Of a stretch of DNA of 64,000 nucleotides, positions 1 through 64,000 are shown piece by piece. A program made the position numbers and the translations under genes. The notes under the pieces were generated by a model that saw nothing but the letters and a program-made list of their open reading frames with translations, made no database searches and was not told the DNA's origin. Position 1 is the stretch's first letter; each line of letters opens with the position of its first letter. Source of the DNA: Alphaproteobacteria bacterium (GTDB taxonomy: Bacteria; Pseudomonadota; Alphaproteobacteria; UBA828); the NCBI GenBank assembly GCA_965214705.1, contig OZ243972.1, positions 2,496,001-2,560,000 on the forward strand, given 5' to 3'.

Positions 1-343
1 CCGGAAGAGTTCCCTCCCGCGCGCGCCGCCGCCACTTGGTCAGGGTCGTATCGCTGACGCCATGGCGGCGCGCGACCGCCGCAACCGAAGAGCCCGGCTC
101 AAAGCTCTCCGAGACAATCCGCGCCTTCTCATCGTCCGGCCAGCGTCGCATGGGGGCCGGCTCAGACGGAGCCGGGGCGGCTCCCTCAGAAGCTGGGATC
201 TCAACCGAAGCAACAGCGACACCGTCGCCAGATGCCAAAATCGAATCTGTCATCGCGATCTCTCCTGTGTGGCTCGTGGTCAAGGCGGAGAGTCAGCCCC
301 GAAATCAGATCCGCTGGAAGTATGGGGGCCCGATACCGCTTAC
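1..343 (-). mobile_element. IS66-family element copy 1, left end and start of tnpA (continues beyond the window)
   Basis: Reverse complement of the start of the element at 2039; terminal GTAAGCGGTA reads from 343 on the minus strand. Confidence 0.95.
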
Positions 344-2013
344 GAAGCACTGCCCCGCCTGTATGACGACTGCGCCACGTTGTTGGCCGCTCGGGACGTG
401 CTGGGGACGTGCTGGCCGGCGACGTCCAACTAAACTGGAGCGACGCGGTCCCCATCGGCTATTGGCGGGGTGTCACCGTCGGGATGCCCAACATCGCCGG
501 CGAGGCCGCGGAAGGGCCGCGGGTCATCGCCCTGGATCTGTCGCACGTGGGACTGAACGGGCGGATTCCCGCAGAGCTGTCGGCTCTGGACGCCCTTGCC
601 GTTCTGCGTCTTGGCAACAACCGGCTTGCGGGACCGATCCCGCCGGAACTGGGCGCCCTGACCGGGCTGCGGACGCTGGTACTGGAGAACAACGCGCTGA
701 CCGGCGAGATCCCGCCGGAACTGAGCGCGTTGCAGGCACTCGTTTGGTTGCGTCTTGGCGGCAACGAACTCACTGGCGGCATCCCGCAGGGACTGACCAC
801 ACTGACCGGTCTGCGGGTGCTCGCGCTGGAGAACAACATCTTGACGGGCAACGTCCATCCGCAGTTTGGCAACCTGTCGCGTCTGGAGGAGCTGCGGCTC
901 GAGAACAATCGTTTGCACGGAGCACTCCCCGAGGCTCTCGACCGGTGGGCTCATCTTGCGGTCCTCCGTCTGGGCGGCAACGCGTTTGCCGACTGCCTTC
1001 CGGCTACGGCGCGAGCAGCGCAGGTACGGCACAACGATCTGGATTCCGCCGATCTGCTCTGCGATCCTTCGCCCTGGACCAAACCGGGCCTGTTCGAAGA
1101 CGGCGCGCGTCTGATGCGCATGCGCGACACCCTGGCCGGCGACGCGCCGCTGAACTGGAGCTACGCTCGCCCCGTCGCGTCCTGGCAGGGCGTCACCATC
1201 GGTCGAGGGGGTCGCATCATCGCACTGGACTTGCGGGACATGAACCTGACCGGGCGGATCCCCCCGGAGCTGGGCGAGCTGGCCCATCTCCATCTGCTGC
1301 GGCTCGACGGCAACCGACTCACCGGCCCCATTCCACCGGAACTGGAAAACCTGACTCGTCTGACCATGCTGTCGCTGGACGGCAATCGCCTGATGGGTCC
1401 CATCCCGCAGGAGATCGCCAATCTGTCGAATCTCAGGCAATTGTGGCTGGCCCACAACCGTCTCACCGGTTCCCTCCCGCCCGAATTGGCCGGAATCAAG
1501 CGTCTCTCCCTGGCCGTCGCGGATAACGACTTCCAGGGCTGCATGCCGTGGCAACTGCGCGATCTGCGCAGCCACGATATCGATGACGGCTTCATCTGCA
1601 CTGCCCTGGCGAAGGGCAGACCGTTGCTTTGGAGACTGGGATTCGAGAAGGCCATGGAGGCGCCCGTCTTCGGTCACGGCCTGAGAACGTTGGCATATAT
1701 GGAAGGCGCCCCCATCGGACATCACGGCAAGCCGTTGGGCCCCCACAATCTCTACCTGACGTTGCTGGGCGAAGCGGGCATCGTCCCTCTGCTGCTGTTT
1801 CTGTCCGCCATCGTCCTGCTGCTGCGCGCGCAATGGGGCGCGCCGAAGTCGCTTGCCCGGGATGTGATCGTAGCCTGGGTCATCGTCATCGCCTTGTACT
1901 GCACGGCCTTCCAGCATCTACTCAAATTGGAAGCGTTCATGTTTCTCGCCGGGTTGAGTGTCGCGATAGGGGCGGTGCGCAGCGCCGGTGACCGATGTCC
2001 TGCGAAGGTGTGA
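344..2013 (+). pseudogene. Plant-type LRR protein fused to a C-terminal O-antigen ligase/Wzy_C membrane domain; 5' part cut off by IS66 and frameshifted near 393-414
   Basis: ORF 409..2013 has two blocks of 24-aa LxGxIPxELGxLxxLxxLxLxxNxL repeats, each after an 'RDxLAGD..LNWS..P...W.GVT' cap. These are followed by R..LW...P.FGHG, PHNLYLTLLGEAGI and hydrophobic helices. Upstream frame EALPRLYDDCATLLAARDVL starts at 344. Confidence 0.8.
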
Positions 2014-2098
2014 CAGTTGGCCGATGGCAGACTCCAGAGTAAGCGGTATCGGGCCCCCATACTTCCAGCGGATCTGATTTCGGGGCTGACTCTCCGCC

Positions 2099-2554
2099 TT
2101 GACCACGAGCCACACAGGAGAGATCGCGATGACAGATTCGATTTTGGCATCTGGCGACGGTGTCGCTGTTGCTTCGGTTGAGATCCCAGCTTCTGAGGGA
2201 GCCGCCCCGGCTCCGTCTGAGCCGGCCCCCATGCGACGCTGGCCGGACGATGAGAAGGCGCGGATTGTCTCGGAGAGCTTTGAGCCGGGCTCTTCGGTTG
2301 CGGCGGTCGCGCGCCGCCATGGCGTCAGCGATACGACCCTGACCAAGTGGCGGCGGCGCGCGCGGGAGGGAACTCTTCCGGGCGCTCGGATTGGTGGCTC
2401 TGCACCGCCATTTGTTCCCGTGGTGGTTGATAGCGTGACGTCCGAGCGGACGGTGGCGATCGAGGCGCTAGGCGTGGTCGTTCGCCTTCCGGTGGAGAGC
2501 GCGGTCGATCGGATTGTTGCGGTGGCCTCGGGCCTGGGCCGGGCGTCGTCATGA
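2099..2554 (+). CDS. tnpA: IS66 accessory protein TnpA (HTH)
   Basis: RRWPDDEKARIVSES..PGSSVAAVARRHGV..WRR motif. Confidence 0.9.
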   Translation: MTTSHTGEIAMTDSILASGDGVAVASVEIPASEGAAPAPSEPAPMRRWPDDEKARIVSESFEPGSSVAAVARRHGVSDTTLTKWRRRAREGTLPGARIGGSAPPFVPVVVDSVTSERTVAIEALGVVVRLPVESAVDRIVAVASGLGRASS

Positions 2555-2901
2555 TCGCGGCCCCCTCGCTTCGCATCGTGTTGGCGACGCGGCCGGTTGA
2601 TTTTCGTCGCGGCCACGACGCGCTTGCGGCGACGGCGGCGGGGGAGCTGGACCTCGATATCTATTCCGGGGTGATCGTGATCTTCCGCTCGCGCCGCGGC
2701 GACAGGCTCAAGCTCCTTGCGTGGGACGGCAGCGGTCTGGTGATGACCTACAAGCGTCTGGAGCAGGGCCGCTTCGCCTGGCCTCGGATCGAGGATGGTG
2801 TGATGCGCCTTACGAAGGGCCAGTTCGAGGCCCTCTTCGAGGGTCTGGACTGGCGCCGGGTGAAGGCCCGCCCGGTTCGCCGCCCGCTGGCGGCGGAGTG
2901 A
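2551..2901 (+). CDS. tnpB: IS66 accessory protein TnpB
   Basis: PVDFRRGHDALA..FRSRRGDRLKLL.WDG.GL..YKRLEQGRF.WP; ATGA overlap with tnpA. Confidence 0.93.
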   Translation: MIAAPSLRIVLATRPVDFRRGHDALAATAAGELDLDIYSGVIVIFRSRRGDRLKLLAWDGSGLVMTYKRLEQGRFAWPRIEDGVMRLTKGQFEALFEGLDWRRVKARPVRRPLAAE

Positions 2902-2909
2902 GGCGGCAC

Positions 2910-2948
2910 GCAGGCGGGGCCGCAGATTTCGGTCGCGGTCCCGCCTGC
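2910..2948 (+). terminator. GC-rich hairpin between tnpB and tnpC (repeated at about 25143-25181)
   Basis: GCAGGCGGG...CCCGCCTGC stem followed by ACTTTT. Confidence 0.5.
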
Positions 2949-2967
2949 ACTTTTCCCTGGTCATGCA

Positions 2968-4710
2968 TTGGCGAATCGGATTAAGGGGTGGCCCATGCCG
3001 AAGGTCACGCCCTCACCCCTCAGCAGCGCCGGTTCGCCGTCGCCTGCGGTGGTTTCGGCGGCGCTGGCGGCCCTGCATGCGGAGCTTGACGACGAGCGCG
3101 CGGCGCGCCGGGCGACGGAAGCAGCCCTATGCGAAGCGGAGCAGGCACGCGGCGCGGCGGAGGCGGCGAGGCAGACGGCGGAAGCGCGGGCGGCACGGCT
3201 GGAGGCCGAGAACGCGCAGAGCGCGGAGCAGATCAGCCGGCTTGAGCATCTCAACAAGGAGCTCAGGAAGGCGCTGTTCGGTCCGCGCTCCGAGAAGCTC
3301 GGCGAGGACGAGCGCCAGCTTACGTTCGAGGAGTTTTGGGCGGCGATCGCTGAAGCCGGCGGTCGGCCCGAGGCAGATGACCAGGAGCAGGACGAGGGGG
3401 CTGGCGGCAAGCGCCGGCGGCGCTCTTCCCGGGGGTCGCGCAGCGGGGTGCGCTTCGGGCCCCAGGTCGACCGGCGCGAGGAGGTGATCGAGCCGGACAC
3501 GATCATGTGCCCCTGCGGCTGCGGCGAGATGACGAAGATCGGCGAGGACCGCAGCGAGCGGCTGGACTATGAGCCGGCGAAGTTCACCGTCATCGAGACC
3601 GTGCGCCCCCGCTACGCCTGCAACAAGTGCAAGGGGGGCGGGGTGGTGCAGTCGCCGGCGCCGGCCGCTCTGGTCGAGGGCGGCCTTCCCACCGAGGCTC
3701 TTCTGGCGCAGGTGCTGATCGCGAAGTACGGCGATCATTGCCCGCTCTATCGCCAGTCGCAGATCTACGAGCGCTCGGGGATCGAGGTTCACCGTGCGAC
3801 GCTGGCGACGTGGGTGGGCCAGGCGTCGTTTCACCTGCGCCCCGTGGTCGCTTGCCTGGAGGATGAGCTGAAGAAGTCGGATCACCTGGGTCTGGACGAG
3901 ACCACGATCCGCGTTCTCGACCCGGGCCGGGGCAAGACGAAGACGGGCTACATGTGGACCCTTGTGCGTGACGAGCGCCACTGGAGCGGCACGGACCCGC
4001 CGGGCGTCGTCTATCGCTATGCGCCCGGCCGCGGCGGCAAGTATGGCGCCGAGCTTATGGAGGGCTTTTCGGGGACGGTGCAGCTCGACGGCTACTCGGG
4101 CCACAACATCCTGGCGCGGCCGGACCGGGCGGAAGGCCCTGTGACGCGGGCCCTCTGTTGGGCGCATGTAAGACGGAAGCTGAAAGAGGTATACGACTCG
4201 AGCGCATCGCCGATCGCGCTGGCCGGTCTGAATCGGATCGCGAAGCTCTATGCGATCGAGAAGAAGATCCGGGGCAAGCCGCCGGCGGAGCGCCGCGCGA
4301 TCCGTTGGGAGGAGTCGGCGCCGATCGTGAACACCTTCGGTGTCTGGCTCGACGAGCAGCGCTCGCGCGTCTCACCGCGCTCGCGTCTCGGCGAGAAGCT
4401 GACCTATATCGCCAACCAGTGGGACGGGCTGCTGGAGTTCCTGCACGACGGTCGTGTCGAGATCGACTCGAACCTGGTGGAAAACCGAATCCGGCCGCTG
4501 AAGCTCACCGCCAAGAACGCGCTCTTCGCCGGCAACGACGAGGGTGCGCAAGCCTGGGCCCGCATCGCCTCGCTGATCGAGACCTGCAAGATGAACGGCG
4601 TCGAGCCCTACGCCTGGATGCGGAGCACGCTCGAGAAGATCGCCAAGGGCCACCCGCAGTCGGGCATCCAGGAGCTTCTGCCGTGGAACTTCCAGCCCGA
4701 GGCAAAATGA
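2968..4710 (+). CDS. tnpC: IS66 transposase TnpC
   Basis: LFGPRSEK, CPCGC zinc finger, LDETT, LCWAHVRRK, IDSNLVENRIRP. Confidence 0.96.
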   Translation: MANRIKGWPMPKVTPSPLSSAGSPSPAVVSAALAALHAELDDERAARRATEAALCEAEQARGAAEAARQTAEARAARLEAENAQSAEQISRLEHLNKELRKALFGPRSEKLGEDERQLTFEEFWAAIAEAGGRPEADDQEQDEGAGGKRRRRSSRGSRSGVRFGPQVDRREEVIEPDTIMCPCGCGEMTKIGEDRSERLDYEPAKFTVIETVRPRYACNKCKGGGVVQSPAPAALVEGGLPTEALLAQVLIAKYGDHCPLYRQSQIYERSGIEVHRATLATWVGQASFHLRPVVACLEDELKKSDHLGLDETTIRVLDPGRGKTKTGYMWTLVRDERHWSGTDPPGVVYRYAPGRGGKYGAELMEGFSGTVQLDGYSGHNILARPDRAEGPVTRALCWAHVRRKLKEVYDSSASPIALAGLNRIAKLYAIEKKIRGKPPAERRAIRWEESAPIVNTFGVWLDEQRSRVSPRSRLGEKLTYIANQWDGLLEFLHDGRVEIDSNLVENRIRPLKLTAKNALFAGNDEGAQAWARIASLIETCKMNGVEPYAWMRSTLEKIAKGHPQSGIQELLPWNFQPEAK

Positions 4711-4798
4711 CTCGCGCGCTCACGGCGCTCCTCAAGAAATCCCCGTCGTAGTCAAGCCAGATTCCGGTATGGGGTCTGCGTACCGCTTACACTCCAGA

Positions 4799-6027
4799 TC
4801 GGGTTCGTGCTGCCCAACCTGGACGGAGGCGGTGCGCAGCGCGTCATTCTGAGCCTGGCGCGGTCGCTCATCGAGCGCGGGCACCGGGTTGACTTGGTGA
4901 TTCCCTGCTTCGCGGGAGACTACCGGGTCGCAATTCCCCGCGGCGTGCGATTGTACCGGGGACGGCTTCCTCACACCGACAGGAGGTTCCTGCGGGAAGT
5001 CCAAAGTTCGGGCGCGGAGGTAACAGCGCTCTGCGTGAACCCGGTCAAGGTCGCGTGGACCGGGCTGGTTCTCGGCCGGAAGCACCCTGGCGTGCGGGTC
5101 CGGTGGCAGCGTTCTCTCTATGCTTCCGTCCACATTCTGAACCGCTACCTCCGCGAGGCGCGTCCCGATGTGCTGGTGTCGGCGCTGCGGGTCGCCGACG
5201 CCGCCGCGGTCTGCGCCGCGCAGTTGACGGACCGGGCCGTTCCGGCGGTGGTCACGGTGCACACCAATGTCGCCGCCAGCTATGTGCCGGAGTGGCTGGC
5301 CGCCGCCCGGACGCTCTATCCGCTGGCCGACGCAGTGGTGGCGGTGTCCAGGGGCGTGGGAGAGTCAGTGCGGCGATCGTTGGGGGTGGACGCCGAGCGC
5401 ATTCACGCCATCTACAACCCCATTCCCGCCGACAGCATATGGCGGCTGGCGCAGCAGGAGGTCACGCACCCCTGGTTCGCGGACGGCGAGCCCCCGGTGA
5501 TCCTGAGCGTCGGGCGCGAGGCGCCCCTGAAGGACCACCCCACCCTGGTGGAGGCGTTCGGACTGGCGCGGCGCGAAGTGAACGCGCGGCTGGTTATCCT
5601 TGGCAAGCTCTCGGCGCCGTACCGGCAAAGGCTCCAGTCCCTGGCGCGGGGCCATGGCGTGGAGGAAGACCTCGGCTTCGTGGACTTCGACGAGAACCCG
5701 TACCGCTACATGAGGCGGGCCGGACTGCTCGCGCTGTCCTCGCGCTGGGAGGGTCTGCCGACAGTGGTCCTCGAGGCGCTGGCCTGCGGCACGCCGGTAG
5801 TGAGCACCGACGCGCCCTACGGTCCGCGGGAGATCCTCGGGGGTTGGGGCGAGCTGCCGCCGGTGGGCGATGCGCCGGCGCTGGCGCGGGCGTTGGTCGC
5901 GACGCTGCGCGGCGCGCGGCCGACGGAGGAAGCGCTGCGTGCGCGCGCCGCCGACTTTTCCGATGACAAGGCCGCCGACGCCTACGAGGCATTATTCCGA
6001 AAGCTGGTGAGGGAGCGAGCACGGTGA
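4799..6027 (+). pseudogene. GT4 glycosyltransferase paralog 1; first codons (TTG at 2017-2038) separated by IS66 copy 2
   Basis: Removing the IS and one TSD gives (M)ADGRLQIGFVLPNLDGGG, matching the paralog starts. SSRWEGLPTVVLEALACG GT4 motif. Could still be translated from GTG 4807. Confidence 0.85.
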
Positions 6028-7283
6028 GGTCGGATAAACTCCATGTCTGCGTCACGATGACCAATCTGGCCGGCGGCGGAGTGGAGCGCAACATTCTCCG
6101 CTTAGCGCGGTCACTCATCGAACGAGGACACCGGGTGGACTTGGTGATCCCCCGGTTCGCAGGAGACTATCTGGCGGCGATACCCGGTGGAATGCGTGTC
6201 TGGCGGGCCCGGATTCCCGGTACCGATAAGACGTTCTTGCGAAAGGTCCAGCGGGCGGGAATCGAGGTGGAAGCGATGACCGTCAACCCCGTCGGCGCCG
6301 CGTGTGCCTGGCTGGCTCTCGCCCGGAAGCATCCCGGCATACCGGTCATACGCGGCAGCGGCATGCGCTCCATCTATCCCTACGCCCATGTTCTAGCCCG
6401 CCACCTTCGCGAGGAACGTCCCGATGTGCTGGTGTCGGCGCATATGGGCCCCAACGCCATTGCGGTCTGCGCCGCCGAGTTGATGGGCCGGGCCGTCCCG
6501 ACGGTGATCACAGTGCGCAATAACGTTACCGCCGGCTATGCGCCGCATTGGCTGACGGCGGCCCGGACGCTCTATCCGCTGGCCGACGCGGTGGTGGCGG
6601 TGTCCAGGGGCGTGGCGGATTCCGTGCGGCGGTTCGTGGGCGTGGACGCCGGTCGTGTCCATGCCATCTACAACCCCATCCCTGCCGACAGCATATGGCG
6701 CCTGGCCCAGGAGGAAGTCGCGCACCAATGGTTCGGGGAGGGCGAGCCGCCGGTTATCCTGAGCGTCGGCCGTGAGGCGCGGCAGAAGGACCACCCCACG
6801 CTAGTGGAGGCGTTCGGGCTGGCGAGGCGCGAAGTGAACGCGCGGCTGGTTATCCTCGGCAAGCTCTCTGCCCCCTACCGGCAAAGGCTCCAGTGCCTGG
6901 CGCGGGGCTATGGCGCGGAGGAAGACCTCGGCTTCGTGGACTTCGACGAGAACCCGTTCCGCTACATGCGGCGGGCCAGGCTGCTCGCGCTGTCCTCGCG
7001 CTGGGAGGGTCTGCCGACCGTGGTCATCGAGGCACTGGCCTGCGGCACGCCGGTGGTCAGCACCGACACGCCATACGGTCCGCGCGAGATCCTTGGGGGT
7101 TGGGGCGAGTTGCCGCCGGTGGGCGACGCGCCGGCGCTGGCGCGGGCGCTGGTCGCGACGCTGCGCGGCGCGCGGCCGACGGAGGAATCGCTGCGGGCGC
7201 GCGCCGCCGACTTTTCCGATGACAAGGCCGCCGACGCCTATGTCGCGTTGTTCGAGAAGCTGGTGAGGGAGCGCGCGCGGTGA
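6024..7283 (+). CDS. GT4 glycosyltransferase paralog 2 (intact)
   Basis: GGGVER N-terminal motif; SSRWEGLPTVVIEALACG; GTGA overlaps on both sides. Confidence 0.92.
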   Translation: MRSDKLHVCVTMTNLAGGGVERNILRLARSLIERGHRVDLVIPRFAGDYLAAIPGGMRVWRARIPGTDKTFLRKVQRAGIEVEAMTVNPVGAACAWLALARKHPGIPVIRGSGMRSIYPYAHVLARHLREERPDVLVSAHMGPNAIAVCAAELMGRAVPTVITVRNNVTAGYAPHWLTAARTLYPLADAVVAVSRGVADSVRRFVGVDAGRVHAIYNPIPADSIWRLAQEEVAHQWFGEGEPPVILSVGREARQKDHPTLVEAFGLARREVNARLVILGKLSAPYRQRLQCLARGYGAEEDLGFVDFDENPFRYMRRARLLALSSRWEGLPTVVIEALACGTPVVSTDTPYGPREILGGWGELPPVGDAPALARALVATLRGARPTEESLRARAADFSDDKAADAYVALFEKLVRERAR

Positions 7284-8696
7284 AGTCGGACAAGCTCCAT
7301 GTCGGCTTTCTGCTGACCAGCGTGAACGGCGGCGGGGCGGAGCGCAGTATTCTCCGAAAGGCTTATCCCCTTACATCCGGCTTCTCCATATGTGGGGTGC
7401 CGGATCGCTGGGCACTTTACGGGCAACCCATTGAGACACGGAAGGAACTGCGACCGTGTCGGATACCGCCGCCGAGGTGGCCGGTACAACATGTTGGGGA
7501 ACCGGAGCCAGAGGGATAAGCCTTTTCTCCGATTGGCCCAGTCGCTCATCGAGCACGGGCACCGGGCGGATCTGGTGATCCCCAAATTCGCGGGAGACTA
7601 CCGGGCCGCGATCCCTGGCGGAATGCGCGTCTATCGGGCGCGGTTTCCCGGCACCGACAGGAAGCTGCTGCGGGAGGTGCAGCGGGCGGGAATCGAGGTG
7701 AAAGCGATGACCGTCAACCCCATCGGCATCGGCCGCACTTGGCTGACTCTCGCCGGGAAAGGCTTCAACCTACCCGTTCGAAGTCGTCACCGCGTCTATG
7801 CGTATGCATCCATGATCGCGACATACGTTCGTGAGGCGTGCCCTGATGTGCTGGTGTCGGCGCTGCCGGGCGCCGACGCCGCCGCGGTCTGTGCCGCGGA
7901 GTTGACGGACCGGACCGTTCCGGTGGTGGTCACGGTGCGCATCAACGTCGCCGCCGACTATACGCCGGAGTGGCTGGCCGCTGCTCGGACGCTCTATCCG
8001 CTGGCCAATGCGGTGGTGGCGATATCCAGGGGCGTGGGCGAGTCCGTGCGGCAATCGTTGGGGGTGGATCCCGGCCGCATTCATACCATCTACAACGGCG
8101 TTCCTATCGACAGCATACGGCAGCTGGCGCAGGAGGAAGTCACGCACCCGTGGTTCGCGGACGGCGAGCCGCCGGTGATCCTGTGCGTCGGGCGCGAGGC
8201 GCCGCAGAAGGATCACCCCACCCTGGTGGAGGCGTTCGGTTTGGTGCGGCGCGAGGTGAACGCGCGGCTGGTTATCCTCGGAAAGCTGTCGGCGGCCTAC
8301 CGCGAAAGGCTCAAGCGCCTTGCGCGGGGCCATGGCGTGGAAGCGGACCTCGGCTTCCTGGACTTCGACGAGAACCCATTCCGCTACATGCGGCGTGCGA
8401 CGCTGCTCGCGCTCTCCTCGCGCTGGGAGGGCCTGTCGATGGTGGTCATCGAGGCGCTGGCCTGCGGCACGCCGGTGGTCAGCACCGACGCGCCCTACGG
8501 TCCGCGCGAGATCCTGGGCGCGTGGGGCGGCCTGCCGCCGGTGGGCGACGCGCCGGCGCTGGCGCTGGCGCTGGCTGAGACGCTGCGCGGCGCGAGGCTG
8601 CCGGAGGTAGCGCTGCGGGCGCGCGCAGCCGACTTCTCCATTGACACGGCCGCCGAGGCCTACGAAGCGCTGTTCCGGAAGCTGGTGAGGCGATAG
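7280..8696 (+). pseudogene. GT4 glycosyltransferase paralog 3, interrupted by MITE-A
   Basis: MKSDKLHVGFLLTSVNGGGAERSILR joins LAQSLIEHGHRAD across the 7358-7524 insertion. Confidence 0.9.
7358..7524 (+). mobile_element. MITE-A copy 1 (167 bp, IS1595-type ends)
   Basis: IR AAGGCTTATCCC...GGGATAAGCCTT; TSD TTCTCCGA at 7350-7357 and 7525-7532. Confidence 0.95.
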
Positions 8697-8709
8697 TGCT
8701 GTCGAAGCC

Positions 8710-10041
8710 ATGACGCCGCAAGAGCCGGACAGGCCGCCCGGTCCGCGCACGACCGGCGGGCAGGATGCGGCCGTCGTGTTCGCGACCCAAGTTGGCAGGG
8801 TCATCTTCGGCCTGGCGATCCAGAGTCTTTTGGCCTACACGCTGCTGCCGGAGGGGCGCGGCAGCTTCGCCCTGTGCGTGGTGTTCGCAAGTGTTCTCGG
8901 CGTGCTCTTCACGCCGGGGGCGCGAGAAGGCGCGCAGTATTTCGTCATGACGAAGCAGGCGACGGTTTCGGAAGGCATTGGCGCCGCCCTGGCGATCTGC
9001 CTCGCCGGCGGGGGCTTCGCGATCGCACTGGTGGCTCCGTTCGTCCATAGCGAGTCGGCGTTCTTCCAGCAGGCGGAGACGCGCTCCTTCTACCTGGCGC
9101 TCGCCCTGGTTCCCGTCATGGCGTTCTCGATCGCCATGGAGTACCAACTCGCCGCGCTCCGGCGCTTCGGACATCTCGCGGCGTTCTCCCTGCTGCATGT
9201 CGCCGTGAACATCCTCGTTCTGCTGGTCCTCCTCTGGGCCGGGCGGCTCGGGGTGGACGGCGCCGTCGCGGCGGTCATTGCCGCGCATGGCTGCACGATA
9301 GCCTTGTGCGCGCGGTTCCTGCGGCGACGTCACGGGCTGGTTCTGGCCAATCCGTTCCACGCCCCTTCCGCGCGTATCGTCGGCTATGGCCTGCGGTTCC
9401 ATCCCGCGGGCCTAGGCGGCGCGCTGGAGATGAGCGCGGCCGTTCTCATTCTCGGGCTGTTCGCAAGCCAGGCGGAAATCGGCCTGTTCGCAACCGCGAG
9501 CGCTCTCGTGTTCCGACTGAAAATGATCTCGGACTCGGTCGGCAACGCGCTGCTGCCCCGTATCGCCGGCAGCGGCCGCCCGGAACTGACGACGCTCTGC
9601 CTGCGCGTCGTCTTGTGCGGCACCGCGACCGCGAGTCTCGCCGTGCTGGCGGTAAGCGAGCCGCTGGTCCGGATACTGTTCTCGGAGGCCTTCCTGCCGG
9701 CGGTCCCGCTGCTGTGGATCATCGCCCTCGGAGTACTCGCCTGCGCCTGCGCCGGCATACTTGGAACCTATTTCAAGGCCATCGACCGCCCGGGCGTCTG
9801 TTCCTGGGCCGTCTCCTTGGGCTTGGTAGCGAACCTCATTGCGATTCCCGCGCTCTATCCGGCGATCGGCGTCGAAGCCGCGGCCTGGGGGCTGACCCTC
9901 GGCATGAGCTGCCGACTCCTCATTCTCGCGGCGGCGTTCGGAAGAGCGACTGGAATGGGCTGGCTCTCAATCTGGCTGCCGCGACCCGGCGACGCGGTCT
10001 CCGCCTGGCGGGCATTCCGCGCCGCGCTCGGCAGCGGGTGA
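8710..10041 (+). CDS. Wzx-like polysaccharide flippase
   Basis: About 12 hydrophobic segments; LLPEGRGSF, IGLFATA and ILFSEAFLPAVPLLWI motifs; glycan-locus context. Confidence 0.8.
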   Translation: MTPQEPDRPPGPRTTGGQDAAVVFATQVGRVIFGLAIQSLLAYTLLPEGRGSFALCVVFASVLGVLFTPGAREGAQYFVMTKQATVSEGIGAALAICLAGGGFAIALVAPFVHSESAFFQQAETRSFYLALALVPVMAFSIAMEYQLAALRRFGHLAAFSLLHVAVNILVLLVLLWAGRLGVDGAVAAVIAAHGCTIALCARFLRRRHGLVLANPFHAPSARIVGYGLRFHPAGLGGALEMSAAVLILGLFASQAEIGLFATASALVFRLKMISDSVGNALLPRIAGSGRPELTTLCLRVVLCGTATASLAVLAVSEPLVRILFSEAFLPAVPLLWIIALGVLACACAGILGTYFKAIDRPGVCSWAVSLGLVANLIAIPALYPAIGVEAAAWGLTLGMSCRLLILAAAFGRATGMGWLSIWLPRPGDAVSAWRAFRAALGSG

Positions 10042-12006
10042 ACGTTCCAGCCATGCTTGGAACATCAGGATGTTCCAGAGGCGTTGCTCCGCACTATCGT
10101 GCACTTTCAGGAATGCGCCCCACGCTTGGCGAACCGGGGCGGGATCGAAAAACCCTTCCTCCCGAAGCCGCCGTTCGTCGAGCAAGGCTTCCGCCCAGTC
10201 CCGGAGAGAACCACGCAACCACGAGGCGAGCGGCACACCGAATCCCGCTTTCGGCCGATCGACGAGCCGCATCGGCACGTACCTGAAGAGCACCTGCCGC
10301 AGGATCCATTTGCTCTCGTTGCTGCGGATCCTGAACGACAACGGCAAACGCCAGACGAATTCCATGACCTGGTGATCCAGGAGTGGTGCGCGCGTCTCGA
10401 GACTGACGGCCATCGCTGCCCTGTCGACCTTGACCAGAATGTCGTCGGGGAGATAACTCTGCATGTCTACCGCCATCAGCCGTTCAGCGTATTCGGCCGC
10501 GATGGGCCAATTCGCAGCTTCGTTCAGGACGGTAGCGGGTTCCGAGGCCCCGCGCACGATCGCGGATGGATCCTGGCAGTGGGAGAGGCGGCGCCAATGG
10601 AGTTCTTCAGGAGTCCGACATGCGATCAGCGCCGCCAGCTTGGAGACCTTGGCTGGCGTCCAGCGCTGCCCGCGGACCGTGGGCAACCGCCGGAGAAAGC
10701 GGCCGAGCACGGCGCTGTCCCGGTCGGGTGCGAGGAAGGCCGGGAACGCGCCCGCGATGATGCGGCGCAGCGGTCGTGGCGCCCGGGATAACGAACGCCA
10801 GATCCGGGGGTGTTCGAGATAGTGGGGATAGCCGCCGAAGAGTTCGTCGCCGCCGTCGCCGGACAGGGCTACGGTTACACGCTGGCGCGCCAACGCGGCG
10901 ACCAGGAAGGTCGGAATCTGGGAGGGATCGGCGAAGGGCTCGTCGAAAAGATTCGGCAAGCGCGGAATGACGTCCAGCGCCTGGCGCACCGAGACGTACA
11001 ACTCCGTATGTTCGGTTCCCAGATGGCTCGCCACGGCCTTGGCGTACGGCGCTTCGTCGTATTCGACTTCATCGAATCCGATGGTGAACGTCCGCACCGG
11101 CCGCGTGGATTGCGCCTGCATCAATGCGACGACGGCCGACGAATCGATCCCGCCGGACAGGAACGCGCCAAGCGGAACGTCCGCTGCCATCTGCCGGCGG
11201 ACCGCCCGCAGCAACAGGTCGTTCAGGACGTCCACCGCATCTTCGGGGGCGCCCTCGAACGGTTCGGCCCGGCCCGCGGTCATCACGTCCCGCAAAGACC
11301 AGTACGGCCGCGGTTCCGTCAGTTCGCCCGCATGCTGGCCTGAAGCGCCGACGGCCATCCTGACGCATGTGCCCGGCGGCAGCTTTCGAACGCCCTCGTA
11401 AATGGACCAAGGGGATGAAACATAACCATGGCGCAAGAGCAGGGCGAGCGCGCCTCTGTCGATGTCTCCCGCGAACGCAGGATGCGCCGCGAGCGCCTTC
11501 AACTCGGACCCGAACAGAAACACACCGTTCTGCCAACCGTAGTAAAGCGGTTTTTCGCCGACCCGGTCGCGGGCCAGATAAAGGGCCCTGTCCTTGCGAT
11601 CCCAGAGCGCGAAGGCGAACATGCCGGTGGATGCCCGCAACGCCTCGTCCATTCCCCAATGCTCGATGGCGGCCAACAGCGTTTCCGTATCGGAATGCCC
11701 TCTCCAGGGAATGCTCTGACGATGGGCGTCGAGCCGTCGTCTGAGCTCCCGGTGGTTGTAGATCTCGCCATTGAAGACGATCACCCTTCGCCCGGAACCG
11801 GACAGCATCGGCTGGTGGCCGGCCGGCGACAGATCGACGACGGCCAGACGGCGATGTGCGAGAGCGACTCCCGCCTTGAGATCCAGCCAGACCCCGGCAT
11901 CGTCGGGACCGCGATGCACGACTGTGTCCGCCATCTCGTGGGCGATCGATGACGCTGCCTCCGACGTGAGAGGTCCTCTTGCAAGAAAACCGGCTATGCC
12001 GCACAT
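9967..12006 (-). CDS. asnB: Asparagine synthase-like glutamine amidotransferase (glycan-modifying type)
   Basis: MCGIAG, HRGPDD, HRRLAVVDLS, FNGEIYN, LSGGIDSS, LSGDGGDELFGGY. Confidence 0.95.
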   Translation of the reverse strand: MCGIAGFLARGPLTSEAASSIAHEMADTVVHRGPDDAGVWLDLKAGVALAHRRLAVVDLSPAGHQPMLSGSGRRVIVFNGEIYNHRELRRRLDAHRQSIPWRGHSDTETLLAAIEHWGMDEALRASTGMFAFALWDRKDRALYLARDRVGEKPLYYGWQNGVFLFGSELKALAAHPAFAGDIDRGALALLLRHGYVSSPWSIYEGVRKLPPGTCVRMAVGASGQHAGELTEPRPYWSLRDVMTAGRAEPFEGAPEDAVDVLNDLLLRAVRRQMAADVPLGAFLSGGIDSSAVVALMQAQSTRPVRTFTIGFDEVEYDEAPYAKAVASHLGTEHTELYVSVRQALDVIPRLPNLFDEPFADPSQIPTFLVAALARQRVTVALSGDGGDELFGGYPHYLEHPRIWRSLSRAPRPLRRIIAGAFPAFLAPDRDSAVLGRFLRRLPTVRGQRWTPAKVSKLAALIACRTPEELHWRRLSHCQDPSAIVRGASEPATVLNEAANWPIAAEYAERLMAVDMQSYLPDDILVKVDRAAMAVSLETRAPLLDHQVMEFVWRLPLSFRIRSNESKWILRQVLFRYVPMRLVDRPKAGFGVPLASWLRGSLRDWAEALLDERRLREEGFFDPAPVRQAWGAFLKVHDSAEQRLWNILMFQAWLERSPAAERGAECPPGGDRVAGSRQPD

Positions 12007-12161
12007 GCCGCGCTCTCCATGGGCCGGGTCACTGCCCGCGACAAATGGTAACTGCCAAGGTCGTCTGATTTGTCATTTTGGGCCAGTGAGTTGAGGCGTG
12101 TCTCGGTCGGAATTGGCGTAAAGGGGTTGACGGGAGTTTCGGGAAATGACTCAACAGCGGC

Positions 12162-13842
12162 ATGAGCAATCCCGAGTCGCCGCGCGGCCCTTCGACGGGG
12201 GCAGCGCCCGAAACGCCCGCACAGAAGATCGCCCATCTGGAAGAGGAGAACACCCGGCTTCGAGAGGAAAACGCTTGGCTTCGGCAGCAGAACGCGCGGC
12301 TGGAAGAGCAAGTCGCGCGTCTCGTCGAGCGCATCGAGGAGTTGGAGCGCCGTCTTGGCCTCGACAGCGGCAACAGTGGCAAGCCGCCTTCGAGCGATGG
12401 GCTGAAGAAGCCGAGGTCGAAGCGGCGAACCCGAAGCCTGCGCGGCAAATCGGGCCGCAAGCCCGGCGGGCAGCCCGGCCATGAGGGCAAGACGCTGCGC
12501 CACCGCGATCACCCGGATCGGGTGAAGGACCACATGCCGGCTTCCTGCAAGGGATGCGGCTCGTCGCTTTTGGACGCGGCCAAGGCGGGAACGCCGGTCG
12601 CCCGCCAGGTCTTCGATCTGCCCGAGCCGAGCCCACTGGAGGTGACCGAGCACCGGGCGCATGCCAAGTGCTGCGGGCATTGCGGGACGGTGACGCGGGC
12701 GGCGTTCCCCGATGGGGTGTCGGCACCGGTGCAGTACGGCCCTCGCATTGCAGGCGTGGCGGTCTACCTTCAGCACGCCCACTTCCTGCCGGAGGATCGG
12801 CTGTCGCAGGTGATGGCCGAGCTGTTCGGCGCGCCGGTGACGGCTGCGACGCTGGCGACGATGAGCGAGAGGGCGGCAGAGCGGCTGCGGGACGTGGCCT
12901 CGCACATACAGAACCTGGCGGCGGGCACGGCGCGGGTGAAGCACATGGACGAGACCGGGTTCCGGATCGGCGGGCAGACGCAGTGGCTTCATGTGATCTG
13001 CACGCCGCATCTGGCGGCGTACCGGGTCAGCGGCAGGCGCGGCGCCTTGCTCTCGGGTGTTTCCGGCATCGTCGTTCACGATCACTGGAAGCCGTACTTC
13101 GCGATGGAGGGGGTGGAGCACAGCCTGTGCAACGCCCATCACCTGCGGGAGTTGCAGGCTCTGGTGGACATCGAAGGGGAGGCTTGGGCCCGGCGGATGC
13201 TCAAGCTCCTGCGCCGGGCCAATCGCGCCGCCCGGATCGCACAGGACAAGGATATCGCCGTTCCGGCGAGGCTTGTGGCGCTGATCGAGCGCCGATACGA
13301 CGAGATCATTGCCGAGGCGTTGGCCTTCCACGAGAGCCAACCGCCGTTCTCGCCTGGCAAGAGGAAGAAACGCCGGAAAGGCTTATCCCCTTACATCCGG
13401 CTTCTCCATATGTGGGGTGCCGGATCGCTGGGCACTTTACGGGCAACCCATTGAGACACGGAAGGAACTGCGACCGTGTCGGATACCGCCGCCGAGGTGG
13501 CCGGTACAACATGTTGGGGAACCGGAGCCAGAGGGATAAGCCTTACGCCGGAAACGACGGATCGGTCACAATCTGGCCTTGAGGCTGCGCGACCACAAGT
13601 GCGCGGTGCTCCGGTTCCTGACCGACCTCGAGGTCGGGTTCACAAACAACGAGGCCGAGCGCGACCTTCGGATGATGAAGCTGCGCCAGAAGATCTCCGG
13701 CGGCTTCCGATCCGCGCAGGGGGCCGAGAACTTCGCCATCCTGCGCAGCGTCATCACCACCGCCAGAAAGCAGGGCTGGAACATCATCGAAGCCCTGATG
13801 AGCCCATCGGATCGGCTCATCGCCACCGTCAAGTGCGCGTGA
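12162..13842 (+). pseudogene. IS66 (ISBst12-type) transposase interrupted by MITE-A
   Basis: NSGKPPSSD, KPGGQPGH, DETG, CNAHHLREL; C-terminal FTNNEAERDLRMMKLRQKISGGFRS resumes after 13544. Confidence 0.92.
13378..13544 (+). mobile_element. MITE-A copy 2
   Basis: Same sequence as 7358-7524 by eye; TSD ACGCCGGA at 13370-13377 and 13545-13552. Confidence 0.95.
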
Positions 13843-14098
13843 GCCGACCCGGCGAGAACTCCCCAACAGCGGAATCATCCCCAGAAACAACCTGGGCAGT
13901 TACGACAAATGCCGCACAAGTCCCAGGCTGGTTTGTGAAGTCCGTCAGGGTGTGTCAGGTTCGCCATACGTCAGGTTGGCCATGCGTGACCATTCGATTC
14001 CGCTTTGCCCGTTCCGCGCCGTGCCCTTTGCCGGCGGGACAGACAACCCCGCCCGGCAGCCGGAGTTGGATTGTACCATAGAACGGACAGAAAGGCCC

Positions 14099-15211
14099 AT
14101 GACAGCCCGCTCCAATACCCTCGAAAGGATCAAAGTTGCCTATGTCACATCGACACTTTGGAGATGCGGTCCATCCATTCAGCTAACAAATATCTTGCGA
14201 CATTTGGACTATGGTAAATTCGAAGTGTTCGTAATAACTCTTTCTCCTGAAAGACAAGATGATTCTCTCATTGGTGAGATAGAACGTCTTCCAATAAGAA
14301 TATATCCGCTTAATGTTAGTAGGTTTTCCGGTCTATTCCTACTGAAGAAACGCCTCCGAGACGCAATTGATCTAGTCCAGCCAGACCTGATACATAGCTC
14401 CGGTTGGCGAAGCGATTCTCTAGTATCGAAATTGAATCGGTCCACCGGCTGGATTGCAACGTGCAGAAACATTCCCGATATAGATTATCCTTTGGAGTTC
14501 GGCAGAGCTCTTGGAGCATACATGGCAAGAAGCCATATAAGGGCTCTGAGAAAATGCAGCAATGTTGTATGCTGTTCAAATTCGATGAAAGCTGAATATG
14601 AACAACGCTACGGTATGAAGGACGCTCTGGCAATACCGAATGGAGTAGAAATGTCCCAGGACATCGTCAGTTTGCGCACAAAGGAATTGGTGTATTTCAA
14701 GGGCGTGACGGTAGGTCGGCTGGTTCCTCGGAAGAATGTTCGGTATTTATGCGAGGTTTTCAAGAGACTGGATAACGGCGTTGCACGACTGACCGTTGTT
14801 GGGGACGGGCCGGAATACAGTGATCTTGCAGGTTACGAGGGCCGCAGAATATCCTTTGTCGGGCATCAGGGCAAAGACGATGTGCACAAATACTTGTGCG
14901 ACTCCGATTTCTTCATGAGTGCGTCCTTAGGAGAAGGATTGCCGAACTCCGTATTGGAGGCGTTGTCAATGGGACTTCCTTGTGTGCTTTCCGACATAGA
15001 GCCGCATCTCGAATTAAAGGATGAAATGCCGCCCGGAAGCGTAGAGATTTTCTCCTTGTCCGATTCCCCCGATGCAGTTGCATGTAGATTGACGAACTAT
15101 TTGGCAACTATCGTGAATCTGCCGAGGCACCAAATCAGGAAACGAACCATAGAGAAGTACTCGGCGGAAAGAATGTCACAGCGCTATCAAGCATTGTACT
15201 CAAGCATCTGA
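14099..15211 (+). CDS. GT4 glycosyltransferase, visibly lower GC than its neighbours
   Basis: VGRLVPRKN, VGDGP, EGLPNSVLEALSMGLPCVLSDI. Confidence 0.9.
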   Translation: MTARSNTLERIKVAYVTSTLWRCGPSIQLTNILRHLDYGKFEVFVITLSPERQDDSLIGEIERLPIRIYPLNVSRFSGLFLLKKRLRDAIDLVQPDLIHSSGWRSDSLVSKLNRSTGWIATCRNIPDIDYPLEFGRALGAYMARSHIRALRKCSNVVCCSNSMKAEYEQRYGMKDALAIPNGVEMSQDIVSLRTKELVYFKGVTVGRLVPRKNVRYLCEVFKRLDNGVARLTVVGDGPEYSDLAGYEGRRISFVGHQGKDDVHKYLCDSDFFMSASLGEGLPNSVLEALSMGLPCVLSDIEPHLELKDEMPPGSVEIFSLSDSPDAVACRLTNYLATIVNLPRHQIRKRTIEKYSAERMSQRYQALYSSI

Positions 15212-15658
15212 GCGGCCGTCTATGCACGATCACTTCTTTCAGTGTTCAAGAGAGCCCCTTGCAAAGTCCTGTGCGGGGGCTGTTTGTGTTGGGAGGCTGG
15301 GGTGGAAAGGAGGAGGGGCACGGCACGAATATAGCGTGAACTATCGGGCGAGCGTGCATGTCGACTCGCGCATGAGCGCCGCGGGCGGGGTGCTTTTCCA
15401 CGAAGCATGAGCGTTGCGGGTGCATTTCGGCGCCTGCGTCGCGACGAGAACGTGGCTCTCCGCGCCCCCGTCGTCGAGGGGCGTGCGGGTATGACAGGGA
15501 TGGACCCGAAGGGGGGCGGTCAGGTCAGAAGGCGCATCAACTCAATCAGACAGCGAGCCCGAACCGCCCGCAGACACTATGAGCACCTACGCATCGATCC
15601 GGAAAAGACCGAACAATCTGCGAAATCCGGGCAGCGATCACGTCAAATAATCCGGGAA

Positions 15659-15825
15659 AGGGCTTATCCCTCTGGTTCCGGCTCCCCAAGATGCTGTACC
15701 GGCTGCTTCGACGAAGTCATTTGCCATGGATCCTGTTTTCTAGCCCTTTCATAGCGTTAGCAACTGCAGGGTGGGCAAGCTGGCATTCCACATTTGGGCA
15801 AGCCGTGCTCAAAGGGATAAGCCTT
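15659..15825 (-). mobile_element. MITE-B (167 bp, divergent relative of MITE-A)
   Basis: AGGGCTTATCCC...GGGATAAGCCTT; TSD TCCGGGAA at 15651-15658 and 15826-15833. Confidence 0.9.
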
Positions 15826-15833
15826 TCCGGGAA

Positions 15834-16000
15834 AAGGCTTATCCCTCTGGCTCCGGTTCCCCAACATGTTGTACCGGCCACCTCGGCGGCGGTATCCGAC
15901 ACGGTCGCAGTTCCTTCCGTGTCTCAATGGGTTGCCCGTAAAGTGCCCAGCGATCCGGCACCCCACATATGGAGAAGCCGGATGTAAGGGGATAAGCCTT
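15834..16000 (-). mobile_element. MITE-A copy 3 (inverted)
   Basis: Reverse complement of 7358-7524. Confidence 0.95.
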
Positions 16001-16095
16001 TGGGAGAAATATCAGAAAAATGGTGATGTGAACTACACCGGAAAATTGGACGAATTCTTGAAAGATCATTCAACAGATTTCGTCGAATTGAGGTA

Positions 16096-17306
16096 AAGGC
16101 TTCTCCCCTTGGTTCCGGTGACGCAAGATGTTGATCGTCGCCGGCATCGGCGCGCGTCGCACGCGTGATATCTTGGACTGGCGAGAGCGCTGCCCGGCCC
16201 CGTCACGCGGTGCCGGAGTTCGGTATAATGACTCCGAGACAGCCGGAATGGCTGGCTGCGGCACGGTGTTGACCGGCCGGTGGGATCAGGCGCGTTGTTC
16301 GACGAAGTCGCGGTAGCTGGCGGGTTGAAGGCCGGCGCCGATGCCGAGCAGGGTGTCGAAGGCGGCGTCGGTGTGGCGGCGTCGGTTCCAACGGAAGACG
16401 AACTCGTCGAGGTAACGGCGCAAATGGGCGCGGCGCAGGCCGTGAAAGGTGCCGAGCGCCCAGCGTTTCAGGTTCGAGAAGACGCGATGGGTCCACTTCA
16501 GCACGAGATGGGCGGGCGTGTCGCCGACGATCCTGGCCTCATGGTCGTGCCCGGACAGGCCGGGATAGCCGCTCCAACCGTCGGTGATCACCAGCGCGCC
16601 CGACGCCGAGGTGGCGGCAACGAAGGCGTGCAGGCTGAGCGCGGAGTAATCCACGATCGGCGCGAGGCGGATGCGGCGCGGCTCACCCTCGGGAGACAGC
16701 TCGACCGCTCCGGCGATGAGCATCTTGCCTTGCGCGCTGCGGCCTTGCCCGCCGGTGGGCGGGTCTTGCGCGGTGCGCTGCGGCAACGAGGCTTCGTCGA
16801 TCTCAACCAGATCCTCAAGCAGGCTGCGGTCGGGATCGACCATGGCGCGACGCAGCTTGTGCAGCAGCAGCCACGCACTCTTGTAGCTGCCGAGCCCGAG
16901 CTGGGCCTGGAGTTGCAGGGCGGAGATGCCGTTCGAATGGCTGGTCACCATATGGATGGCGGTGAACCAGGTCTTCAGCGGCAGGTGGCTGCGATGCATG
17001 ATCGTGCCCGCGGTCACCGACGTCTCCTTGCCGCAGCCCGCACATTCCCAACTCGCCCTGCGACGCTTCAACTCCCAACCCTTGTCATGGCCGCAAGCGG
17101 GGCAAACGAAGCCGTCGGGCCAACGCTTTGCCGCGAGGTGTCTGGCGCAGGCCTCTTCATCGGGGAAGCGCGCCTCGAAGGCAGCGCGGGACATCGGGCG
17201 GTCGTGCTTCCAGCGGCTCGGCATGGCGAGAACATTACACGAACAACTCGTCCCTGCCAACCCAAACACAAGATGTCGTCAAACCGGGGTCAAGGGGATA
17301 AGCCTT
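16096..17306 (-). mobile_element. IS1595-family element (ISSod11-like ends)
   Basis: Ends AAGGCTTcTCCCC (16096) and GGGGATAAGCCTT (17306), around the transposase. Confidence 0.9.
16286..17224 (-). CDS. IS1595-family transposase
   Basis: RWPDGFVCPACG..WECAGC zinc ribbon, VEIDE, ITDGW, GTFHG..HLRRYLDEFVFRWNRR. Confidence 0.95.
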   Translation of the reverse strand: MPSRWKHDRPMSRAAFEARFPDEEACARHLAAKRWPDGFVCPACGHDKGWELKRRRASWECAGCGKETSVTAGTIMHRSHLPLKTWFTAIHMVTSHSNGISALQLQAQLGLGSYKSAWLLLHKLRRAMVDPDRSLLEDLVEIDEASLPQRTAQDPPTGGQGRSAQGKMLIAGAVELSPEGEPRRIRLAPIVDYSALSLHAFVAATSASGALVITDGWSGYPGLSGHDHEARIVGDTPAHLVLKWTHRVFSNLKRWALGTFHGLRRAHLRRYLDEFVFRWNRRRHTDAAFDTLLGIGAGLQPASYRDFVEQRA

Positions 17307-17334
17307 TCCGGGAAATCCAGCGTTAAGTAGTGCG

Positions 17335-17440
17335 GGAGACAAACACCCAGAAACGAGCAGAAGACGTGGCCGCGGATCGCGGCGTCGCAGGAATGGAGAC
17401 CGTGGAACGCATCGCACCGCGCCTCGTGGTCCTCGACCCC
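17335..17440 (-). pseudogene. IS1634-like transposase C-terminal fragment
   Basis: DAAIRGHVFCSFL; limits approximate. Confidence 0.5.
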
Positions 17441-17493
17441 TGGTCCGCTTGCACGGCGTGGACGAGAACACGGTCGCAGACGTCGCTCCGACC

Positions 17494-17624
17494 TCGTACT
17501 TGAGCGAGCGCCACAGCCGCTCGATGAAGACGTTGTCCATGCATCGGCCCCGGCCGTCCATCGAAATGCGGATGCCGGCCGCCTGCAGGCGCCCGGTGAA
17601 GGCAAAGCTGGTGAACTGGCTGCT
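17494..17624 (-). pseudogene. IS3-family transposase (rve) fragment
   Basis: SQFTS..F...L...GIRISMDGRGRCMDNVFIERLWRSLKYE. Confidence 0.88.
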
Positions 17625-17650
17625 CATGCCTACAGATCACGAATTGAGCC
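17625..17650 (-). repeat. Isolated GGCTCAATTCGTGA-type terminal repeat
   Basis: CATGCCTACAGATCACGAATTGAGCC, near-identical to 33624-33649. Confidence 0.8.
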
Positions 17651-17848
17651 AAAACAAACCGTCGAAGTCAGGGGGATTGCTGGATTGTGTTCTTAGCGTG
17701 GCATGCCGTTATGTAATCCGCGATAAGCTCGTGTAACTGCGAATGTCGTTGACCCTTGGGACGATTCGACTTCGGTTCGAATGCCCGGAACGGATATCAA
17801 TCTAAGTTGTCGCGATAGCGGGACGTTCCGCGAGCGCCGACACCCAGT

Positions 17849-18574
17849 TCAATAGGGTGGTTCCGCCGGACCGCTATAGGCGCAGATCCCGGTTCGCGGT
17901 GAATTGAAGATCGGCATCAGGCTGCCGTGGTCTTCGTGGCCCTCGTGCGCAACGGCGTCGTTCCCGCATATGTAACCCGCCGATTTTCCATCGCCCTCGT
18001 AGTGGCAGTCAAGGCACATGAATTGCGCGGGTCTTTCGCAGATCTCGCACTGAAATGGCTCGTGTTTGTTGCGGGCCATCAATGCGATGGGATGCTCCGT
18101 AGTCGGTTTGCCCCGGCGCTGGCCGACCACCCTAATCACCAGTTCGGTGGTCGACCCGAAGTCATACTTGTGGGACATCTCCAGCCCCGTCGTGAATACC
18201 TGGTCAGCGCTGACATCCATTGCGGGTTCGTCCTCGAAGTAGACTGAATCGACAAAGAGCTGCCTGTATTGCGTTCCCTGAATGCTGAACGCGCTCAGAT
18301 GACCGCAGCAATCCAGCCAGATCTTGCGCAAGTAATGGTCCAGATCGTCCAAAATCGTGCTGCCGCACATTTCAAGATGGAGCCAGTACCCCAATCCATC
18401 CGAGTCCTGCACCTTGAGGTGGAACATGACCTGGGCCGGTTCACCGGCACCGTCCGCCTGCTCAATGGCCTTGCGCCGCTCGGCGCAACTCTGCATATGG
18501 CGTGTCGATCCGTTGGCCGTCATCTCTCTGCCACAGTAGACGCAGTCGCCTCTCGTCTGAACTTGACGGCCCAT
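17849..18574 (-). CDS. Cys-rich hypothetical protein, distantly pRiA4b ORF-3-like
   Basis: CVYC, WLDCCGHLSAF, YDFGSTT, CEIC..CLDC, NSPRTGIC; GGAGG upstream of ATG 18574. Confidence 0.6.
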   Translation of the reverse strand: MGRQVQTRGDCVYCGREMTANGSTRHMQSCAERRKAIEQADGAGEPAQVMFHLKVQDSDGLGYWLHLEMCGSTILDDLDHYLRKIWLDCCGHLSAFSIQGTQYRQLFVDSVYFEDEPAMDVSADQVFTTGLEMSHKYDFGSTTELVIRVVGQRRGKPTTEHPIALMARNKHEPFQCEICERPAQFMCLDCHYEGDGKSAGYICGNDAVAHEGHEDHGSLMPIFNSPRTGICAYSGPAEPPY

Positions 18575-18723
18575 CGACAGTCCTCCCCGCTGCACCCAAC
18601 GCATCGACGATATCCGCTTTGGCCGCGCAGGGGAAGCAGACACGTCCGGATGCTGCCGGCTCGGGCATCGGCCCGCGCGGCCAGCCGGTCAAGCATATGG
18701 TGACGGCCTGCTCTACTTGTTAT

Positions 18724-18746
18724 GGCTCAATTCGTGAACCGTAGGC
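18724..18746 (+). repeat. Isolated GGCTCAATTCGTGA-type terminal repeat
   Basis: GGCTCAATTCGTGAACCGTAGGC, near-identical to 30642-30664. Confidence 0.8.
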
Positions 18747-18765
18747 CCGGCACAGACAAGCCGCT

Positions 18766-20080
18766 GTGGCAGCCAGAATTCGGTCGAGGAGCGCGAGGAC
18801 GCTGGGCTTCATCGAGAACGAGCTGCTCCAGACCCGGAGCTTCGATCCGGCGACCGGGCGAAGGCCTCGGGTGCAGGCGCAGGACATGGCGGCGGCGACC
18901 TTCCGCCACCTGGCCAGCCGCAACCTCGACCCGCAACTGCACACGCACGCGGTGCTCGCCAACATGACGCGCGGCCGGAACGGGGAGTGGAGTAGCGCCG
19001 AGTTCACCGCCGTGGAACGCTCGAAGCGCTTGATCGGCGCCTACTACCGCAACGAGTTGCGCACGGGGCTGGAGAAGATCGGCTACGCCACGGTGCCGAC
19101 GCTTGTGGGCCGGATGCCGGGGTCCGAGATCGCGGGCTACGGCAAGCCGATGCTGGACGCGTTCTCGACCCGACGCCGGGAGCTTCTGGACTACATGCTT
19201 GAACGAGGCTGGGAGAACACCCCCGCCAGGACGCAGCAGGCAGCGCTCTACACGCGGCGGCGCAAGGCGGAGCCGGAGCGGCGGATCCTGCATGAGACTT
19301 GGCAGGCGCGGGCGCAGGAGCTCGGCCCGGCGCTCGACCGGGACATCGCTAGGGCCGCAACGGGGTCAGCGCATCGGCCTTTCCCCCGAGCGAGGCGCGA
19401 GCGCCTCCGTCGGCGCTGTCGGTGGCGCGGCAGGCGGTCGAGCACCTGGAGGAGCGGCGCACGGTGATCCCGGCCAACGACCTGCGCGCCTGGGCGCTGG
19501 CGCACGGGGGCGGGCGGCACTCGCTCGAAGCGCTGGACGCCGGTATCGCCCAGCTCCGGCGCGACGGACACCTGATCGAAGCGACGGCGCGGAGGGGCGA
19601 CCTCGCCTTCGTCACCGACCGGGCACGCAACGCCGAGCGCGAGATTATCGCCGGCATGCGCGCGGGGCTTGACGCCGGACGAAGCCTGGCGCCGGCAGAG
19701 GCGGTCGAGGCCAGGCTGGACGCGGCAGGGCTGAATCCCGGCCAGCGCGATGCCGTACGCGGAATCCTGCTCTCGCCTCATGTCACGGTCGGGGTGCAAG
19801 GCCATGCGGGCTCCGGCAAGACCCCACCATGCTGCGCGACGTGGCAGAATTGGCGGGCGAGCGGCAAATCGTCGGACTGGCTCCCTCGGCCAGCGCCGCG
19901 CGCGTGCTCGAAGGCGAAGCCGATATCCCGGCCCGCACGTTGCAATGGTTCCTCACGCGCTACCGCGACGTGGGCGACGGCATCGCCCCGCCGGAGAAGA
20001 CGGGGGAAGCGCGCAAGGCCTTGGGCGGCTCGGTGCTGATTCTCAACGAAGCCTCGATGGTCGGCACGATCCAGATGCGG
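18766..20080 (+). pseudogene. MobF/TrwC-like relaxase-helicase remnant in three frames
   Basis: RNLDPQLHTHAVLAN (HUH), FSTRR, QGHAGSGKT (Walker A), LAPSASAA, NEASM. Confidence 0.85.
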
Positions 20081-20210
20081 AATTTTGCAAGCGGCTCGAA
20101 CCGCATGGGCAAAGCCGCTTGTGCCACGAGGTCAGGAAATCTAACTTTGGATATGGAGACTGTGGAGGCGGTGGGCGGGCGATGCGGTCTGAGGAGATGG
20201 GTGAGGTTCG

Positions 20211-21041
20211 GTGAAGACATCCGTTCTGTCTGTCACGTATGACGGTGAAAGACCGGACAGGCTGGACGCCTACTTTGCGTCGTTGGCGGCACAAACCCGT
20301 CCGGCCGACGAGATTGTTCTGGTTTTGGATGGCGAGGTCCGAGCGGAACTGCATAGAGTCATCGATCACTGGAAGCAGCGTCTTCCGTTGAAGGTAATTC
20401 AGAAGAAGAAGAAGAAGAAGAAGAAGAATGTTGGCCTCGATCTGAATGACGGACTGATCCACTGCACAGGTGAGATCGTGTTTCGGGCCGATACCGACGA
20501 TGTCAGCTTGCCGGAGCGGTTTGCCGAGCAGGCCCGGATCCTGGAGGATCGCGCGACCTCGGTCACGTCCGCCCCGGTTCTGGAAATCAAGGAGGACGGA
20601 TTGGAGTTGCTCAAGCGCGTGCCTAGCGGGACTATTGGACCCTGGAATCTCTACAGTTTTTTCCGCAACCCGGTAACCGGCAATTGCTGCGCGTTCCGAA
20701 TTGACGACGTTCTGGCTGTCGGCGGCTATTCGACGAGGGCGACGGAGATGGAGGATTATTTCTTGTGGATCAAGATGCTGATCCACGGCAAGCGTATTTT
20801 CGGTTCCCGGGCGCCTCTGCTGAGAGCCGATGCCCGGTCCTTGGCCGCGCGCCGCGGGGGGAGCGGCTGGTTCCTGGCCGAGGTCGCGTTATTGAGGCTC
20901 AATGCCCGGCGGCTGGCGTACATGGGCAGCGTGCCGGCGATCATCGCATTCGCATTCCGTGCACCGCTCGGCTTTTCCGCTGCCGAGAAGTTGCGTGAGA
21001 TTCTCTACCAATATTTCCTGCGCAAGAGGGTTAGGTCATGA
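20211..21041 (+). CDS. GT2 glycosyltransferase (AmsE-like) with a poly-Lys tract
   Basis: QTRPADEIVLVLDG, RADTDDVSLPERFAEQ, MEDYFLW. Confidence 0.85.
   Translation: MKTSVLSVTYDGERPDRLDAYFASLAAQTRPADEIVLVLDGEVRAELHRVIDHWKQRLPLKVIQKKKKKKKKNVGLDLNDGLIHCTGEIVFRADTDDVSLPERFAEQARILEDRATSVTSAPVLEIKEDGLELLKRVPSGTIGPWNLYSFFRNPVTGNCCAFRIDDVLAVGGYSTRATEMEDYFLWIKMLIHGKRIFGSRAPLLRADARSLAARRGGSGWFLAEVALLRLNARRLAYMGSVPAIIAFAFRAPLGFSAAEKLREILYQYFLRKRVRS
20403..20426 (+). repeat. (AAG)8 trinucleotide repeat
   Basis: Read directly; encodes KKKKKKKK in frame. Confidence 0.95.
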
Positions 21042-21802
21042 AGGCATTTCTTCTGGCGGCGGGGCTCGGCACCAGGATGCGTCCGCTGACCGACCAAACC
21101 CCCAAGTGTCTCCTGACGATCGGCGGCATCGCGATGGTCGACATTTGGCTCGATGCAATGCTCCGTGCCGGAGTCAGCGATGTTCTCGTCAACCTTCACC
21201 ACCTCGCCGACCAAGTCGAGGCGCATGTGGCGCGCCGACGTCGGCCGCCGGCGGTTCGGCTGAGCTACGAGCCCGCTCTGCTCGGCAGTGCTGGAACACT
21301 GGCTGCAAATCGGGACTTCGTCGCCAGCGAGGAATTCTTTCTTGCGTGCTATGTGGACAACCTGACCGACTTCGATCTTTCCGTACTTGTCGAACGCCAT
21401 CGATCCTGGGGCGGACTTGCAACCCTCGCCTTGATACATACCAACGAATCTCACGCCAAAGGCGTCGTCGAACTCGACGCAGACGGCATCGTCGCCTCCT
21501 TCGAGGAGAAGCCCAAGGCACCAAGAAGCGATCTTGCCAATGCCGGTATCTACGCCTTCGCGCCCTCGGTTATCGAATTCATTGCGAAACCGCCAGCGGA
21601 TATCGGATACGATCTTCTGCCTCGGCTTGTCGGCAAGATGCAGGGCTTTGGTAACTACCCAGGTACCCCGCCGCCAGATCTGAGTGCGTGCTGATGTTGG
21701 TCGCCGCCGGTGCCGTTTGTCCGTCGGCGCGTCGATGATCTGCCCTTGACTGTATAGGCACGCTCGCCTATGGGTTGCTCTCTCGCATGAGAGGAGCAGC
21801 CG

Positions 21803-22472
21803 GTGGGGTATTTCGGATCGAAGGCGACGACCGGTCTGAGCCAGGCGCTGATTGCGCTGATGCCCCCGCACTCTGTCTATATCGAGAGCCACTTGGGGGG
21901 GCGGGGCGCTGATGAAGCGCAAGCCTGCGGCCGTGCGCTCGATCGGGATTGACCGCGACGAGCGGGCGCTTGAGTCCTTCGACTGTGGCTACCCGGTGGA
22001 GTTGGTGCACGGCTGCGCCCACTCCTTCCTGGCCTCGTTCCCGTTCCTGGGCCCGGAGCTGGTCTACAGCGATCCGCCCTATCTGCACGCGACCCGGCGT
22101 TCGTCGCAGCGCTACCGCTTCGAGTACGAGGAGGCCGACCACGTCGCGCTCCTCGAACTGCTCAAGGGTCTGCCCTGCCAGGTGATGGTCTCGGGCCACC
22201 CGTCTGCGCTCTATGACGAGTTGCTGGCGGGCTGGCGCCGGCTGGCGCTGCAGGTGACGACCCAGGCCCAGGTGCGGACCGAGGCGGTGTGGTTCAACTT
22301 CGCGCCCGACCGGGTGCACTGGGCGAGCTACGCGGGCCGCAACTTCACCGACCGCCAGCGCATCAAGCGCAAGGCGGCCAACTGGGGCCGGCGCTACGAG
22401 GCCATGCCGGCGGGCGAACGCCTGGCGGTGCTGGCCGCGATCATGGCCGTCGAGGCTGACGAGGGTTTGTGA
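21803..22472 (+). pseudogene. Dam/D12-like DNA adenine methyltransferase, out of frame at a G7 run (21895-21901)
   Basis: GTG after GAGGAG gives GYFGSK..LMPPHSVYIESHLG; the next frame gives GGALMKRK..IGID..VYSDPPY..RTEAVWFN. Confidence 0.8.
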
Positions 22473-24010
22473 CAGTGTCGCGCTGGCACGCGGACCTCGC
22501 CGCTCACGACGAGGCTTTCGCGTGCCTGCAGGACCTTTTCACCCCACAATCCTTCGCGATGACCGCCGTCAAAGCCATCCGGGAATGGGGCCAGGGGCTG
22601 CTTCGCCTGAGCGCGGCGCTGGTCAAGGAGAACGACGCGCTGGAGCGGGAGAACGCCCGCTTGCGCGAGCGGATCGCCGAACTTGAGCGCAGCGCCGCGC
22701 TCGACAGCACCACCAGCTCCAGGCCGCCGGCCAGCGACGGCCTGAAGAAGAAGAGCGCAGACCAGGAGAAGCGCACCCGGAGCCGGCGCGGCAAATCCGA
22801 CAGGCCCAGCGGCGGTCAGCCGGGCCACAAGGGAACCACCCTGGAGCGGACCGAGAACCCGGACCACGTCGTGGATCATGATCCGTCCGCCTGTGAGGGC
22901 TGCGGCGCGCCGCTGTCGGACGCCGACCGTCACGGAGCCCCCGTCTGCCGGCAGGTCTTCGATGTGCCCGAGCCGCAGCCCCTCGAGGCCACCGAGCATC
23001 GCGGCCATCGCTGCCTCTGCGCCGCCTGCGGCACCATGACAACAGCCGCCTTCCCGAACGGCGTGAGCGCCCCGGTCCAGTACGGGCCGCGCATCACCGC
23101 GTGGGTGACCTACCTGCTGCACGCTCAGTTCATTCCGGAGAAGCGCGTCGCCGAGGTCATGAGCGATCTCTTCGCGGTCAAGATCTCAACGGCCACCATC
23201 GCCGCCATGGGCCGGCGCACCGCCCGGCGCTTCGAGGGCTTCCTCGATCGTGTCGCAGAGATCATCCGCACCGAAGCCCCGGTCAAACACCTCGACGAGA
23301 CCGGCATCCGCATCGCCGCCCGGACCCATTGGCTCCACGTGCTGTGCACCCCGTTGCTGACCATCCTGCGCGTCGCCAGCGGGCGCGGCCATTTCGACGA
23401 GAAGCTCAACGGCATCGTCATCCATGACGACTATGCCACCTACTTCGCTCTCGAGGGCGTGCGCCACGGGGCCTGCAACGCCCATCACCTGCGTGAGCTC
23501 CAGGCCCTGATCGAGATCGAGAAGGAAGACTGGGCAACGAGCATGCACCAGCTGCTCTCCCGTGCCAACAGAGCCGCCCGCTTCGCCCGCAAGAATGATC
23601 GCGACGTGCCCGCATCGCTGGTCGCCCGCATCTCGCGAGCCTGGGACCGCATCCTCGAACGTGCCATCGCCGCTCACGAAGAGATGCCGCCGCTCCAGAC
23701 CGGAAAGCGCGGACGACAAAAGCGCCGCATCGGTCACAACCTCGCGCTCCGGCTCCAGAAGTACAAGGAGGGCTGCCTGCGCTTCCTCACCGACCCGCGA
23801 ACCCCGTTCTCGAACAATGAGGCGGAGCGCGATCTGCGAATGGGCAAGCTGCGTCAGAAAATCTCAGGCGGCTTCCGCTCGATGCAAGGTGCCTGCGACT
23901 TCGCCAACCTGCGGTCCGTCATCGCCACCGCTCGAAAACAGCGCTGGAATGTCCTCGAAACCCTGGCGCACCCCGATCCCATGCAGCTAATCCCGGTACT
24001 GCGCTTCTGA
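22469..24010 (+). CDS. IS66 (ISBst12-type) transposase
   Basis: SSRPPASD, GGQPGHKG, LDETG, CNAHHLREL, FSNNEAERDLRMGKLRQKISGGFRS. Confidence 0.94.
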   Translation: MTVSRWHADLAAHDEAFACLQDLFTPQSFAMTAVKAIREWGQGLLRLSAALVKENDALERENARLRERIAELERSAALDSTTSSRPPASDGLKKKSADQEKRTRSRRGKSDRPSGGQPGHKGTTLERTENPDHVVDHDPSACEGCGAPLSDADRHGAPVCRQVFDVPEPQPLEATEHRGHRCLCAACGTMTTAAFPNGVSAPVQYGPRITAWVTYLLHAQFIPEKRVAEVMSDLFAVKISTATIAAMGRRTARRFEGFLDRVAEIIRTEAPVKHLDETGIRIAARTHWLHVLCTPLLTILRVASGRGHFDEKLNGIVIHDDYATYFALEGVRHGACNAHHLRELQALIEIEKEDWATSMHQLLSRANRAARFARKNDRDVPASLVARISRAWDRILERAIAAHEEMPPLQTGKRGRQKRRIGHNLALRLQKYKEGCLRFLTDPRTPFSNNEAERDLRMGKLRQKISGGFRSMQGACDFANLRSVIATARKQRWNVLETLAHPDPMQLIPVLRF

Positions 24011-24199
24011 AATCCCCCGCCGCTCCGCTCCACGTCAGCGGCACCAGGCCAGAGGCATCAGTCCATCACGCGTGAGTGCTCGGCGGAATCAGACCTGGGC
24101 AGTTACGGGCTTTGTTATCGATGCGTATTTGCGGGACGTCGGGAGCAGCCCCGAGGCCTATTTGGCCGCCGAGCGCGAATGGGCGGCGAGAGCGAGCGC

Positions 24200-27100
24200 A
24201 TGATTGTCACCGAAACGCCGCTTCGGATCAGCTTCGCCGGCGGCGGCACCGATCTACCGGAGTACTACAACGTAAGCGGTATCGGGCCCCCATACTTCCA
24301 GCGGATCTGATTTCGGGGCTGACTCTCCGCCTTGACCACGAGCCACACAGGAGAGATCGCGATGACAGATTCGATTTTGGCATCTGGCGACGGTGTCGCT
24401 GTTGCTTCGGTTGAGATCCCAGCTTCTGAGGGAGCCGCCCCGGCTCCGTCTGAGCCGGCCCCCATGCGACGCTGGCCGGACGATGAGAAGGCGCGGATTG
24501 TCTCGGAGAGCTTTGAGCCGGGCTCTTCGGTTGCGGCGGTCGCGCGCCGCCATGGCGTCAGCGATACGACCCTGACCAAGTGGCGGCGGCGCGCGCGGGA
24601 GGGAACTCTTCCGGGCGCTCGGATTGGTGGCTCTGCACCGCCATTTGTTCCCGTGGTGGTTGATAGCGTGACGTCCGAGCGGACGGTGGCGATCGAGGCG
24701 CTGGGCGTGGTCGTTCGCCTTCCGGTGGAGAGCGCGGTCGATCGGATCGTGGCTGTGGCCTCGGGCCTGGGTCGGGCGTCGTCATGATCGCGGCCCCCTC
24801 GCTTCGCATCGTGCTGGCGACGCGGCCGGTTGATTTTCGTCGCGGCCACGACGCGCTTGCGGCGACGGCGGCGGGGGAGCTGGATCTCGATATCTATTCC
24901 GGGGTGATCGTGATCTTCCGTTCGCGCCGCGGCGACAGGCTCAAGCTTCTCACCTGGGACGGGACCGGCCTGGTGATGACCTACAAGCGTCTGGAGCAGG
25001 GCCGCTTCGCCTGGCCCCGGATCGAGGACGGTGTGATGCGCCTCACGAAGGGCCAGTTCGAGGCCCTGTTCGAGGGCCTTGACTGGCGCCGGGTCAAGGC
25101 CCTCCCGGTTCGCCGCCCGCTGGCGGCGGAGTGAGGCGGCACGCAGGCGGGGCCGCAGATTTCGGTCGCGGTCCCGCCTGCACTTTTCCCTGGTCATGCA
25201 TTGGCGAATCGGATTAAGGGGTGGCCCATGCCGAAGGTCACGCCCTCACCCCTCAGCAGCGCCGGTTCGCCGTCGCCTGCGGTGGTTTCGGCGGCGCTGG
25301 CGGCCCTGCATGCGGAGCTTGACGACGAGCGCGCGGCGCGCCGGGCGACGGAAGCAGCCCTATGCGAAGCGGAGCAGGCACGCGGCGCGGCGGAGGCGGC
25401 GAGGCAGACGGCGGAAGCGCGGGCGGCACGGCTGGAGGCCGAGAACGCGCACAGCGCGGAGCAGATCAGCCGGCTTGAGCATCTCAACAAGGAGCTCAGG
25501 AAGGCGCTGTTCGGTCCGCGCTCCGAGAAGCTCGGCGAGGACGAGCGCCAGCTTACGTTCGAGGAGTTTTGGGCGGCGATCGCTGAAGCCGGCGGTCGGC
25601 CCGAGGCAGATGACCAGGAGCAGGACGAGGGGGCTGGCGGCAAGCGCCGGCGGCGCTCTTCCCGGGGGTCGCGCAGCGGGGTGCGCTTCGGGCCCCAGGT
25701 CGACCGGCGCGAGGAGGTGATCGAGCCGGACACGATCATGTGCCCCTGCGGCTGCGGCGAGATGACGAAGATCGGCGAGGACCGCAGCGAGCGGCTGGAC
25801 TATGAGCCGGCGAAGTTCACCGTCATCGAGACCGTGCGCCCCCGCTACGCCTGCAACAAGTGCAAGGGGGGCGGGGTGGTGCAGTCGCCGGCGCCGGCCG
25901 CTCTGGTCGAGGGCGGCCTTCCCACCGAGGCTCTTCTGGCGCAGGTGCTGATCGCGAAGTACGGCGATCATTGCCCGCTCTATCGCCAGTCGCAGATCTA
26001 CGAGCGCTCGGGGATCGAGGTTCACCGTGCGACGCTGGCGACGTGGGTGGGCCAGGCGTCGTTTCACCTGCGCCCCGTGGTCGCTTGCCTGGAGGATGAG
26101 CTGAAGAAGTCGGATCACCTGGGTCTGGACGAGACCACGATCCGCGTTCTCGACCCGGGCCGGGGCAAGACGAAGACGGGCTACATGTGGACCCTTGTGC
26201 GTGACGAGCGCCACTGGAGCGGCACGGACCCGCCGGGCGTCGTCTATCGCTATGCGCCCGGCCGCGGCGGCAAGTATGGCGCCGAGCTTATGGAGGGCTT
26301 TTCGGGGACGGTGCAGCTCGACGGCTACTCGGGCCACAACATCCTGGCGCGGCCGGACCGGGCGGAAGGCCCTGTGACGCGGGCCCTCTGTTGGGCGCAT
26401 GTAAGACGGAAGCTGAAAGAGGTATACGACTCGAGCGCATCGCCGATCGCGCTGGCCGGTCTGAATCGGATCGCGAAGCTCTATGCGATCGAGAAGAAGA
26501 TCCGGGGCAAGCCGCCGGCGGAGCGCCGCGCGATCCGTTGGGAGGAGTCGGCGCCGATCGTGAACACCTTCGGTGTCTGGCTCGACGAGCAGCGCTCGCG
26601 CGTCTCACCGCGCTCGCGTCTCGGCGAGAAGCTGACCTATATCGCCAACCAGTGGGACGGGCTGCTGGAGTTCCTGCACGACGGTCGTGTCGAGATCGAC
26701 TCGAACCTGGTGGAAAACCGAATCCGGCCGCTGAAGCTCACCGCCAAGAACGCGCTCTTCGCCGGCAACGACGAGGGTGCGCAAGCCTGGGCCCGCATCG
26801 CCTCGCTGATCGAGACCTGCAAGATGAACGGCGTCGAGCCCTACGCCTGGATGCGGAGCACGCTCGAGAAGATCGCCAAGGGCCACCCGCAGTCGGGCAT
26901 CCAGGAGCTTCTGCCGTGGAACTTCCAGCCCGAGGCAAAATGACTCGCGCGCTCACGGCGCTCCTCAAGAAATCCCCGTCGTAGTCAAGCCAGATTCCGG
27001 TATGGGGTCTGCGTACCGCTTACACTACAACGACCATGGCAGCCGAATCGTGAGTTGCGCGATCGACAAGTACGTCTATGTCATCGTGAAACGACGGTAC

Positions 27101-27943
27101 GACGACGCTATCTGCCTCAACTACTCGAGAAAGGAGACCGTCGATTCAGTTGATGCAGTCGAGCACGGACTCATGCGGGAGACCATGCGCCTTGCCGGCG
27201 TCGACCGAGCCGTCGAGGTCACGACGCTTGCCGACATTCCATCGGAAGGATCGGGTCTCGGCTCGTCATCGTCGGTTACTGTCGGCCTGCTCAACGCACT
27301 TCATTGCTATCAGGGCGTTCAGCTTTCAGCGAGTGAACTTGCCGAGCAAGCTTGTGAGATCGAGTTGACGCGCCTGGGTAAGGCAATGGGCAGGCAAGAC
27401 GCCTATATCGCAGTCTACGGCGGCCTACGGGAGTTCCGTTTTGGGCGCGGCGATACGGCGACGACCCGCAGAATCGGCCTGTCGCCCGATCAAAGACGCC
27501 AACTGGAGGGACGCCTGTTGGTATACTATACGGGCATCGCACGCAGGGCGGAAACCATCCTGAAGAAGCAACGCGAGGAGATGGGCGCCCGGCGAGCGGA
27601 ACTCGATACAATACGCAAGATTGCCGAGACCCTTGCGAACGACCTCGATGCCGGCAAAGTCGACAGTTTGGGGCGGTTTGTTCGCGATGGGTGGGAGGCA
27701 AAGCGCATGCTGACCGATGGGATCGGTTCGGAACGCATTGAGACAATGATCACGGCGGCGCTCGAAGCCGGCGCGGACGGCGCCAAGGTGTGCGGCGCCG
27801 GCGGCGGCGGCTTCGTCCTGGTCGTCTGCCGGCCGGAGAACCAACCGGCGGTGCGGGAAGCGTTGGGAATCTATCGTGAATTGCCAGTTCGAATATCCAG
27901 CACGGGCAGTCGTGTCGTGTTCAATATCCATCAAGAGCCGTGA
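24200..27943 (+). pseudogene. hddA: D-glycero-D-manno-heptose-7-phosphate kinase (GHMP family), split by IS66 copy 3; pieces 24200-24271 and 27032-27943
   Basis: MIVTETPLRISFAGGGTDLPEYYN joins DHGSRIVSCAIDKYVYV; GSGLGSSS, GRQD and GAGGGGF motifs. Confidence 0.9.
24272..27023 (+). mobile_element. IS66-family element copy 3 (tnpA 24332-24787, tnpB 24784-25134, tnpC 25201-26943)
   Basis: Same ends and length as copy 2; TSD ACTACAAC at 24264-24271 and 27024-27031. Confidence 0.97.
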
Positions 27944-28028
27944 GGTTGACGGGACGGCCGGCGGGCATGGATAAGCTGTCCGACGGGGCCGGGCTTCACA
28001 CACGGGAGACATTGAAGGGGCGAAGAGC

Positions 28029-29069
28029 ATGGGATCGAAGGAGCCCGTGTTGATCACCGGCGCCGCCGGCTACGTCGGCAGCCATGTCGTGCCGGCGTTT
28101 TGCAAGGCTGGCTATCCCGTCGTTGTCCTCGACGATCTTTCGACGGGGCATCGTGCGGCCGTTCCCGGCGGTATCCCGTTCGTCGAGGGTGACGTTGGCG
28201 ATAGCGGCGCGGTCGGCAATGTCATCGCCGACCATCGAATCGCCGCCGTCGTGCACCTGGCCGCCAGCGCCAGCGTTCCCGAATCGGTCCATGATCCGCT
28301 GCTCTACTACCGCAACAATAGTAGCGCGAGCACGACCCTGATCCGCGCCTGCGTCGACGGTGGGGTGAGGCGGTTCATCTTTTCATCGACGGCGGCGGTC
28401 TATGGCATTCCCAGGGAAATCCCGGTATCCGAAGACGCGCCGACGGCTCCCATCAACCCCTACGGCAGTTCCAAGCTGGTCACCGAATGGACGCTTCGCG
28501 ACGCCGCGGCGGCCCACGATTTCCGCTACGTCGCGCTCCGCTATTTCAACGTGGCGGGCGCCGACCCGAACGGGCGGGCGGGTCAGTCCAACCGGAATGC
28601 CGCGCACCTGATCAAGGTCGCCTGCGCGGCTGCCGTCGGCTCGCACGACCACGTCACCGTGTTCGGCACGGATTACGATACGGCGGACGGCACCTGCGTG
28701 CGCGACTATATCCACGTGTCCGATCTCGCCGACGCCCATGTCGCCGCCCTTCGCGACCTGGAGGACGGCGGCGGCAGCCGCGTGCTCAACTGCGGCTACG
28801 GCCACGGGTTTTCAGTCCGCGAGGTGCTCGAAACGGTGCGGGTGGTCGCCGGGGTGCCCTTCGATGTTCGCGAAGGCCCGCGGCGCGTCGGCGACCCGCC
28901 GGCGCTGGTGGCCGACGCGTCGCGGATTCGCGAGGCGTTGCAATGGTCGCCGCGCCATGACGATCTCGATTTCATCGTCCGCACCGCGCTTTCGTGGGAG
29001 AGGAAACTGGCGCGCGAGCGCGGCAATGTCGACAACGGGCCGCCTAGGGGCAGTGAGACACGGGAATGA
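28029..29069 (+). CDS. galE: UDP-glucose 4-epimerase
   Basis: TGAAGYVGSH, FSSTAAVYG, PYGSSK, LRYFNVAGA, DGTCVRDYIHV. Confidence 0.95.
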   Translation: MGSKEPVLITGAAGYVGSHVVPAFCKAGYPVVVLDDLSTGHRAAVPGGIPFVEGDVGDSGAVGNVIADHRIAAVVHLAASASVPESVHDPLLYYRNNSSASTTLIRACVDGGVRRFIFSSTAAVYGIPREIPVSEDAPTAPINPYGSSKLVTEWTLRDAAAAHDFRYVALRYFNVAGADPNGRAGQSNRNAAHLIKVACAAAVGSHDHVTVFGTDYDTADGTCVRDYIHVSDLADAHVAALRDLEDGGGSRVLNCGYGHGFSVREVLETVRVVAGVPFDVREGPRRVGDPPALVADASRIREALQWSPRHDDLDFIVRTALSWERKLARERGNVDNGPPRGSETRE

Positions 29070-29254
29070 CGTCATACGGCCCCCATTTCGGCCTCCCCTC
29101 TCCCCCTTCCGCTCCCGGCGCTGAGCCACGCCAACGCCGCCGCCGGTCACTTGTCCCGGATGCGCCTTGTAGTGGCCGCCGACAGGTTGCAGGGAGCGAC
29201 TCCGGCCCGACAATGGCTCCGTCGTGCCCAGGCCGCGCAACCGACAGACCCGCG

Positions 29255-29899
29255 ATGCGCGGGTTTCCGCTCGACCCGTCCGGCCTGTGGCGCGAAGTGC
29301 GCGCCGACCCCTCGCTACCTCCTGTCCCGGCGCTCTTCCTCGACCGCGATGGGACGCTTATTGAGCTGGTGGACTATCTCTGCACTGCCGAACGGGTCGT
29401 ACCCATCGCCGGTGCCTTCGAGAGCTTGGCCGCGGCCCGGCGTTGCGGGTATCGGATAGTGATCGTGACCAATCAGTCCGGCATCGGCCGCGGCTTCTAC
29501 GGGTGGGAGGCGTTCGCCGCCGTGCAGAAGCGGGTACTCGCGCTCGCCGACGCCGCCGGCGGCCTAGTCGACGCGGTGTACGCCTGCCCGGCGCTGCCTG
29601 AGAGCAGCGCCCCTTGCCGCAAGCCCAGCCCCGGTATGCTCCATGCCGCCGCTGCGGATATTGGTATCGATCTCGCCCGAAGCTGGATCGTTGGCGACAG
29701 CGTCGACGATTTGGAGGCCGGGCGGCGCGCCGGGCTCGCGCGCGGCTGGCTGGTGCAGACCGGCTACGGCGTCCGGGACCGTGCCGCCGCGGCGGGCTTG
29801 GCACGCAGCGACTTCCCCATCACCATCGGGCGGCCGATCGTCGCGCTCGGTACGGCGCTTTCCGCCGACAATCCCCGACCCGCGCAGGACGCTTCATGA
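29255..29899 (+). CDS. gmhB: D,D-heptose 1,7-bisphosphate phosphatase (HAD family)
   Basis: FLDRDGTL, VTNQSGIGRG, CRKPSPGM, IVGD; start uncertain (the ORF opens at 29066). Confidence 0.85.
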   Translation: MRGFPLDPSGLWREVRADPSLPPVPALFLDRDGTLIELVDYLCTAERVVPIAGAFESLAAARRCGYRIVIVTNQSGIGRGFYGWEAFAAVQKRVLALADAAGGLVDAVYACPALPESSAPCRKPSPGMLHAAAADIGIDLARSWIVGDSVDDLEAGRRAGLARGWLVQTGYGVRDRAAAAGLARSDFPITIGRPIVALGTALSADNPRPAQDAS

Positions 29900-30516
29900 C
29901 CTTTCCGGACACGGGCTACCGATCAGTGGCCCGCTACTGCGACGACTACCTGACCCAGCTTGCACAGGCGGGTGCCTCCATCGACCGGGCGCGGCTTACC
30001 CATGCCGCCAACCTGCTTGATGCGGCATTCGCGCGCGGCGCGTGGCTCTTCGTCTGCGGCAATGGCGGCTCGGCGGCGATCGCCAACCACCTGCTCTGCG
30101 ATGTCGCCAAGGGGGTGCAGACCGACACCGGCGTTCTGCCGCGGGTGATGAGCCTGAGCGCGAACATGGAGATCGTTACCGCGATCGCCAATGACATCGC
30201 ATTCGAAGATTGCTTCGTCTATCAGCTCAGGACCGCAGCACGACCCGGCGATCTGCTGATGACCATTTCGGCCTCGGGCGATTCGGAAAACATCGTCCGC
30301 GCGCTCGAATGGGCGGTCGCGAACGGACTGGACGGCGTCGCGCTGACCGGCTTCGACGGCGGCCGCTCGGCACCGCTGGCCACCGTCAACCTGCACGTCG
30401 ACGGCGACAACTACGGCGTGATCGAGGACACCCACCAGTCGATCATGCACATACTCTCGCAATATCTGCGTCAAGCGAAGATGACCGACGCGCGCGTCGC
30501 TGAGCGAAAATTCTAG
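29896..30516 (+). CDS. gmhA: Phosphoheptose isomerase (SIS domain)
   Basis: CGNGGSAAIANH, TAIAND, ISASGDSEN, LTGFDGG, IEDTH. Confidence 0.9.
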   Translation: MTFPDTGYRSVARYCDDYLTQLAQAGASIDRARLTHAANLLDAAFARGAWLFVCGNGGSAAIANHLLCDVAKGVQTDTGVLPRVMSLSANMEIVTAIANDIAFEDCFVYQLRTAARPGDLLMTISASGDSENIVRALEWAVANGLDGVALTGFDGGRSAPLATVNLHVDGDNYGVIEDTHQSIMHILSQYLRQAKMTDARVAERKF

Positions 30517-31196
30517 GTTGCGAAGCGGCTTGCCAGCACGACGGCGATCCGGGCCGCGACAGCGAGGGACACCTCCAGGACCAGATGACGCTCGACGACC
30601 TCCCGATTGCAGGACACACCGAATGACCCCCTAAACAAGATGGCTCAATTCGTGAACCATAGGCATGGCCCAAACATCGCGCGGCGGCATGCCCGGTGTG
30701 GGGGCTTGCCGCCGCGCCCGACAGGCCTTTGAATGGCGACCAGGGCTCTCTTGCCCTCGCGTCGGGCTGGCCTGCGGTCAGCCCCCTGAAACCAACAACG
30801 GAGAACGCCTACCGCAAGACTCGGGAGAGACTGACAAACGGCATCGCCTTGGCGGTCAAATGGCCAGGATTCGCGGTCAAGTAAAATGGGAATCTTAAGG
30901 ATTGAGCGGGCTCGCGAGAGCCTGGTCAATCTGGTTTGAACGAAGGCGCGGGCCACGGGTGCGGGCATCGCGGTATGTGTAAAGTGCGCCGATGTCGTGC
31001 TCAGGCTGGAGCGATCAGCTACTGAGGATGGCGGGCTTGCGGCGTCCCGGTCGATATGGCGGCCGGTTCGATCCTCTCACATTGGGCGCCCTGGCGGGCT
31101 ATGAGCCAGAGGCGCCTGGCGCCCGCCGGCGAGGACGAGTTGGCCGGTGGGCCGGGACGGGGCCCGCGCTGCCCTGGTTCGAAGCGAGCGGCTGGC

Positions 31197-32444
31197 TCAT
31201 GGTGCTGCACCGCAAGGTGGCGGCGCCTGCGGCGGGCCGCGGGCGGAGAGGGGCTCCTTGCGGCGGGGGATTTCGCGGACGAGCCGCAGAACACCGCCGC
31301 AGTGTGGGCACGCCACGGGCGCGGCGGCGGTCTCGGGCTCGCGGTCCTGCTCATGGTCCCCTTCAAGCCCGTCTGCCGTTTCGCCCGGGACGGCGCAGCC
31401 GACGGTGCCCAGCGCCTCGCGCGCGCAATCCAGCGTCGTGGCGCGGCAGCCGTTGGCGAGGATGCCGAAGTAGCGGATGCGGTGCATCCCCTCGGGCAGG
31501 ACGTGGAGCAGGAAGCGTCGGATGAACTCGTCGGCCGAGACGGTCATGGTGCCGTAGCGGGGCTTCTTCTGCCCCGGCTCGGCCGGCTTGCGGTGGCGGA
31601 AGGTGACGTTCTCGCCGTCGAAGGCTGTGATGCGCCTGTCCGAGATGGCGATCCTGTGGGTGTAGCGGGCGAGGTACCGGAACACCTGCTTGGGCCCCCT
31701 GAAGGGGCGCTTGGCGTAGACCACCCAGTCCCTGCTGCGGGCGGCGGCGAGGGTGGCGTGGAACTCGCCGGGATTGGCGAGATGGGCGACGGTGCCGTGG
31801 AACTCCAGCTCGCCGCTGCCATGGGCGCGCGAAAGGTCTTCGAGAAAGCGGCGGCGGAAGAAGCTGGCGAGGACCTTGACGGGGGCGAGCCAGACGCCGC
31901 TCCCCGTCTTCCACTCGCCGCTGTCTACGTCGAAGCCCGCGTTCGGCACCACCACGTGCAGATGAGGATGGAAGCGGAGCTTCTGATCCCAGGTGTGGAG
32001 CACGGCGGTGCCGCCGATCCGCAGGCCACCGTGCCTGGGATCGGCGGCGATGGTGCGCAGGGTCTCGGCCACCGTCCTGAACAGGATGTCGAAGACGACC
32101 CTCCGGTTGCCGAAGGCGATCTGGACGATCTCCCTCGGCAGGGTGAAGACGACATGGAAGTAGGGCACCGGCAGGATGTCCGCGGCCCGCGCCTCGCTCC
32201 ATCGGTTTGCGGCGAGGCCCTGGCAGGTCGGGCAGTGCCGGTTGCGGCACGAGTTGAACAGCGGATGCTCGCGCCCACAGCCGTCGCAGGCGTACATGTG
32301 CCCACCCAGCACGGCGGTGCGGCACGCCTCGATGTCGGCCATGACCTTGAGCCGGCCGGCGTCGATGCGCCCTTCCCGGCGCTCACGGAAGGCGCCGGCG
32401 GCGCAGCGGAAGATCTCCGCCACGCCGGCGCGCTCGCGCGCCAC
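31197..32444 (-). CDS. IS91-family (Y2/HUH) transposase
   Basis: CRT..LGGH...C..C, NSCRNRHCPTCQ, YFHVVFTLP, LHTW....FHPHLH, YLARYTHR. Confidence 0.95.
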   Translation of the reverse strand: MARERAGVAEIFRCAAGAFRERREGRIDAGRLKVMADIEACRTAVLGGHMYACDGCGREHPLFNSCRNRHCPTCQGLAANRWSEARAADILPVPYFHVVFTLPREIVQIAFGNRRVVFDILFRTVAETLRTIAADPRHGGLRIGGTAVLHTWDQKLRFHPHLHVVVPNAGFDVDSGEWKTGSGVWLAPVKVLASFFRRRFLEDLSRAHGSGELEFHGTVAHLANPGEFHATLAAARSRDWVVYAKRPFRGPKQVFRYLARYTHRIAISDRRITAFDGENVTFRHRKPAEPGQKKPRYGTMTVSADEFIRRFLLHVLPEGMHRIRYFGILANGCRATTLDCAREALGTVGCAVPGETADGLEGDHEQDREPETAAAPVACPHCGGVLRLVREIPRRKEPLSARGPPQAPPPCGAAP

Positions 32445-32450
32445 GGCGGT

Positions 32451-33332
32451 TTAGCTGCGCAGGACCGGGAAGCCCGAGAGGGGGTGGTCGAGGGCCTCGA
32501 ACATCTTGCCGGTGGCGCGCGCGTAGCCGCGGGTCGTGTCGGCGCTTCGATGCCCGAGCGCGTCGCGGATCACCTCGATGTTGCCGCCGCGCTCAAGCAG
32601 ATGGGTCGCGGCCGAATGACGCAGGCTGTGGAAGCTGTGGCAGGGGGCGATGCCAACCCGCTCGCGGGCCTTCTTGAAGGCACGGTGCAGGGCCGCCGCC
32701 GAGATGTGCTCGTCGAGCGAAGCGCCGTAAAATAGCCAGCTTGCCGGCTGCGGCCAGATGTTCTTGAAGTAGCTGCGCAGGTAATGGATGACCCCGTCGG
32801 GCAGCGGGGCCATCCTCTCTGTACCGCCCTTGCCGGACGGGATGTGCAGGCACTTCCTGTCCGCCTTGATGTCGCCGATCTTGACGGTGACGGTCTCGGA
32901 GACCCGCAGGCCGGCGCCGTAAGCGGTGACGAAGGCGGCACGGTGTTGGAGGTCGGGCGTCGCCAGGATCAGGCGCTCGACCTCCTGCTCCGTCATGGAT
33001 CGCGGCAACTGGGAGGGCAGCTTTCGATTGCGCACCCCGGCCACGCGCTCGGGACATCCCAGCGTGTCGACGTACAGGAACCTGAGGGCGGAGAGCGTGC
33101 TGTTCGTTGTGGCGGGGCTGAGACCCCTGTCGATCAGTGTGAGAACGAAGTCGCGCACCTGCTCTGCGTCGAGGTCGGCCGGCGAAGCCCCATAGTGCTT
33201 GGCCATGCGCTCGACCTCGAAGAGGTAGGCAGTTTGTGTGCTCGCGGCCAGATTGGCGATGCGCATCTGGTCGATCATCCGCTGACGAAGCGGGCTACCC
33301 TTCGCCCCGCAAGTCGCCTTCTCAGTCATCAT
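32451..33332 (-). CDS. Tyrosine recombinase associated with the IS91-like element
   Basis: YGAGLRVSE, GKGG, HSLRHSAATHLLE, LGH...TTRGY. Confidence 0.95.
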   Translation of the reverse strand: MMTEKATCGAKGSPLRQRMIDQMRIANLAASTQTAYLFEVERMAKHYGASPADLDAEQVRDFVLTLIDRGLSPATTNSTLSALRFLYVDTLGCPERVAGVRNRKLPSQLPRSMTEQEVERLILATPDLQHRAAFVTAYGAGLRVSETVTVKIGDIKADRKCLHIPSGKGGTERMAPLPDGVIHYLRSYFKNIWPQPASWLFYGASLDEHISAAALHRAFKKARERVGIAPCHSFHSLRHSAATHLLERGGNIEVIRDALGHRSADTTRGYARATGKMFEALDHPLSGFPVLRS

Positions 33333-33699
33333 CGATCTCCCTCGATCATGACGGCGAGCCGCCGGACCGTTCCGACGGCGGACCGTCTCGGAGATCGATG
33401 CTAGCTACTGGTGATCGAAAGGCGGCCAGCGGCTCCCACACAAAATGGGTGGTCGCAACTCGACACAGGCCGCAGGGTGCGCGCCCGTCAAGAGAACCTG
33501 CGGCATCGGGAAAGTGAACGAAGCCTAAGCCGCCAACTCCGCGTAGCGGCTTCGTTCAATCCGCCGTCAAGTGGGTAGGAATTTTGCACCCCGAGAGGTG
33601 CATGGCCGCGAGCACTGGCAACCCATGCCTATGGATCACGAATTGAGCCAACAAGTTTGCGCCTGCCCCAGGAACGTGACGGGTCGGGACCAGCGAACG

Positions 33700-35280
33700 A
33701 TGCTCCCCAAACCGGCGTCCGTCCGGTACAACGACTGGCGGCAGGTGGACATGCTGGCGTCCGAGGTGTTCACACCCACCCTGCCGGTCAGCGTGATCCT
33801 GCCGACTTGGCAGCCTCCGGCCGGGATGCTGGAGAGGACCCTGGCGGCGCTCGAAGGCCAGACTTGGCCGCGTGATCTCTTCGAGGTGGTGATCGTTGAC
33901 GATGGGTCCGAACCGCCTGTAGAGGCGCCCCGTTCGACCCCGCTTGACGTCAAGGTGGTGCGTCAGGAACGCCGCGGGTTCGGCGCCGCCCGGGCGCGAA
34001 ACAACGGCGCGCGGGCGGCCGCCCACGACATCCTCCTTTTTCTCGACAGCGACATGCTGGCCGAGGCCGGCTGGATCGCGGCGCACGCTCGGTGGCACTA
34101 CGCCGTATCCGACGCCATGACATTGGGATTCTACGCCTTCGTGGCGGTAGACGGCCTCGACCCGGAAACGGTCCGGCGCCGACGGGGGTCACTGAAGGAG
34201 TTGTTTTCGGGCCGGCCGGCTGACCCGCCCTGGTTCGAGGGCCACATGCTCCGGACCGACGATCTCACGTCGAGGGCCGACGACCTGTTCAGGGTGGTCT
34301 CGTCGGGCAATTTCGGGATCCGCAAGCAATTCTACGAGTCGGTGGGCGGGTTCGACGAATCGTTTATGCGGTACGGGCTGGAGGACACCGAGCTCGGATA
34401 TCGGGCCTATACTCGCGGCGGATTGCTGGTCCCGGTCTGGGACGCCTTTGCCTGGCATCAGGGCCGCTGGTGCGACGGTAGAGACGCCAAGGATCGAGAT
34501 CAGCGCATCATGCGGTCGAAGGCGGCCCACCTGATCGCCCATCGCGGTTTTCGCAGAAGCGGGATTAACCGAGTTTTCGCTGTGCCTCAGTACGTCGTGA
34601 CCGTCGAGGCGGGACATTGCCCCACGGAACAGGTCATCGCGATGGTTACGACCCTCTTGGCCGATCGCGTGTACGACTTGGTGGTGAGAATCGAAACGCC
34701 GTCGCGAGACGGCGATGAGCGGCTGGCGCTGCTCCGGGGCGAATTCGGCCCAGAGCCGCGGGTGCGCGTTGCACCGGCCCGCTCCGCCCTCGACGAGTTT
34801 CCCGCGTCGTCGTTCCACGTCACGCTGCCCGCCGGCGCGACGTTCGCGAACAACCTGGTGCATCGTCTGCGGGCAAGGCTGGGAAGCGCGGTCGCCGCGA
34901 CCGCCATCCTCCCCGACGGATCCCGGGTGTCGATCACACGGACGTGGGCGCTCCACCGGGCGCGCCGCCAAGCGGCCAGCCCCGCCGACTTCGGAGAAGC
35001 GCGAACGATTTCCGCAGCGTCGCTCAAGTTCAAGAACACCGCTAACACCGCGCCGACGGTAGACGCGGTCCACAGCGTTGCGACGGATATGGCAGTCTAC
35101 CCTGCGCGGTGGGCTCTCCTGTTAGGCTGGATCCAGGACATCCGCAACCCCGGAGAGGCTTGGTCCTTATTGAGGGCGGTGGCCACAATGCTTCGGTGGC
35201 GGGCGCGCATCAAGCGGCAGTCGGTCGATCAGGATCTCGGGCGCACAATGACGAACGTCCGAAGCAAGTCCGCACCTTGA
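33700..35280 (+). CDS. GT2 glycosyltransferase with C-terminal extension
   Basis: VSVILPT, VIVDDGS, ARNNGA, LFLDSD, GGFDESF..YGLEDTELGYR. Confidence 0.9.
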   Translation: MLPKPASVRYNDWRQVDMLASEVFTPTLPVSVILPTWQPPAGMLERTLAALEGQTWPRDLFEVVIVDDGSEPPVEAPRSTPLDVKVVRQERRGFGAARARNNGARAAAHDILLFLDSDMLAEAGWIAAHARWHYAVSDAMTLGFYAFVAVDGLDPETVRRRRGSLKELFSGRPADPPWFEGHMLRTDDLTSRADDLFRVVSSGNFGIRKQFYESVGGFDESFMRYGLEDTELGYRAYTRGGLLVPVWDAFAWHQGRWCDGRDAKDRDQRIMRSKAAHLIAHRGFRRSGINRVFAVPQYVVTVEAGHCPTEQVIAMVTTLLADRVYDLVVRIETPSRDGDERLALLRGEFGPEPRVRVAPARSALDEFPASSFHVTLPAGATFANNLVHRLRARLGSAVAATAILPDGSRVSITRTWALHRARRQAASPADFGEARTISAASLKFKNTANTAPTVDAVHSVATDMAVYPARWALLLGWIQDIRNPGEAWSLLRAVATMLRWRARIKRQSVDQDLGRTMTNVRSKSAP

Positions 35281-35289
35281 TCAAGAACA

Positions 35290-35719
35290 ATGAACCCGCA
35301 CCCTAATTCCGTCCGGTACAACGACTGGCGCCAAGTGGCGGTGGAGCCGCTGGAGACGTTCATGCCTGTCATGCCGGTCAGTGTGATCATGCCGTACTAC
35401 CAGACGCCCGCCGAGACGCTGGAGAGAACCCTGGCCGCGCTGGAAGGGCAGACTTGCCCGCGGGACCTCTTCGAGGTGGTGATCGTCGACGACGGATCCG
35501 AGCCGCCGTTGGAGCCGCCCCGATCGACCCCGTTGGATGTCAGGGTGGTGCGTCAGGAGCGCCGCGGATTTGGGCTGGCCCGGGCGCGCAACAGCGGCGC
35601 TCGGGCGGCTGCCCACGACGTTCTCCTCTTTCTCGACAGCGATATGCTGGTCGAAGCGGGTTGGATTGCGGCGCACGCCCGCTGGCACCACGTCGTCTCC
35701 GACTCCCTGACCATGGGAT
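35290..35719 (+). pseudogene. Second GT2 paralog, truncated after about 143 codons
   Basis: Closely parallels 33700 up to ..SDSLTMG, then switches to ISAs1 sequence. Confidence 0.88.
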
Positions 35720-35860
35720 CCCGCACTCCGGCGGTCTCGACCTCACGGGCCGGATCGTCACCATGGATGCGATGCACGCCCAGCACGAGACCGCGCGCTG
35801 CCTCCTTGGGCGCCGTGCCGACTACGTGGTCAGCGCCGTCAAGGACAACCAGGAGACCAT

Positions 35861-38063
35861 CAGGGCGAATTTGTCCAAGCCTGATTTTTGAGTTCTGCGC
35901 TACGAGTTGACCTTGGGTCTGGTCAGCGCGCGCCAACCCTGCTATGGATTGAGGCGACTGGATTCGCGGTGTTCTGCTGCGGATCGGCTTCGAGCAGGGG
36001 GACGGTTTCTACGGTGGATCTTTCCGAGGTCGATGTCGCTGCTGTCCGGCCGGAGGACGAGGCCCGGTTCCGCGCGCTGATGGAGGGGCATCACTACCTG
36101 GGTGCGTCTGCGAAGGTGGGGGCGACGGCGTGGTACGTCGCCCATCGGCGCGGCGAGTGGCTGGCGCTGGCCGTGTTTTCGGCTGCGGCGCGCAAGTGCC
36201 GGGCGCGGGACGAGTGGATCGGCTGGGACTTCCGCACGCAGCACGGGCGGCTGCATCTGATCGCGAACAACGCGCGCTTCCTGATCCTGCCGGGACGGGG
36301 TGTTCCGAACCTCGGCTCGCGGGTGCTGGGGCTTTGCGCGCGGCGCTTGGCGCGCGACTGGCCGGCCCGCTTCGGCCACCCCGTGCTGATGCTGGAAACA
36401 TTCGTGGACGCGGCGAGGTTCCGGGGCACGGTCTACCGGGCGGCTGGATGGCTGGCGGTCGGCCAGACCCGCGGCTTCCGGCGCCACCGCTCGGGCTATG
36501 TCGCCGGCTCGACGCCGAAGCTTGTGCTGCTGCGCCCCCTGGTTCCCGACGCCTGCCGCCGGCTGTCCGCTGCCGGGCTGGATCGGGAGTTGTGGAAGAA
36601 AGGAGTTCCGAGAACCATGATCAGCGCCGCTCAGCAAGAGTCGCTCTACGCCTACTTCAAGGACATCGACGACCCCCGCACGCGCAAGGGACGGCGGCAT
36701 TCGCTGCCCAGCGTGCTCGCGCTTGCGAGTGGCGCGACGCTCTGCGGCATGCGAGGCTGGAAGGCCATCTCCGAGTGGGTCGACGATCTCGGCGAGAAGG
36801 CGCTGGCCCGCTTCGGCGTGCGGCTGCGCGACGGGGTGCGCCGGCCGCCTTCGATGTCGACCATCCGCAATGTGGTGATCCGGGTGGACCCGGACCAGTT
36901 GGACGAGGCGTTGCGCAAGTGGCAGGAGGCCCACGGCTCAGGCGACGCGGCGCTTGCCATCGACGGCAAGACCCTGAGGGGGGCCATCGACGAGGACGGG
37001 ACCCAGGCTCATGTCATGAGCGCGGTCGGGCACGAGACCAAGGCCACGCTCGCCCAAAAAAACTTCTCCTGAAAGTCGGGGCCGACGAGGAGACAAAGCG
37101 CACCAACGAGATCGGCACCGTGACGGCGCTGGTGGACCTGATCCCGAACATCGCGGGCAAGACGGTCACGACGGACGCGCTGCTAACCCAGCGCAAGTTC
37201 GCCCGCTACCTGCTCGACCGGGGCGCGCACTTCATGTTCATCGTGAAAGGGAACCAGAAGACCATGCGGGACGATGTGACGCTGCTCTTCGAAGAGGCGC
37301 CGGAGCGTGAGCCCGACTTCGAGGAGGAGGCCGCGCTGTCGCACGGACGCATCGAGCAGCGGGCAATCTGGACGAGCACGGAGTTGAACGGCTTTCTCGA
37401 CTTCCCGGGCGTCGGCCAGGTCTTCATGATCGAGCGCTCCCGCCAGGACAAGAAGACCGGCGAGACCGGCACCGAGACCGCCTACGGGATCTCCAGCCAC
37501 ACGCCCGGCACGGCCAACGCGCAGAGCCTGCTCGCCCTCAACCGCGGCCACTGGTGCATCGAGAACAGCTCGCACCACTGCCTCGACTGGACCTGGGACG
37601 AGGACCGCAGCCGCATACGCACAGGCTTCGGCCCCGAGAACATGACCCGCCTGCGGCGCTTCGCCATCGGCCTGATCAAGGGCCGGGGGCTCGAGGTCGC
37701 CTCGACCGTGCGCAGGCTCGCCCGCAACGTCCGCGCCGTCCTCGACTTCCTGAAAATGACCGGGAACACCCAGCCGAGGACCGCAAAGCGCGCCGCGCCG
37801 GCCTGAACCCCGGCGCCCGGCAAGCCGGGCGCAAAGATCGTACCTGCCCTCGCTCCCGACCACGCCGGTGGCGCGATCCATCATGTCGGGGCACCGCCAA
37901 ATCGCGACGGCACCGCCCGCACCGCCCACACGGTAATGCCAGAACCCTCTGACCGAACCGGATGCTCGGCCAGACCCCGCCGCAAACCCCGCAACAAAGC
38001 CGATCCGCACAACCCGTGGCCAGAACTCAACTGCCTACCAGCCGCTTGGACAAATTTGCCCTG
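35861..38063 (+). mobile_element. ISAs1-family element (2203 bp)
   Basis: IR CAGGGCGAATTTGTCCAAGC...GCTTGGACAAATTTGCCCTG; 10-bp TSD AGGAGACCAT at 35851-35860 and 38064-38073. Confidence 0.95.
35888..37806 (+). CDS. DUF4338 (DruA-like) domain fused to an ISAs1 transposase, with a probable -1 frameshift at 37057-37063
   Basis: HHYLG, RDEWIGW, NNARFLILP, NLGS, LETFVD, GTVYRAAGW; then DPR..RH.L and IDGKTLRG. After A_AAA_AAC the -1 frame gives NEI, DALLTQ, VKGNQ, HGRIE, HWCIEN. Confidence 0.85.
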
Positions 38064-38727
38064 AGGAGACCATCCTCGAAGACCTCAAGGCGATCGACTT
38101 CAGCGATGCGGCCTGGCACGAAACCGTCGACAAGGGCCATGGCCGCATCGAGCGCCGACGCTGCGCCGTCGTCGACCTCTCCGCTGCCGAGTGGGACGGC
38201 TACGCCAACCTTCACGGGCGGCGCCAGGCGATGTGCATCGAACGTGAGCGCGAGATCATCAAGACCGGCAAGCGCAGCATCGAGGTGACCTGGAGCCTGA
38301 CCTCGCTTGGCGCAAAGCGTGCCGGACCCGAGGAGCTGCTCGATCTGGTGCGCAACCACTGGCACATCGAGAACCGGCTCCACTATGTGCGTGACTTCAC
38401 CTGCAACACGCAGCTGCATGACGACGTAGAATATGTCATGATATTCCTATGGTATTCATCGCAGCCACGCTCTTATGTCTCTATCGTGTCCTTACAGAGT
38501 GAGCCACATTGGATGCCAAGTCCATACCAGCGCTCCACGGAAAGCTCCACTACCTGTTTCCCCGAATGCAACTAATCAGTGACACAAGATCAGCCAATGT
38601 GTTCTCCAGGCCCGGCCCAACCGTTCTTGACGTCAACCATAACCCACTGTATCATAACCAACATACAGGAGGAAACTGCAACCCTACGTCACGGTGCGCT
38701 TTTGAAATTTTCGCTAATGTAAGTGCA

Positions 38728-39375
38728 CACCTCGCGGTTGCACGGCGTGTATAGCACCCGGCGATAGCCGTTCCACCACTCGCGGATGGTGCGGCCTTCC
38801 TCGGTGTCGGCGTAGCCCGGCTCGTGGGGTACGAGCACGCGGATGGCGCCGTCCACATGAGGCTTGCGGCTCTTCAGCAGGCCCAGCGAGTCCCGCACAT
38901 TCGAGTTGATCCCGTCCGCGCCGATGACCAGGTCCGCCGGCCACTCTTGCCCGCCCTCGGTGATGAGCACACCCTCGGGCCGCGCACCGGTCGCCTGCGA
39001 GCTGGTGATGATCTCGACGCCCGCGCGCTGCGCTGCGCCCAGGATCGCGGCCAGGAGCTGCTGGCGCGTGATGCAGAACATGCGTGAGCGATCGGTGCTG
39101 GTGATCGGCGCGAAGGGCACCTCGTCGATGTAGCGGCCCTTGGCATCGCGGCTGATGTAGGTCGGCGCCTCGGTGCAGCCTTCCAGCGCCGCGTCCGCGG
39201 CGCCGATGGCCTTGAGCACGCGCACGCCGTTATCCCAGATCCAGATGCCGGCGCCGAAGGCACGGATCTCCTCCGTGCGCTCGTGCACCCGCGCCGTCCA
39301 GCCGGCTTGGGCCAGCGCGGTGCCCAGGGCGAGGCCGGTGAAGCCGCCGCCGGCAATCTCCGCATGTCGCGTCAT
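38728..39375 (-). pseudogene. FAD-dependent oxygenase, MHPCO-like, 3' truncated
   Basis: AEIAGGGFTGL, HER..EIRAFGAGI..W.NG.RVL, ADLVIGADG..S.VRDS.G, VLYTPCN; the C-terminal GD motif region is missing. Confidence 0.75.
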
Positions 39376-39423
39376 GGTCGTCTCGTGCTCTACGCTTGTC
39401 GTCTCGCTGTTGCGCCTGCCGAA

Positions 39424-41154
39424 CTATACCCGGACGCAATCCAGCAGATGCTGGGTATAGGGATGGCGGGGCGCATCGAACAGGCGCTCGGTCTCGTCGA
39501 TTTCGACGATCCTGCCCGCCTGCATCACCGCCACCGTGTCGCAGTAGTGCGCTGCAATGCCGAGGTCGCCGGTGATGAGCAGCCGCGCCGTACCGGCGTC
39601 CTCGGCGAGCGTGCGGGTAAGGTCGAGCACCTGGCGCTGGATGGTCACGTCGAGCCCTGCGGTCGGCTCGTCCGCGATGAGCAGCTTGGGGTGGTACATC
39701 AGCGCCATGGCTAGGCACACCCGCTGGGCCATGCCGCCGCTCAGCTCGTGGGGGAAGGCGCTCAGCCGCTGCGCCGGATCGACGATGCCCACCATCTCCA
39801 GTAGCTGGATCGAGCGCACCTCGGCCTGCTTCGCGCTGATCTTCTCGTGGGCCTGGAGTGCACTGCGCAGCATGTCGCCGACGCTGGTGAGTGGGTTCAG
39901 CTGCGACTTCGCGTTGGGCAGGATCGCCGCGATCTGCGTCGTGCGCATCGCCCGCATCGCGCCCTTGCTCATCGTCAGCAGGTCGTGGTCGAGGTAGCGC
40001 ACCGAGCCCGAGGTGACGGCGAGCTCCGGCGGCAGCAGCTGCAGCAGCGTCTTCACCAGCACCGACTTGCCCGAGCCTGATTCGCCCACGATCCCCATGC
40101 TGTGGCCGGCCTCGAGCGCGAGATGGATCTCGCTCAGCAGCGGCTGGCGCGAGTCGACGGCGACGACGCCCAGATGCTCGACCGCGAGCACCGGCTCGCT
40201 CATGTGAGAGAGGGTGACGGTGGGGGCGTCGGGCACCTCGGGCTCGTCTCCGCCCGTCTCAAGCGCGGCCTCGCGGCGGCGGTCGGTCTCTCGCCTCACC
40301 GCGCGCGGCTCCATCACTTGCGTCATGATCTCGCCGAAGATGCCGAAGGAGAAGACGATCAGGCCAAGCGCGATGCCGGGGAAGAACGCGGCCCACCACT
40401 GCCCGATCTCCAGGTATTTGGCGCCCGAGGCGATCATGGCGCCGAGCTCGGGCGTCGGCGGCTTGACGCCGGCGCCGACGAAGCTGAGCCCCGCCGTGAG
40501 CAGGATGGCGAAACCCACCGTGACCGAGACCTGCACGATCACCGTCGGCAGCGCATTGGGCAGCACGTGGCGGAAGCCGATGCGCACCTCGCGGTTGCCG
40601 ACGGCACGCGCCGCCTCGGAGAAGGGGCGCTGCACCAGCGAGAGCACGTCCGAGCGCACAATTCTCACGAACACCGGCGTGTTTACGAAGGCGATGGCGA
40701 TGATGATGTTGGTGACGCTGCCGCCGAAGACCGCCACCAGCACCATCGCGAAGACGAACACGGGGAAGGACTGGATCACCTCCAGCAGCCGCATGAAGGT
40801 CTCGGCGAAGGCGGTGGAGCCTGCGCCACCCCGGCTCTCGTAGAGCGCGACGATGACACCGAGCGGCGTGCCGATCACGACCGAGAGCGCGGTTGCGACC
40901 ACGCCGATCACCACGTCGGTGCGCGGTGCCGCCAGCACGCGAGAGAAGATGTCGATCCCGTTCTCGTCGGTGCCGAACGGGTACGTGCCGCTGGGCGGCA
41001 GCAGGCGGGTGGTGGGCTCGGCGACCTCGGTGGGGAAGGGCGCGAGATAGGGGCCGAAGATGGTGAGGAAGATCCACCCAAAGAACATCACCAGCACGGC
41101 GAGCTGCCATTTCGGCAGCGCCAGGAGCGTGCGCTTGATGCGGAGCCAGACCAT
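39424..41154 (-). CDS. Dpp/Opp ABC transporter, fused permease and ATPase
   Basis: PFGTDENGID, EAARAVG..RHVLPN; GESGSGKS, PHELSGGMAQRV, IADEPT. Confidence 0.92.
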   Translation of the reverse strand: MVWLRIKRTLLALPKWQLAVLVMFFGWIFLTIFGPYLAPFPTEVAEPTTRLLPPSGTYPFGTDENGIDIFSRVLAAPRTDVVIGVVATALSVVIGTPLGVIVALYESRGGAGSTAFAETFMRLLEVIQSFPVFVFAMVLVAVFGGSVTNIIIAIAFVNTPVFVRIVRSDVLSLVQRPFSEAARAVGNREVRIGFRHVLPNALPTVIVQVSVTVGFAILLTAGLSFVGAGVKPPTPELGAMIASGAKYLEIGQWWAAFFPGIALGLIVFSFGIFGEIMTQVMEPRAVRRETDRRREAALETGGDEPEVPDAPTVTLSHMSEPVLAVEHLGVVAVDSRQPLLSEIHLALEAGHSMGIVGESGSGKSVLVKTLLQLLPPELAVTSGSVRYLDHDLLTMSKGAMRAMRTTQIAAILPNAKSQLNPLTSVGDMLRSALQAHEKISAKQAEVRSIQLLEMVGIVDPAQRLSAFPHELSGGMAQRVCLAMALMYHPKLLIADEPTAGLDVTIQRQVLDLTRTLAEDAGTARLLITGDLGIAAHYCDTVAVMQAGRIVEIDETERLFDAPRHPYTQHLLDCVRV

Positions 41155-41166
41155 CCCGCGCTGTCC

Positions 41167-42222
41167 CTAGGCCTGGGTTCCGCCGATCTTGATGCGGGGG
41201 TCCATCGCGAAGTGGATCAGGTCCACGGCGAGATAGACCAGCATCGTGAAGATCGCGGCGAAGCAGACGAAGCCCTGGATCGGCGCGTAATCGGCGGTGA
41301 CGATGCCGTTGATCGCGTACTGGCCGAGCCCGACGTAGTTGAACACCCGCTCGACCAGGACCGCGCCGCCGAGCAGGAACATCACCACCACGCCCGTGAT
41401 CACCAGCGTCGGGCCGGCGGCGACCCGCGCGGCGCGCGTGAGCACGATCCTGGGGGCAAGGCCCACGGCCTCCGCATAGGTCGTGTAGTCGGCCTTGAGC
41501 GCGCCTTCCATCTGGCTGCGCAGCATCTTGAAGATCGGCGCGCCGTAGACGAAGGCCAGCGTGAAGACCGGCATGATCAGGTGCATGAAGCCCGACCAGA
41601 AAATCTCGAAGTCGCCCGCGATCAGCGAGTCGATCAGGATCGAGCCGGTCACGAAGGGCGGCTCGAAGTCCAGGATGCCGAGCCGTCCCTCCGGCCCCGG
41701 CAATATCTCCGCCGGCATCAGCCCCGCGGCGCCCGCAAACAGGAAGAAGATCAGCACCAGGCCAAGCAGGAAGTCCGGCAGCGCGCCGGCCAGCATGCCG
41801 TAGCCGAAGGTGAGGTTCTGGAAGATCCGCACGATCCAGTTCCGGGTGCGGCTCGCGGTGATGATCGCGAGCGGAACCAGCACCACGAAGACGACGAGCA
41901 GCGCGAGGAAGATGAGCTCCAGGGTCACCGGAATGCGGTGAACCAGATCGTCGATCACCTCGGTGTTGTTGACCCAGGACTCGCCGAGATCGCCCTGAAA
42001 GGCGTTCTCCAGCCAGATCAGGTATTGCTCGGGGATCGGCCGGTCCAGGTACATCTTGGCACGTAGCGCCTCGACCGAGGATTCGGGCGCGAGCGGCCCA
42101 AGCGAAAGGCGCGCCGGATCGCCCGGCAGCAAGCGCACCAGCACGAAGGTGATGAACGAGATCAGAAAGACCTGGGGAATCAGGAAGAGAAAGCGGCGCC
42201 CGATATAGAGTGCGAGCCGCAT
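41167..42222 (-). CDS. Dpp/Opp ABC transporter permease (DppB-like)
   Basis: LPGDPA, LDRPIPEQY, GDLGES, VLVERVF...GLG, DPR. Confidence 0.92.
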   Translation of the reverse strand: MRLALYIGRRFLFLIPQVFLISFITFVLVRLLPGDPARLSLGPLAPESSVEALRAKMYLDRPIPEQYLIWLENAFQGDLGESWVNNTEVIDDLVHRIPVTLELIFLALLVVFVVLVPLAIITASRTRNWIVRIFQNLTFGYGMLAGALPDFLLGLVLIFFLFAGAAGLMPAEILPGPEGRLGILDFEPPFVTGSILIDSLIAGDFEIFWSGFMHLIMPVFTLAFVYGAPIFKMLRSQMEGALKADYTTYAEAVGLAPRIVLTRAARVAAGPTLVITGVVVMFLLGGAVLVERVFNYVGLGQYAINGIVTADYAPIQGFVCFAAIFTMLVYLAVDLIHFAMDPRIKIGGTQA

Positions 42223-42299
42223 GGCCGCGCCCGCCTAGCCCGTGACGCCGCGCCCGGCGGACGCGTCACGCGCCGCCGAAGCCACGGGCCGGTACGAAA

Positions 42300-42332
42300 G
42301 CCGGGGCGGCGGGGGGAACCCGCCGCCCCGGC
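42300..42332 (-). terminator. Strong hairpin downstream of the substrate-binding protein gene
   Basis: GCCGGGGCGGCGGG-GGGAA-CCCGCCGCCCCGGC; no U tract, so possibly an mRNA-stabilising stem. Confidence 0.55.
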
Positions 42333-42382
42333 CGGGCGCCTTCATCGGCGCTCGTCCCGAGGGACGCTCTACAGCAGCCCCA

Positions 42383-44050
42383 TCAGTCGGCGATGCTCAT
42401 TTCCGCCACGTGGTAGTACTGAGTTGTGTACCAGCGGAAGTTGCTGACCTTCCGCGAGAGGCCGACGGCGAAGTAGTGCTCGCCGATCCAGCCCAGCGGG
42501 GCCTGGTCGTGGATATGCTCCTGGATCCCGGCGTGCGCCGCAATGCGCGCCTCCGCATCCACCACGCCCTGGCCGTCCTGCAGCACCTGGTCGACCAGCG
42601 GGTCGGAGAAGTTGTGGTAGTTGACCAGCGCGTTGGTCGGCCACACCAGCTTCAGCGCGTAGTTGATGTCGGGCTGAATCGGCATGTCCGTCCACAGCGC
42701 GAGCGAGCCCTGCTTGCTCATCACGTTATCCGAGTTCGCAGCGGTCGGCAGCTTCCTCAGCGAGAGATTGATGCCGGCCTTCTTGAAGTCGCTCTGCAGC
42801 AGGACGCCGATCGATTCCATCGCCGCCACGGCCGCGTCGAACGAGAGCTCGGCGTCGAAGCCGTCGGGATAACCTGCCTCGGCGAGCAACGCCTTGGCCT
42901 TCTCCGGGTTGAAGTCGTACTTCATGTGCTGCTCGTAGCCCGGATAGGTGCTCGGCATCACGCCTTGCCACGCGTTCATCATGCCGTGGTAGATGTCGCG
43001 AATGATCGCCTCCTGGTTGATGAGGTGATTCATCGCCTGGCGCACCTTCACGTTGTCGTAGGGCGGCAGCGTGTTGTTGATCATCATCCACATGGATTGG
43101 TTGCCGCGTACCGCAACGCCGCGCGCATTCGGATCGTCAGCGAGCGCCACGATCTCGTCCGGCGACAGTCCCTCGGCCATGTGCACCTTGCCCTGCTTGA
43201 GCAGCGCGACGCGGTTGGCCGATTCCGGCACCACCAGATAGATGATGCGCTTGATCTCCGGCGCACCGCGCCAGTAGTTCTCGTTGGCCTCCATGACGAC
43301 CCGCTTGCCGGCGGTCCATTCGATCACCCGGTAGCCGCCGAAGCCGCCGCCGTTGGTCGCGACCCACTTGTCGCCCCAGGGGTCCTCCTCCGTGGCGTGG
43401 CTCATGATCTCGGTGCTATCGAGCCAGGCGTTGTAGTAGTTGGTCAGCCCCTTGCAGGCGAGCGGCATGGGCCGGGACGAAGTGAGCTCGACGGTATAAT
43501 CGTCGATCTTCGCGTAGCCGCCGCTCTCCGGCGGGTCGATGGTCTGACCCGGCATGCTGAGCAGGAACTCGAGGAAGTTGTTGATCGCCTGCGTGGCCTT
43601 GCCGCGCTCGATCCGCCAGAGCACGTCGTCGGCGGTGAACTCGTTGCCCCAGGGCGAGATCACGCCCTTGCGCAGGTGATAGACGGCGCGCAGGCCATCC
43701 GGCTCCATCTCGCACTTCTCGATGATGCCCGGCACCAGAGTCTTCTGGCCCATGTAGTCGGGATACATGAAGCCCGGAATAGTGGAGGGGTCCCAGGCGT
43801 CGCCGGTCGAGAAGGGGAAGTCGATCGACTCCCAATTCATCCCGTCCTCGAACACCTGCGCGCCCATGCTCCAGGTCTGCGGGCTCACATGCTTGTCGAG
43901 GTCGATGCCCTGCGGCAGGGCGCCGATGGCGATCACCATCGTGTCCTGATTTGCGGCGGCCGGCTTCGGCGGCGCCGCTGCCACCAGCGCGGCGAGCGCT
44001 GCCGTGGCCGCGACCGCGAGGCCGCGTCTTGTGATGTCACCCAAGGTCAT
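42383..44050 (-). CDS. ABC substrate-binding protein, family 5, with a Tat-like signal
   Basis: ITRRGL signal, LRKGV...GNEFTADDV, KVRQAM, FNPEKAKALLAEAGYPDGF. Confidence 0.9.
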   Translation of the reverse strand: MTLGDITRRGLAVAATAALAALVAAAPPKPAAANQDTMVIAIGALPQGIDLDKHVSPQTWSMGAQVFEDGMNWESIDFPFSTGDAWDPSTIPGFMYPDYMGQKTLVPGIIEKCEMEPDGLRAVYHLRKGVISPWGNEFTADDVLWRIERGKATQAINNFLEFLLSMPGQTIDPPESGGYAKIDDYTVELTSSRPMPLACKGLTNYYNAWLDSTEIMSHATEEDPWGDKWVATNGGGFGGYRVIEWTAGKRVVMEANENYWRGAPEIKRIIYLVVPESANRVALLKQGKVHMAEGLSPDEIVALADDPNARGVAVRGNQSMWMMINNTLPPYDNVKVRQAMNHLINQEAIIRDIYHGMMNAWQGVMPSTYPGYEQHMKYDFNPEKAKALLAEAGYPDGFDAELSFDAAVAAMESIGVLLQSDFKKAGINLSLRKLPTAANSDNVMSKQGSLALWTDMPIQPDINYALKLVWPTNALVNYHNFSDPLVDQVLQDGQGVVDAEARIAAHAGIQEHIHDQAPLGWIGEHYFAVGLSRKVSNFRWYTTQYYHVAEMSIAD

Positions 44051-44218
44051 GTCGTCTCTCCTCAGTCTCCCTCTGCGCCGCAGGGTCGGCCCGCGCGCGC
44101 GGGTGCGCGCGTCGCGGCACGCGGCCGGATATTAGAAGAAAATTGAAACAAGCGCTCGTTCAAATTTTGCCGAGAGCGCATTCCGACGCCAGGCCCGCGA
44201 ATCGGGCGCAGCGATGCG

Positions 44219-45199
44219 CTACGCAGCACCGCGCGCGTCCGCCATCGAGGCCGCCACGTCGTCCCAGCGCCGGCAGGCGGAGTAGTGCACCGCCTCCACC
44301 TCCACCAGCGGCGGCACCGCGTCGCGGCAAGCGTCTTCGCGGATCGGGCAGCGGCCGTAGAGCGGGCACTCGGGCTTCGGGTTGATCGCCGTCGGAATCT
44401 CGCCCTCGATCACGTAGGGGTCGGGCCGGCGGTGCGGATCGGGGAACAGCACGGCGGAGAGCAGGGCGCGGCTATAAGGATGGCGCTGGCTCTCCATGAT
44501 GATCTCGGTCGGCGCGTGCTCGACGATGTGGCCGAGATACATGATCGCGATGCGATGGCTGATCTTCGCGACCGAGGTCAGGTCGTGGGAGATGAAGATG
44601 TAGGCGGTCTCGGTCTCGTTCTGGATCGCCTTGAGCAGATCCAGGATCTCGGCCCGCGCCGAGGGGTCGAGCATGGAGGTCGGCTCGTCGAGCATCACGA
44701 ACTCGGGCTCCGTGACTAGCGCGCGCGCGATCCCCACACGCTGTTGCTCGCTCGCGGTGAGGTCGGCCGGGTAGTAGGTGAAGACCTCGCTGCCGAGGCC
44801 CACGCGCTCCAGCATCGCGGCCACGCGGGGTCTGCGCTCGGCCCGCCCCACGCCGTGCAGCGCCAGCGGCTCGTCCACGGTTTGATAAACGGTGAGTCTG
44901 GGATTGAGGGAGCCGAAGGGGTCCTGGAAGACGAGCTGCATTCGCGCCCTGAGCGCCCTGAGCCCCGCCGGGTCGAGCTCGCTGATCTCCTGGTCGCCGA
45001 GGGCGATGCGCCCCTCGGTAGGCTCGATCAGGCGGAGTACGCAGCGGCCGACCGTGGTCTTGCCCGAGCCACTCTCGCCGACCAGGCCCAGCGTCTCGCC
45101 ACGCTCCAGCGTGAACGAGACGTTGTTGACCGCGATCAGGTCCTCGTCCTTGCCGACCGTGAATATCTTGGTCAGGTTTTCGACCGTGAGCAGCGCCAC
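44219..45199 (-). CDS. Dpp/Opp ABC ATPase (DppF-like)
   Basis: [31 protein letters not shown]-terminal Cys cluster. Confidence 0.93.
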
Positions 45200-45343
45200 C
45201 GCCCCTCGTCCCCCTGCGCGGCGCGCCGCTCTCGCCGCTCGGCCGTCTCCCTATCGTAACCACCGGGTGCGGGCAAGGGCGGCGCTGCGCTCGCTCCGGT
45301 TCGCCCTTTCAAGAACCGGGTGGTTCCGGCTAAGACGGCGCCC

Positions 45344-46123
45344 ATGACCGAGCAACCCTTCACTGCCGACGAGATGATGACCGTCGCCGCGGCGCGGCTC
45401 ATCGATAACGGCACGGTGTGCTTCGTGGGCATCGGCCTGCCGAGCGCCGCTGCCAACCTCGCCCGCGCCACCCACGCGCCGGACGCCGTGCTGATCTACG
45501 AGTCCGGCACCGTCGGCGCGAAGCCCGCCGTGCTTCCGCTCTCCATCGGCGACAACGAGCTCGCCGAGACCGCCGACTTCGTGGTCTCCACCGCGGAGAT
45601 CTTTCGTTACTGGCTGCAGGGTGGGCGCATCACGGTGGGCTTCCTCGGCGCAGCGCAGATCGACCGCTTCGGCAACATCAACACGACCGTGATCGGCGAT
45701 TACGCGCAGCCCAGGACCCGGCTGCCCGGCGCCGGCGGCGCACCGGAGATCGCCGGGCTCGCCGGCGAGGTCTTCATCATCATGCGCCAGTCGAAGCGCG
45801 GCTTCGTGGACAAGGTGGAGTTCGTGACCTCGGCCGGACACCTGACCGGCGGCGACTGGCGCGAGCGCTCGGGCCTCCCCGGCCGCGGGCCCAGCACGGT
45901 CATCACCGACCTCGGCGTGCTGGAACCCCATCCCGAGAGCCGCGAGCTGGTCCTCACCCACACCCATCCGGGTGTCGCACTCGACGATGTGGTGGCCGCC
46001 ACCGGCTGGCCGCTTGCGATCGCCGACAATCTCGCCGAGACCCCGGCACCGACGGCGGACGAGCTGGGCGCCCTGCGCGGGCTGCACGAGCGCACCGCAG
46101 CCGCGCGTGCGCTCGCAGGTTAA
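45344..46123 (+). CDS. CoA-transferase beta subunit (GctB/CatJ-like)
   Basis: [34 protein letters not shown]. Confidence 0.88.
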
Positions 46124-46137
46124 TCCGGCGGGGAAGA

Positions 46138-46803
46138 CTACGGAGCGAGCAGCGGGAGCGCCCGCAGCGCGGCGCAGGCGGCGCCATAGCCGTTGTCGAT
46201 GTTGACCACCATCACCCCCGGCGCACAGGAGGCGAGCATGGCCGCCATCGCGGTGGTTCCGCCCTTGGCGACGCCGTAGCCGGTGGACGTCGGCACCGCG
46301 ATCACCATGCCCGGCACCAGCCCGCCCACCACCGAGGGCAACGCGGCGTCCATGCCGGCAACCACGATGACGATGGGGAAGGCGCGGATCTCGTCGATCC
46401 GGTCCATCAGCCGCCAGAGGCCCGCGACCCCCACGTCGCCGATTTCTGCCGAAGAATGGCCGTGATAGGCGAGGGTGCGAGCGGCCTCATGGCATACCGG
46501 CTGGTCCGAGGTCCCGGCGGAGACGATCGCGACCCTCGGCGCCCCCGCAGGTGCGGCGACCGTGCCGAACACCCCGGTGCGCGACAGCGCCTCGTAGTCG
46601 ATGCGCTCAGCCAGCGCTGCAGGCAGGGCGTCGCGCTGGGCCGCGTCGAGGCGGGTCAGCAGCAGGCTCCGCTCCGCCTCCTCCGCACGCGCGAGGACGT
46701 CCGCCAGCTGCGCCGGCGTCTTGCCCGCACAGAGCACGGCCTCCTCGATGCCGATGCGCGCGCGGCGTTCCAGATCGAGGGTGATGGCGGTGGGCGTGCT
46801 CAC
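46138..46803 (-). CDS. larB: Nickel-pincer cofactor biosynthesis protein LarB
   Basis: SAGTSD, DVGVAGLWRL, AGMDAALPSVV, AVPTSTGYG, SCAPG..VVNIDNGYGAA. Confidence 0.92.
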   Translation of the reverse strand: MSTPTAITLDLERRARIGIEEAVLCAGKTPAQLADVLARAEEAERSLLLTRLDAAQRDALPAALAERIDYEALSRTGVFGTVAAPAGAPRVAIVSAGTSDQPVCHEAARTLAYHGHSSAEIGDVGVAGLWRLMDRIDEIRAFPIVIVVAGMDAALPSVVGGLVPGMVIAVPTSTGYGVAKGGTTAMAAMLASCAPGVMVVNIDNGYGAACAALRALPLLAP

Positions 46804-47630
46804 GCCGGGTGCGCGGGCCTCAGGAAGGCGCTGCCCACCCGGTAGGGCGCGAAGCTGACCGGCCGGGTCTCGTCGCCCGTGGCGAACATGCCGGCGACGG
46901 TGTCGCCGAGGGCGGCGCGGCGGCTCTCGCTCAGCGCATCGAGGGTCGGCGCGTCGAGCTCGATCACGATGCCGGCCTTGCGCCTGCGGCAGCGCACGGT
47001 CTCGGGCTCCAGCCGCCGCAGCTGGCGCGCAAGGTAACGCTCGGCGGCGTGGATCGAGGCGAGGTCGTCGGCCTCCACGCGCAGCCCGGTCTCGATGCGG
47101 CTGGAAAGGCAGGGCGCCGCCGGCAACCGCGACAGGTCGTCGAAGCCCAGATCCGCCGCGATGGCGCGGACCCCTGCCTTGTCGATGCCGGCCTCGACGA
47201 AGGGATGGCGCACGCCGTGTTCCTCGGCGGCCCTGAGCCCCGGCCGCCAGTCGCCCAGATCGTCCAGGTTCGTGCCGGAGAGCAGCGTGGCGTCGGTCCG
47301 CGCGGCGAGCGCGCCGTAGAGGTTTGTCTTGCAGTAGAAGCAGCGGTTGGCCGGGTTTGCGCGGTAGGCGGGGTCGTCGAACTCGCCCGCATCAAGGACC
47401 GTGAGCCGCCACCCCTCACGCGCGGCGAAGGCGCGCACCCGCTCGGTCGCCTCCGGCGGTACCGCCGGCGAGATGGCATGGAACATCGCGCTCTCCGCGC
47501 CCAAGCGGCGCCCGGCGAGCAGCGCCAGCGTCATGCTATCCACCCCGCCGCTGACCGCCACGGCCGCGCGGCCGATGCCGTCGAGCACAGCGCCCACCGC
47601 GTCGACACCGGGGAGCATCGGCTCAGCCAT
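46800..47630 (-). CDS. larE: ATP-dependent sulfur transferase LarE
   Basis: SGGVDS PP-loop, NRCFYCK, GTNLDDLGDWRPG, PCLSSR. Confidence 0.9.
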   Translation of the reverse strand: MAEPMLPGVDAVGAVLDGIGRAAVAVSGGVDSMTLALLAGRRLGAESAMFHAISPAVPPEATERVRAFAAREGWRLTVLDAGEFDDPAYRANPANRCFYCKTNLYGALAARTDATLLSGTNLDDLGDWRPGLRAAEEHGVRHPFVEAGIDKAGVRAIAADLGFDDLSRLPAAPCLSSRIETGLRVEADDLASIHAAERYLARQLRRLEPETVRCRRRKAGIVIELDAPTLDALSESRRAALGDTVAGMFATGDETRPVSFAPYRVGSAFLRPAHPA

Positions 47631-48891
47631 TCTTGCCCCGCCCGAGCGCCGCCGCCTCCGCGCTGCGGCGCCGCACCTCGCGCACCGTGTGGCCCGCGCT
47701 GCCCGCGAGGTCGTCGAGCTCCGCCTTGGCGGTCACGGTGCCCGCCGGCCGGCGCGCGCGCTTCACCCGGACCGTGCCGAGCGCATCGGCATGGGTCGCC
47801 GTGTCCCGCGCAAGCGCGCTGCGGAAAACTTTGGACCAGCGCACGCCGAGCGTGGTGGTCTCGTCGAAGACCGCATCGAGCGCGCCGTCGAGCGCGTCTT
47901 CCTCGGCAAGCACCTGAATCGCAGCTACCAGGCGGCCCTTCTTGCCGTAGGCCGGCCACTGTAGGACATCGAGAATGCCCGGCCGCGCCCGCAGGCGGTC
48001 GAGGCCGAGCGCCAGGTCCTCGGGCGTCTGGTCGTCGATCTCGAAGCGCAGCACCGCGACCTGTTCCTGCTCGGCCACCGGCGCGATGGGTGCGAACTCC
48101 AGGACGCGCAACACGTTGCTGAGGCCCGGCAGGGTCCGGCTGCCGAAGCCGGTGCCGACACCCGCCAGCGTTTCCGGCTCCCCGGACGCCACCTGGGCCG
48201 GCTCGAGATGCTTCAGAATTGCCGCGCCGGTGGGCGTCACCCGCTCGCCCTCGATACCGTCGTCGTAGGTGGCGAGCCCCTGCAGAAGATGGACCACCGC
48301 GGGCGCCGGCACCGGCAGCAGGCCGTGGGCGCAGCGCACCCGGCCCGAGCCGAGAGGAATGGCGCCCACCGACCAGCGCGCCGGGCCCAACGCCTCGATC
48401 AAGTGCGCGGCGGCGACGATATCGACAGTCGAGTCCCAGGCACCTACCTCGTGGAAGGTGACTTCCGCCGGGTCCATCCCATGCACCGCGCCCTCGGCCT
48501 CGGCAAGCAGCGTGAAGATCGCGAGCGCTCGCTTGCGCATGGCAGGTTTGATGCGGGCGGCCTTCAGCCGCGCGCGCACATCCGCCAGCCGCACGTGGCC
48601 ATGGCCCTCGTCTTCGGGCGCCGTCACCGTGAAGCGCATGCCGGTGAGCGCTGCGTCCCCGCACGGGTCGATCGCGATCTCCACCGAGGGAGGCGGCTGG
48701 AGCGCAACGAGCGCACGCCACAATCCGTCGGCCAACTCCGGCCGGGCGTCGAGCAGCGCCGCGGCGAACATGTCGCCGGCGATGCCACCCACCGGATCCA
48801 GGTGAAAGCGGGGCAGGCGGGCGGGAGCGGCCGAGCCCTCCGATACGTCCGTATCCGCGTCCGTCGCTGCGGGGGGCGGAGCGTCGTCCAT
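47623..48891 (-). CDS. larC: Nickel insertase LarC
   Basis: GIAGDM, AEG.VHG...FHEVGA.D, HGLLPVPAPA, TPTGAA, IDD, KKGR, TTTLGVR. Confidence 0.92.
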   Translation of the reverse strand: MDDAPPPAATDADTDVSEGSAAPARLPRFHLDPVGGIAGDMFAAALLDARPELADGLWRALVALQPPPSVEIAIDPCGDAALTGMRFTVTAPEDEGHGHVRLADVRARLKAARIKPAMRKRALAIFTLLAEAEGAVHGMDPAEVTFHEVGAWDSTVDIVAAAHLIEALGPARWSVGAIPLGSGRVRCAHGLLPVPAPAVVHLLQGLATYDDGIEGERVTPTGAAILKHLEPAQVASGEPETLAGVGTGFGSRTLPGLSNVLRVLEFAPIAPVAEQEQVAVLRFEIDDQTPEDLALGLDRLRARPGILDVLQWPAYGKKGRLVAAIQVLAEEDALDGALDAVFDETTTLGVRWSKVFRSALARDTATHADALGTVRVKRARRPAGTVTAKAELDDLAGSAGHTVREVRRRSAEAAALGRGKNG

Positions 48892-48898
48892 GCGAGCG

Positions 48899-49690
48899 CT
48901 ACTCTCCCTTGAAGGCCGGCTTGCGTTTTTCGGCGAAGGAGGCCACGCCTTCCGCGAAGTCGGCCGATGAGCGCAGCCTACCATAGGCCTCGCCTTCGAG
49001 GGCGATGGCCACGCTGAGCGGCGCGTCCTCCGCCGCGTTGAGGAGCTTCTTCGCGGTGCGCTGGGCGAGCGGCGAGAAGGCCTTGAGCTCGTCCACCAGG
49101 GCATCGGTCGCGTCCGCAAGCCCGTCTTCGGGCACGCAGTCGAGCGCGATGCCCCAGGCGTGCGCCTCCGGGCCCGGCAGCCGCCTTGCCCGCATCACCA
49201 GGTCCTTGGTGCGTCCGATACCGATCATCCGCGCGAGCCGGGCCGAGCCGCCGGAGCCCGGAATCATGCCGATGCGCTGCTCCGGCAGGCCGAGCAGCGC
49301 GTTCTCGGTGACGATGCGAAAGTCGCAGGCGAGCGAAAGCTCGAAGGCGACGCCGAAGCAGTAGCCGTGGATCGCCGCGATCACCGGCTGGCAGCAACGC
49401 TCGGGCGCAGCCACGTTGCGCGCCAGCACCGCGAGCTGCTCCGGCGTGCGCGTCATGAAGCCCGGAATGTCGCCGCCGCTGGAGAAGTGCTTGCCCCGCG
49501 CCCGCAGCACGATCACGCGCACGCCTTCATCGGCGTCGAGCGCGGCGAAGACGGCGGCAAGCTGGTCCCGCTGCGGCATGCTCACGACGTTGAGCGGCGG
49601 GCGGTCGAGCACGATGTCGGCGCGCGCCGCCGCGCGGTCCACCTCCACGCGGAAGCCGTCGAGATCGTCGTAAGGACCACCGGTCGTCAC
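48899..49690 (-). CDS. hmfE: Crotonase-family protein, HmfE-like (2-oxoglutaroyl-CoA hydrolase)
   Basis: FSSGGDI, GYCFG...ELSLACDFR, LPEQRIG.IPGSGG; position in an ABCDE-type gene order. Confidence 0.7.
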   Translation of the reverse strand: MTTGGPYDDLDGFRVEVDRAAARADIVLDRPPLNVVSMPQRDQLAAVFAALDADEGVRVIVLRARGKHFSSGGDIPGFMTRTPEQLAVLARNVAAPERCCQPVIAAIHGYCFGVAFELSLACDFRIVTENALLGLPEQRIGMIPGSGGSARLARMIGIGRTKDLVMRARRLPGPEAHAWGIALDCVPEDGLADATDALVDELKAFSPLAQRTAKKLLNAAEDAPLSVAIALEGEAYGRLRSSADFAEGVASFAEKRKPAFKGE

Positions 49691-51231
49691 GCGCTTCTCC
49701 TGACCTCGGACTCTTCGTCTTCCTCGTACTCGCCCGCGATCAGCAGGCGGCGCAGCACCTTGCCTACCGGCGACTTCGGGATCGCGCGAACGAAGACGTA
49801 CGCGCGCGGCCGCTTGAAATCGGCCAGTGTCGAAGCGCGGCAGTGGGCGTCCAATGCCTCGGCATCTACCGGGCCGCTCCGCACCACGAAGGCCGCGACC
49901 TGTTGCCCCCAGCGCTCGTTCGCGAGCCCCGCCACCGCTGCTTCCGCCACCGCCGGGTGGACCGAGAGCACGCTCTCGATCTCGGCGGGCAGCACGTTCT
50001 CGCCGCCGGTGATGATCATGTCGTCGACCCGGCCCGTCACGAAAAGATCGCCGTCGGCGTCGCAATAGCCGACATCGCCGGTGAAATACCAGCCTTGCTT
50101 CAGCGCGCGGGCGTCCGCATCCGGCCGCTGCCAGTAGCCCGCGAAGGCCTCCTCGCTCTCCAGGCTCGCGATCACCTCGCCTTCCACGCCCGCGCCGACG
50201 GTACGCTCGGGATCGTCCGTGCCGATCTCCACCACGCGGATGCGCTGGTTGATGCCGGCCTTGCCCGCCGAGCCCGGCTTGGCCGCCGCGTTCTGGTCGA
50301 TGGTGAAGGAGTAGATCTCCGACGAGCCGTAGTGGTTGACGAAGAGCTCGGGCCGGAAGGCGCTTTCGGCCCGACGCAGCAGTCCCTCGGCCATCGGAGC
50401 CCCGGCGAAACCCAATTTGCGCGCCGAGGAGACATCTGCGCTGGCGAACTCCGGGCTTTCCAGCAGGTCGTAGTAGAGCGTCGGCACCAGATAGAGGCAG
50501 GTTAGCCGCTCGGCCTCGATCAGCCGGAGCGCGCCGGCCGCATCAAAGCGGTGCTGGCAGACGAAGGCGCCACCCACCGGCGCCATCGCGAGCAGCGAGC
50601 GCACGCCCATGGTGTGGTAGAGCGGCATCACGCCCAGGGTGCGCTCGCCCGGGCGGTAGCAATTCTGCGCGATGTGGGCCAGCGCCGCCGCGCGCTCTGC
50701 GCGATGCGTGCGCGGCACGCCCTTGCCGCGCCCGGTGGTGCCGGAGGTGTAGAGCATGAGCGAGAGGTCGTTCTCGCTGGCATTAGGTGCGGACTCCGCC
50801 GGCGCCGTCAGCAGCTCGCCGAAATCGACCGTGCCTCCGGTCGCGTCGCCGGCCGCGATGCGGCGCAGTCGGGCCGAGCGGGTGGAACCCGCGACGGCAT
50901 CGACGGCGGACTCGTCGAAGGCCAGCGCTGCCGCGCCCGAATCCTCCAGAAAGTAATCCAGCTCGTCGGCGGTGCTCCGCCAGTTGAGCGGCACCACGAC
51001 AACGCCCGCAAGCTGGCAGGCCCAGTGCAGTGCCGCCATCTGCCACCGGTTCTGCATGATGACTGCGAGCCGGTCGCCGCGCCCGAGCCCCAGGCCGCCG
51101 AGGCCCGCGGCGAGGCGCGCGGCCGTATCGAGCCACGCGGCGTAATCGAAGCGCCGCGCGCCATCGACGACGGCGAGCGCACGCGGGTTCCGCTCCGCCG
51201 CCGCGATTAACGTGCGGCCCAGGTCGGTCAT
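49687..51231 (-). CDS. hmfD: Acyl-CoA ligase, HmfD-like (2-furoyl-CoA synthetase)
   Basis: YTSGTTGRGKG, NHYGSSE, YFTGD, GRVDDMIITGGEN, PKSPVGK. Confidence 0.72.
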   Translation of the reverse strand: MTDLGRTLIAAAERNPRALAVVDGARRFDYAAWLDTAARLAAGLGGLGLGRGDRLAVIMQNRWQMAALHWACQLAGVVVVPLNWRSTADELDYFLEDSGAAALAFDESAVDAVAGSTRSARLRRIAAGDATGGTVDFGELLTAPAESAPNASENDLSLMLYTSGTTGRGKGVPRTHRAERAAALAHIAQNCYRPGERTLGVMPLYHTMGVRSLLAMAPVGGAFVCQHRFDAAGALRLIEAERLTCLYLVPTLYYDLLESPEFASADVSSARKLGFAGAPMAEGLLRRAESAFRPELFVNHYGSSEIYSFTIDQNAAAKPGSAGKAGINQRIRVVEIGTDDPERTVGAGVEGEVIASLESEEAFAGYWQRPDADARALKQGWYFTGDVGYCDADGDLFVTGRVDDMIITGGENVLPAEIESVLSVHPAVAEAAVAGLANERWGQQVAAFVVRSGPVDAEALDAHCRASTLADFKRPRAYVFVRAIPKSPVGKVLRRLLIAGEYEEDEESEVRRSA

Positions 51232-51731
51232 GAGTCATTCCCGCGCTGCCGCGCCTCCGCAGCGTCGAGTGCGGCCGCGACGATCCCGGTATAGCCGGTG
51301 CAACGGCAGAGGTGGCCGCTGAGCAGCGCCCGGACTTCGCCTTCGTCGGGCGCCGGCCGGCTTTCGAGCCAGGCGTCGAGGGACATCAGGATGCCGGCGG
51401 TGCAGAAGCCGCATTGCAGCGCGTGGTGGCGGCGGAACGCCGCCTGCAGGTCGTTCAGCTCACCGTTGGGGGCGAGACCCTCCACCGTGTCCACGCGCCG
51501 GCCGTCGGCCTGCACCGCGAGCGTCAGGCAGGCGCGCACCGGGGCGCCGTCGAGGCGCACGGTGCAGGCGCCGCAGACCCCGTGCTCGCAGCCGACATGG
51601 GTGCCGGTGGCGCCCAGCTCGTGGCGCAGAAAGTCGCTCAGCAGCATGCGCGGCTCGGCCCAGCCGCTCGCCTCGCAGCCATTGAGGGTGAGCCCGACCC
51701 GATGGCGGCTCTCCGCGTCGAGCCGCTTCAT
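51228..51731 (-). CDS. hmfC: Molybdenum hydroxylase [2Fe-2S] subunit, HmfC-like
   Basis: GCEHGVCGAC, QCGFC, LCRCTGY. Confidence 0.75.
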   Translation of the reverse strand: MKRLDAESRHRVGLTLNGCEASGWAEPRMLLSDFLRHELGATGTHVGCEHGVCGACTVRLDGAPVRACLTLAVQADGRRVDTVEGLAPNGELNDLQAAFRRHHALQCGFCTAGILMSLDAWLESRPAPDEGEVRALLSGHLCRCTGYTGIVAAALDAAEARQRGNDS

Positions 51732-52555
51732 GGCCGCGCCTCCAACGCCGCCGTGACCGTCTGTTTGCCCAGGCGGCGTACCAGCTCGCGCCGGTAGCGG
51801 GCGCTGGCGTGAACATCGTCGGCGGCGTCCAGAGACCAGGCCAGCGCGTTGAGCGCGTCGTCGAGCGCGCTGCCGGCGAGGAGCGGCCAGTCCTGGACGA
51901 CCGGTTGCTCGGCCACGCCACCGACGCCGATCCTGATCCCGTTCGCCCGCGCGATGACGGCAATGGCGACGATAGCGAAGTCCCCGTGCCGGCGCGCAAA
52001 CTCGGTGAAGGCATAGCCAGCGCTCGGCTCGGCGGCGGGGAAGCGCACCGCCGACACCATCTCGTCCTCTCGGCACGCGGTCGACAGCATCCCGGTCTGG
52101 AACTCGGAGGCCGACAGCGTCCGCGTTCCCGCGCGCGAGCGCAGCACAACTTCGCCGCCCAGCGTCGCGAGGCAGAGCGGCAGCTCCGCGCTCGGGTCGG
52201 CGAAGGCGATGGAGCCGCACACCGTGCCCCGGCTCCGGGTCTGAACGTGGCCGAGCAGGGGCAGCGCCTGGGCCAGCAGGGGCGTGCGCTCGGCAAGCGT
52301 GGGCCAGGTCTCCAGGGCGGCCTGGGTCGCTGCCGCCCCGACCTCGATGGCCTCGCCGCCGTCCTCGATCCCGGCGCGGCCCACCAGCCGGGAGATGTCG
52401 ATGAGCACTCCCGGCTCCACCAGCCGCATGTTGAGCATCGGCATCAGGGTTTGGCCACCCGCGAGCAGCCGCGCGTCGTCCCCTGCCTCGGCGAGGGCCT
52501 CCAGGGTCTCCTCCTCGTCGTCGGGACGCAGATAATCGAAGGGCGCGGGCTTCAT
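51728..52555 (-). CDS. hmfB: Molybdenum hydroxylase FAD subunit, HmfB-like
   Basis: MKPAPFDY, LAGGQTL, RSRGTVCGS, RRHGDFA. Confidence 0.75.
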   Translation of the reverse strand: MKPAPFDYLRPDDEEETLEALAEAGDDARLLAGGQTLMPMLNMRLVEPGVLIDISRLVGRAGIEDGGEAIEVGAAATQAALETWPTLAERTPLLAQALPLLGHVQTRSRGTVCGSIAFADPSAELPLCLATLGGEVVLRSRAGTRTLSASEFQTGMLSTACREDEMVSAVRFPAAEPSAGYAFTEFARRHGDFAIVAIAVIARANGIRIGVGGVAEQPVVQDWPLLAGSALDDALNALAWSLDAADDVHASARYRRELVRRLGKQTVTAALEARP

Positions 52556-52645
52556 GGCGTCCCTATACCCGGATCAGGGGCGCGTTGGTATCATGGCGCG
52601 ATCCCCCGAGCCCGCCGGCAGGGCGGTATCCGCGAGGAGCGTGCC

Positions 52646-52849
52646 ATGAAATTGAAGGTGATCGTGCATGAAGCGGAAGAGGGGGGCTACTGGGCCGAGG
52701 TGCCCGCAATCCCCGGCTGTGCGACGCAAGGCGAGACCTTCGAGGAACTGCTGAGCAATCTCTACGAGGCGGTCGAAGGCTGCCTCTCCGTGGATGTCCG
52801 CGATATCCCCACCTCCGGCAGCGACAGAATCGTCGAGATCGCCGTGTGA
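52646..52849 (+). CDS. hicB: HicB-family antitoxin
   Basis: EEGGYWAEVPAIPGCATQGETFEE; GAGGAG RBS. Confidence 0.9.
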   Translation: MKLKVIVHEAEEGGYWAEVPAIPGCATQGETFEELLSNLYEAVEGCLSVDVRDIPTSGSDRIVEIAV

Positions 52850-53052
52850 AAACCGTCAGTGGGCGGCAGTTTTGTCGTGTGTTGGAGTTGCGGGGGTGGA
52901 AGATGATGCGCATCAGCGGAAGCCACCGCATCTACGCGAAAGCAGGGTCGGACGTCCGCATCTCGGTTCCTGTCCACGGCGCCAAGTCGCTCAAGCGTGG
53001 CTTGCAGAAGCATTTGATGAAGCTCGCCGATATCGATGAGTCTGAGCTGTAG
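52846..53052 (+). CDS. hicA: HicA-family toxin
   Basis: GW...RISGSHRIY..ISVPVHG; GTGA overlap with hicB. Confidence 0.9.
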   Translation: MKTVSGRQFCRVLELRGWKMMRISGSHRIYAKAGSDVRISVPVHGAKSLKRGLQKHLMKLADIDESEL

Positions 53053-53079
53053 TCCCCAGCGTCCAGTTGCGCCTCTCAC

Positions 53080-55482
53080 CTACGGCGCCAGCTTTTCCGG
53101 CCCGTGGATCAGGTCGCCGATCCGGGCGGGCGTGAGCGGCAGGTCGAGGCTCCCGACCCCCAGTGCGTCCGCCACGGCGTTGGCGAGGCAGACGGGTGTG
53201 GTCATGCAGTTGCCTTCGCCCACGCCCTTCGCTCCCAAAGGCGTCGCCGGTGTCGGGATGTCGCGGTGCAGGATGAGCGGATCGGGCACCTCGCAGGCGG
53301 TCGGCACCAGATAGTCGGCCAGCGTGCCGGAGAGGAAGCTTCCGTCCTCGGAATAGGCGAGCTCCTCGTAGAACGCGGCGCCCACGGCGTGGGCGAAGGC
53401 GCCCCGAATCTGGCCGTCCACCAGCGCCGGGTTGAGGCGCCGGCCGGTATCGTGGGTGGTGACGTAGCGGTCGATGGCGACGGCGCCGGTTGCGCGGTCC
53501 ACCTCCACCCCGCAGAAATCGAAGATGAAGCTATACGCCGCCGAGTTGTTGATCCGATCGTCGTCATCGGGTGGGGTGAGCTGGGGCGGCGTCCAGCGCG
53601 CGGTTTCGCGTAGCGCCGGCGGCACGCCCTCCGGCAGGCTGCCCGGCGACCAGTGGACGAGCGATGCCACCCGCCGGAAGTCGAGGTCGTTCTCGGGATT
53701 GCCCATGGCGAAGACGCGCCCCTGCTCGAAGCGCACGTCCTCGGGCCGAGCGTTGAGCTGCTGGCTCGCGATCCGCGCGAGGCGTTCGCGCACCCGCACC
53801 GCTGCGAGGTGTGCGGCACCCGCGACCGCGCCCGAAAAGCGGCTCGAATAGTTGCCCGCGGCGATCGACCAGGCATCCCGCTGTGTGTCGTGCTCAAGCG
53901 CGACCGTAACTTGAGCCGGCGCGAGGCCCAACGCGTCGCCCACCACCTGCGCCAGCACCGTGCGGTGGCCCTGCCCCTGCGGGATCGAATCGGCGGTCAC
54001 GGTGACGGCGCCGAGGGGGTCCACCGCAACCGTGGCGTGGCTGACGGCGCCGTCCTTCGGCCCCGCCTTGCGCCGCTCTTCGGCGCTGAGCACGGTTGTG
54101 ATGTAGCCCATGTTGGAGATGCTGGACTCCACCGCGGCGGCGAAGCCGATGCCATAGAGCCGGCCCTCCGCCCGCGCCGCGTCGCGCTTGGCGCGCAACG
54201 CGTCGAGCGCGCCTTCCGCCACGCCGTGATCCACGGTGGCGGGAAAGTCGCCGGCATCGAGCACCGCGCCGGCGGCGGCGCGATAGGGCATGGCGTCGGC
54301 CGGTACCAGATTGCGCCTCATGACCTCCAGCGGGTCGAGGTCGAGGGTTGCGGCCACCCGTTGCATCAGCCGCTCCAGTGCGTAGTAGAGCTGCGGCCCC
54401 CCAAAACCCCGGTTGAGCCCCGTGGGCGTCTTGTTGGTCACGACCACGCGGTTGTTCACCGCGAGATGGGGGATGCAGTAGGGGCCGGTGAGGTTGCCGT
54501 GGTTGCGGTAGAGCGTCGCGGGCTCGGGCGCACGCAGGTAGGCGCCGCAGTCCTCCAGTTGGTCGAGGCGAAGCGCGGTTATTCTCCCGTCTGCCTCCAC
54601 CGCCGCTTCGATCCGTGTCATCCGGTTGGTCGCCGATGTCGCCGCCAGCAGGTGCTCCAGCCGGTCCTCGATCCACTTGACCGGGCGCGCGGCCTTCCGC
54701 GCCGCGAGCGCCATCGCGACGATGAGCGGGAAGACCGCCTGCTTGATGCCGAAGCTGCCGCCTGAATCCGGCACCGAGCGCAGCCGGAGCCGCGGCCCCG
54801 GCACCTTGAGCGCCCGCGCCATGACCGGGTGCAGCGTGAGCGGCCCCTGGAAGTGGGAGAGCACGTCGTAGGCGTCGTCACCAGGGTCGTACTCAGCGAT
54901 CAGACCAAGGCATTCGATGGGGGTGCAGGAGTTGCGCGGATAGCGCACCGTGGTCGCGACCATGTGCGCCGCCGTGTCGAACGCCGCCTCCGGCTCGCCG
55001 TAGCGGAACGACCGATCGCTGACGAGGTTGCTGCCGACCTTCTCGTGCAGCACCGGCGCATCGCTGTTGAGCGTGGCCTCGGGATCGACGACGGCGTCAA
55101 GCGGCTCGTAGCGCACGTCAATCAACGCGAGCGCGTCCTCCGCCCGGTAGCGGTCCTCCGCCACGACGATGGCGACCGGCTCGCCGGCGTAGCGCACCCG
55201 GTCGGTGGCGATGCACCAGTGCTCCATGGGCTGGCGCACGCTGACGATGAAGGGCGTGGACCAGGCGCGCGCGTCTTCGCCGGTGACCAGGGCATGGACG
55301 CCCGGCAGCGCCTCTGCTGCCGCCGCGTCGATACCGGCAAGGCGAGCATGAGCATGGGGCGAGCGCAGGATGGCGGCATGTCCGGTGCCGGGCGCCACCG
55401 GCATGTCGTCGATGTAGCGGCCGCGGCCCATGAGGAGCGCCGCATCCTCGACGCGTTCCAGCGCCGTGCCGAGCGTGCTCAT
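53080..55482 (-). CDS. hmfA: Molybdenum hydroxylase large subunit, HmfA-like (2-furoyl-CoA dehydrogenase)
   Basis: RVED.L..G.GRYIDD, GGSFGIK, RGFG.PQ, QGQGH, GAKGVGEG. The family is certain; the substrate is inferred from gene order. Confidence 0.75.
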   Translation of the reverse strand: MSTLGTALERVEDAALLMGRGRYIDDMPVAPGTGHAAILRSPHAHARLAGIDAAAAEALPGVHALVTGEDARAWSTPFIVSVRQPMEHWCIATDRVRYAGEPVAIVVAEDRYRAEDALALIDVRYEPLDAVVDPEATLNSDAPVLHEKVGSNLVSDRSFRYGEPEAAFDTAAHMVATTVRYPRNSCTPIECLGLIAEYDPGDDAYDVLSHFQGPLTLHPVMARALKVPGPRLRLRSVPDSGGSFGIKQAVFPLIVAMALAARKAARPVKWIEDRLEHLLAATSATNRMTRIEAAVEADGRITALRLDQLEDCGAYLRAPEPATLYRNHGNLTGPYCIPHLAVNNRVVVTNKTPTGLNRGFGGPQLYYALERLMQRVAATLDLDPLEVMRRNLVPADAMPYRAAAGAVLDAGDFPATVDHGVAEGALDALRAKRDAARAEGRLYGIGFAAAVESSISNMGYITTVLSAEERRKAGPKDGAVSHATVAVDPLGAVTVTADSIPQGQGHRTVLAQVVGDALGLAPAQVTVALEHDTQRDAWSIAAGNYSSRFSGAVAGAAHLAAVRVRERLARIASQQLNARPEDVRFEQGRVFAMGNPENDLDFRRVASLVHWSPGSLPEGVPPALRETARWTPPQLTPPDDDDRINNSAAYSFIFDFCGVEVDRATGAVAIDRYVTTHDTGRRLNPALVDGQIRGAFAHAVGAAFYEELAYSEDGSFLSGTLADYLVPTACEVPDPLILHRDIPTPATPLGAKGVGEGNCMTTPVCLANAVADALGVGSLDLPLTPARIGDLIHGPEKLAP

Positions 55483-55573
55483 GCGTTGCCGAGCCGTGCC
55501 TGCGCTGCCATCGAACACCAGTGGTCCAATGCACCAACCGACCACCCCGGTTCACGACGGCCCGGACAACGCC

Positions 55574-55681
55574 CACCTCCCCCTGTCCCCCTCCCCCAAA
55601 GGCGGAGGGGGGACGCAGACGGCGCCGCCCGTTCTCCCTCTCCGCCCCTGGGGGCGGAGAGGGCCGGGGTGAGGTGGGGGT
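55574..55681. repeat. REP-like double-hairpin palindromic element
   Basis: TCCCCCTCC-CCCAAAGGC-GGAGGGGGGA and CCCTCTCCGCCCC-TG-GGGGCGGAGAGGG, bracketed by CCCACCTC...GAGGTGGG. Confidence 0.7.
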
Positions 55682-55740
55682 TTGTCAGACTGCTCTGCAT
55701 GCGAGACAGGGACGATGCGCCAACCAGGTACGATCCCGTT

Positions 55741-56967
55741 CTAGTTGTCTGACCAGCCGGGAATCAGGCGGTTGGACGGCAGCGTCTCGTCAGCGGCCTT
55801 GTGCGCGGTCTCGACGCCGCCGACCGGCAGCCCTCCCGGCTCCAGCAGGCCGATCTGCACCAGCACCGAGGCCTGATCCCAATAAATATGCTCGTGGTGG
55901 AGCCTGTCGCCGCGGAAGGCGACGATCGCCACCAGCGGCACGCTGACCTTCTTGCCGGTAGGGGCCACGCCGGGAAGCATCCAGTCGATCTCCTCGTTGT
56001 GGGTGAAGCTGAAGATCAGCTCGTCCACCACCCGGTCGGCGCCCACGGTACGCGAAAGCGGGGTCAGCGTCGTGTCCTTGGGCATCTTCGGGATGAAGTG
56101 CTCGGTATAGAAGCGGCTCAGCGCGTCGGCGCCGGTGCCCCCGGTCATGGTCGGGATGTGGTTGACGTAGGGCTCGGCCACCATGGTGGCCATGGTCTTG
56201 GCGGTGTCCCGCGTCGTGAACTCGTAGTCGAGGTGACGCTCCCACAGCCTCTCGAGGTCGTAGCCAGGGCCGATTGCACCCCGCAGCAGCGCGATGGTGC
56301 GCGAATGGGCGATCATGGCGGACGGCCGGTGATAAACCTCGCTGCGGTCGTGGTTGTAGAAGGCGTGATCGACGCCGGGATAGACGTGGATCCGCACCTC
56401 CGGCCGGTCCGCGAAATGGGCCGTGACGGCGTCCACCGCCGACTGCGGCACGAACGCATCCTCGCCCGCGAAGTGCATGAGCATCGGGCAGCCGATGCCG
56501 CCTGACTCGTCCAGCGCCTCCTCGATGCCGACACCGTAGAACGAGACCGCCGCATCGATATCGTGCCGTGTGGCGGTGAGGTAGGCGAGCTTGCCACCAA
56601 GGCAGAAGCCCATGGCAGCCACTTGGCCCGTGCACTCCGGCCGCGCCCGCAACGCCTCCACCGCGGCGCCGATATCCGCGACGCCTTGGTCCACGTCGAA
56701 GCGCTGGTAGAACGCGAAGGCCTTGGCAAAGTCGGCCTCGCTGTAGCCGAGGTCCACGCCGGGCTCCATGCGCCAGAAGAGATCGGGCACGAGGCAGACA
56801 TAGCCTTCCTCGGCGTAAAGGTCGGCGATCGCCCGCAGGCTCGCGTTGACCCCGAAAATTTCCTGTTCGATCAGGAGGCCCGGCCCGCTGCCCGCCTCCG
56901 GAACCGTCAGATAGCCCCTGAACGCGCCGCCACCAGCGACGGGAATATCGATCATTGCACCTGCCAT
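55741..56967 (-). CDS. Dienelactone hydrolase fused to a SnoaL/NTF2-like domain
   Basis: QEIFGVN, PDLFWR, GFCLGG, YPGVDHAF; then WERH...EF, PYVNHIPT.TGG.G, EHIYWDQASVL. Confidence 0.88.
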   Translation of the reverse strand: MAGAMIDIPVAGGGAFRGYLTVPEAGSGPGLLIEQEIFGVNASLRAIADLYAEEGYVCLVPDLFWRMEPGVDLGYSEADFAKAFAFYQRFDVDQGVADIGAAVEALRARPECTGQVAAMGFCLGGKLAYLTATRHDIDAAVSFYGVGIEEALDESGGIGCPMLMHFAGEDAFVPQSAVDAVTAHFADRPEVRIHVYPGVDHAFYNHDRSEVYHRPSAMIAHSRTIALLRGAIGPGYDLERLWERHLDYEFTTRDTAKTMATMVAEPYVNHIPTMTGGTGADALSRFYTEHFIPKMPKDTTLTPLSRTVGADRVVDELIFSFTHNEEIDWMLPGVAPTGKKVSVPLVAIVAFRGDRLHHEHIYWDQASVLVQIGLLEPGGLPVGGVETAHKAADETLPSNRLIPGWSDN

Positions 56968-57501
56968 GAGAGGCTCTCCGCTCCCTTTGCACGGTCCGTG
57001 TCGGCCCATTCCATTCTGCGTCCGCTCCGCCTTTGCCGCAACGCGCGGGACAGCACACCGGCGCTCGGACAATTCTCTGTCAAATCAATGCCATTCGGGC
57101 ATAAGGGGTGCTTATGCCCTGCATGAGAATTCGGTATTGGACCGGATCAAGGCATCCAGGCACTGTCGACCGCGTGGCTGAGAGCCGTCGTCGAGAGCGG
57201 CCCGGTCACAGGGAGCGGAGCAGGAAGGCATCTCGTAGTCTGCGCCCCAGTACAGGGGGGCAGGGCGAGCGGAGGAGACGACAGAGCGATCCGTCATAGC
57301 CCGCGAAGCGAGGCATCCGAGCGCTACGGGATCGCATGTCGGCTCATCCGGTTCCGAGAGACATCGAGCTCCACGCGTAGACGAACACGAGGGACCGGGC
57401 CCAGGACAGAACGCGGGCCCAGCGAGGGGGGACGGCTGCCTCCAGAGCACGGAGGCGGTCGTCCCTGTTTCTGCGGGCCTTCGATGCTCCTGGCCGTGGC
57501 C

Positions 57502-58926
57502 TCAGCCGGCGCGGAAAGGCCCGCCAAAACTTTCTGCGGTGAAACGGGAGACGCGCAGGCCTTCGGACCGGTGATCGGGCGCGACTTCGGCCTTGCGCTT
57601 GAGCTTGTCAACGAACTGTGCGGCGACCGGAAAGCGCTCCCAGACGCTGGGCAGGAACACGGCGCGGCGATCGCCGTCCTCCAGGACCAGGCCATCGCCG
57701 TCCGGCCTGATCTGGCGCAACAGGTCGGCCTCGTCGGCGAAGCGGATCGGGCGCGGAGTCGAAAGCACCGAGACGCTCGCATCCACTCTACCAAGCTCCG
57801 CCGCCGTCATCGGGCCGAAGCGCGGGTCTTCGAAGCCGGCCTTGTAGGCGTTGGCGGCGACATCGAGCAGCAGCGGCTCTCGCGCCGCGATCGTCCCGCA
57901 GCAGCCCCTGAGCTCGCCCGCGACCCTGAGCGTGATGAATGAGGCCCGTACCGCCCTGAGCGCTGGCGGCAGATCGGCGTCGAGAGTCGCGGCCATCGGC
58001 CGGCCGTTCTCAACTCCGAAGGCCAAGGCAGCCCGCGCGGTGTCGAGGAGCCGATCCCGGTCGTCATCCGAGAGCCGGGCGGACTCGGCGTATTCCATCG
58101 CGAAGGCGCCGTAGCCCACCACGCGGCCCTCGGTCCCGCTCGTGTCGCCGGAATTGCGGACATCCAGCGCCGTGACCCGCAGATCGAGTTCCTGAGCACG
58201 CTTGAGCGCGCCACCGAGGCCCCGGTAGCCGCAGGCGCGCTCGCCGTCGATATCCTCCGGCTGCATGAGCTCGATCCGCCTCGCCGTCTCGCCATCGAGC
58301 CGCCTTGCCGTGTCGTAGTCGTGGAAGTGCGAGAGGTCCGTGGAAATCAGGATCAGCGTCTCCGGCCCGCCCCAGAGCGCCTCCAGTACCTCCGCCACCT
58401 CGTCTTGGCTCGCGGCGCCCACGAGGACCGGCACGATCGAAAAACCATCCAGTACCCGCTGCAGGAAGGGGAGCTGCACCTCCAGGCAGTGCTCGCGCTC
58501 GAAGGCGGCATCGGCAACGCGAAAGCCCGGCCGCGTAAGCAGGGGCTTCATCGCCGGCCAATCAACCGGGACGGTGCCGAGTGGCGAAGCCCAGGCGTCG
58601 GCGGCGGTGGTCGCCACGCCGGCGAAGTCCACGCGATGCGCGGGCCCCAGCATCACGACGCGCGTGATGCGGCCGCTCCGTTTCGCGAGGGGCGCGTACG
58701 CGGTGCCGGCGATGGGGCCGGAATACACGTGGCCGGCGTGAGGGGCTACGATCACCTTGGGCTCGCCCGGTGGCGCCGGTCGGGCGCCTTCGAGGCAGCG
58801 CGTCACCAGATCGGCGCATGCGCCGGCATCGGCCGGGTAGAAGGTGCCCGCCACCTCCGGCTGCCGCACGGTCGCGGGTCCCGCAGCGGAAGACATGGCC
58901 GGAGCATGAGCTACATCGTCTGTCAT
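57502..58926 (-). CDS. amrB: AmmeMemoRadiSam system B (Memo) fused to A (AMMECR1)
   Basis: VAGTFYP, PHAGHVYSG, EHCLEVQLPF, STDLSHF, VVGY; then LRGCCG, EDPRF, FLPSVW. Confidence 0.9.
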   Translation of the reverse strand: MTDDVAHAPAMSSAAGPATVRQPEVAGTFYPADAGACADLVTRCLEGARPAPPGEPKVIVAPHAGHVYSGPIAGTAYAPLAKRSGRITRVVMLGPAHRVDFAGVATTAADAWASPLGTVPVDWPAMKPLLTRPGFRVADAAFEREHCLEVQLPFLQRVLDGFSIVPVLVGAASQDEVAEVLEALWGGPETLILISTDLSHFHDYDTARRLDGETARRIELMQPEDIDGERACGYRGLGGALKRAQELDLRVTALDVRNSGDTSGTEGRVVGYGAFAMEYAESARLSDDDRDRLLDTARAALAFGVENGRPMAATLDADLPPALRAVRASFITLRVAGELRGCCGTIAAREPLLLDVAANAYKAGFEDPRFGPMTAAELGRVDASVSVLSTPRPIRFADEADLLRQIRPDGDGLVLEDGDRRAVFLPSVWERFPVAAQFVDKLKRKAEVAPDHRSEGLRVSRFTAESFGGPFRAG

Positions 58927-59000
58927 GTGCCCCCTGCCCACACAGGCCCGGTCACATGAGGTGATCCGGCTTCGATGTTAGTTGAGCAACAGGAGCAGAG

Positions 59001-61496
59001 TCACACGATGCCGAGCGCCGCGACAAACTCGCGATAGGGCGCGAATGCCTCGTTCACGCCCTCCGGCGTGAGGTCGTAGTCCTCCAACTGATACTCGTGC
59101 CGCGGCTCTTGCCGGCGTTGCTCCTCTTGGAGCGTGAGCCACTCCTGCATGGCGCGGGCGGAGGCCGCCTCCAGGGGCCAGCCGAGGCGCGCGTAGATGT
59201 CGTTCACGACCGCCATCGGATCGTCGACCAGATCGGTATAACGCACGTCGACCCAGCGTTCTTCGAGCGCGGGTTTGGAGGCGCGGAACTGCATCGCGCC
59301 GTTCAGCACGCCACTCATGAAGGCCAACTGCTCGGCGCCGGCCTCGTGCGGCGGTCTCGGCTCTGTGGAAAAGCCTCGAATCCGCTCCACTATACTGTTC
59401 CACGAGCCCATAACCTCGACGGGCTCGCGATGGGTCTGGATGAAGACGGCATCCGGGTAGGTCTCCAGCAGCACCTCCAATTCTATGAGATGAAAAGGCA
59501 TCTTGAGCAGCCAGTGCCGCTCTCCTTCCGACTCCCGTTGCCGCCGCTGCCAGGTGAAGTGCTGCATGACGCGCCGGTGATGCGCGTAGGCATTGCGTGA
59601 CCCGGTTTCTGCGAGCCAACGGCCATAGGCCGGTACGTGATACGCGGTCGCAAATATCCAAGTCGAGAAGGTAAGCCAGAGTATCCACAAGTCCTCCTCT
59701 GGCTCGTCGATATCGGTGCGGTGGAGTCCGGCGAGCGTATCGACGACATTGGTCGCGCCCAACAGCTCTTTCGCGTAGGCCCGGCGGGGATCGTCGGCCG
59801 TGCCTGCGACAGTGGCATATTCGCCTGAAGGCAACACCGGCTCGGTCAACTCGTAGCGTCGTAGCGCCCAGAACTGCGGATCGCGCGACAGCAGGCGATG
59901 CAGAAAAGTCGTGCCGGTGCGGTTGATGCCGACGATGAAGACCGGCCGTGTGATCCGCTCCCGCTCGATCTCGGGGTGCTGCCGCCGTTCGCGGGCGAGC
60001 GCCGCATTGCTGCGGAGTGCGCGGGTCAGTCCGTAGATGATGTGGCTGAGCCGCGTATCCCGCAGTCCGGCCTCCGGGGATTTCAGCGCCTCCACGAGTT
60101 GCTGGAGGCCGGCGCGCATCCACGAAGGGTAGGTTGGCTCGAAGGGCACGCCCATTCGTTGGGCGAAGCGCTCTGCCTGAGCGATGAGACCGTCGAAGTC
60201 CAGGTTGCCCTGCGGAATTGGATAGGGCCATCCCTCCCGATGACGCCTGACCCAGTCGTAGGAACGCGCATGGCGTATCAGCAGTGCCGGCCACTTGATC
60301 GGGTGGGGGCAGTCCGCCCGAATGGCGCGGTCGCAGACCATCGCCGTGCGCCGGGCCTTGTCCTCGCTGAACCAGTAGGGCGCAAAATGGTCGATCAGCA
60401 CCCACTGGCCGCGCAACGGAGACTCCTCCCCGAGGGCCTGGCACGAACGCCTGAAGGATGCGTAGGGAACGCTCTGCCAATAATAGCCTAGATCGGCGAC
60501 TTCCAGATCTTCGTAAGGGGGCTCTGGATCGCAGCAATGGTAGATGGTGAAGCGGCGGTTGGGGTTGAGCGAAATCGCCGTGCAGATTTCGCTGACCGTG
60601 TCGACCGGCTCGGCGTTTCTTTGTATCGAAAAGCCATGCGGTGCCTTTCCCAGTTGCGTCGCGGCGGCAAACAGGCGGGCTGGAAGGTCGTTCGCTTGCG
60701 TATACCCCGTGCTGGAGAGCCCCATCTGCGGCAGGCGAAAGATCGCGACCGGCACGCCCGCCGCCTGCGCGATCAGGACGCCTTGCTCGGCCACCAGCTT
60801 GCTCCACGGGTACCCGATGGCGCCGAGCGGAAAGGTTATTTTCATGTCGGCGAGGTCGGGCTGCATCTGATCGTCGATGCGGCTGCGGCTGTGCTCTTCA
60901 CCAAAATCGCAGAAATACGCCGGGAAAATTCCCATGGTGGAGCCGTAAAACAGATGCTTGAGGCGGGTCCGCAAGCAGAGCTCGAGCACGGAACGAAGGC
61001 CGAGCGTGTTTTCCTCGCGAATATCGGCGTAGGACATGACGAGGCCCACGTTGGCGGCAAGATGGTAGACCGCGTCGATCCGCCGGCAGAGCTCGTCGAA
61101 CGCGGGCTCGCCTAGACCGAAGCGTTCCTCGCAGGCGTCGCCGGGCACCACGCGCAGCCGCGGGGCGAACTCCTCCTCCCAGACCTCGGCGCACTCCAGT
61201 GCGTCGCGTATCCGCCCCAGCCCATGCTCGGCGCTCTTGGCACGGACCAGGCAGTGCACGATCAGCCGATCGTTCTGCCGCAGGAGCTCGCGCAGGAAGA
61301 AGCGCCCCACGAAGCCGGTCGCCCCGGTCACAAAAACCTCCTGAAAGTTGTTTGGGGATACCGCCGGAGCTGGGGCCCCCTGCGCGAGCGTCTCGTGAAC
61401 AACGCGACGCAGCGCGTCCACGTCCTTGCGGCATTGCGGCGGCAATTCGCCGATAAGAGGCGGCACCGCTCGGTCGGCGGCAACTGGCACGTTCAT
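59001..61496 (-). CDS. Thioester reductase fused to a sulfotransferase (SwfB-like)
   Basis: TGATGFVG, HCLVRA, GYPWSKLVAE; then PVFIVGINRTGTTFL, WLLKMPFH, THREP. Confidence 0.88.
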   Translation of the reverse strand: MNVPVAADRAVPPLIGELPPQCRKDVDALRRVVHETLAQGAPAPAVSPNNFQEVFVTGATGFVGRFFLRELLRQNDRLIVHCLVRAKSAEHGLGRIRDALECAEVWEEEFAPRLRVVPGDACEERFGLGEPAFDELCRRIDAVYHLAANVGLVMSYADIREENTLGLRSVLELCLRTRLKHLFYGSTMGIFPAYFCDFGEEHSRSRIDDQMQPDLADMKITFPLGAIGYPWSKLVAEQGVLIAQAAGVPVAIFRLPQMGLSSTGYTQANDLPARLFAAATQLGKAPHGFSIQRNAEPVDTVSEICTAISLNPNRRFTIYHCCDPEPPYEDLEVADLGYYWQSVPYASFRRSCQALGEESPLRGQWVLIDHFAPYWFSEDKARRTAMVCDRAIRADCPHPIKWPALLIRHARSYDWVRRHREGWPYPIPQGNLDFDGLIAQAERFAQRMGVPFEPTYPSWMRAGLQQLVEALKSPEAGLRDTRLSHIIYGLTRALRSNAALARERRQHPEIERERITRPVFIVGINRTGTTFLHRLLSRDPQFWALRRYELTEPVLPSGEYATVAGTADDPRRAYAKELLGATNVVDTLAGLHRTDIDEPEEDLWILWLTFSTWIFATAYHVPAYGRWLAETGSRNAYAHHRRVMQHFTWQRRQRESEGERHWLLKMPFHLIELEVLLETYPDAVFIQTHREPVEVMGSWNSIVERIRGFSTEPRPPHEAGAEQLAFMSGVLNGAMQFRASKPALEERWVDVRYTDLVDDPMAVVNDIYARLGWPLEAASARAMQEWLTLQEEQRRQEPRHEYQLEDYDLTPEGVNEAFAPYREFVAALGIV

Positions 61497-61558
61497 CGTA
61501 TCGTCCCAGGCTCTTTCATGTGCCGCAGCGGGGTCCGTTCTCCTGTCGCCGGATCGTG

Positions 61559-64000
61559 CTACTCAGCGGCCAGGGCTCCCACGGCGCCTTTTCCGGAACA
61601 GGGGGCCGGCGGGAAGTGGTCTTCGGGCGGGCTGGCGAACACCGACGGCTTGCGGCGAACGCGGCGCTGCTCAGAGAGGGGTGCATCCTCGATCCCGCCG
61701 CCTTCATTGTCGGCTTCCGCCTCCTCATCGCTCTTCGTGCCGAAGACGATGGCGTGCGCCAGCGACTGGCACGAAGCCGTGGTCATCAATTCGAGCGCAC
61801 TCGCCTGGAAGTTGAACTCGCTCTGGATGAACGCCCCCAGCTCGGCGACGGAGATGGAGTTGAGCCCGAAGCTGGAGAGGGGCTCTTCCAGACCGCCTTC
61901 GTCGTGGCCGCAGAGCTCGGCGACCTTGGCCGCGATCTGCGCCATGACCCCGTCCACCGTCAGCTGCTCGTCGGTGCCGACCGCGAACGCATCCTGATTG
62001 CTCATTAGGCGGCCGGACCGCATGTAGTCGGGGGAATCGACGCTCCAGAGCACGCGCTTGAAGAGCGCGGTGATCAGGTGGTCGCTATCGCCCATCGTGC
62101 GGAGCGCGTAGTCGAGGTTGGCGATGGCGCAATAGCTGCTCACCGGGGGTATACCGGCGGCCTTCATCAATCGCAGCAGGCCGAGGTTGCGCGCGGCCAT
62201 GCCGGCATCCGCGACCGCCGCCAGGTTGTAGGACAAGGCCGGCAGTCCTTGCCGGCGGCGACAGGCGGCGAGGCCGTCCAGGAAGGCGTTGGCGGCGCCG
62301 TAGTTGATCTGACCCGGATTGCCGAACGCCGACGAGAGTGACGACACCATGACGAAGTGATCGAGGGCGAGCCCTTCGGTGGCACGGTGGAGATGGAGCG
62401 CGCCGTTGGCCTTGGGCGCGAAGACCCGGGCGATGGACTGCGCCGTCAGATCCGCCAGCAAGCAGTCGTCCAGCGTGCCGGCGAGGTGGAACACGCCCTT
62501 GAGCGGCTTCTTCACGTTGGCGACGCAGCGGCGTACGTCGGCCTCGATCGCAACGTCGCCCTGGACTAGGTCGATTTCGACTCCTTCGCCCACGTCCGCG
62601 AGAGTCGTGGACTGCCGCAGCCAATACTCGCTGCGATGGCGTTCGGGGTCGCGGTCCATGAGGGTGAGGTGGCAAGCGCCGGCAGTCACGAGATAGGGCA
62701 AGAGCCTCCGGCCGAACCCGCCCAGGCCGCCGGTCACGAGATAGGTCGCGTCGGGATCCAGCAGCGGCCGCCGGTCGTCGATCGGGAAGTCCGGAGGTTG
62801 CGAAGCCGGCGGCGCCTTCAGCACCAGCTTCCCCTGGTGCTGGCCGCTGGTCATCAGGCGGAGCGCCTTCGCGTAGTCGCCGTAGGAGAAGACGGTGACC
62901 GGTAACGGCGGCACCACGCCGCGATCGAGCAAGTCGAGACAAGCCTGGGAGAGCTCGCGCGAGAGCAGCGGGTCGTCCACCATCAGGCGGTCGAGGTCGA
63001 TGGCCGCGAAGCACAGATTCTTGCGGAAGACGCGGAGGCCGAGGGCGCTGTCGGCGTAAATGTCGACCTTGCCGATCTCGCAGTGCCAGCCGCCCGCGCG
63101 CAGGGCCTCAAGGCAGAGGGACACGTGACGGCCGGCGAGCGAGTTCAGCACGACATCGACGCCCTGGCCGCCGGTCGCCTTCATCAGCCCGTCGTACCAG
63201 TCCTCGCTGTGGGAATCGAAGGCCGCCCGGACTCCCAGCGCGAGCAACTGGTCGCGTTTTTTCTCGCTGCCTGCCGTGGCGTAGATCTCGGCGCCCACGT
63301 CGTTCGCGAGCGCGATGGCGGCTTGCCCGATTCCGCCCATGGCCGAGTGGATCAGGACGCGCTGGCCCTTGCGCAGCCGGGCCAGGTGAATCAACGAGTA
63401 ATACGCGGTGACGTAGACCGAGAGCGACGATGCGGCCTCTTCCATGGTGAGGCCCGCAGGCTTGGGGAACACGCGGTGCTGGCCCACCACCGTGCGATTG
63501 GCGATACAGCCGCCGTCGACGAAGACCACCTCGTCGCCGGGCTCGAGTTCTTCCACAGCTGTACCGGCGCGGCGGACCACGCCGCTCGCCTCCATGCCCA
63601 CCTCGCGGCCCAGCGCCGAGCGCTCGTAGGCCAGCGCCGGAAGCAGCCCGAGCGTTACCATGACGTCGCGGAAGTTGAGCGCCGACGCGGCGACGTCGAT
63701 CTCCACGGCGTGCGGGGCCAGCGGCGGAGGATCGAAGGTCTTCATCCTGAGGCCGGCGATCTGCCCCGCGTTATCCAGGAAGAGCCGATAGGGCGGGTCT
63801 TCACCGGCGGGGACGCGCGGGTGCTGATCACGATTGCTTACGACGCGCGGCGCCCACAATTGGCCTTCGTGCACAGCAAGCTCCCGCTCGCGCAGGTCGT
63901 GACGCGCGATCCACGCCAGCGTTTCGAGATCATCGGCGGCGCCCAGATCCACCAGGCGGAAATCGAGCTGGGCCTCCTCGCCGACCTCCATGGCCATGGT
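61559..64000 (-). CDS. Type I PKS/FAS C-terminal ER-KR-ACP domains (SwfA-like); 5' end outside the window
   Basis: LNFRDV, LIHSAMGGIG (ER); TYLVTGGLGGFG, GQINYGAAN (KR); FGLNSI (ACP). Confidence 0.92.
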   Translation of the reverse strand, partial: TMAMEVGEEAQLDFRLVDLGAADDLETLAWIARHDLRERELAVHEGQLWAPRVVSNRDQHPRVPAGEDPPYRLFLDNAGQIAGLRMKTFDPPPLAPHAVEIDVAASALNFRDVMVTLGLLPALAYERSALGREVGMEASGVVRRAGTAVEELEPGDEVVFVDGGCIANRTVVGQHRVFPKPAGLTMEEAASSLSVYVTAYYSLIHLARLRKGQRVLIHSAMGGIGQAAIALANDVGAEIYATAGSEKKRDQLLALGVRAAFDSHSEDWYDGLMKATGGQGVDVVLNSLAGRHVSLCLEALRAGGWHCEIGKVDIYADSALGLRVFRKNLCFAAIDLDRLMVDDPLLSRELSQACLDLLDRGVVPPLPVTVFSYGDYAKALRLMTSGQHQGKLVLKAPPASQPPDFPIDDRRPLLDPDATYLVTGGLGGFGRRLLPYLVTAGACHLTLMDRDPERHRSEYWLRQSTTLADVGEGVEIDLVQGDVAIEADVRRCVANVKKPLKGVFHLAGTLDDCLLADLTAQSIARVFAPKANGALHLHRATEGLALDHFVMVSSLSSAFGNPGQINYGAANAFLDGLAACRRRQGLPALSYNLAAVADAGMAARNLGLLRLMKAAGIPPVSSYCAIANLDYALRTMGDSDHLITALFKRVLWSVDSPDYMRSGRLMSNQDAFAVGTDEQLTVDGVMAQIAAKVAELCGHDEGGLEEPLSSFGLNSISVAELGAFIQSEFNFQASALELMTTASCQSLAHAIVFGTKSDEEAEADNEGGGIEDAPLSEQRRVRRKPSVFASPPEDHFPPAPCSGKGAVGALAAE

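Follow-up and report, generated by a model that had tools for sequence, protein, structure and literature searches.

The left end of an alphaproteobacterial DNA stretch of 64,000 nucleotides (the window) raises the question why LRRs of the plant receptor type should run in frame into the C-terminal half of an O-antigen ligase-like enzyme. A sequence-only reading had placed the repeats in the extracytoplasmic loop of a WaaL/Wzy_C-type enzyme and had suggested acceptor selection, or coupling of glycan assembly to a host ligand, as their role. In the literature searched (subscription journals and supplements aside) we found no description of an LRR and O-antigen ligase fusion, and the accessible parts of PMC7848895 and PMC6506613 are without it. 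The parts are known and the combination is new to the literature searched; database annotations may already list both domains.

Results

The ligase gene of the window is a broken copy

The uninterrupted reading frame at 409-2013 (+) is predicted to encode the last 534 aa of a protein of about 2000 aa (Table 1). Its 81% identity to residues 1458-1984 of the 1989-aa relative P0063 assigns the window protein to the giant class described below. Pfam detected LRR_1 (E 1e-31) and, at residues 401-465, Wzy_C (PF04932) with 34.8 bits against a cut-off of 31.7, confirming the expected family membership. The two capped LRR blocks hold 5 and 3 full 24-aa repeats by pattern search, or 7 and 5 LRR strands when the first and last half-repeats are counted on reading the sequence, so that the earlier estimate of about 6 and 4 was a fair one. 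GRPLLW, PVFGHG and PHNLYL motifs follow, then hydrophobic helices; R404 is encoded at nt 1618-1620 and H446 at nt 1744-1746.

About 1450 N-terminal codons, including those of all nine N-terminal helices, lie outside the window, which opens inside IS66 copy 1. Truncation by this element had been recognised before; two corrections concern an 11-bp tandem duplication at 393-414 and the place of IS66 copy 2. The duplication shifts the ligase frame: 344-408 and 409-2013 are read in different frames. The GT4s noted downstream, three in number, and the flippase are present, but IS66 copy 2 separates the ligase gene from the GT4s and breaks the first of them near codon 8. A third IS66 copy lies at 24272-27023. 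An inversion between copies 1 and 2 was considered and ruled out, copy 2 having matching target duplications.

Three of the five cassette genes are broken in the window. Because the ligase gene, GT4 gene 1 and GT4 gene 3 are all interrupted, the cassette is inactivated in this genome, and the window's ligase copy is a pseudogene, disrupted by IS66 and the 11-bp duplication and accompanied by two interrupted GT4s. Further broken ligase copies were seen at L014:10381-12376, L045:8574-10399, L024 and L032; inactivation is not unique to the window. The window flippase itself gave no Pfam match at E 0.1, and its orthologue in L004 (87% DNA identity) matched Polysacc_synt_3 (PF13440) above the cut-off.

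Several other features of the window were observed. A 169-bp element with terminal inverted repeats occurs in three near-identical copies (7356-7524, 13376-13544 and 15831-16008); GT4 gene 3 is broken by one of them and an IS66-family transposase gene by another, and the third lies near an IS1595-family transposase. Positions 9967-38000 form a glycan island rich in mobile elements (IS66, IS1595 and ISAs1 transposases, a TrwC fragment), with an AsnB-type amidotransferase, more GT4 and GT2 genes, GalE, and heptose kinase/phosphatase-like genes. Positions 59001-64000 (-) hold the end of a type I PKS/FAS (ER-KR-ACP) and then a thioester-reductase/sulfotransferase fusion; this region resembles the swf cluster of sponge symbionts.

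Table 1. Features of the ligase gene and its cassette in the window
Feature	Position	Strand	Remarks
IS66 copy 1, left end	1..343	-	342 bp 100% identical to copy 2 left end; truncates ligase gene
Penultimate LRR module, cap start	344..408	+	out of frame with 409-2013; 344-frame translation matches P0072, P0065, P0009
Penultimate LRR module	409..1000	+	cap, 5 full 24-aa plant-type repeats, two half-repeats
Last LRR module	1060..1542	+	Cys-containing cap, 3 full repeats, two half-repeats
Wzy_C C-terminal half	1609..1803	+	holds R404 (WaaL R265 equivalent) and H446 (WaaL H313 equivalent)
Membrane helices 10-12 and stop codon	1765..2013	+	hydropathy; helices 716-779 of P0010 model
GT4 gene 1, 5' stub	2017..2038	+	cut by IS66 copy 2; compared with eight loci with GT4 directly after ligase
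IS66 copy 2 (tnpA, tnpB, tnpC)	2039..4790	+	8-bp target duplication ACTCCAGA at both ends
GT4 gene 1, remainder	4791..6027	+	best NCBIfam match PglJ, below cut-off
GT4 gene 2	6024..7283	+	apparently intact
GT4 gene 3	7280..8696	+	169-bp repeated element at 7356-7524 interrupts near 5' end
Wzx-type flippase	8710..10041	+	apparently intact; 81-87% DNA identity to 15 LRR loci

The LRR-in-loop architecture is conserved in relatives

A family search with window-protein residues 365-534 (the junction and the C-terminal part) detected 61 proteins of 293-935 aa, one of them the window's own, and 87 of 936-2670 aa. Profiles of the N-terminal and C-terminal membrane halves were used to score the architecture of the 147 relatives. 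N-half, LRRs and C-half followed in this order in 43 of the 60 shorter and 81 of the 87 longer ones (124/147), every LRR match in these 124 falling between the two membrane halves; the remaining relatives were without the N-half or without LRRs. The junction is colinear in all 124 and occurs in other genomes, which rules out an assembly chimera, and the LRR-in-loop ligase architecture is real and conserved.

The typical layout comprises nine N-terminal helices, 2 to about 10 Cys-capped plant-type LRR modules, and a Wzy_C half with three helices. The expected N-terminal membrane region was thus found, in the relatives, the window's own upstream part lying beyond its edge. The LRR insert spans 220-1950 aa and its length is bimodal, below 400 aa in 41/122 proteins and 1400-1800 aa in 62/122. 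Members of the giant class carry 9 to 10 modules, each with a Cys-pair cap and mostly three repeats. Both length classes are often found in one locus (L001, L003, L006, L007, L008, L011, L015). In two Acidobacteriota genomes the giant LRR ligase is fused in frame to the first GT4, giving proteins of 2230-2280 aa (L019:4913-11689, L020:4847-11689, P0103).

Fold, catalytic residues and topology favour a ligase-type enzyme

The AlphaFold2 model of the intact relative P0010 (792 aa, 144 sequences) reached pLDDT 87.8 and pTM 0.76; nine helices stand ahead of the insert and three long ones behind it. VIA-align placed WaaL (7TPJ) on residues 3-785 of this model with Z 21.9 and rmsd 4.3 over 339 aligned residues, and SEDS proteins matched more weakly (Z 13-15). 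The 12-helix GT-C fold of WaaL is therefore predicted for intact P0010; the window copy has the last three helices only. Among PDB sequences the family profile matched, at E<0.001, only the oligosaccharyltransferase 9RMK (E 5e-12) and WaaL 7TPG (E 2e-11). Foldseek with the whole P0010 model returned only LRR chains among the matches listed.

In the 7TPG alignment, from whose printed form the WaaL residue numbers were counted, R191 aligns with a family S-R-T motif, R265 with the Arg of GRPLLW, and H313 with the His of PHNLY. The equivalents are kept in 114/122, 140/143 and 138/143 LRR-bearing proteins, respectively, and the R/H motif pair singled out in the earlier reading is accordingly the catalytic pair; the R191 equivalent is absent from the window fragment. 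In WaaL, R191 and R265 bind the diphosphate and H313 activates the acceptor, and across clan GT-C1 a His at this site marks O-ligases, with Asp/Glu in polymerases, GT127 excepted (Meitil et al., PMC10920833, accessible parts). At the H313 position the LRR-bearing proteins have His, apart from Asp in 3 and Asn in 2 of the 143, rather than the Asp/Glu of Wzy polymerases (GT125-129). Because related polymerase families have Asp/Glu here, the His favours a ligase-type reaction.

These residues bear on the idea that the enzyme is the Wzy polymerase of its cassette, with the LRR chain standing in for Wzz as a guide or length ruler. GT4s with Wzx are what a Wzy pathway usually comprises, the 10-kb flanks of LRR loci held no recognisable Wzz, and the two insert-length classes would suit a ruler. 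However, the catalytic residue is His, WaaL is the best structural match among glycosyltransferases, flexible linkers would make a poor ruler, and a Wzz may lie beyond the 10-kb flanks. We consider a polymerase unlikely and keep to the ligase-type reaction below.

In 40 full-length members the charge bias was strongly positive for loops 2, 8 and 10, negative for the segments flanking the insert, and ambiguous for loops 1 and 5; positive loops with negative flanks indicate that the insert faces outward, as expected. Helix order in the relatives, the P0010 model and this charge bias bear out the placement of the LRRs within the extracytoplasmic loop of a WaaL/Wzy_C-type enzyme. In relatives that have no insert, the match covers the whole PF04932 profile, at 43-58 bits.

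The LRR modules fold like plant receptor ectodomains and are maintained

Plant receptor ectodomains match the modules of the P0010 model with Z 18-23 (VIA-align) and, within it, the orthologue of the window's last module with Z 21-22 and rmsd 1.5-2.5. The modules have the 24-aa LxxLxLxxNxLxGxIP repeat, N-terminal cap and receptor-ectodomain fold of plant-type LRRs; LRRNT_2 matched solely below the cut-off, in L045. Models of LRR type III effectors (XopAC, XopAE, XopL) and of Leptospira LRR proteins scored 35-82 bits against cut-offs of 450-1000 and were set aside as generic LRR matches. For P0010 the ESM Atlas, searched in its larger clusters, gave ordinary Wzy_C clusters (0.86); for the array it gave generic LRR ones. 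No cluster among the matches listed had both.

A model of seven modules from the giant of L002 (17 sequences, pLDDT 79.4, pTM 0.42) has folded modules joined by low-confidence linkers, so no fixed superstructure is predicted. Among 18 giants, dN/dS was 0.08 for the LRR framework, 0.71 for concave exposed residues, 0.53 for convex residues, and 0.50 and 0.40 for the two halves of the membrane part, values of which the ranking alone is reliable, high GC3 compressing dS in giants. Positive selection on the concave face was not seen in these giants (dN/dS <1 in every class), and concave residues are the least conserved class, with 58% identity. Most modules (142/156) have their nearest counterpart in another locus (81%) and not in their own gene (59%), which would fit a kept module order; recent transfer would also give this pattern. 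The selection data show that the array is maintained, and point neither to a fixed ligand site nor to an arms race.

The loop has an exchangeable slot, and a second lineage carries LRRs at another site

An all-against library search gave 353 proteins at E<=0.001. In the best 150 of these the loop ranges from about 30 aa to more than 1500 aa and holds nothing, Ig-like repeats, other inserts, single LRR modules or LRR arrays. A SCAB-Ig/AIR9-like match was found in the loop of P0166 and a weak fn3 match in that of P0187; besides P0166 there are 14 further Ig-type loci, mostly in Chloroflexota, and insert-free relatives stand beside the same flippase family in L043 and L046. We also noted slots with 1-3 SCAB-Ig/AIR9-like modules (L005, L025-L031, L033, L034, L036, L037, L039; P0054, P0058, P0159, P0166) and yet another insert of about 400 aa in P0187 and P0198. 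In a quick 67-row tree the LRR clade of the window is nested among Ig-bearing relatives and separate from a second LRR group. The LRR label changes 4 times on this tree, with at least 2 changes forced by well-supported branches (the tree carries neither bootstrap nor topology test).

A different protein of 2035 aa is encoded at L045:13579-19683 (+). Its Pfam Wzy_C match is interrupted at profile positions 105/119, which places the array behind the R...W...PxxGxG motif and not in front of it. Scoring of the best 8000 candidates gave 15 relatives for it, of 1122-2427 aa, each of which carries an LRR array. In this second lineage (L045 and P0289-P0304) an array of 13-37 repeats lies between the PxxGxG and HN motifs; by pattern, the Arg motif precedes the array in 14/16 and the His motif follows it in 14/16. 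The N-half profile of family 1 matched none of the 16 proteins. LRR arrays thus entered Wzy_C enzymes at two sites in two lineages, and the LRR-loaded arrangement appears to have arisen more than once.

An exchangeable slot invites the suggestion that the LRR chain is cargo: the loop would be a membrane anchor that displays, or later releases, eukaryote-like modules, or would merely tolerate them, and the chain would have a role apart from glycan transfer. The slot contents agree with this (nothing, Ig-like repeats in P0166, a weak fn3 in P0187, or 1-10 LRR modules), as do modules strung on low-confidence linkers (array pLDDT 79, pTM 0.42) and the general enrichment of LRR, FN3 and cadherin domains in sponge symbionts (PMC6506613, accessible parts). 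On the other hand, arrays of 1400-1900 aa keep their module order across phyla with dN/dS <1 in every class, and two unrelated Wzy_C lineages acquired LRR arrays beside the active site. ORFs with at least 2 LRR matches in the 47 loci of the genome scan are all Wzy_C proteins or pieces of them, a biased count, the loci having been chosen around such genes. We regard a cargo role as possible but doubtful, and prefer a role of the chain in glycan transfer.

A GT4-flippase cassette is shared between phyla

A GTDB scan gave 47 loci, with LRR-bearing forms in L001-L023, L035, L042, L044 and L045. The carriers, all of them uncultured genomes, belong to Gammaproteobacteria, Pseudomonadales, Alphaproteobacteria, Nitrospirales, Entotheonella, Gemmatimonadota, Vicinamibacterales, Terriglobia, Bryobacterales and Thermodesulfobacteriota, and several have more than one LRR ligase copy. 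All carrier phyla found are Gram-negative in envelope type, and the list of taxa is typical of sponge microbiomes. The community of the cassette is probably a sponge microbiome, a habitat judged from these taxa.

The ligase usually heads a cassette of three GT4s and a Wzx-type flippase. In the 25 LRR loci compared for gene order (L044 and L045 left out), a shared GT4 family follows the ligase on its own strand in 19 and a shared flippase family, by gene call, in 14; six have neither. Genes of the window share 77-87% DNA identity with loci of Nitrospirales (L002), Entotheonella (L005), Gemmatimonadota (L008), Bryobacterales (L021) and Gammaproteobacteria (L001). The flanks of LRR loci differ, often with transposases, and the ligase-family tree mixes phyla (quick IQ-TREE, no bootstrap). 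From the high identity across phyla, the differing flanks and the mixed tree we infer that the cassette spreads horizontally between phyla. A tblastn search of plasmids (PLSDB) gave no match.

Wzz, an initiating transferase, a pilin and an exosortase were not recognised by Pfam among 101 of the 145 neighbours selected from 10-kb flanks, and the cassette showed no gene for an initiating phosphoglycosyl transferase. In Chloroflexota a flippase, a GT4 and a related ligase stand in a row at five loci. Three Pseudomonadales loci are without GT4s (L009, L016 and L035, 2296-4193, -); there the giant adjoins a nucleotidyltransferase/transglutaminase-like (lasso B2-like) gene, with an ABC transporter too in two of the three. 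Tandem multi-helix proteins of 650-900 aa stand beside Ig-type ligases (L028:5958-8669, L033, L029, L037:13160-15502, L025:15562-17526), have long C-terminal soluble domains, gave no Pfam match, and are possibly further GT-C enzymes or acceptors.

The distribution bears on two further explanations. A true WaaL would join the glycan to lipid A-core; the LRR chain would then gate the periplasmic reaction or fix its place. The WaaL fold, all three residues, the Gram-negative carriers and heptose-pathway-like genes in the window's island and near some loci (matches below cut-offs) speak for it. Chloroflexota are without LPS. The nearest non-LRR relatives lie in this phylum, which argues against lipid A-core transfer for the wider family, and near-identical enzymes occur in phyla whose LPS cores should differ. 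We judge a true WaaL function improbable.

Alternatively, the LRR chain might sense a host ligand and switch surface glycan assembly, as the sequence-only reading had offered. The modules do fold like plant receptor-kinase ectodomains, and the carrier taxa are those of sponge microbiomes. However, a shared fold shows no function, and neither an outer-membrane translocator nor a signalling or export domain was found in the protein or recognised among the scanned neighbours; moreover, the loop is periplasmic in Gram-negative carriers, so direct host sensing is very improbable. An enzyme whose LRR chain would recognise its acceptor or a partner protein in the periplasm is the reading that we carry forward.

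Discussion

The first interpretation of this locus holds in part: loop placement, catalytic pair and junction stood, acceptor selection is plausible, and the link to a host ligand is weak. Its extent was understated, with an intact protein of about 2000 aa and 9-10 modules, an exchangeable slot, a second lineage, a cassette that seems to move between phyla, and a pseudogene copy in the window itself.

From the observed fold, residues, insert position and gene order, with the chemistry taken over from WaaL, we tentatively propose that the LRR ligase is an en-bloc glycan ligase or oligosaccharyltransferase with an extracytoplasmic protein-binding arm; this is our best explanation, held with less than even confidence. 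One part of it is probable by analogy, namely that a short lipid-linked glycan is passed en bloc to an extracytoplasmic acceptor. As predicted from its relatives, the intact gene codes for a GT-C enzyme with 12 helices, of the WaaL/O-oligosaccharyltransferase type. The three GT4s would assemble a short oligosaccharide on a lipid-diphosphate carrier, and the Wzx-type flippase would turn it outward. The two arginines of the ligase would bind the diphosphate, and the histidine would drive en-bloc glycan transfer to an acceptor on the outer side of the cytoplasmic membrane. A flexible chain of 2 to about 10 Cys-capped LRR modules lies between helix 9 and the second arginine. It may serve as an exchangeable recognition arm, binding either acceptor or partner protein and keeping it by the active site.

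The arm would be dispensable for the basic reaction, because some relatives do without an insert, among them two that neighbour a flippase of the same family. As acceptor, an envelope protein or polymer is likelier than lipid A-core. Against our best explanation, no acceptor gene was recognised next to the cassette: neither a cognate pilin nor a PEP-CTERM gene was found by Pfam among the 101 neighbours and cluster representatives, a selection of genes of at least 120 aa in which a short pilin could be missed. Likewise against it, the concave LRR face is variable and indicates no fixed ligand pocket.

A broader and more speculative idea, which we hold to be doubtful as a whole, is that of receptor-guided glycosyltransferases. 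An expandable and exchangeable LRR or Ig-like array beside the active site would pick the acceptor, would have evolved independently in at least 2 Wzy_C lineages, and would let unrelated symbionts, through a portable cassette, mark selected envelope proteins with one and the same glycan.

In symbionts, eukaryote-like repeat proteins are mostly without measurable activity. Here the repeats are tied to an enzyme of known chemistry, so that their role is testable via the glycan product. WaaL-type enzymes accept inserts of up to about 1900 residues at two sites of their catalytic loop, which bears on acceptor choice and on glyco-engineering. Five phyla share a five-gene cassette at about 77-87% DNA identity, a sign that members of one community have a surface glycan in common. 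That three genes of the cassette are broken in this genome suggests that such a glycan can also have a cost.

Comparison with known systems

The family shares with WaaL (GT121; 7TPG/7TPJ) the 12-helix fold, the Wzy_C domain and the R191/R265/H313 equivalents. It differs in 15% identity in the structural alignment, in the LRR insert and in the mobile GT4-Wzx cassette. The O-oligosaccharyltransferases (PglL/PglS, TfpO/TfpM) have the same Wzy_C core, the family profile matching 9RMK residues 53-421 (E 5e-12), and the cassette GT4s resemble PglJ below the cut-off. Wzy_C and WaaL-like domains cannot tell WaaL from O-oligosaccharyltransferases, and PglL_A with Wzy_C_2 defines the PglL/PglS enzymes (PMC12645811). 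Unlike these, the window protein and 30 relatives were without PglL_A and Wzy_C_2 in Pfam scans, and an LRR array is not described in the accessible parts of PMC12645811.

TIGR03097 (PEP-CTERM/exosortase A-associated putative O-glycosylation ligase) is the sole NCBIfam family that matches insert-free relatives, with 34-45 bits; the best score, 44.5 bits, is below its cut-off of 188, and neither P0010 nor the window protein matched. Neighbouring genes resemble TIGR03088 GT4 and TIGR03108 amidotransferase, but no exosortase or PEP-CTERM gene was recognised nearby.

WadA (GT121 + GT25), a bimodular O-ligase, is a precedent for an extra domain (PMC10920833, accessible parts), comparable with the GT4 fusions P0103, L019 and L020. 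In contrast to the LRR ligases, the extra domain of WadA is an appended enzyme and not a repeat array within the catalytic loop. The eukaryote-like LRR proteins of sponge symbionts and the ectodomains of plant LRR receptor kinases (SERK, BIR, SOBIR1, ERL1) are also among the closest known systems, the latter with the same 24-aa repeat and N-terminal cap and with Z 18-23. Unlike the plant receptor kinases, the modules described here are short tandem units inside a bacterial membrane enzyme, with no kinase.
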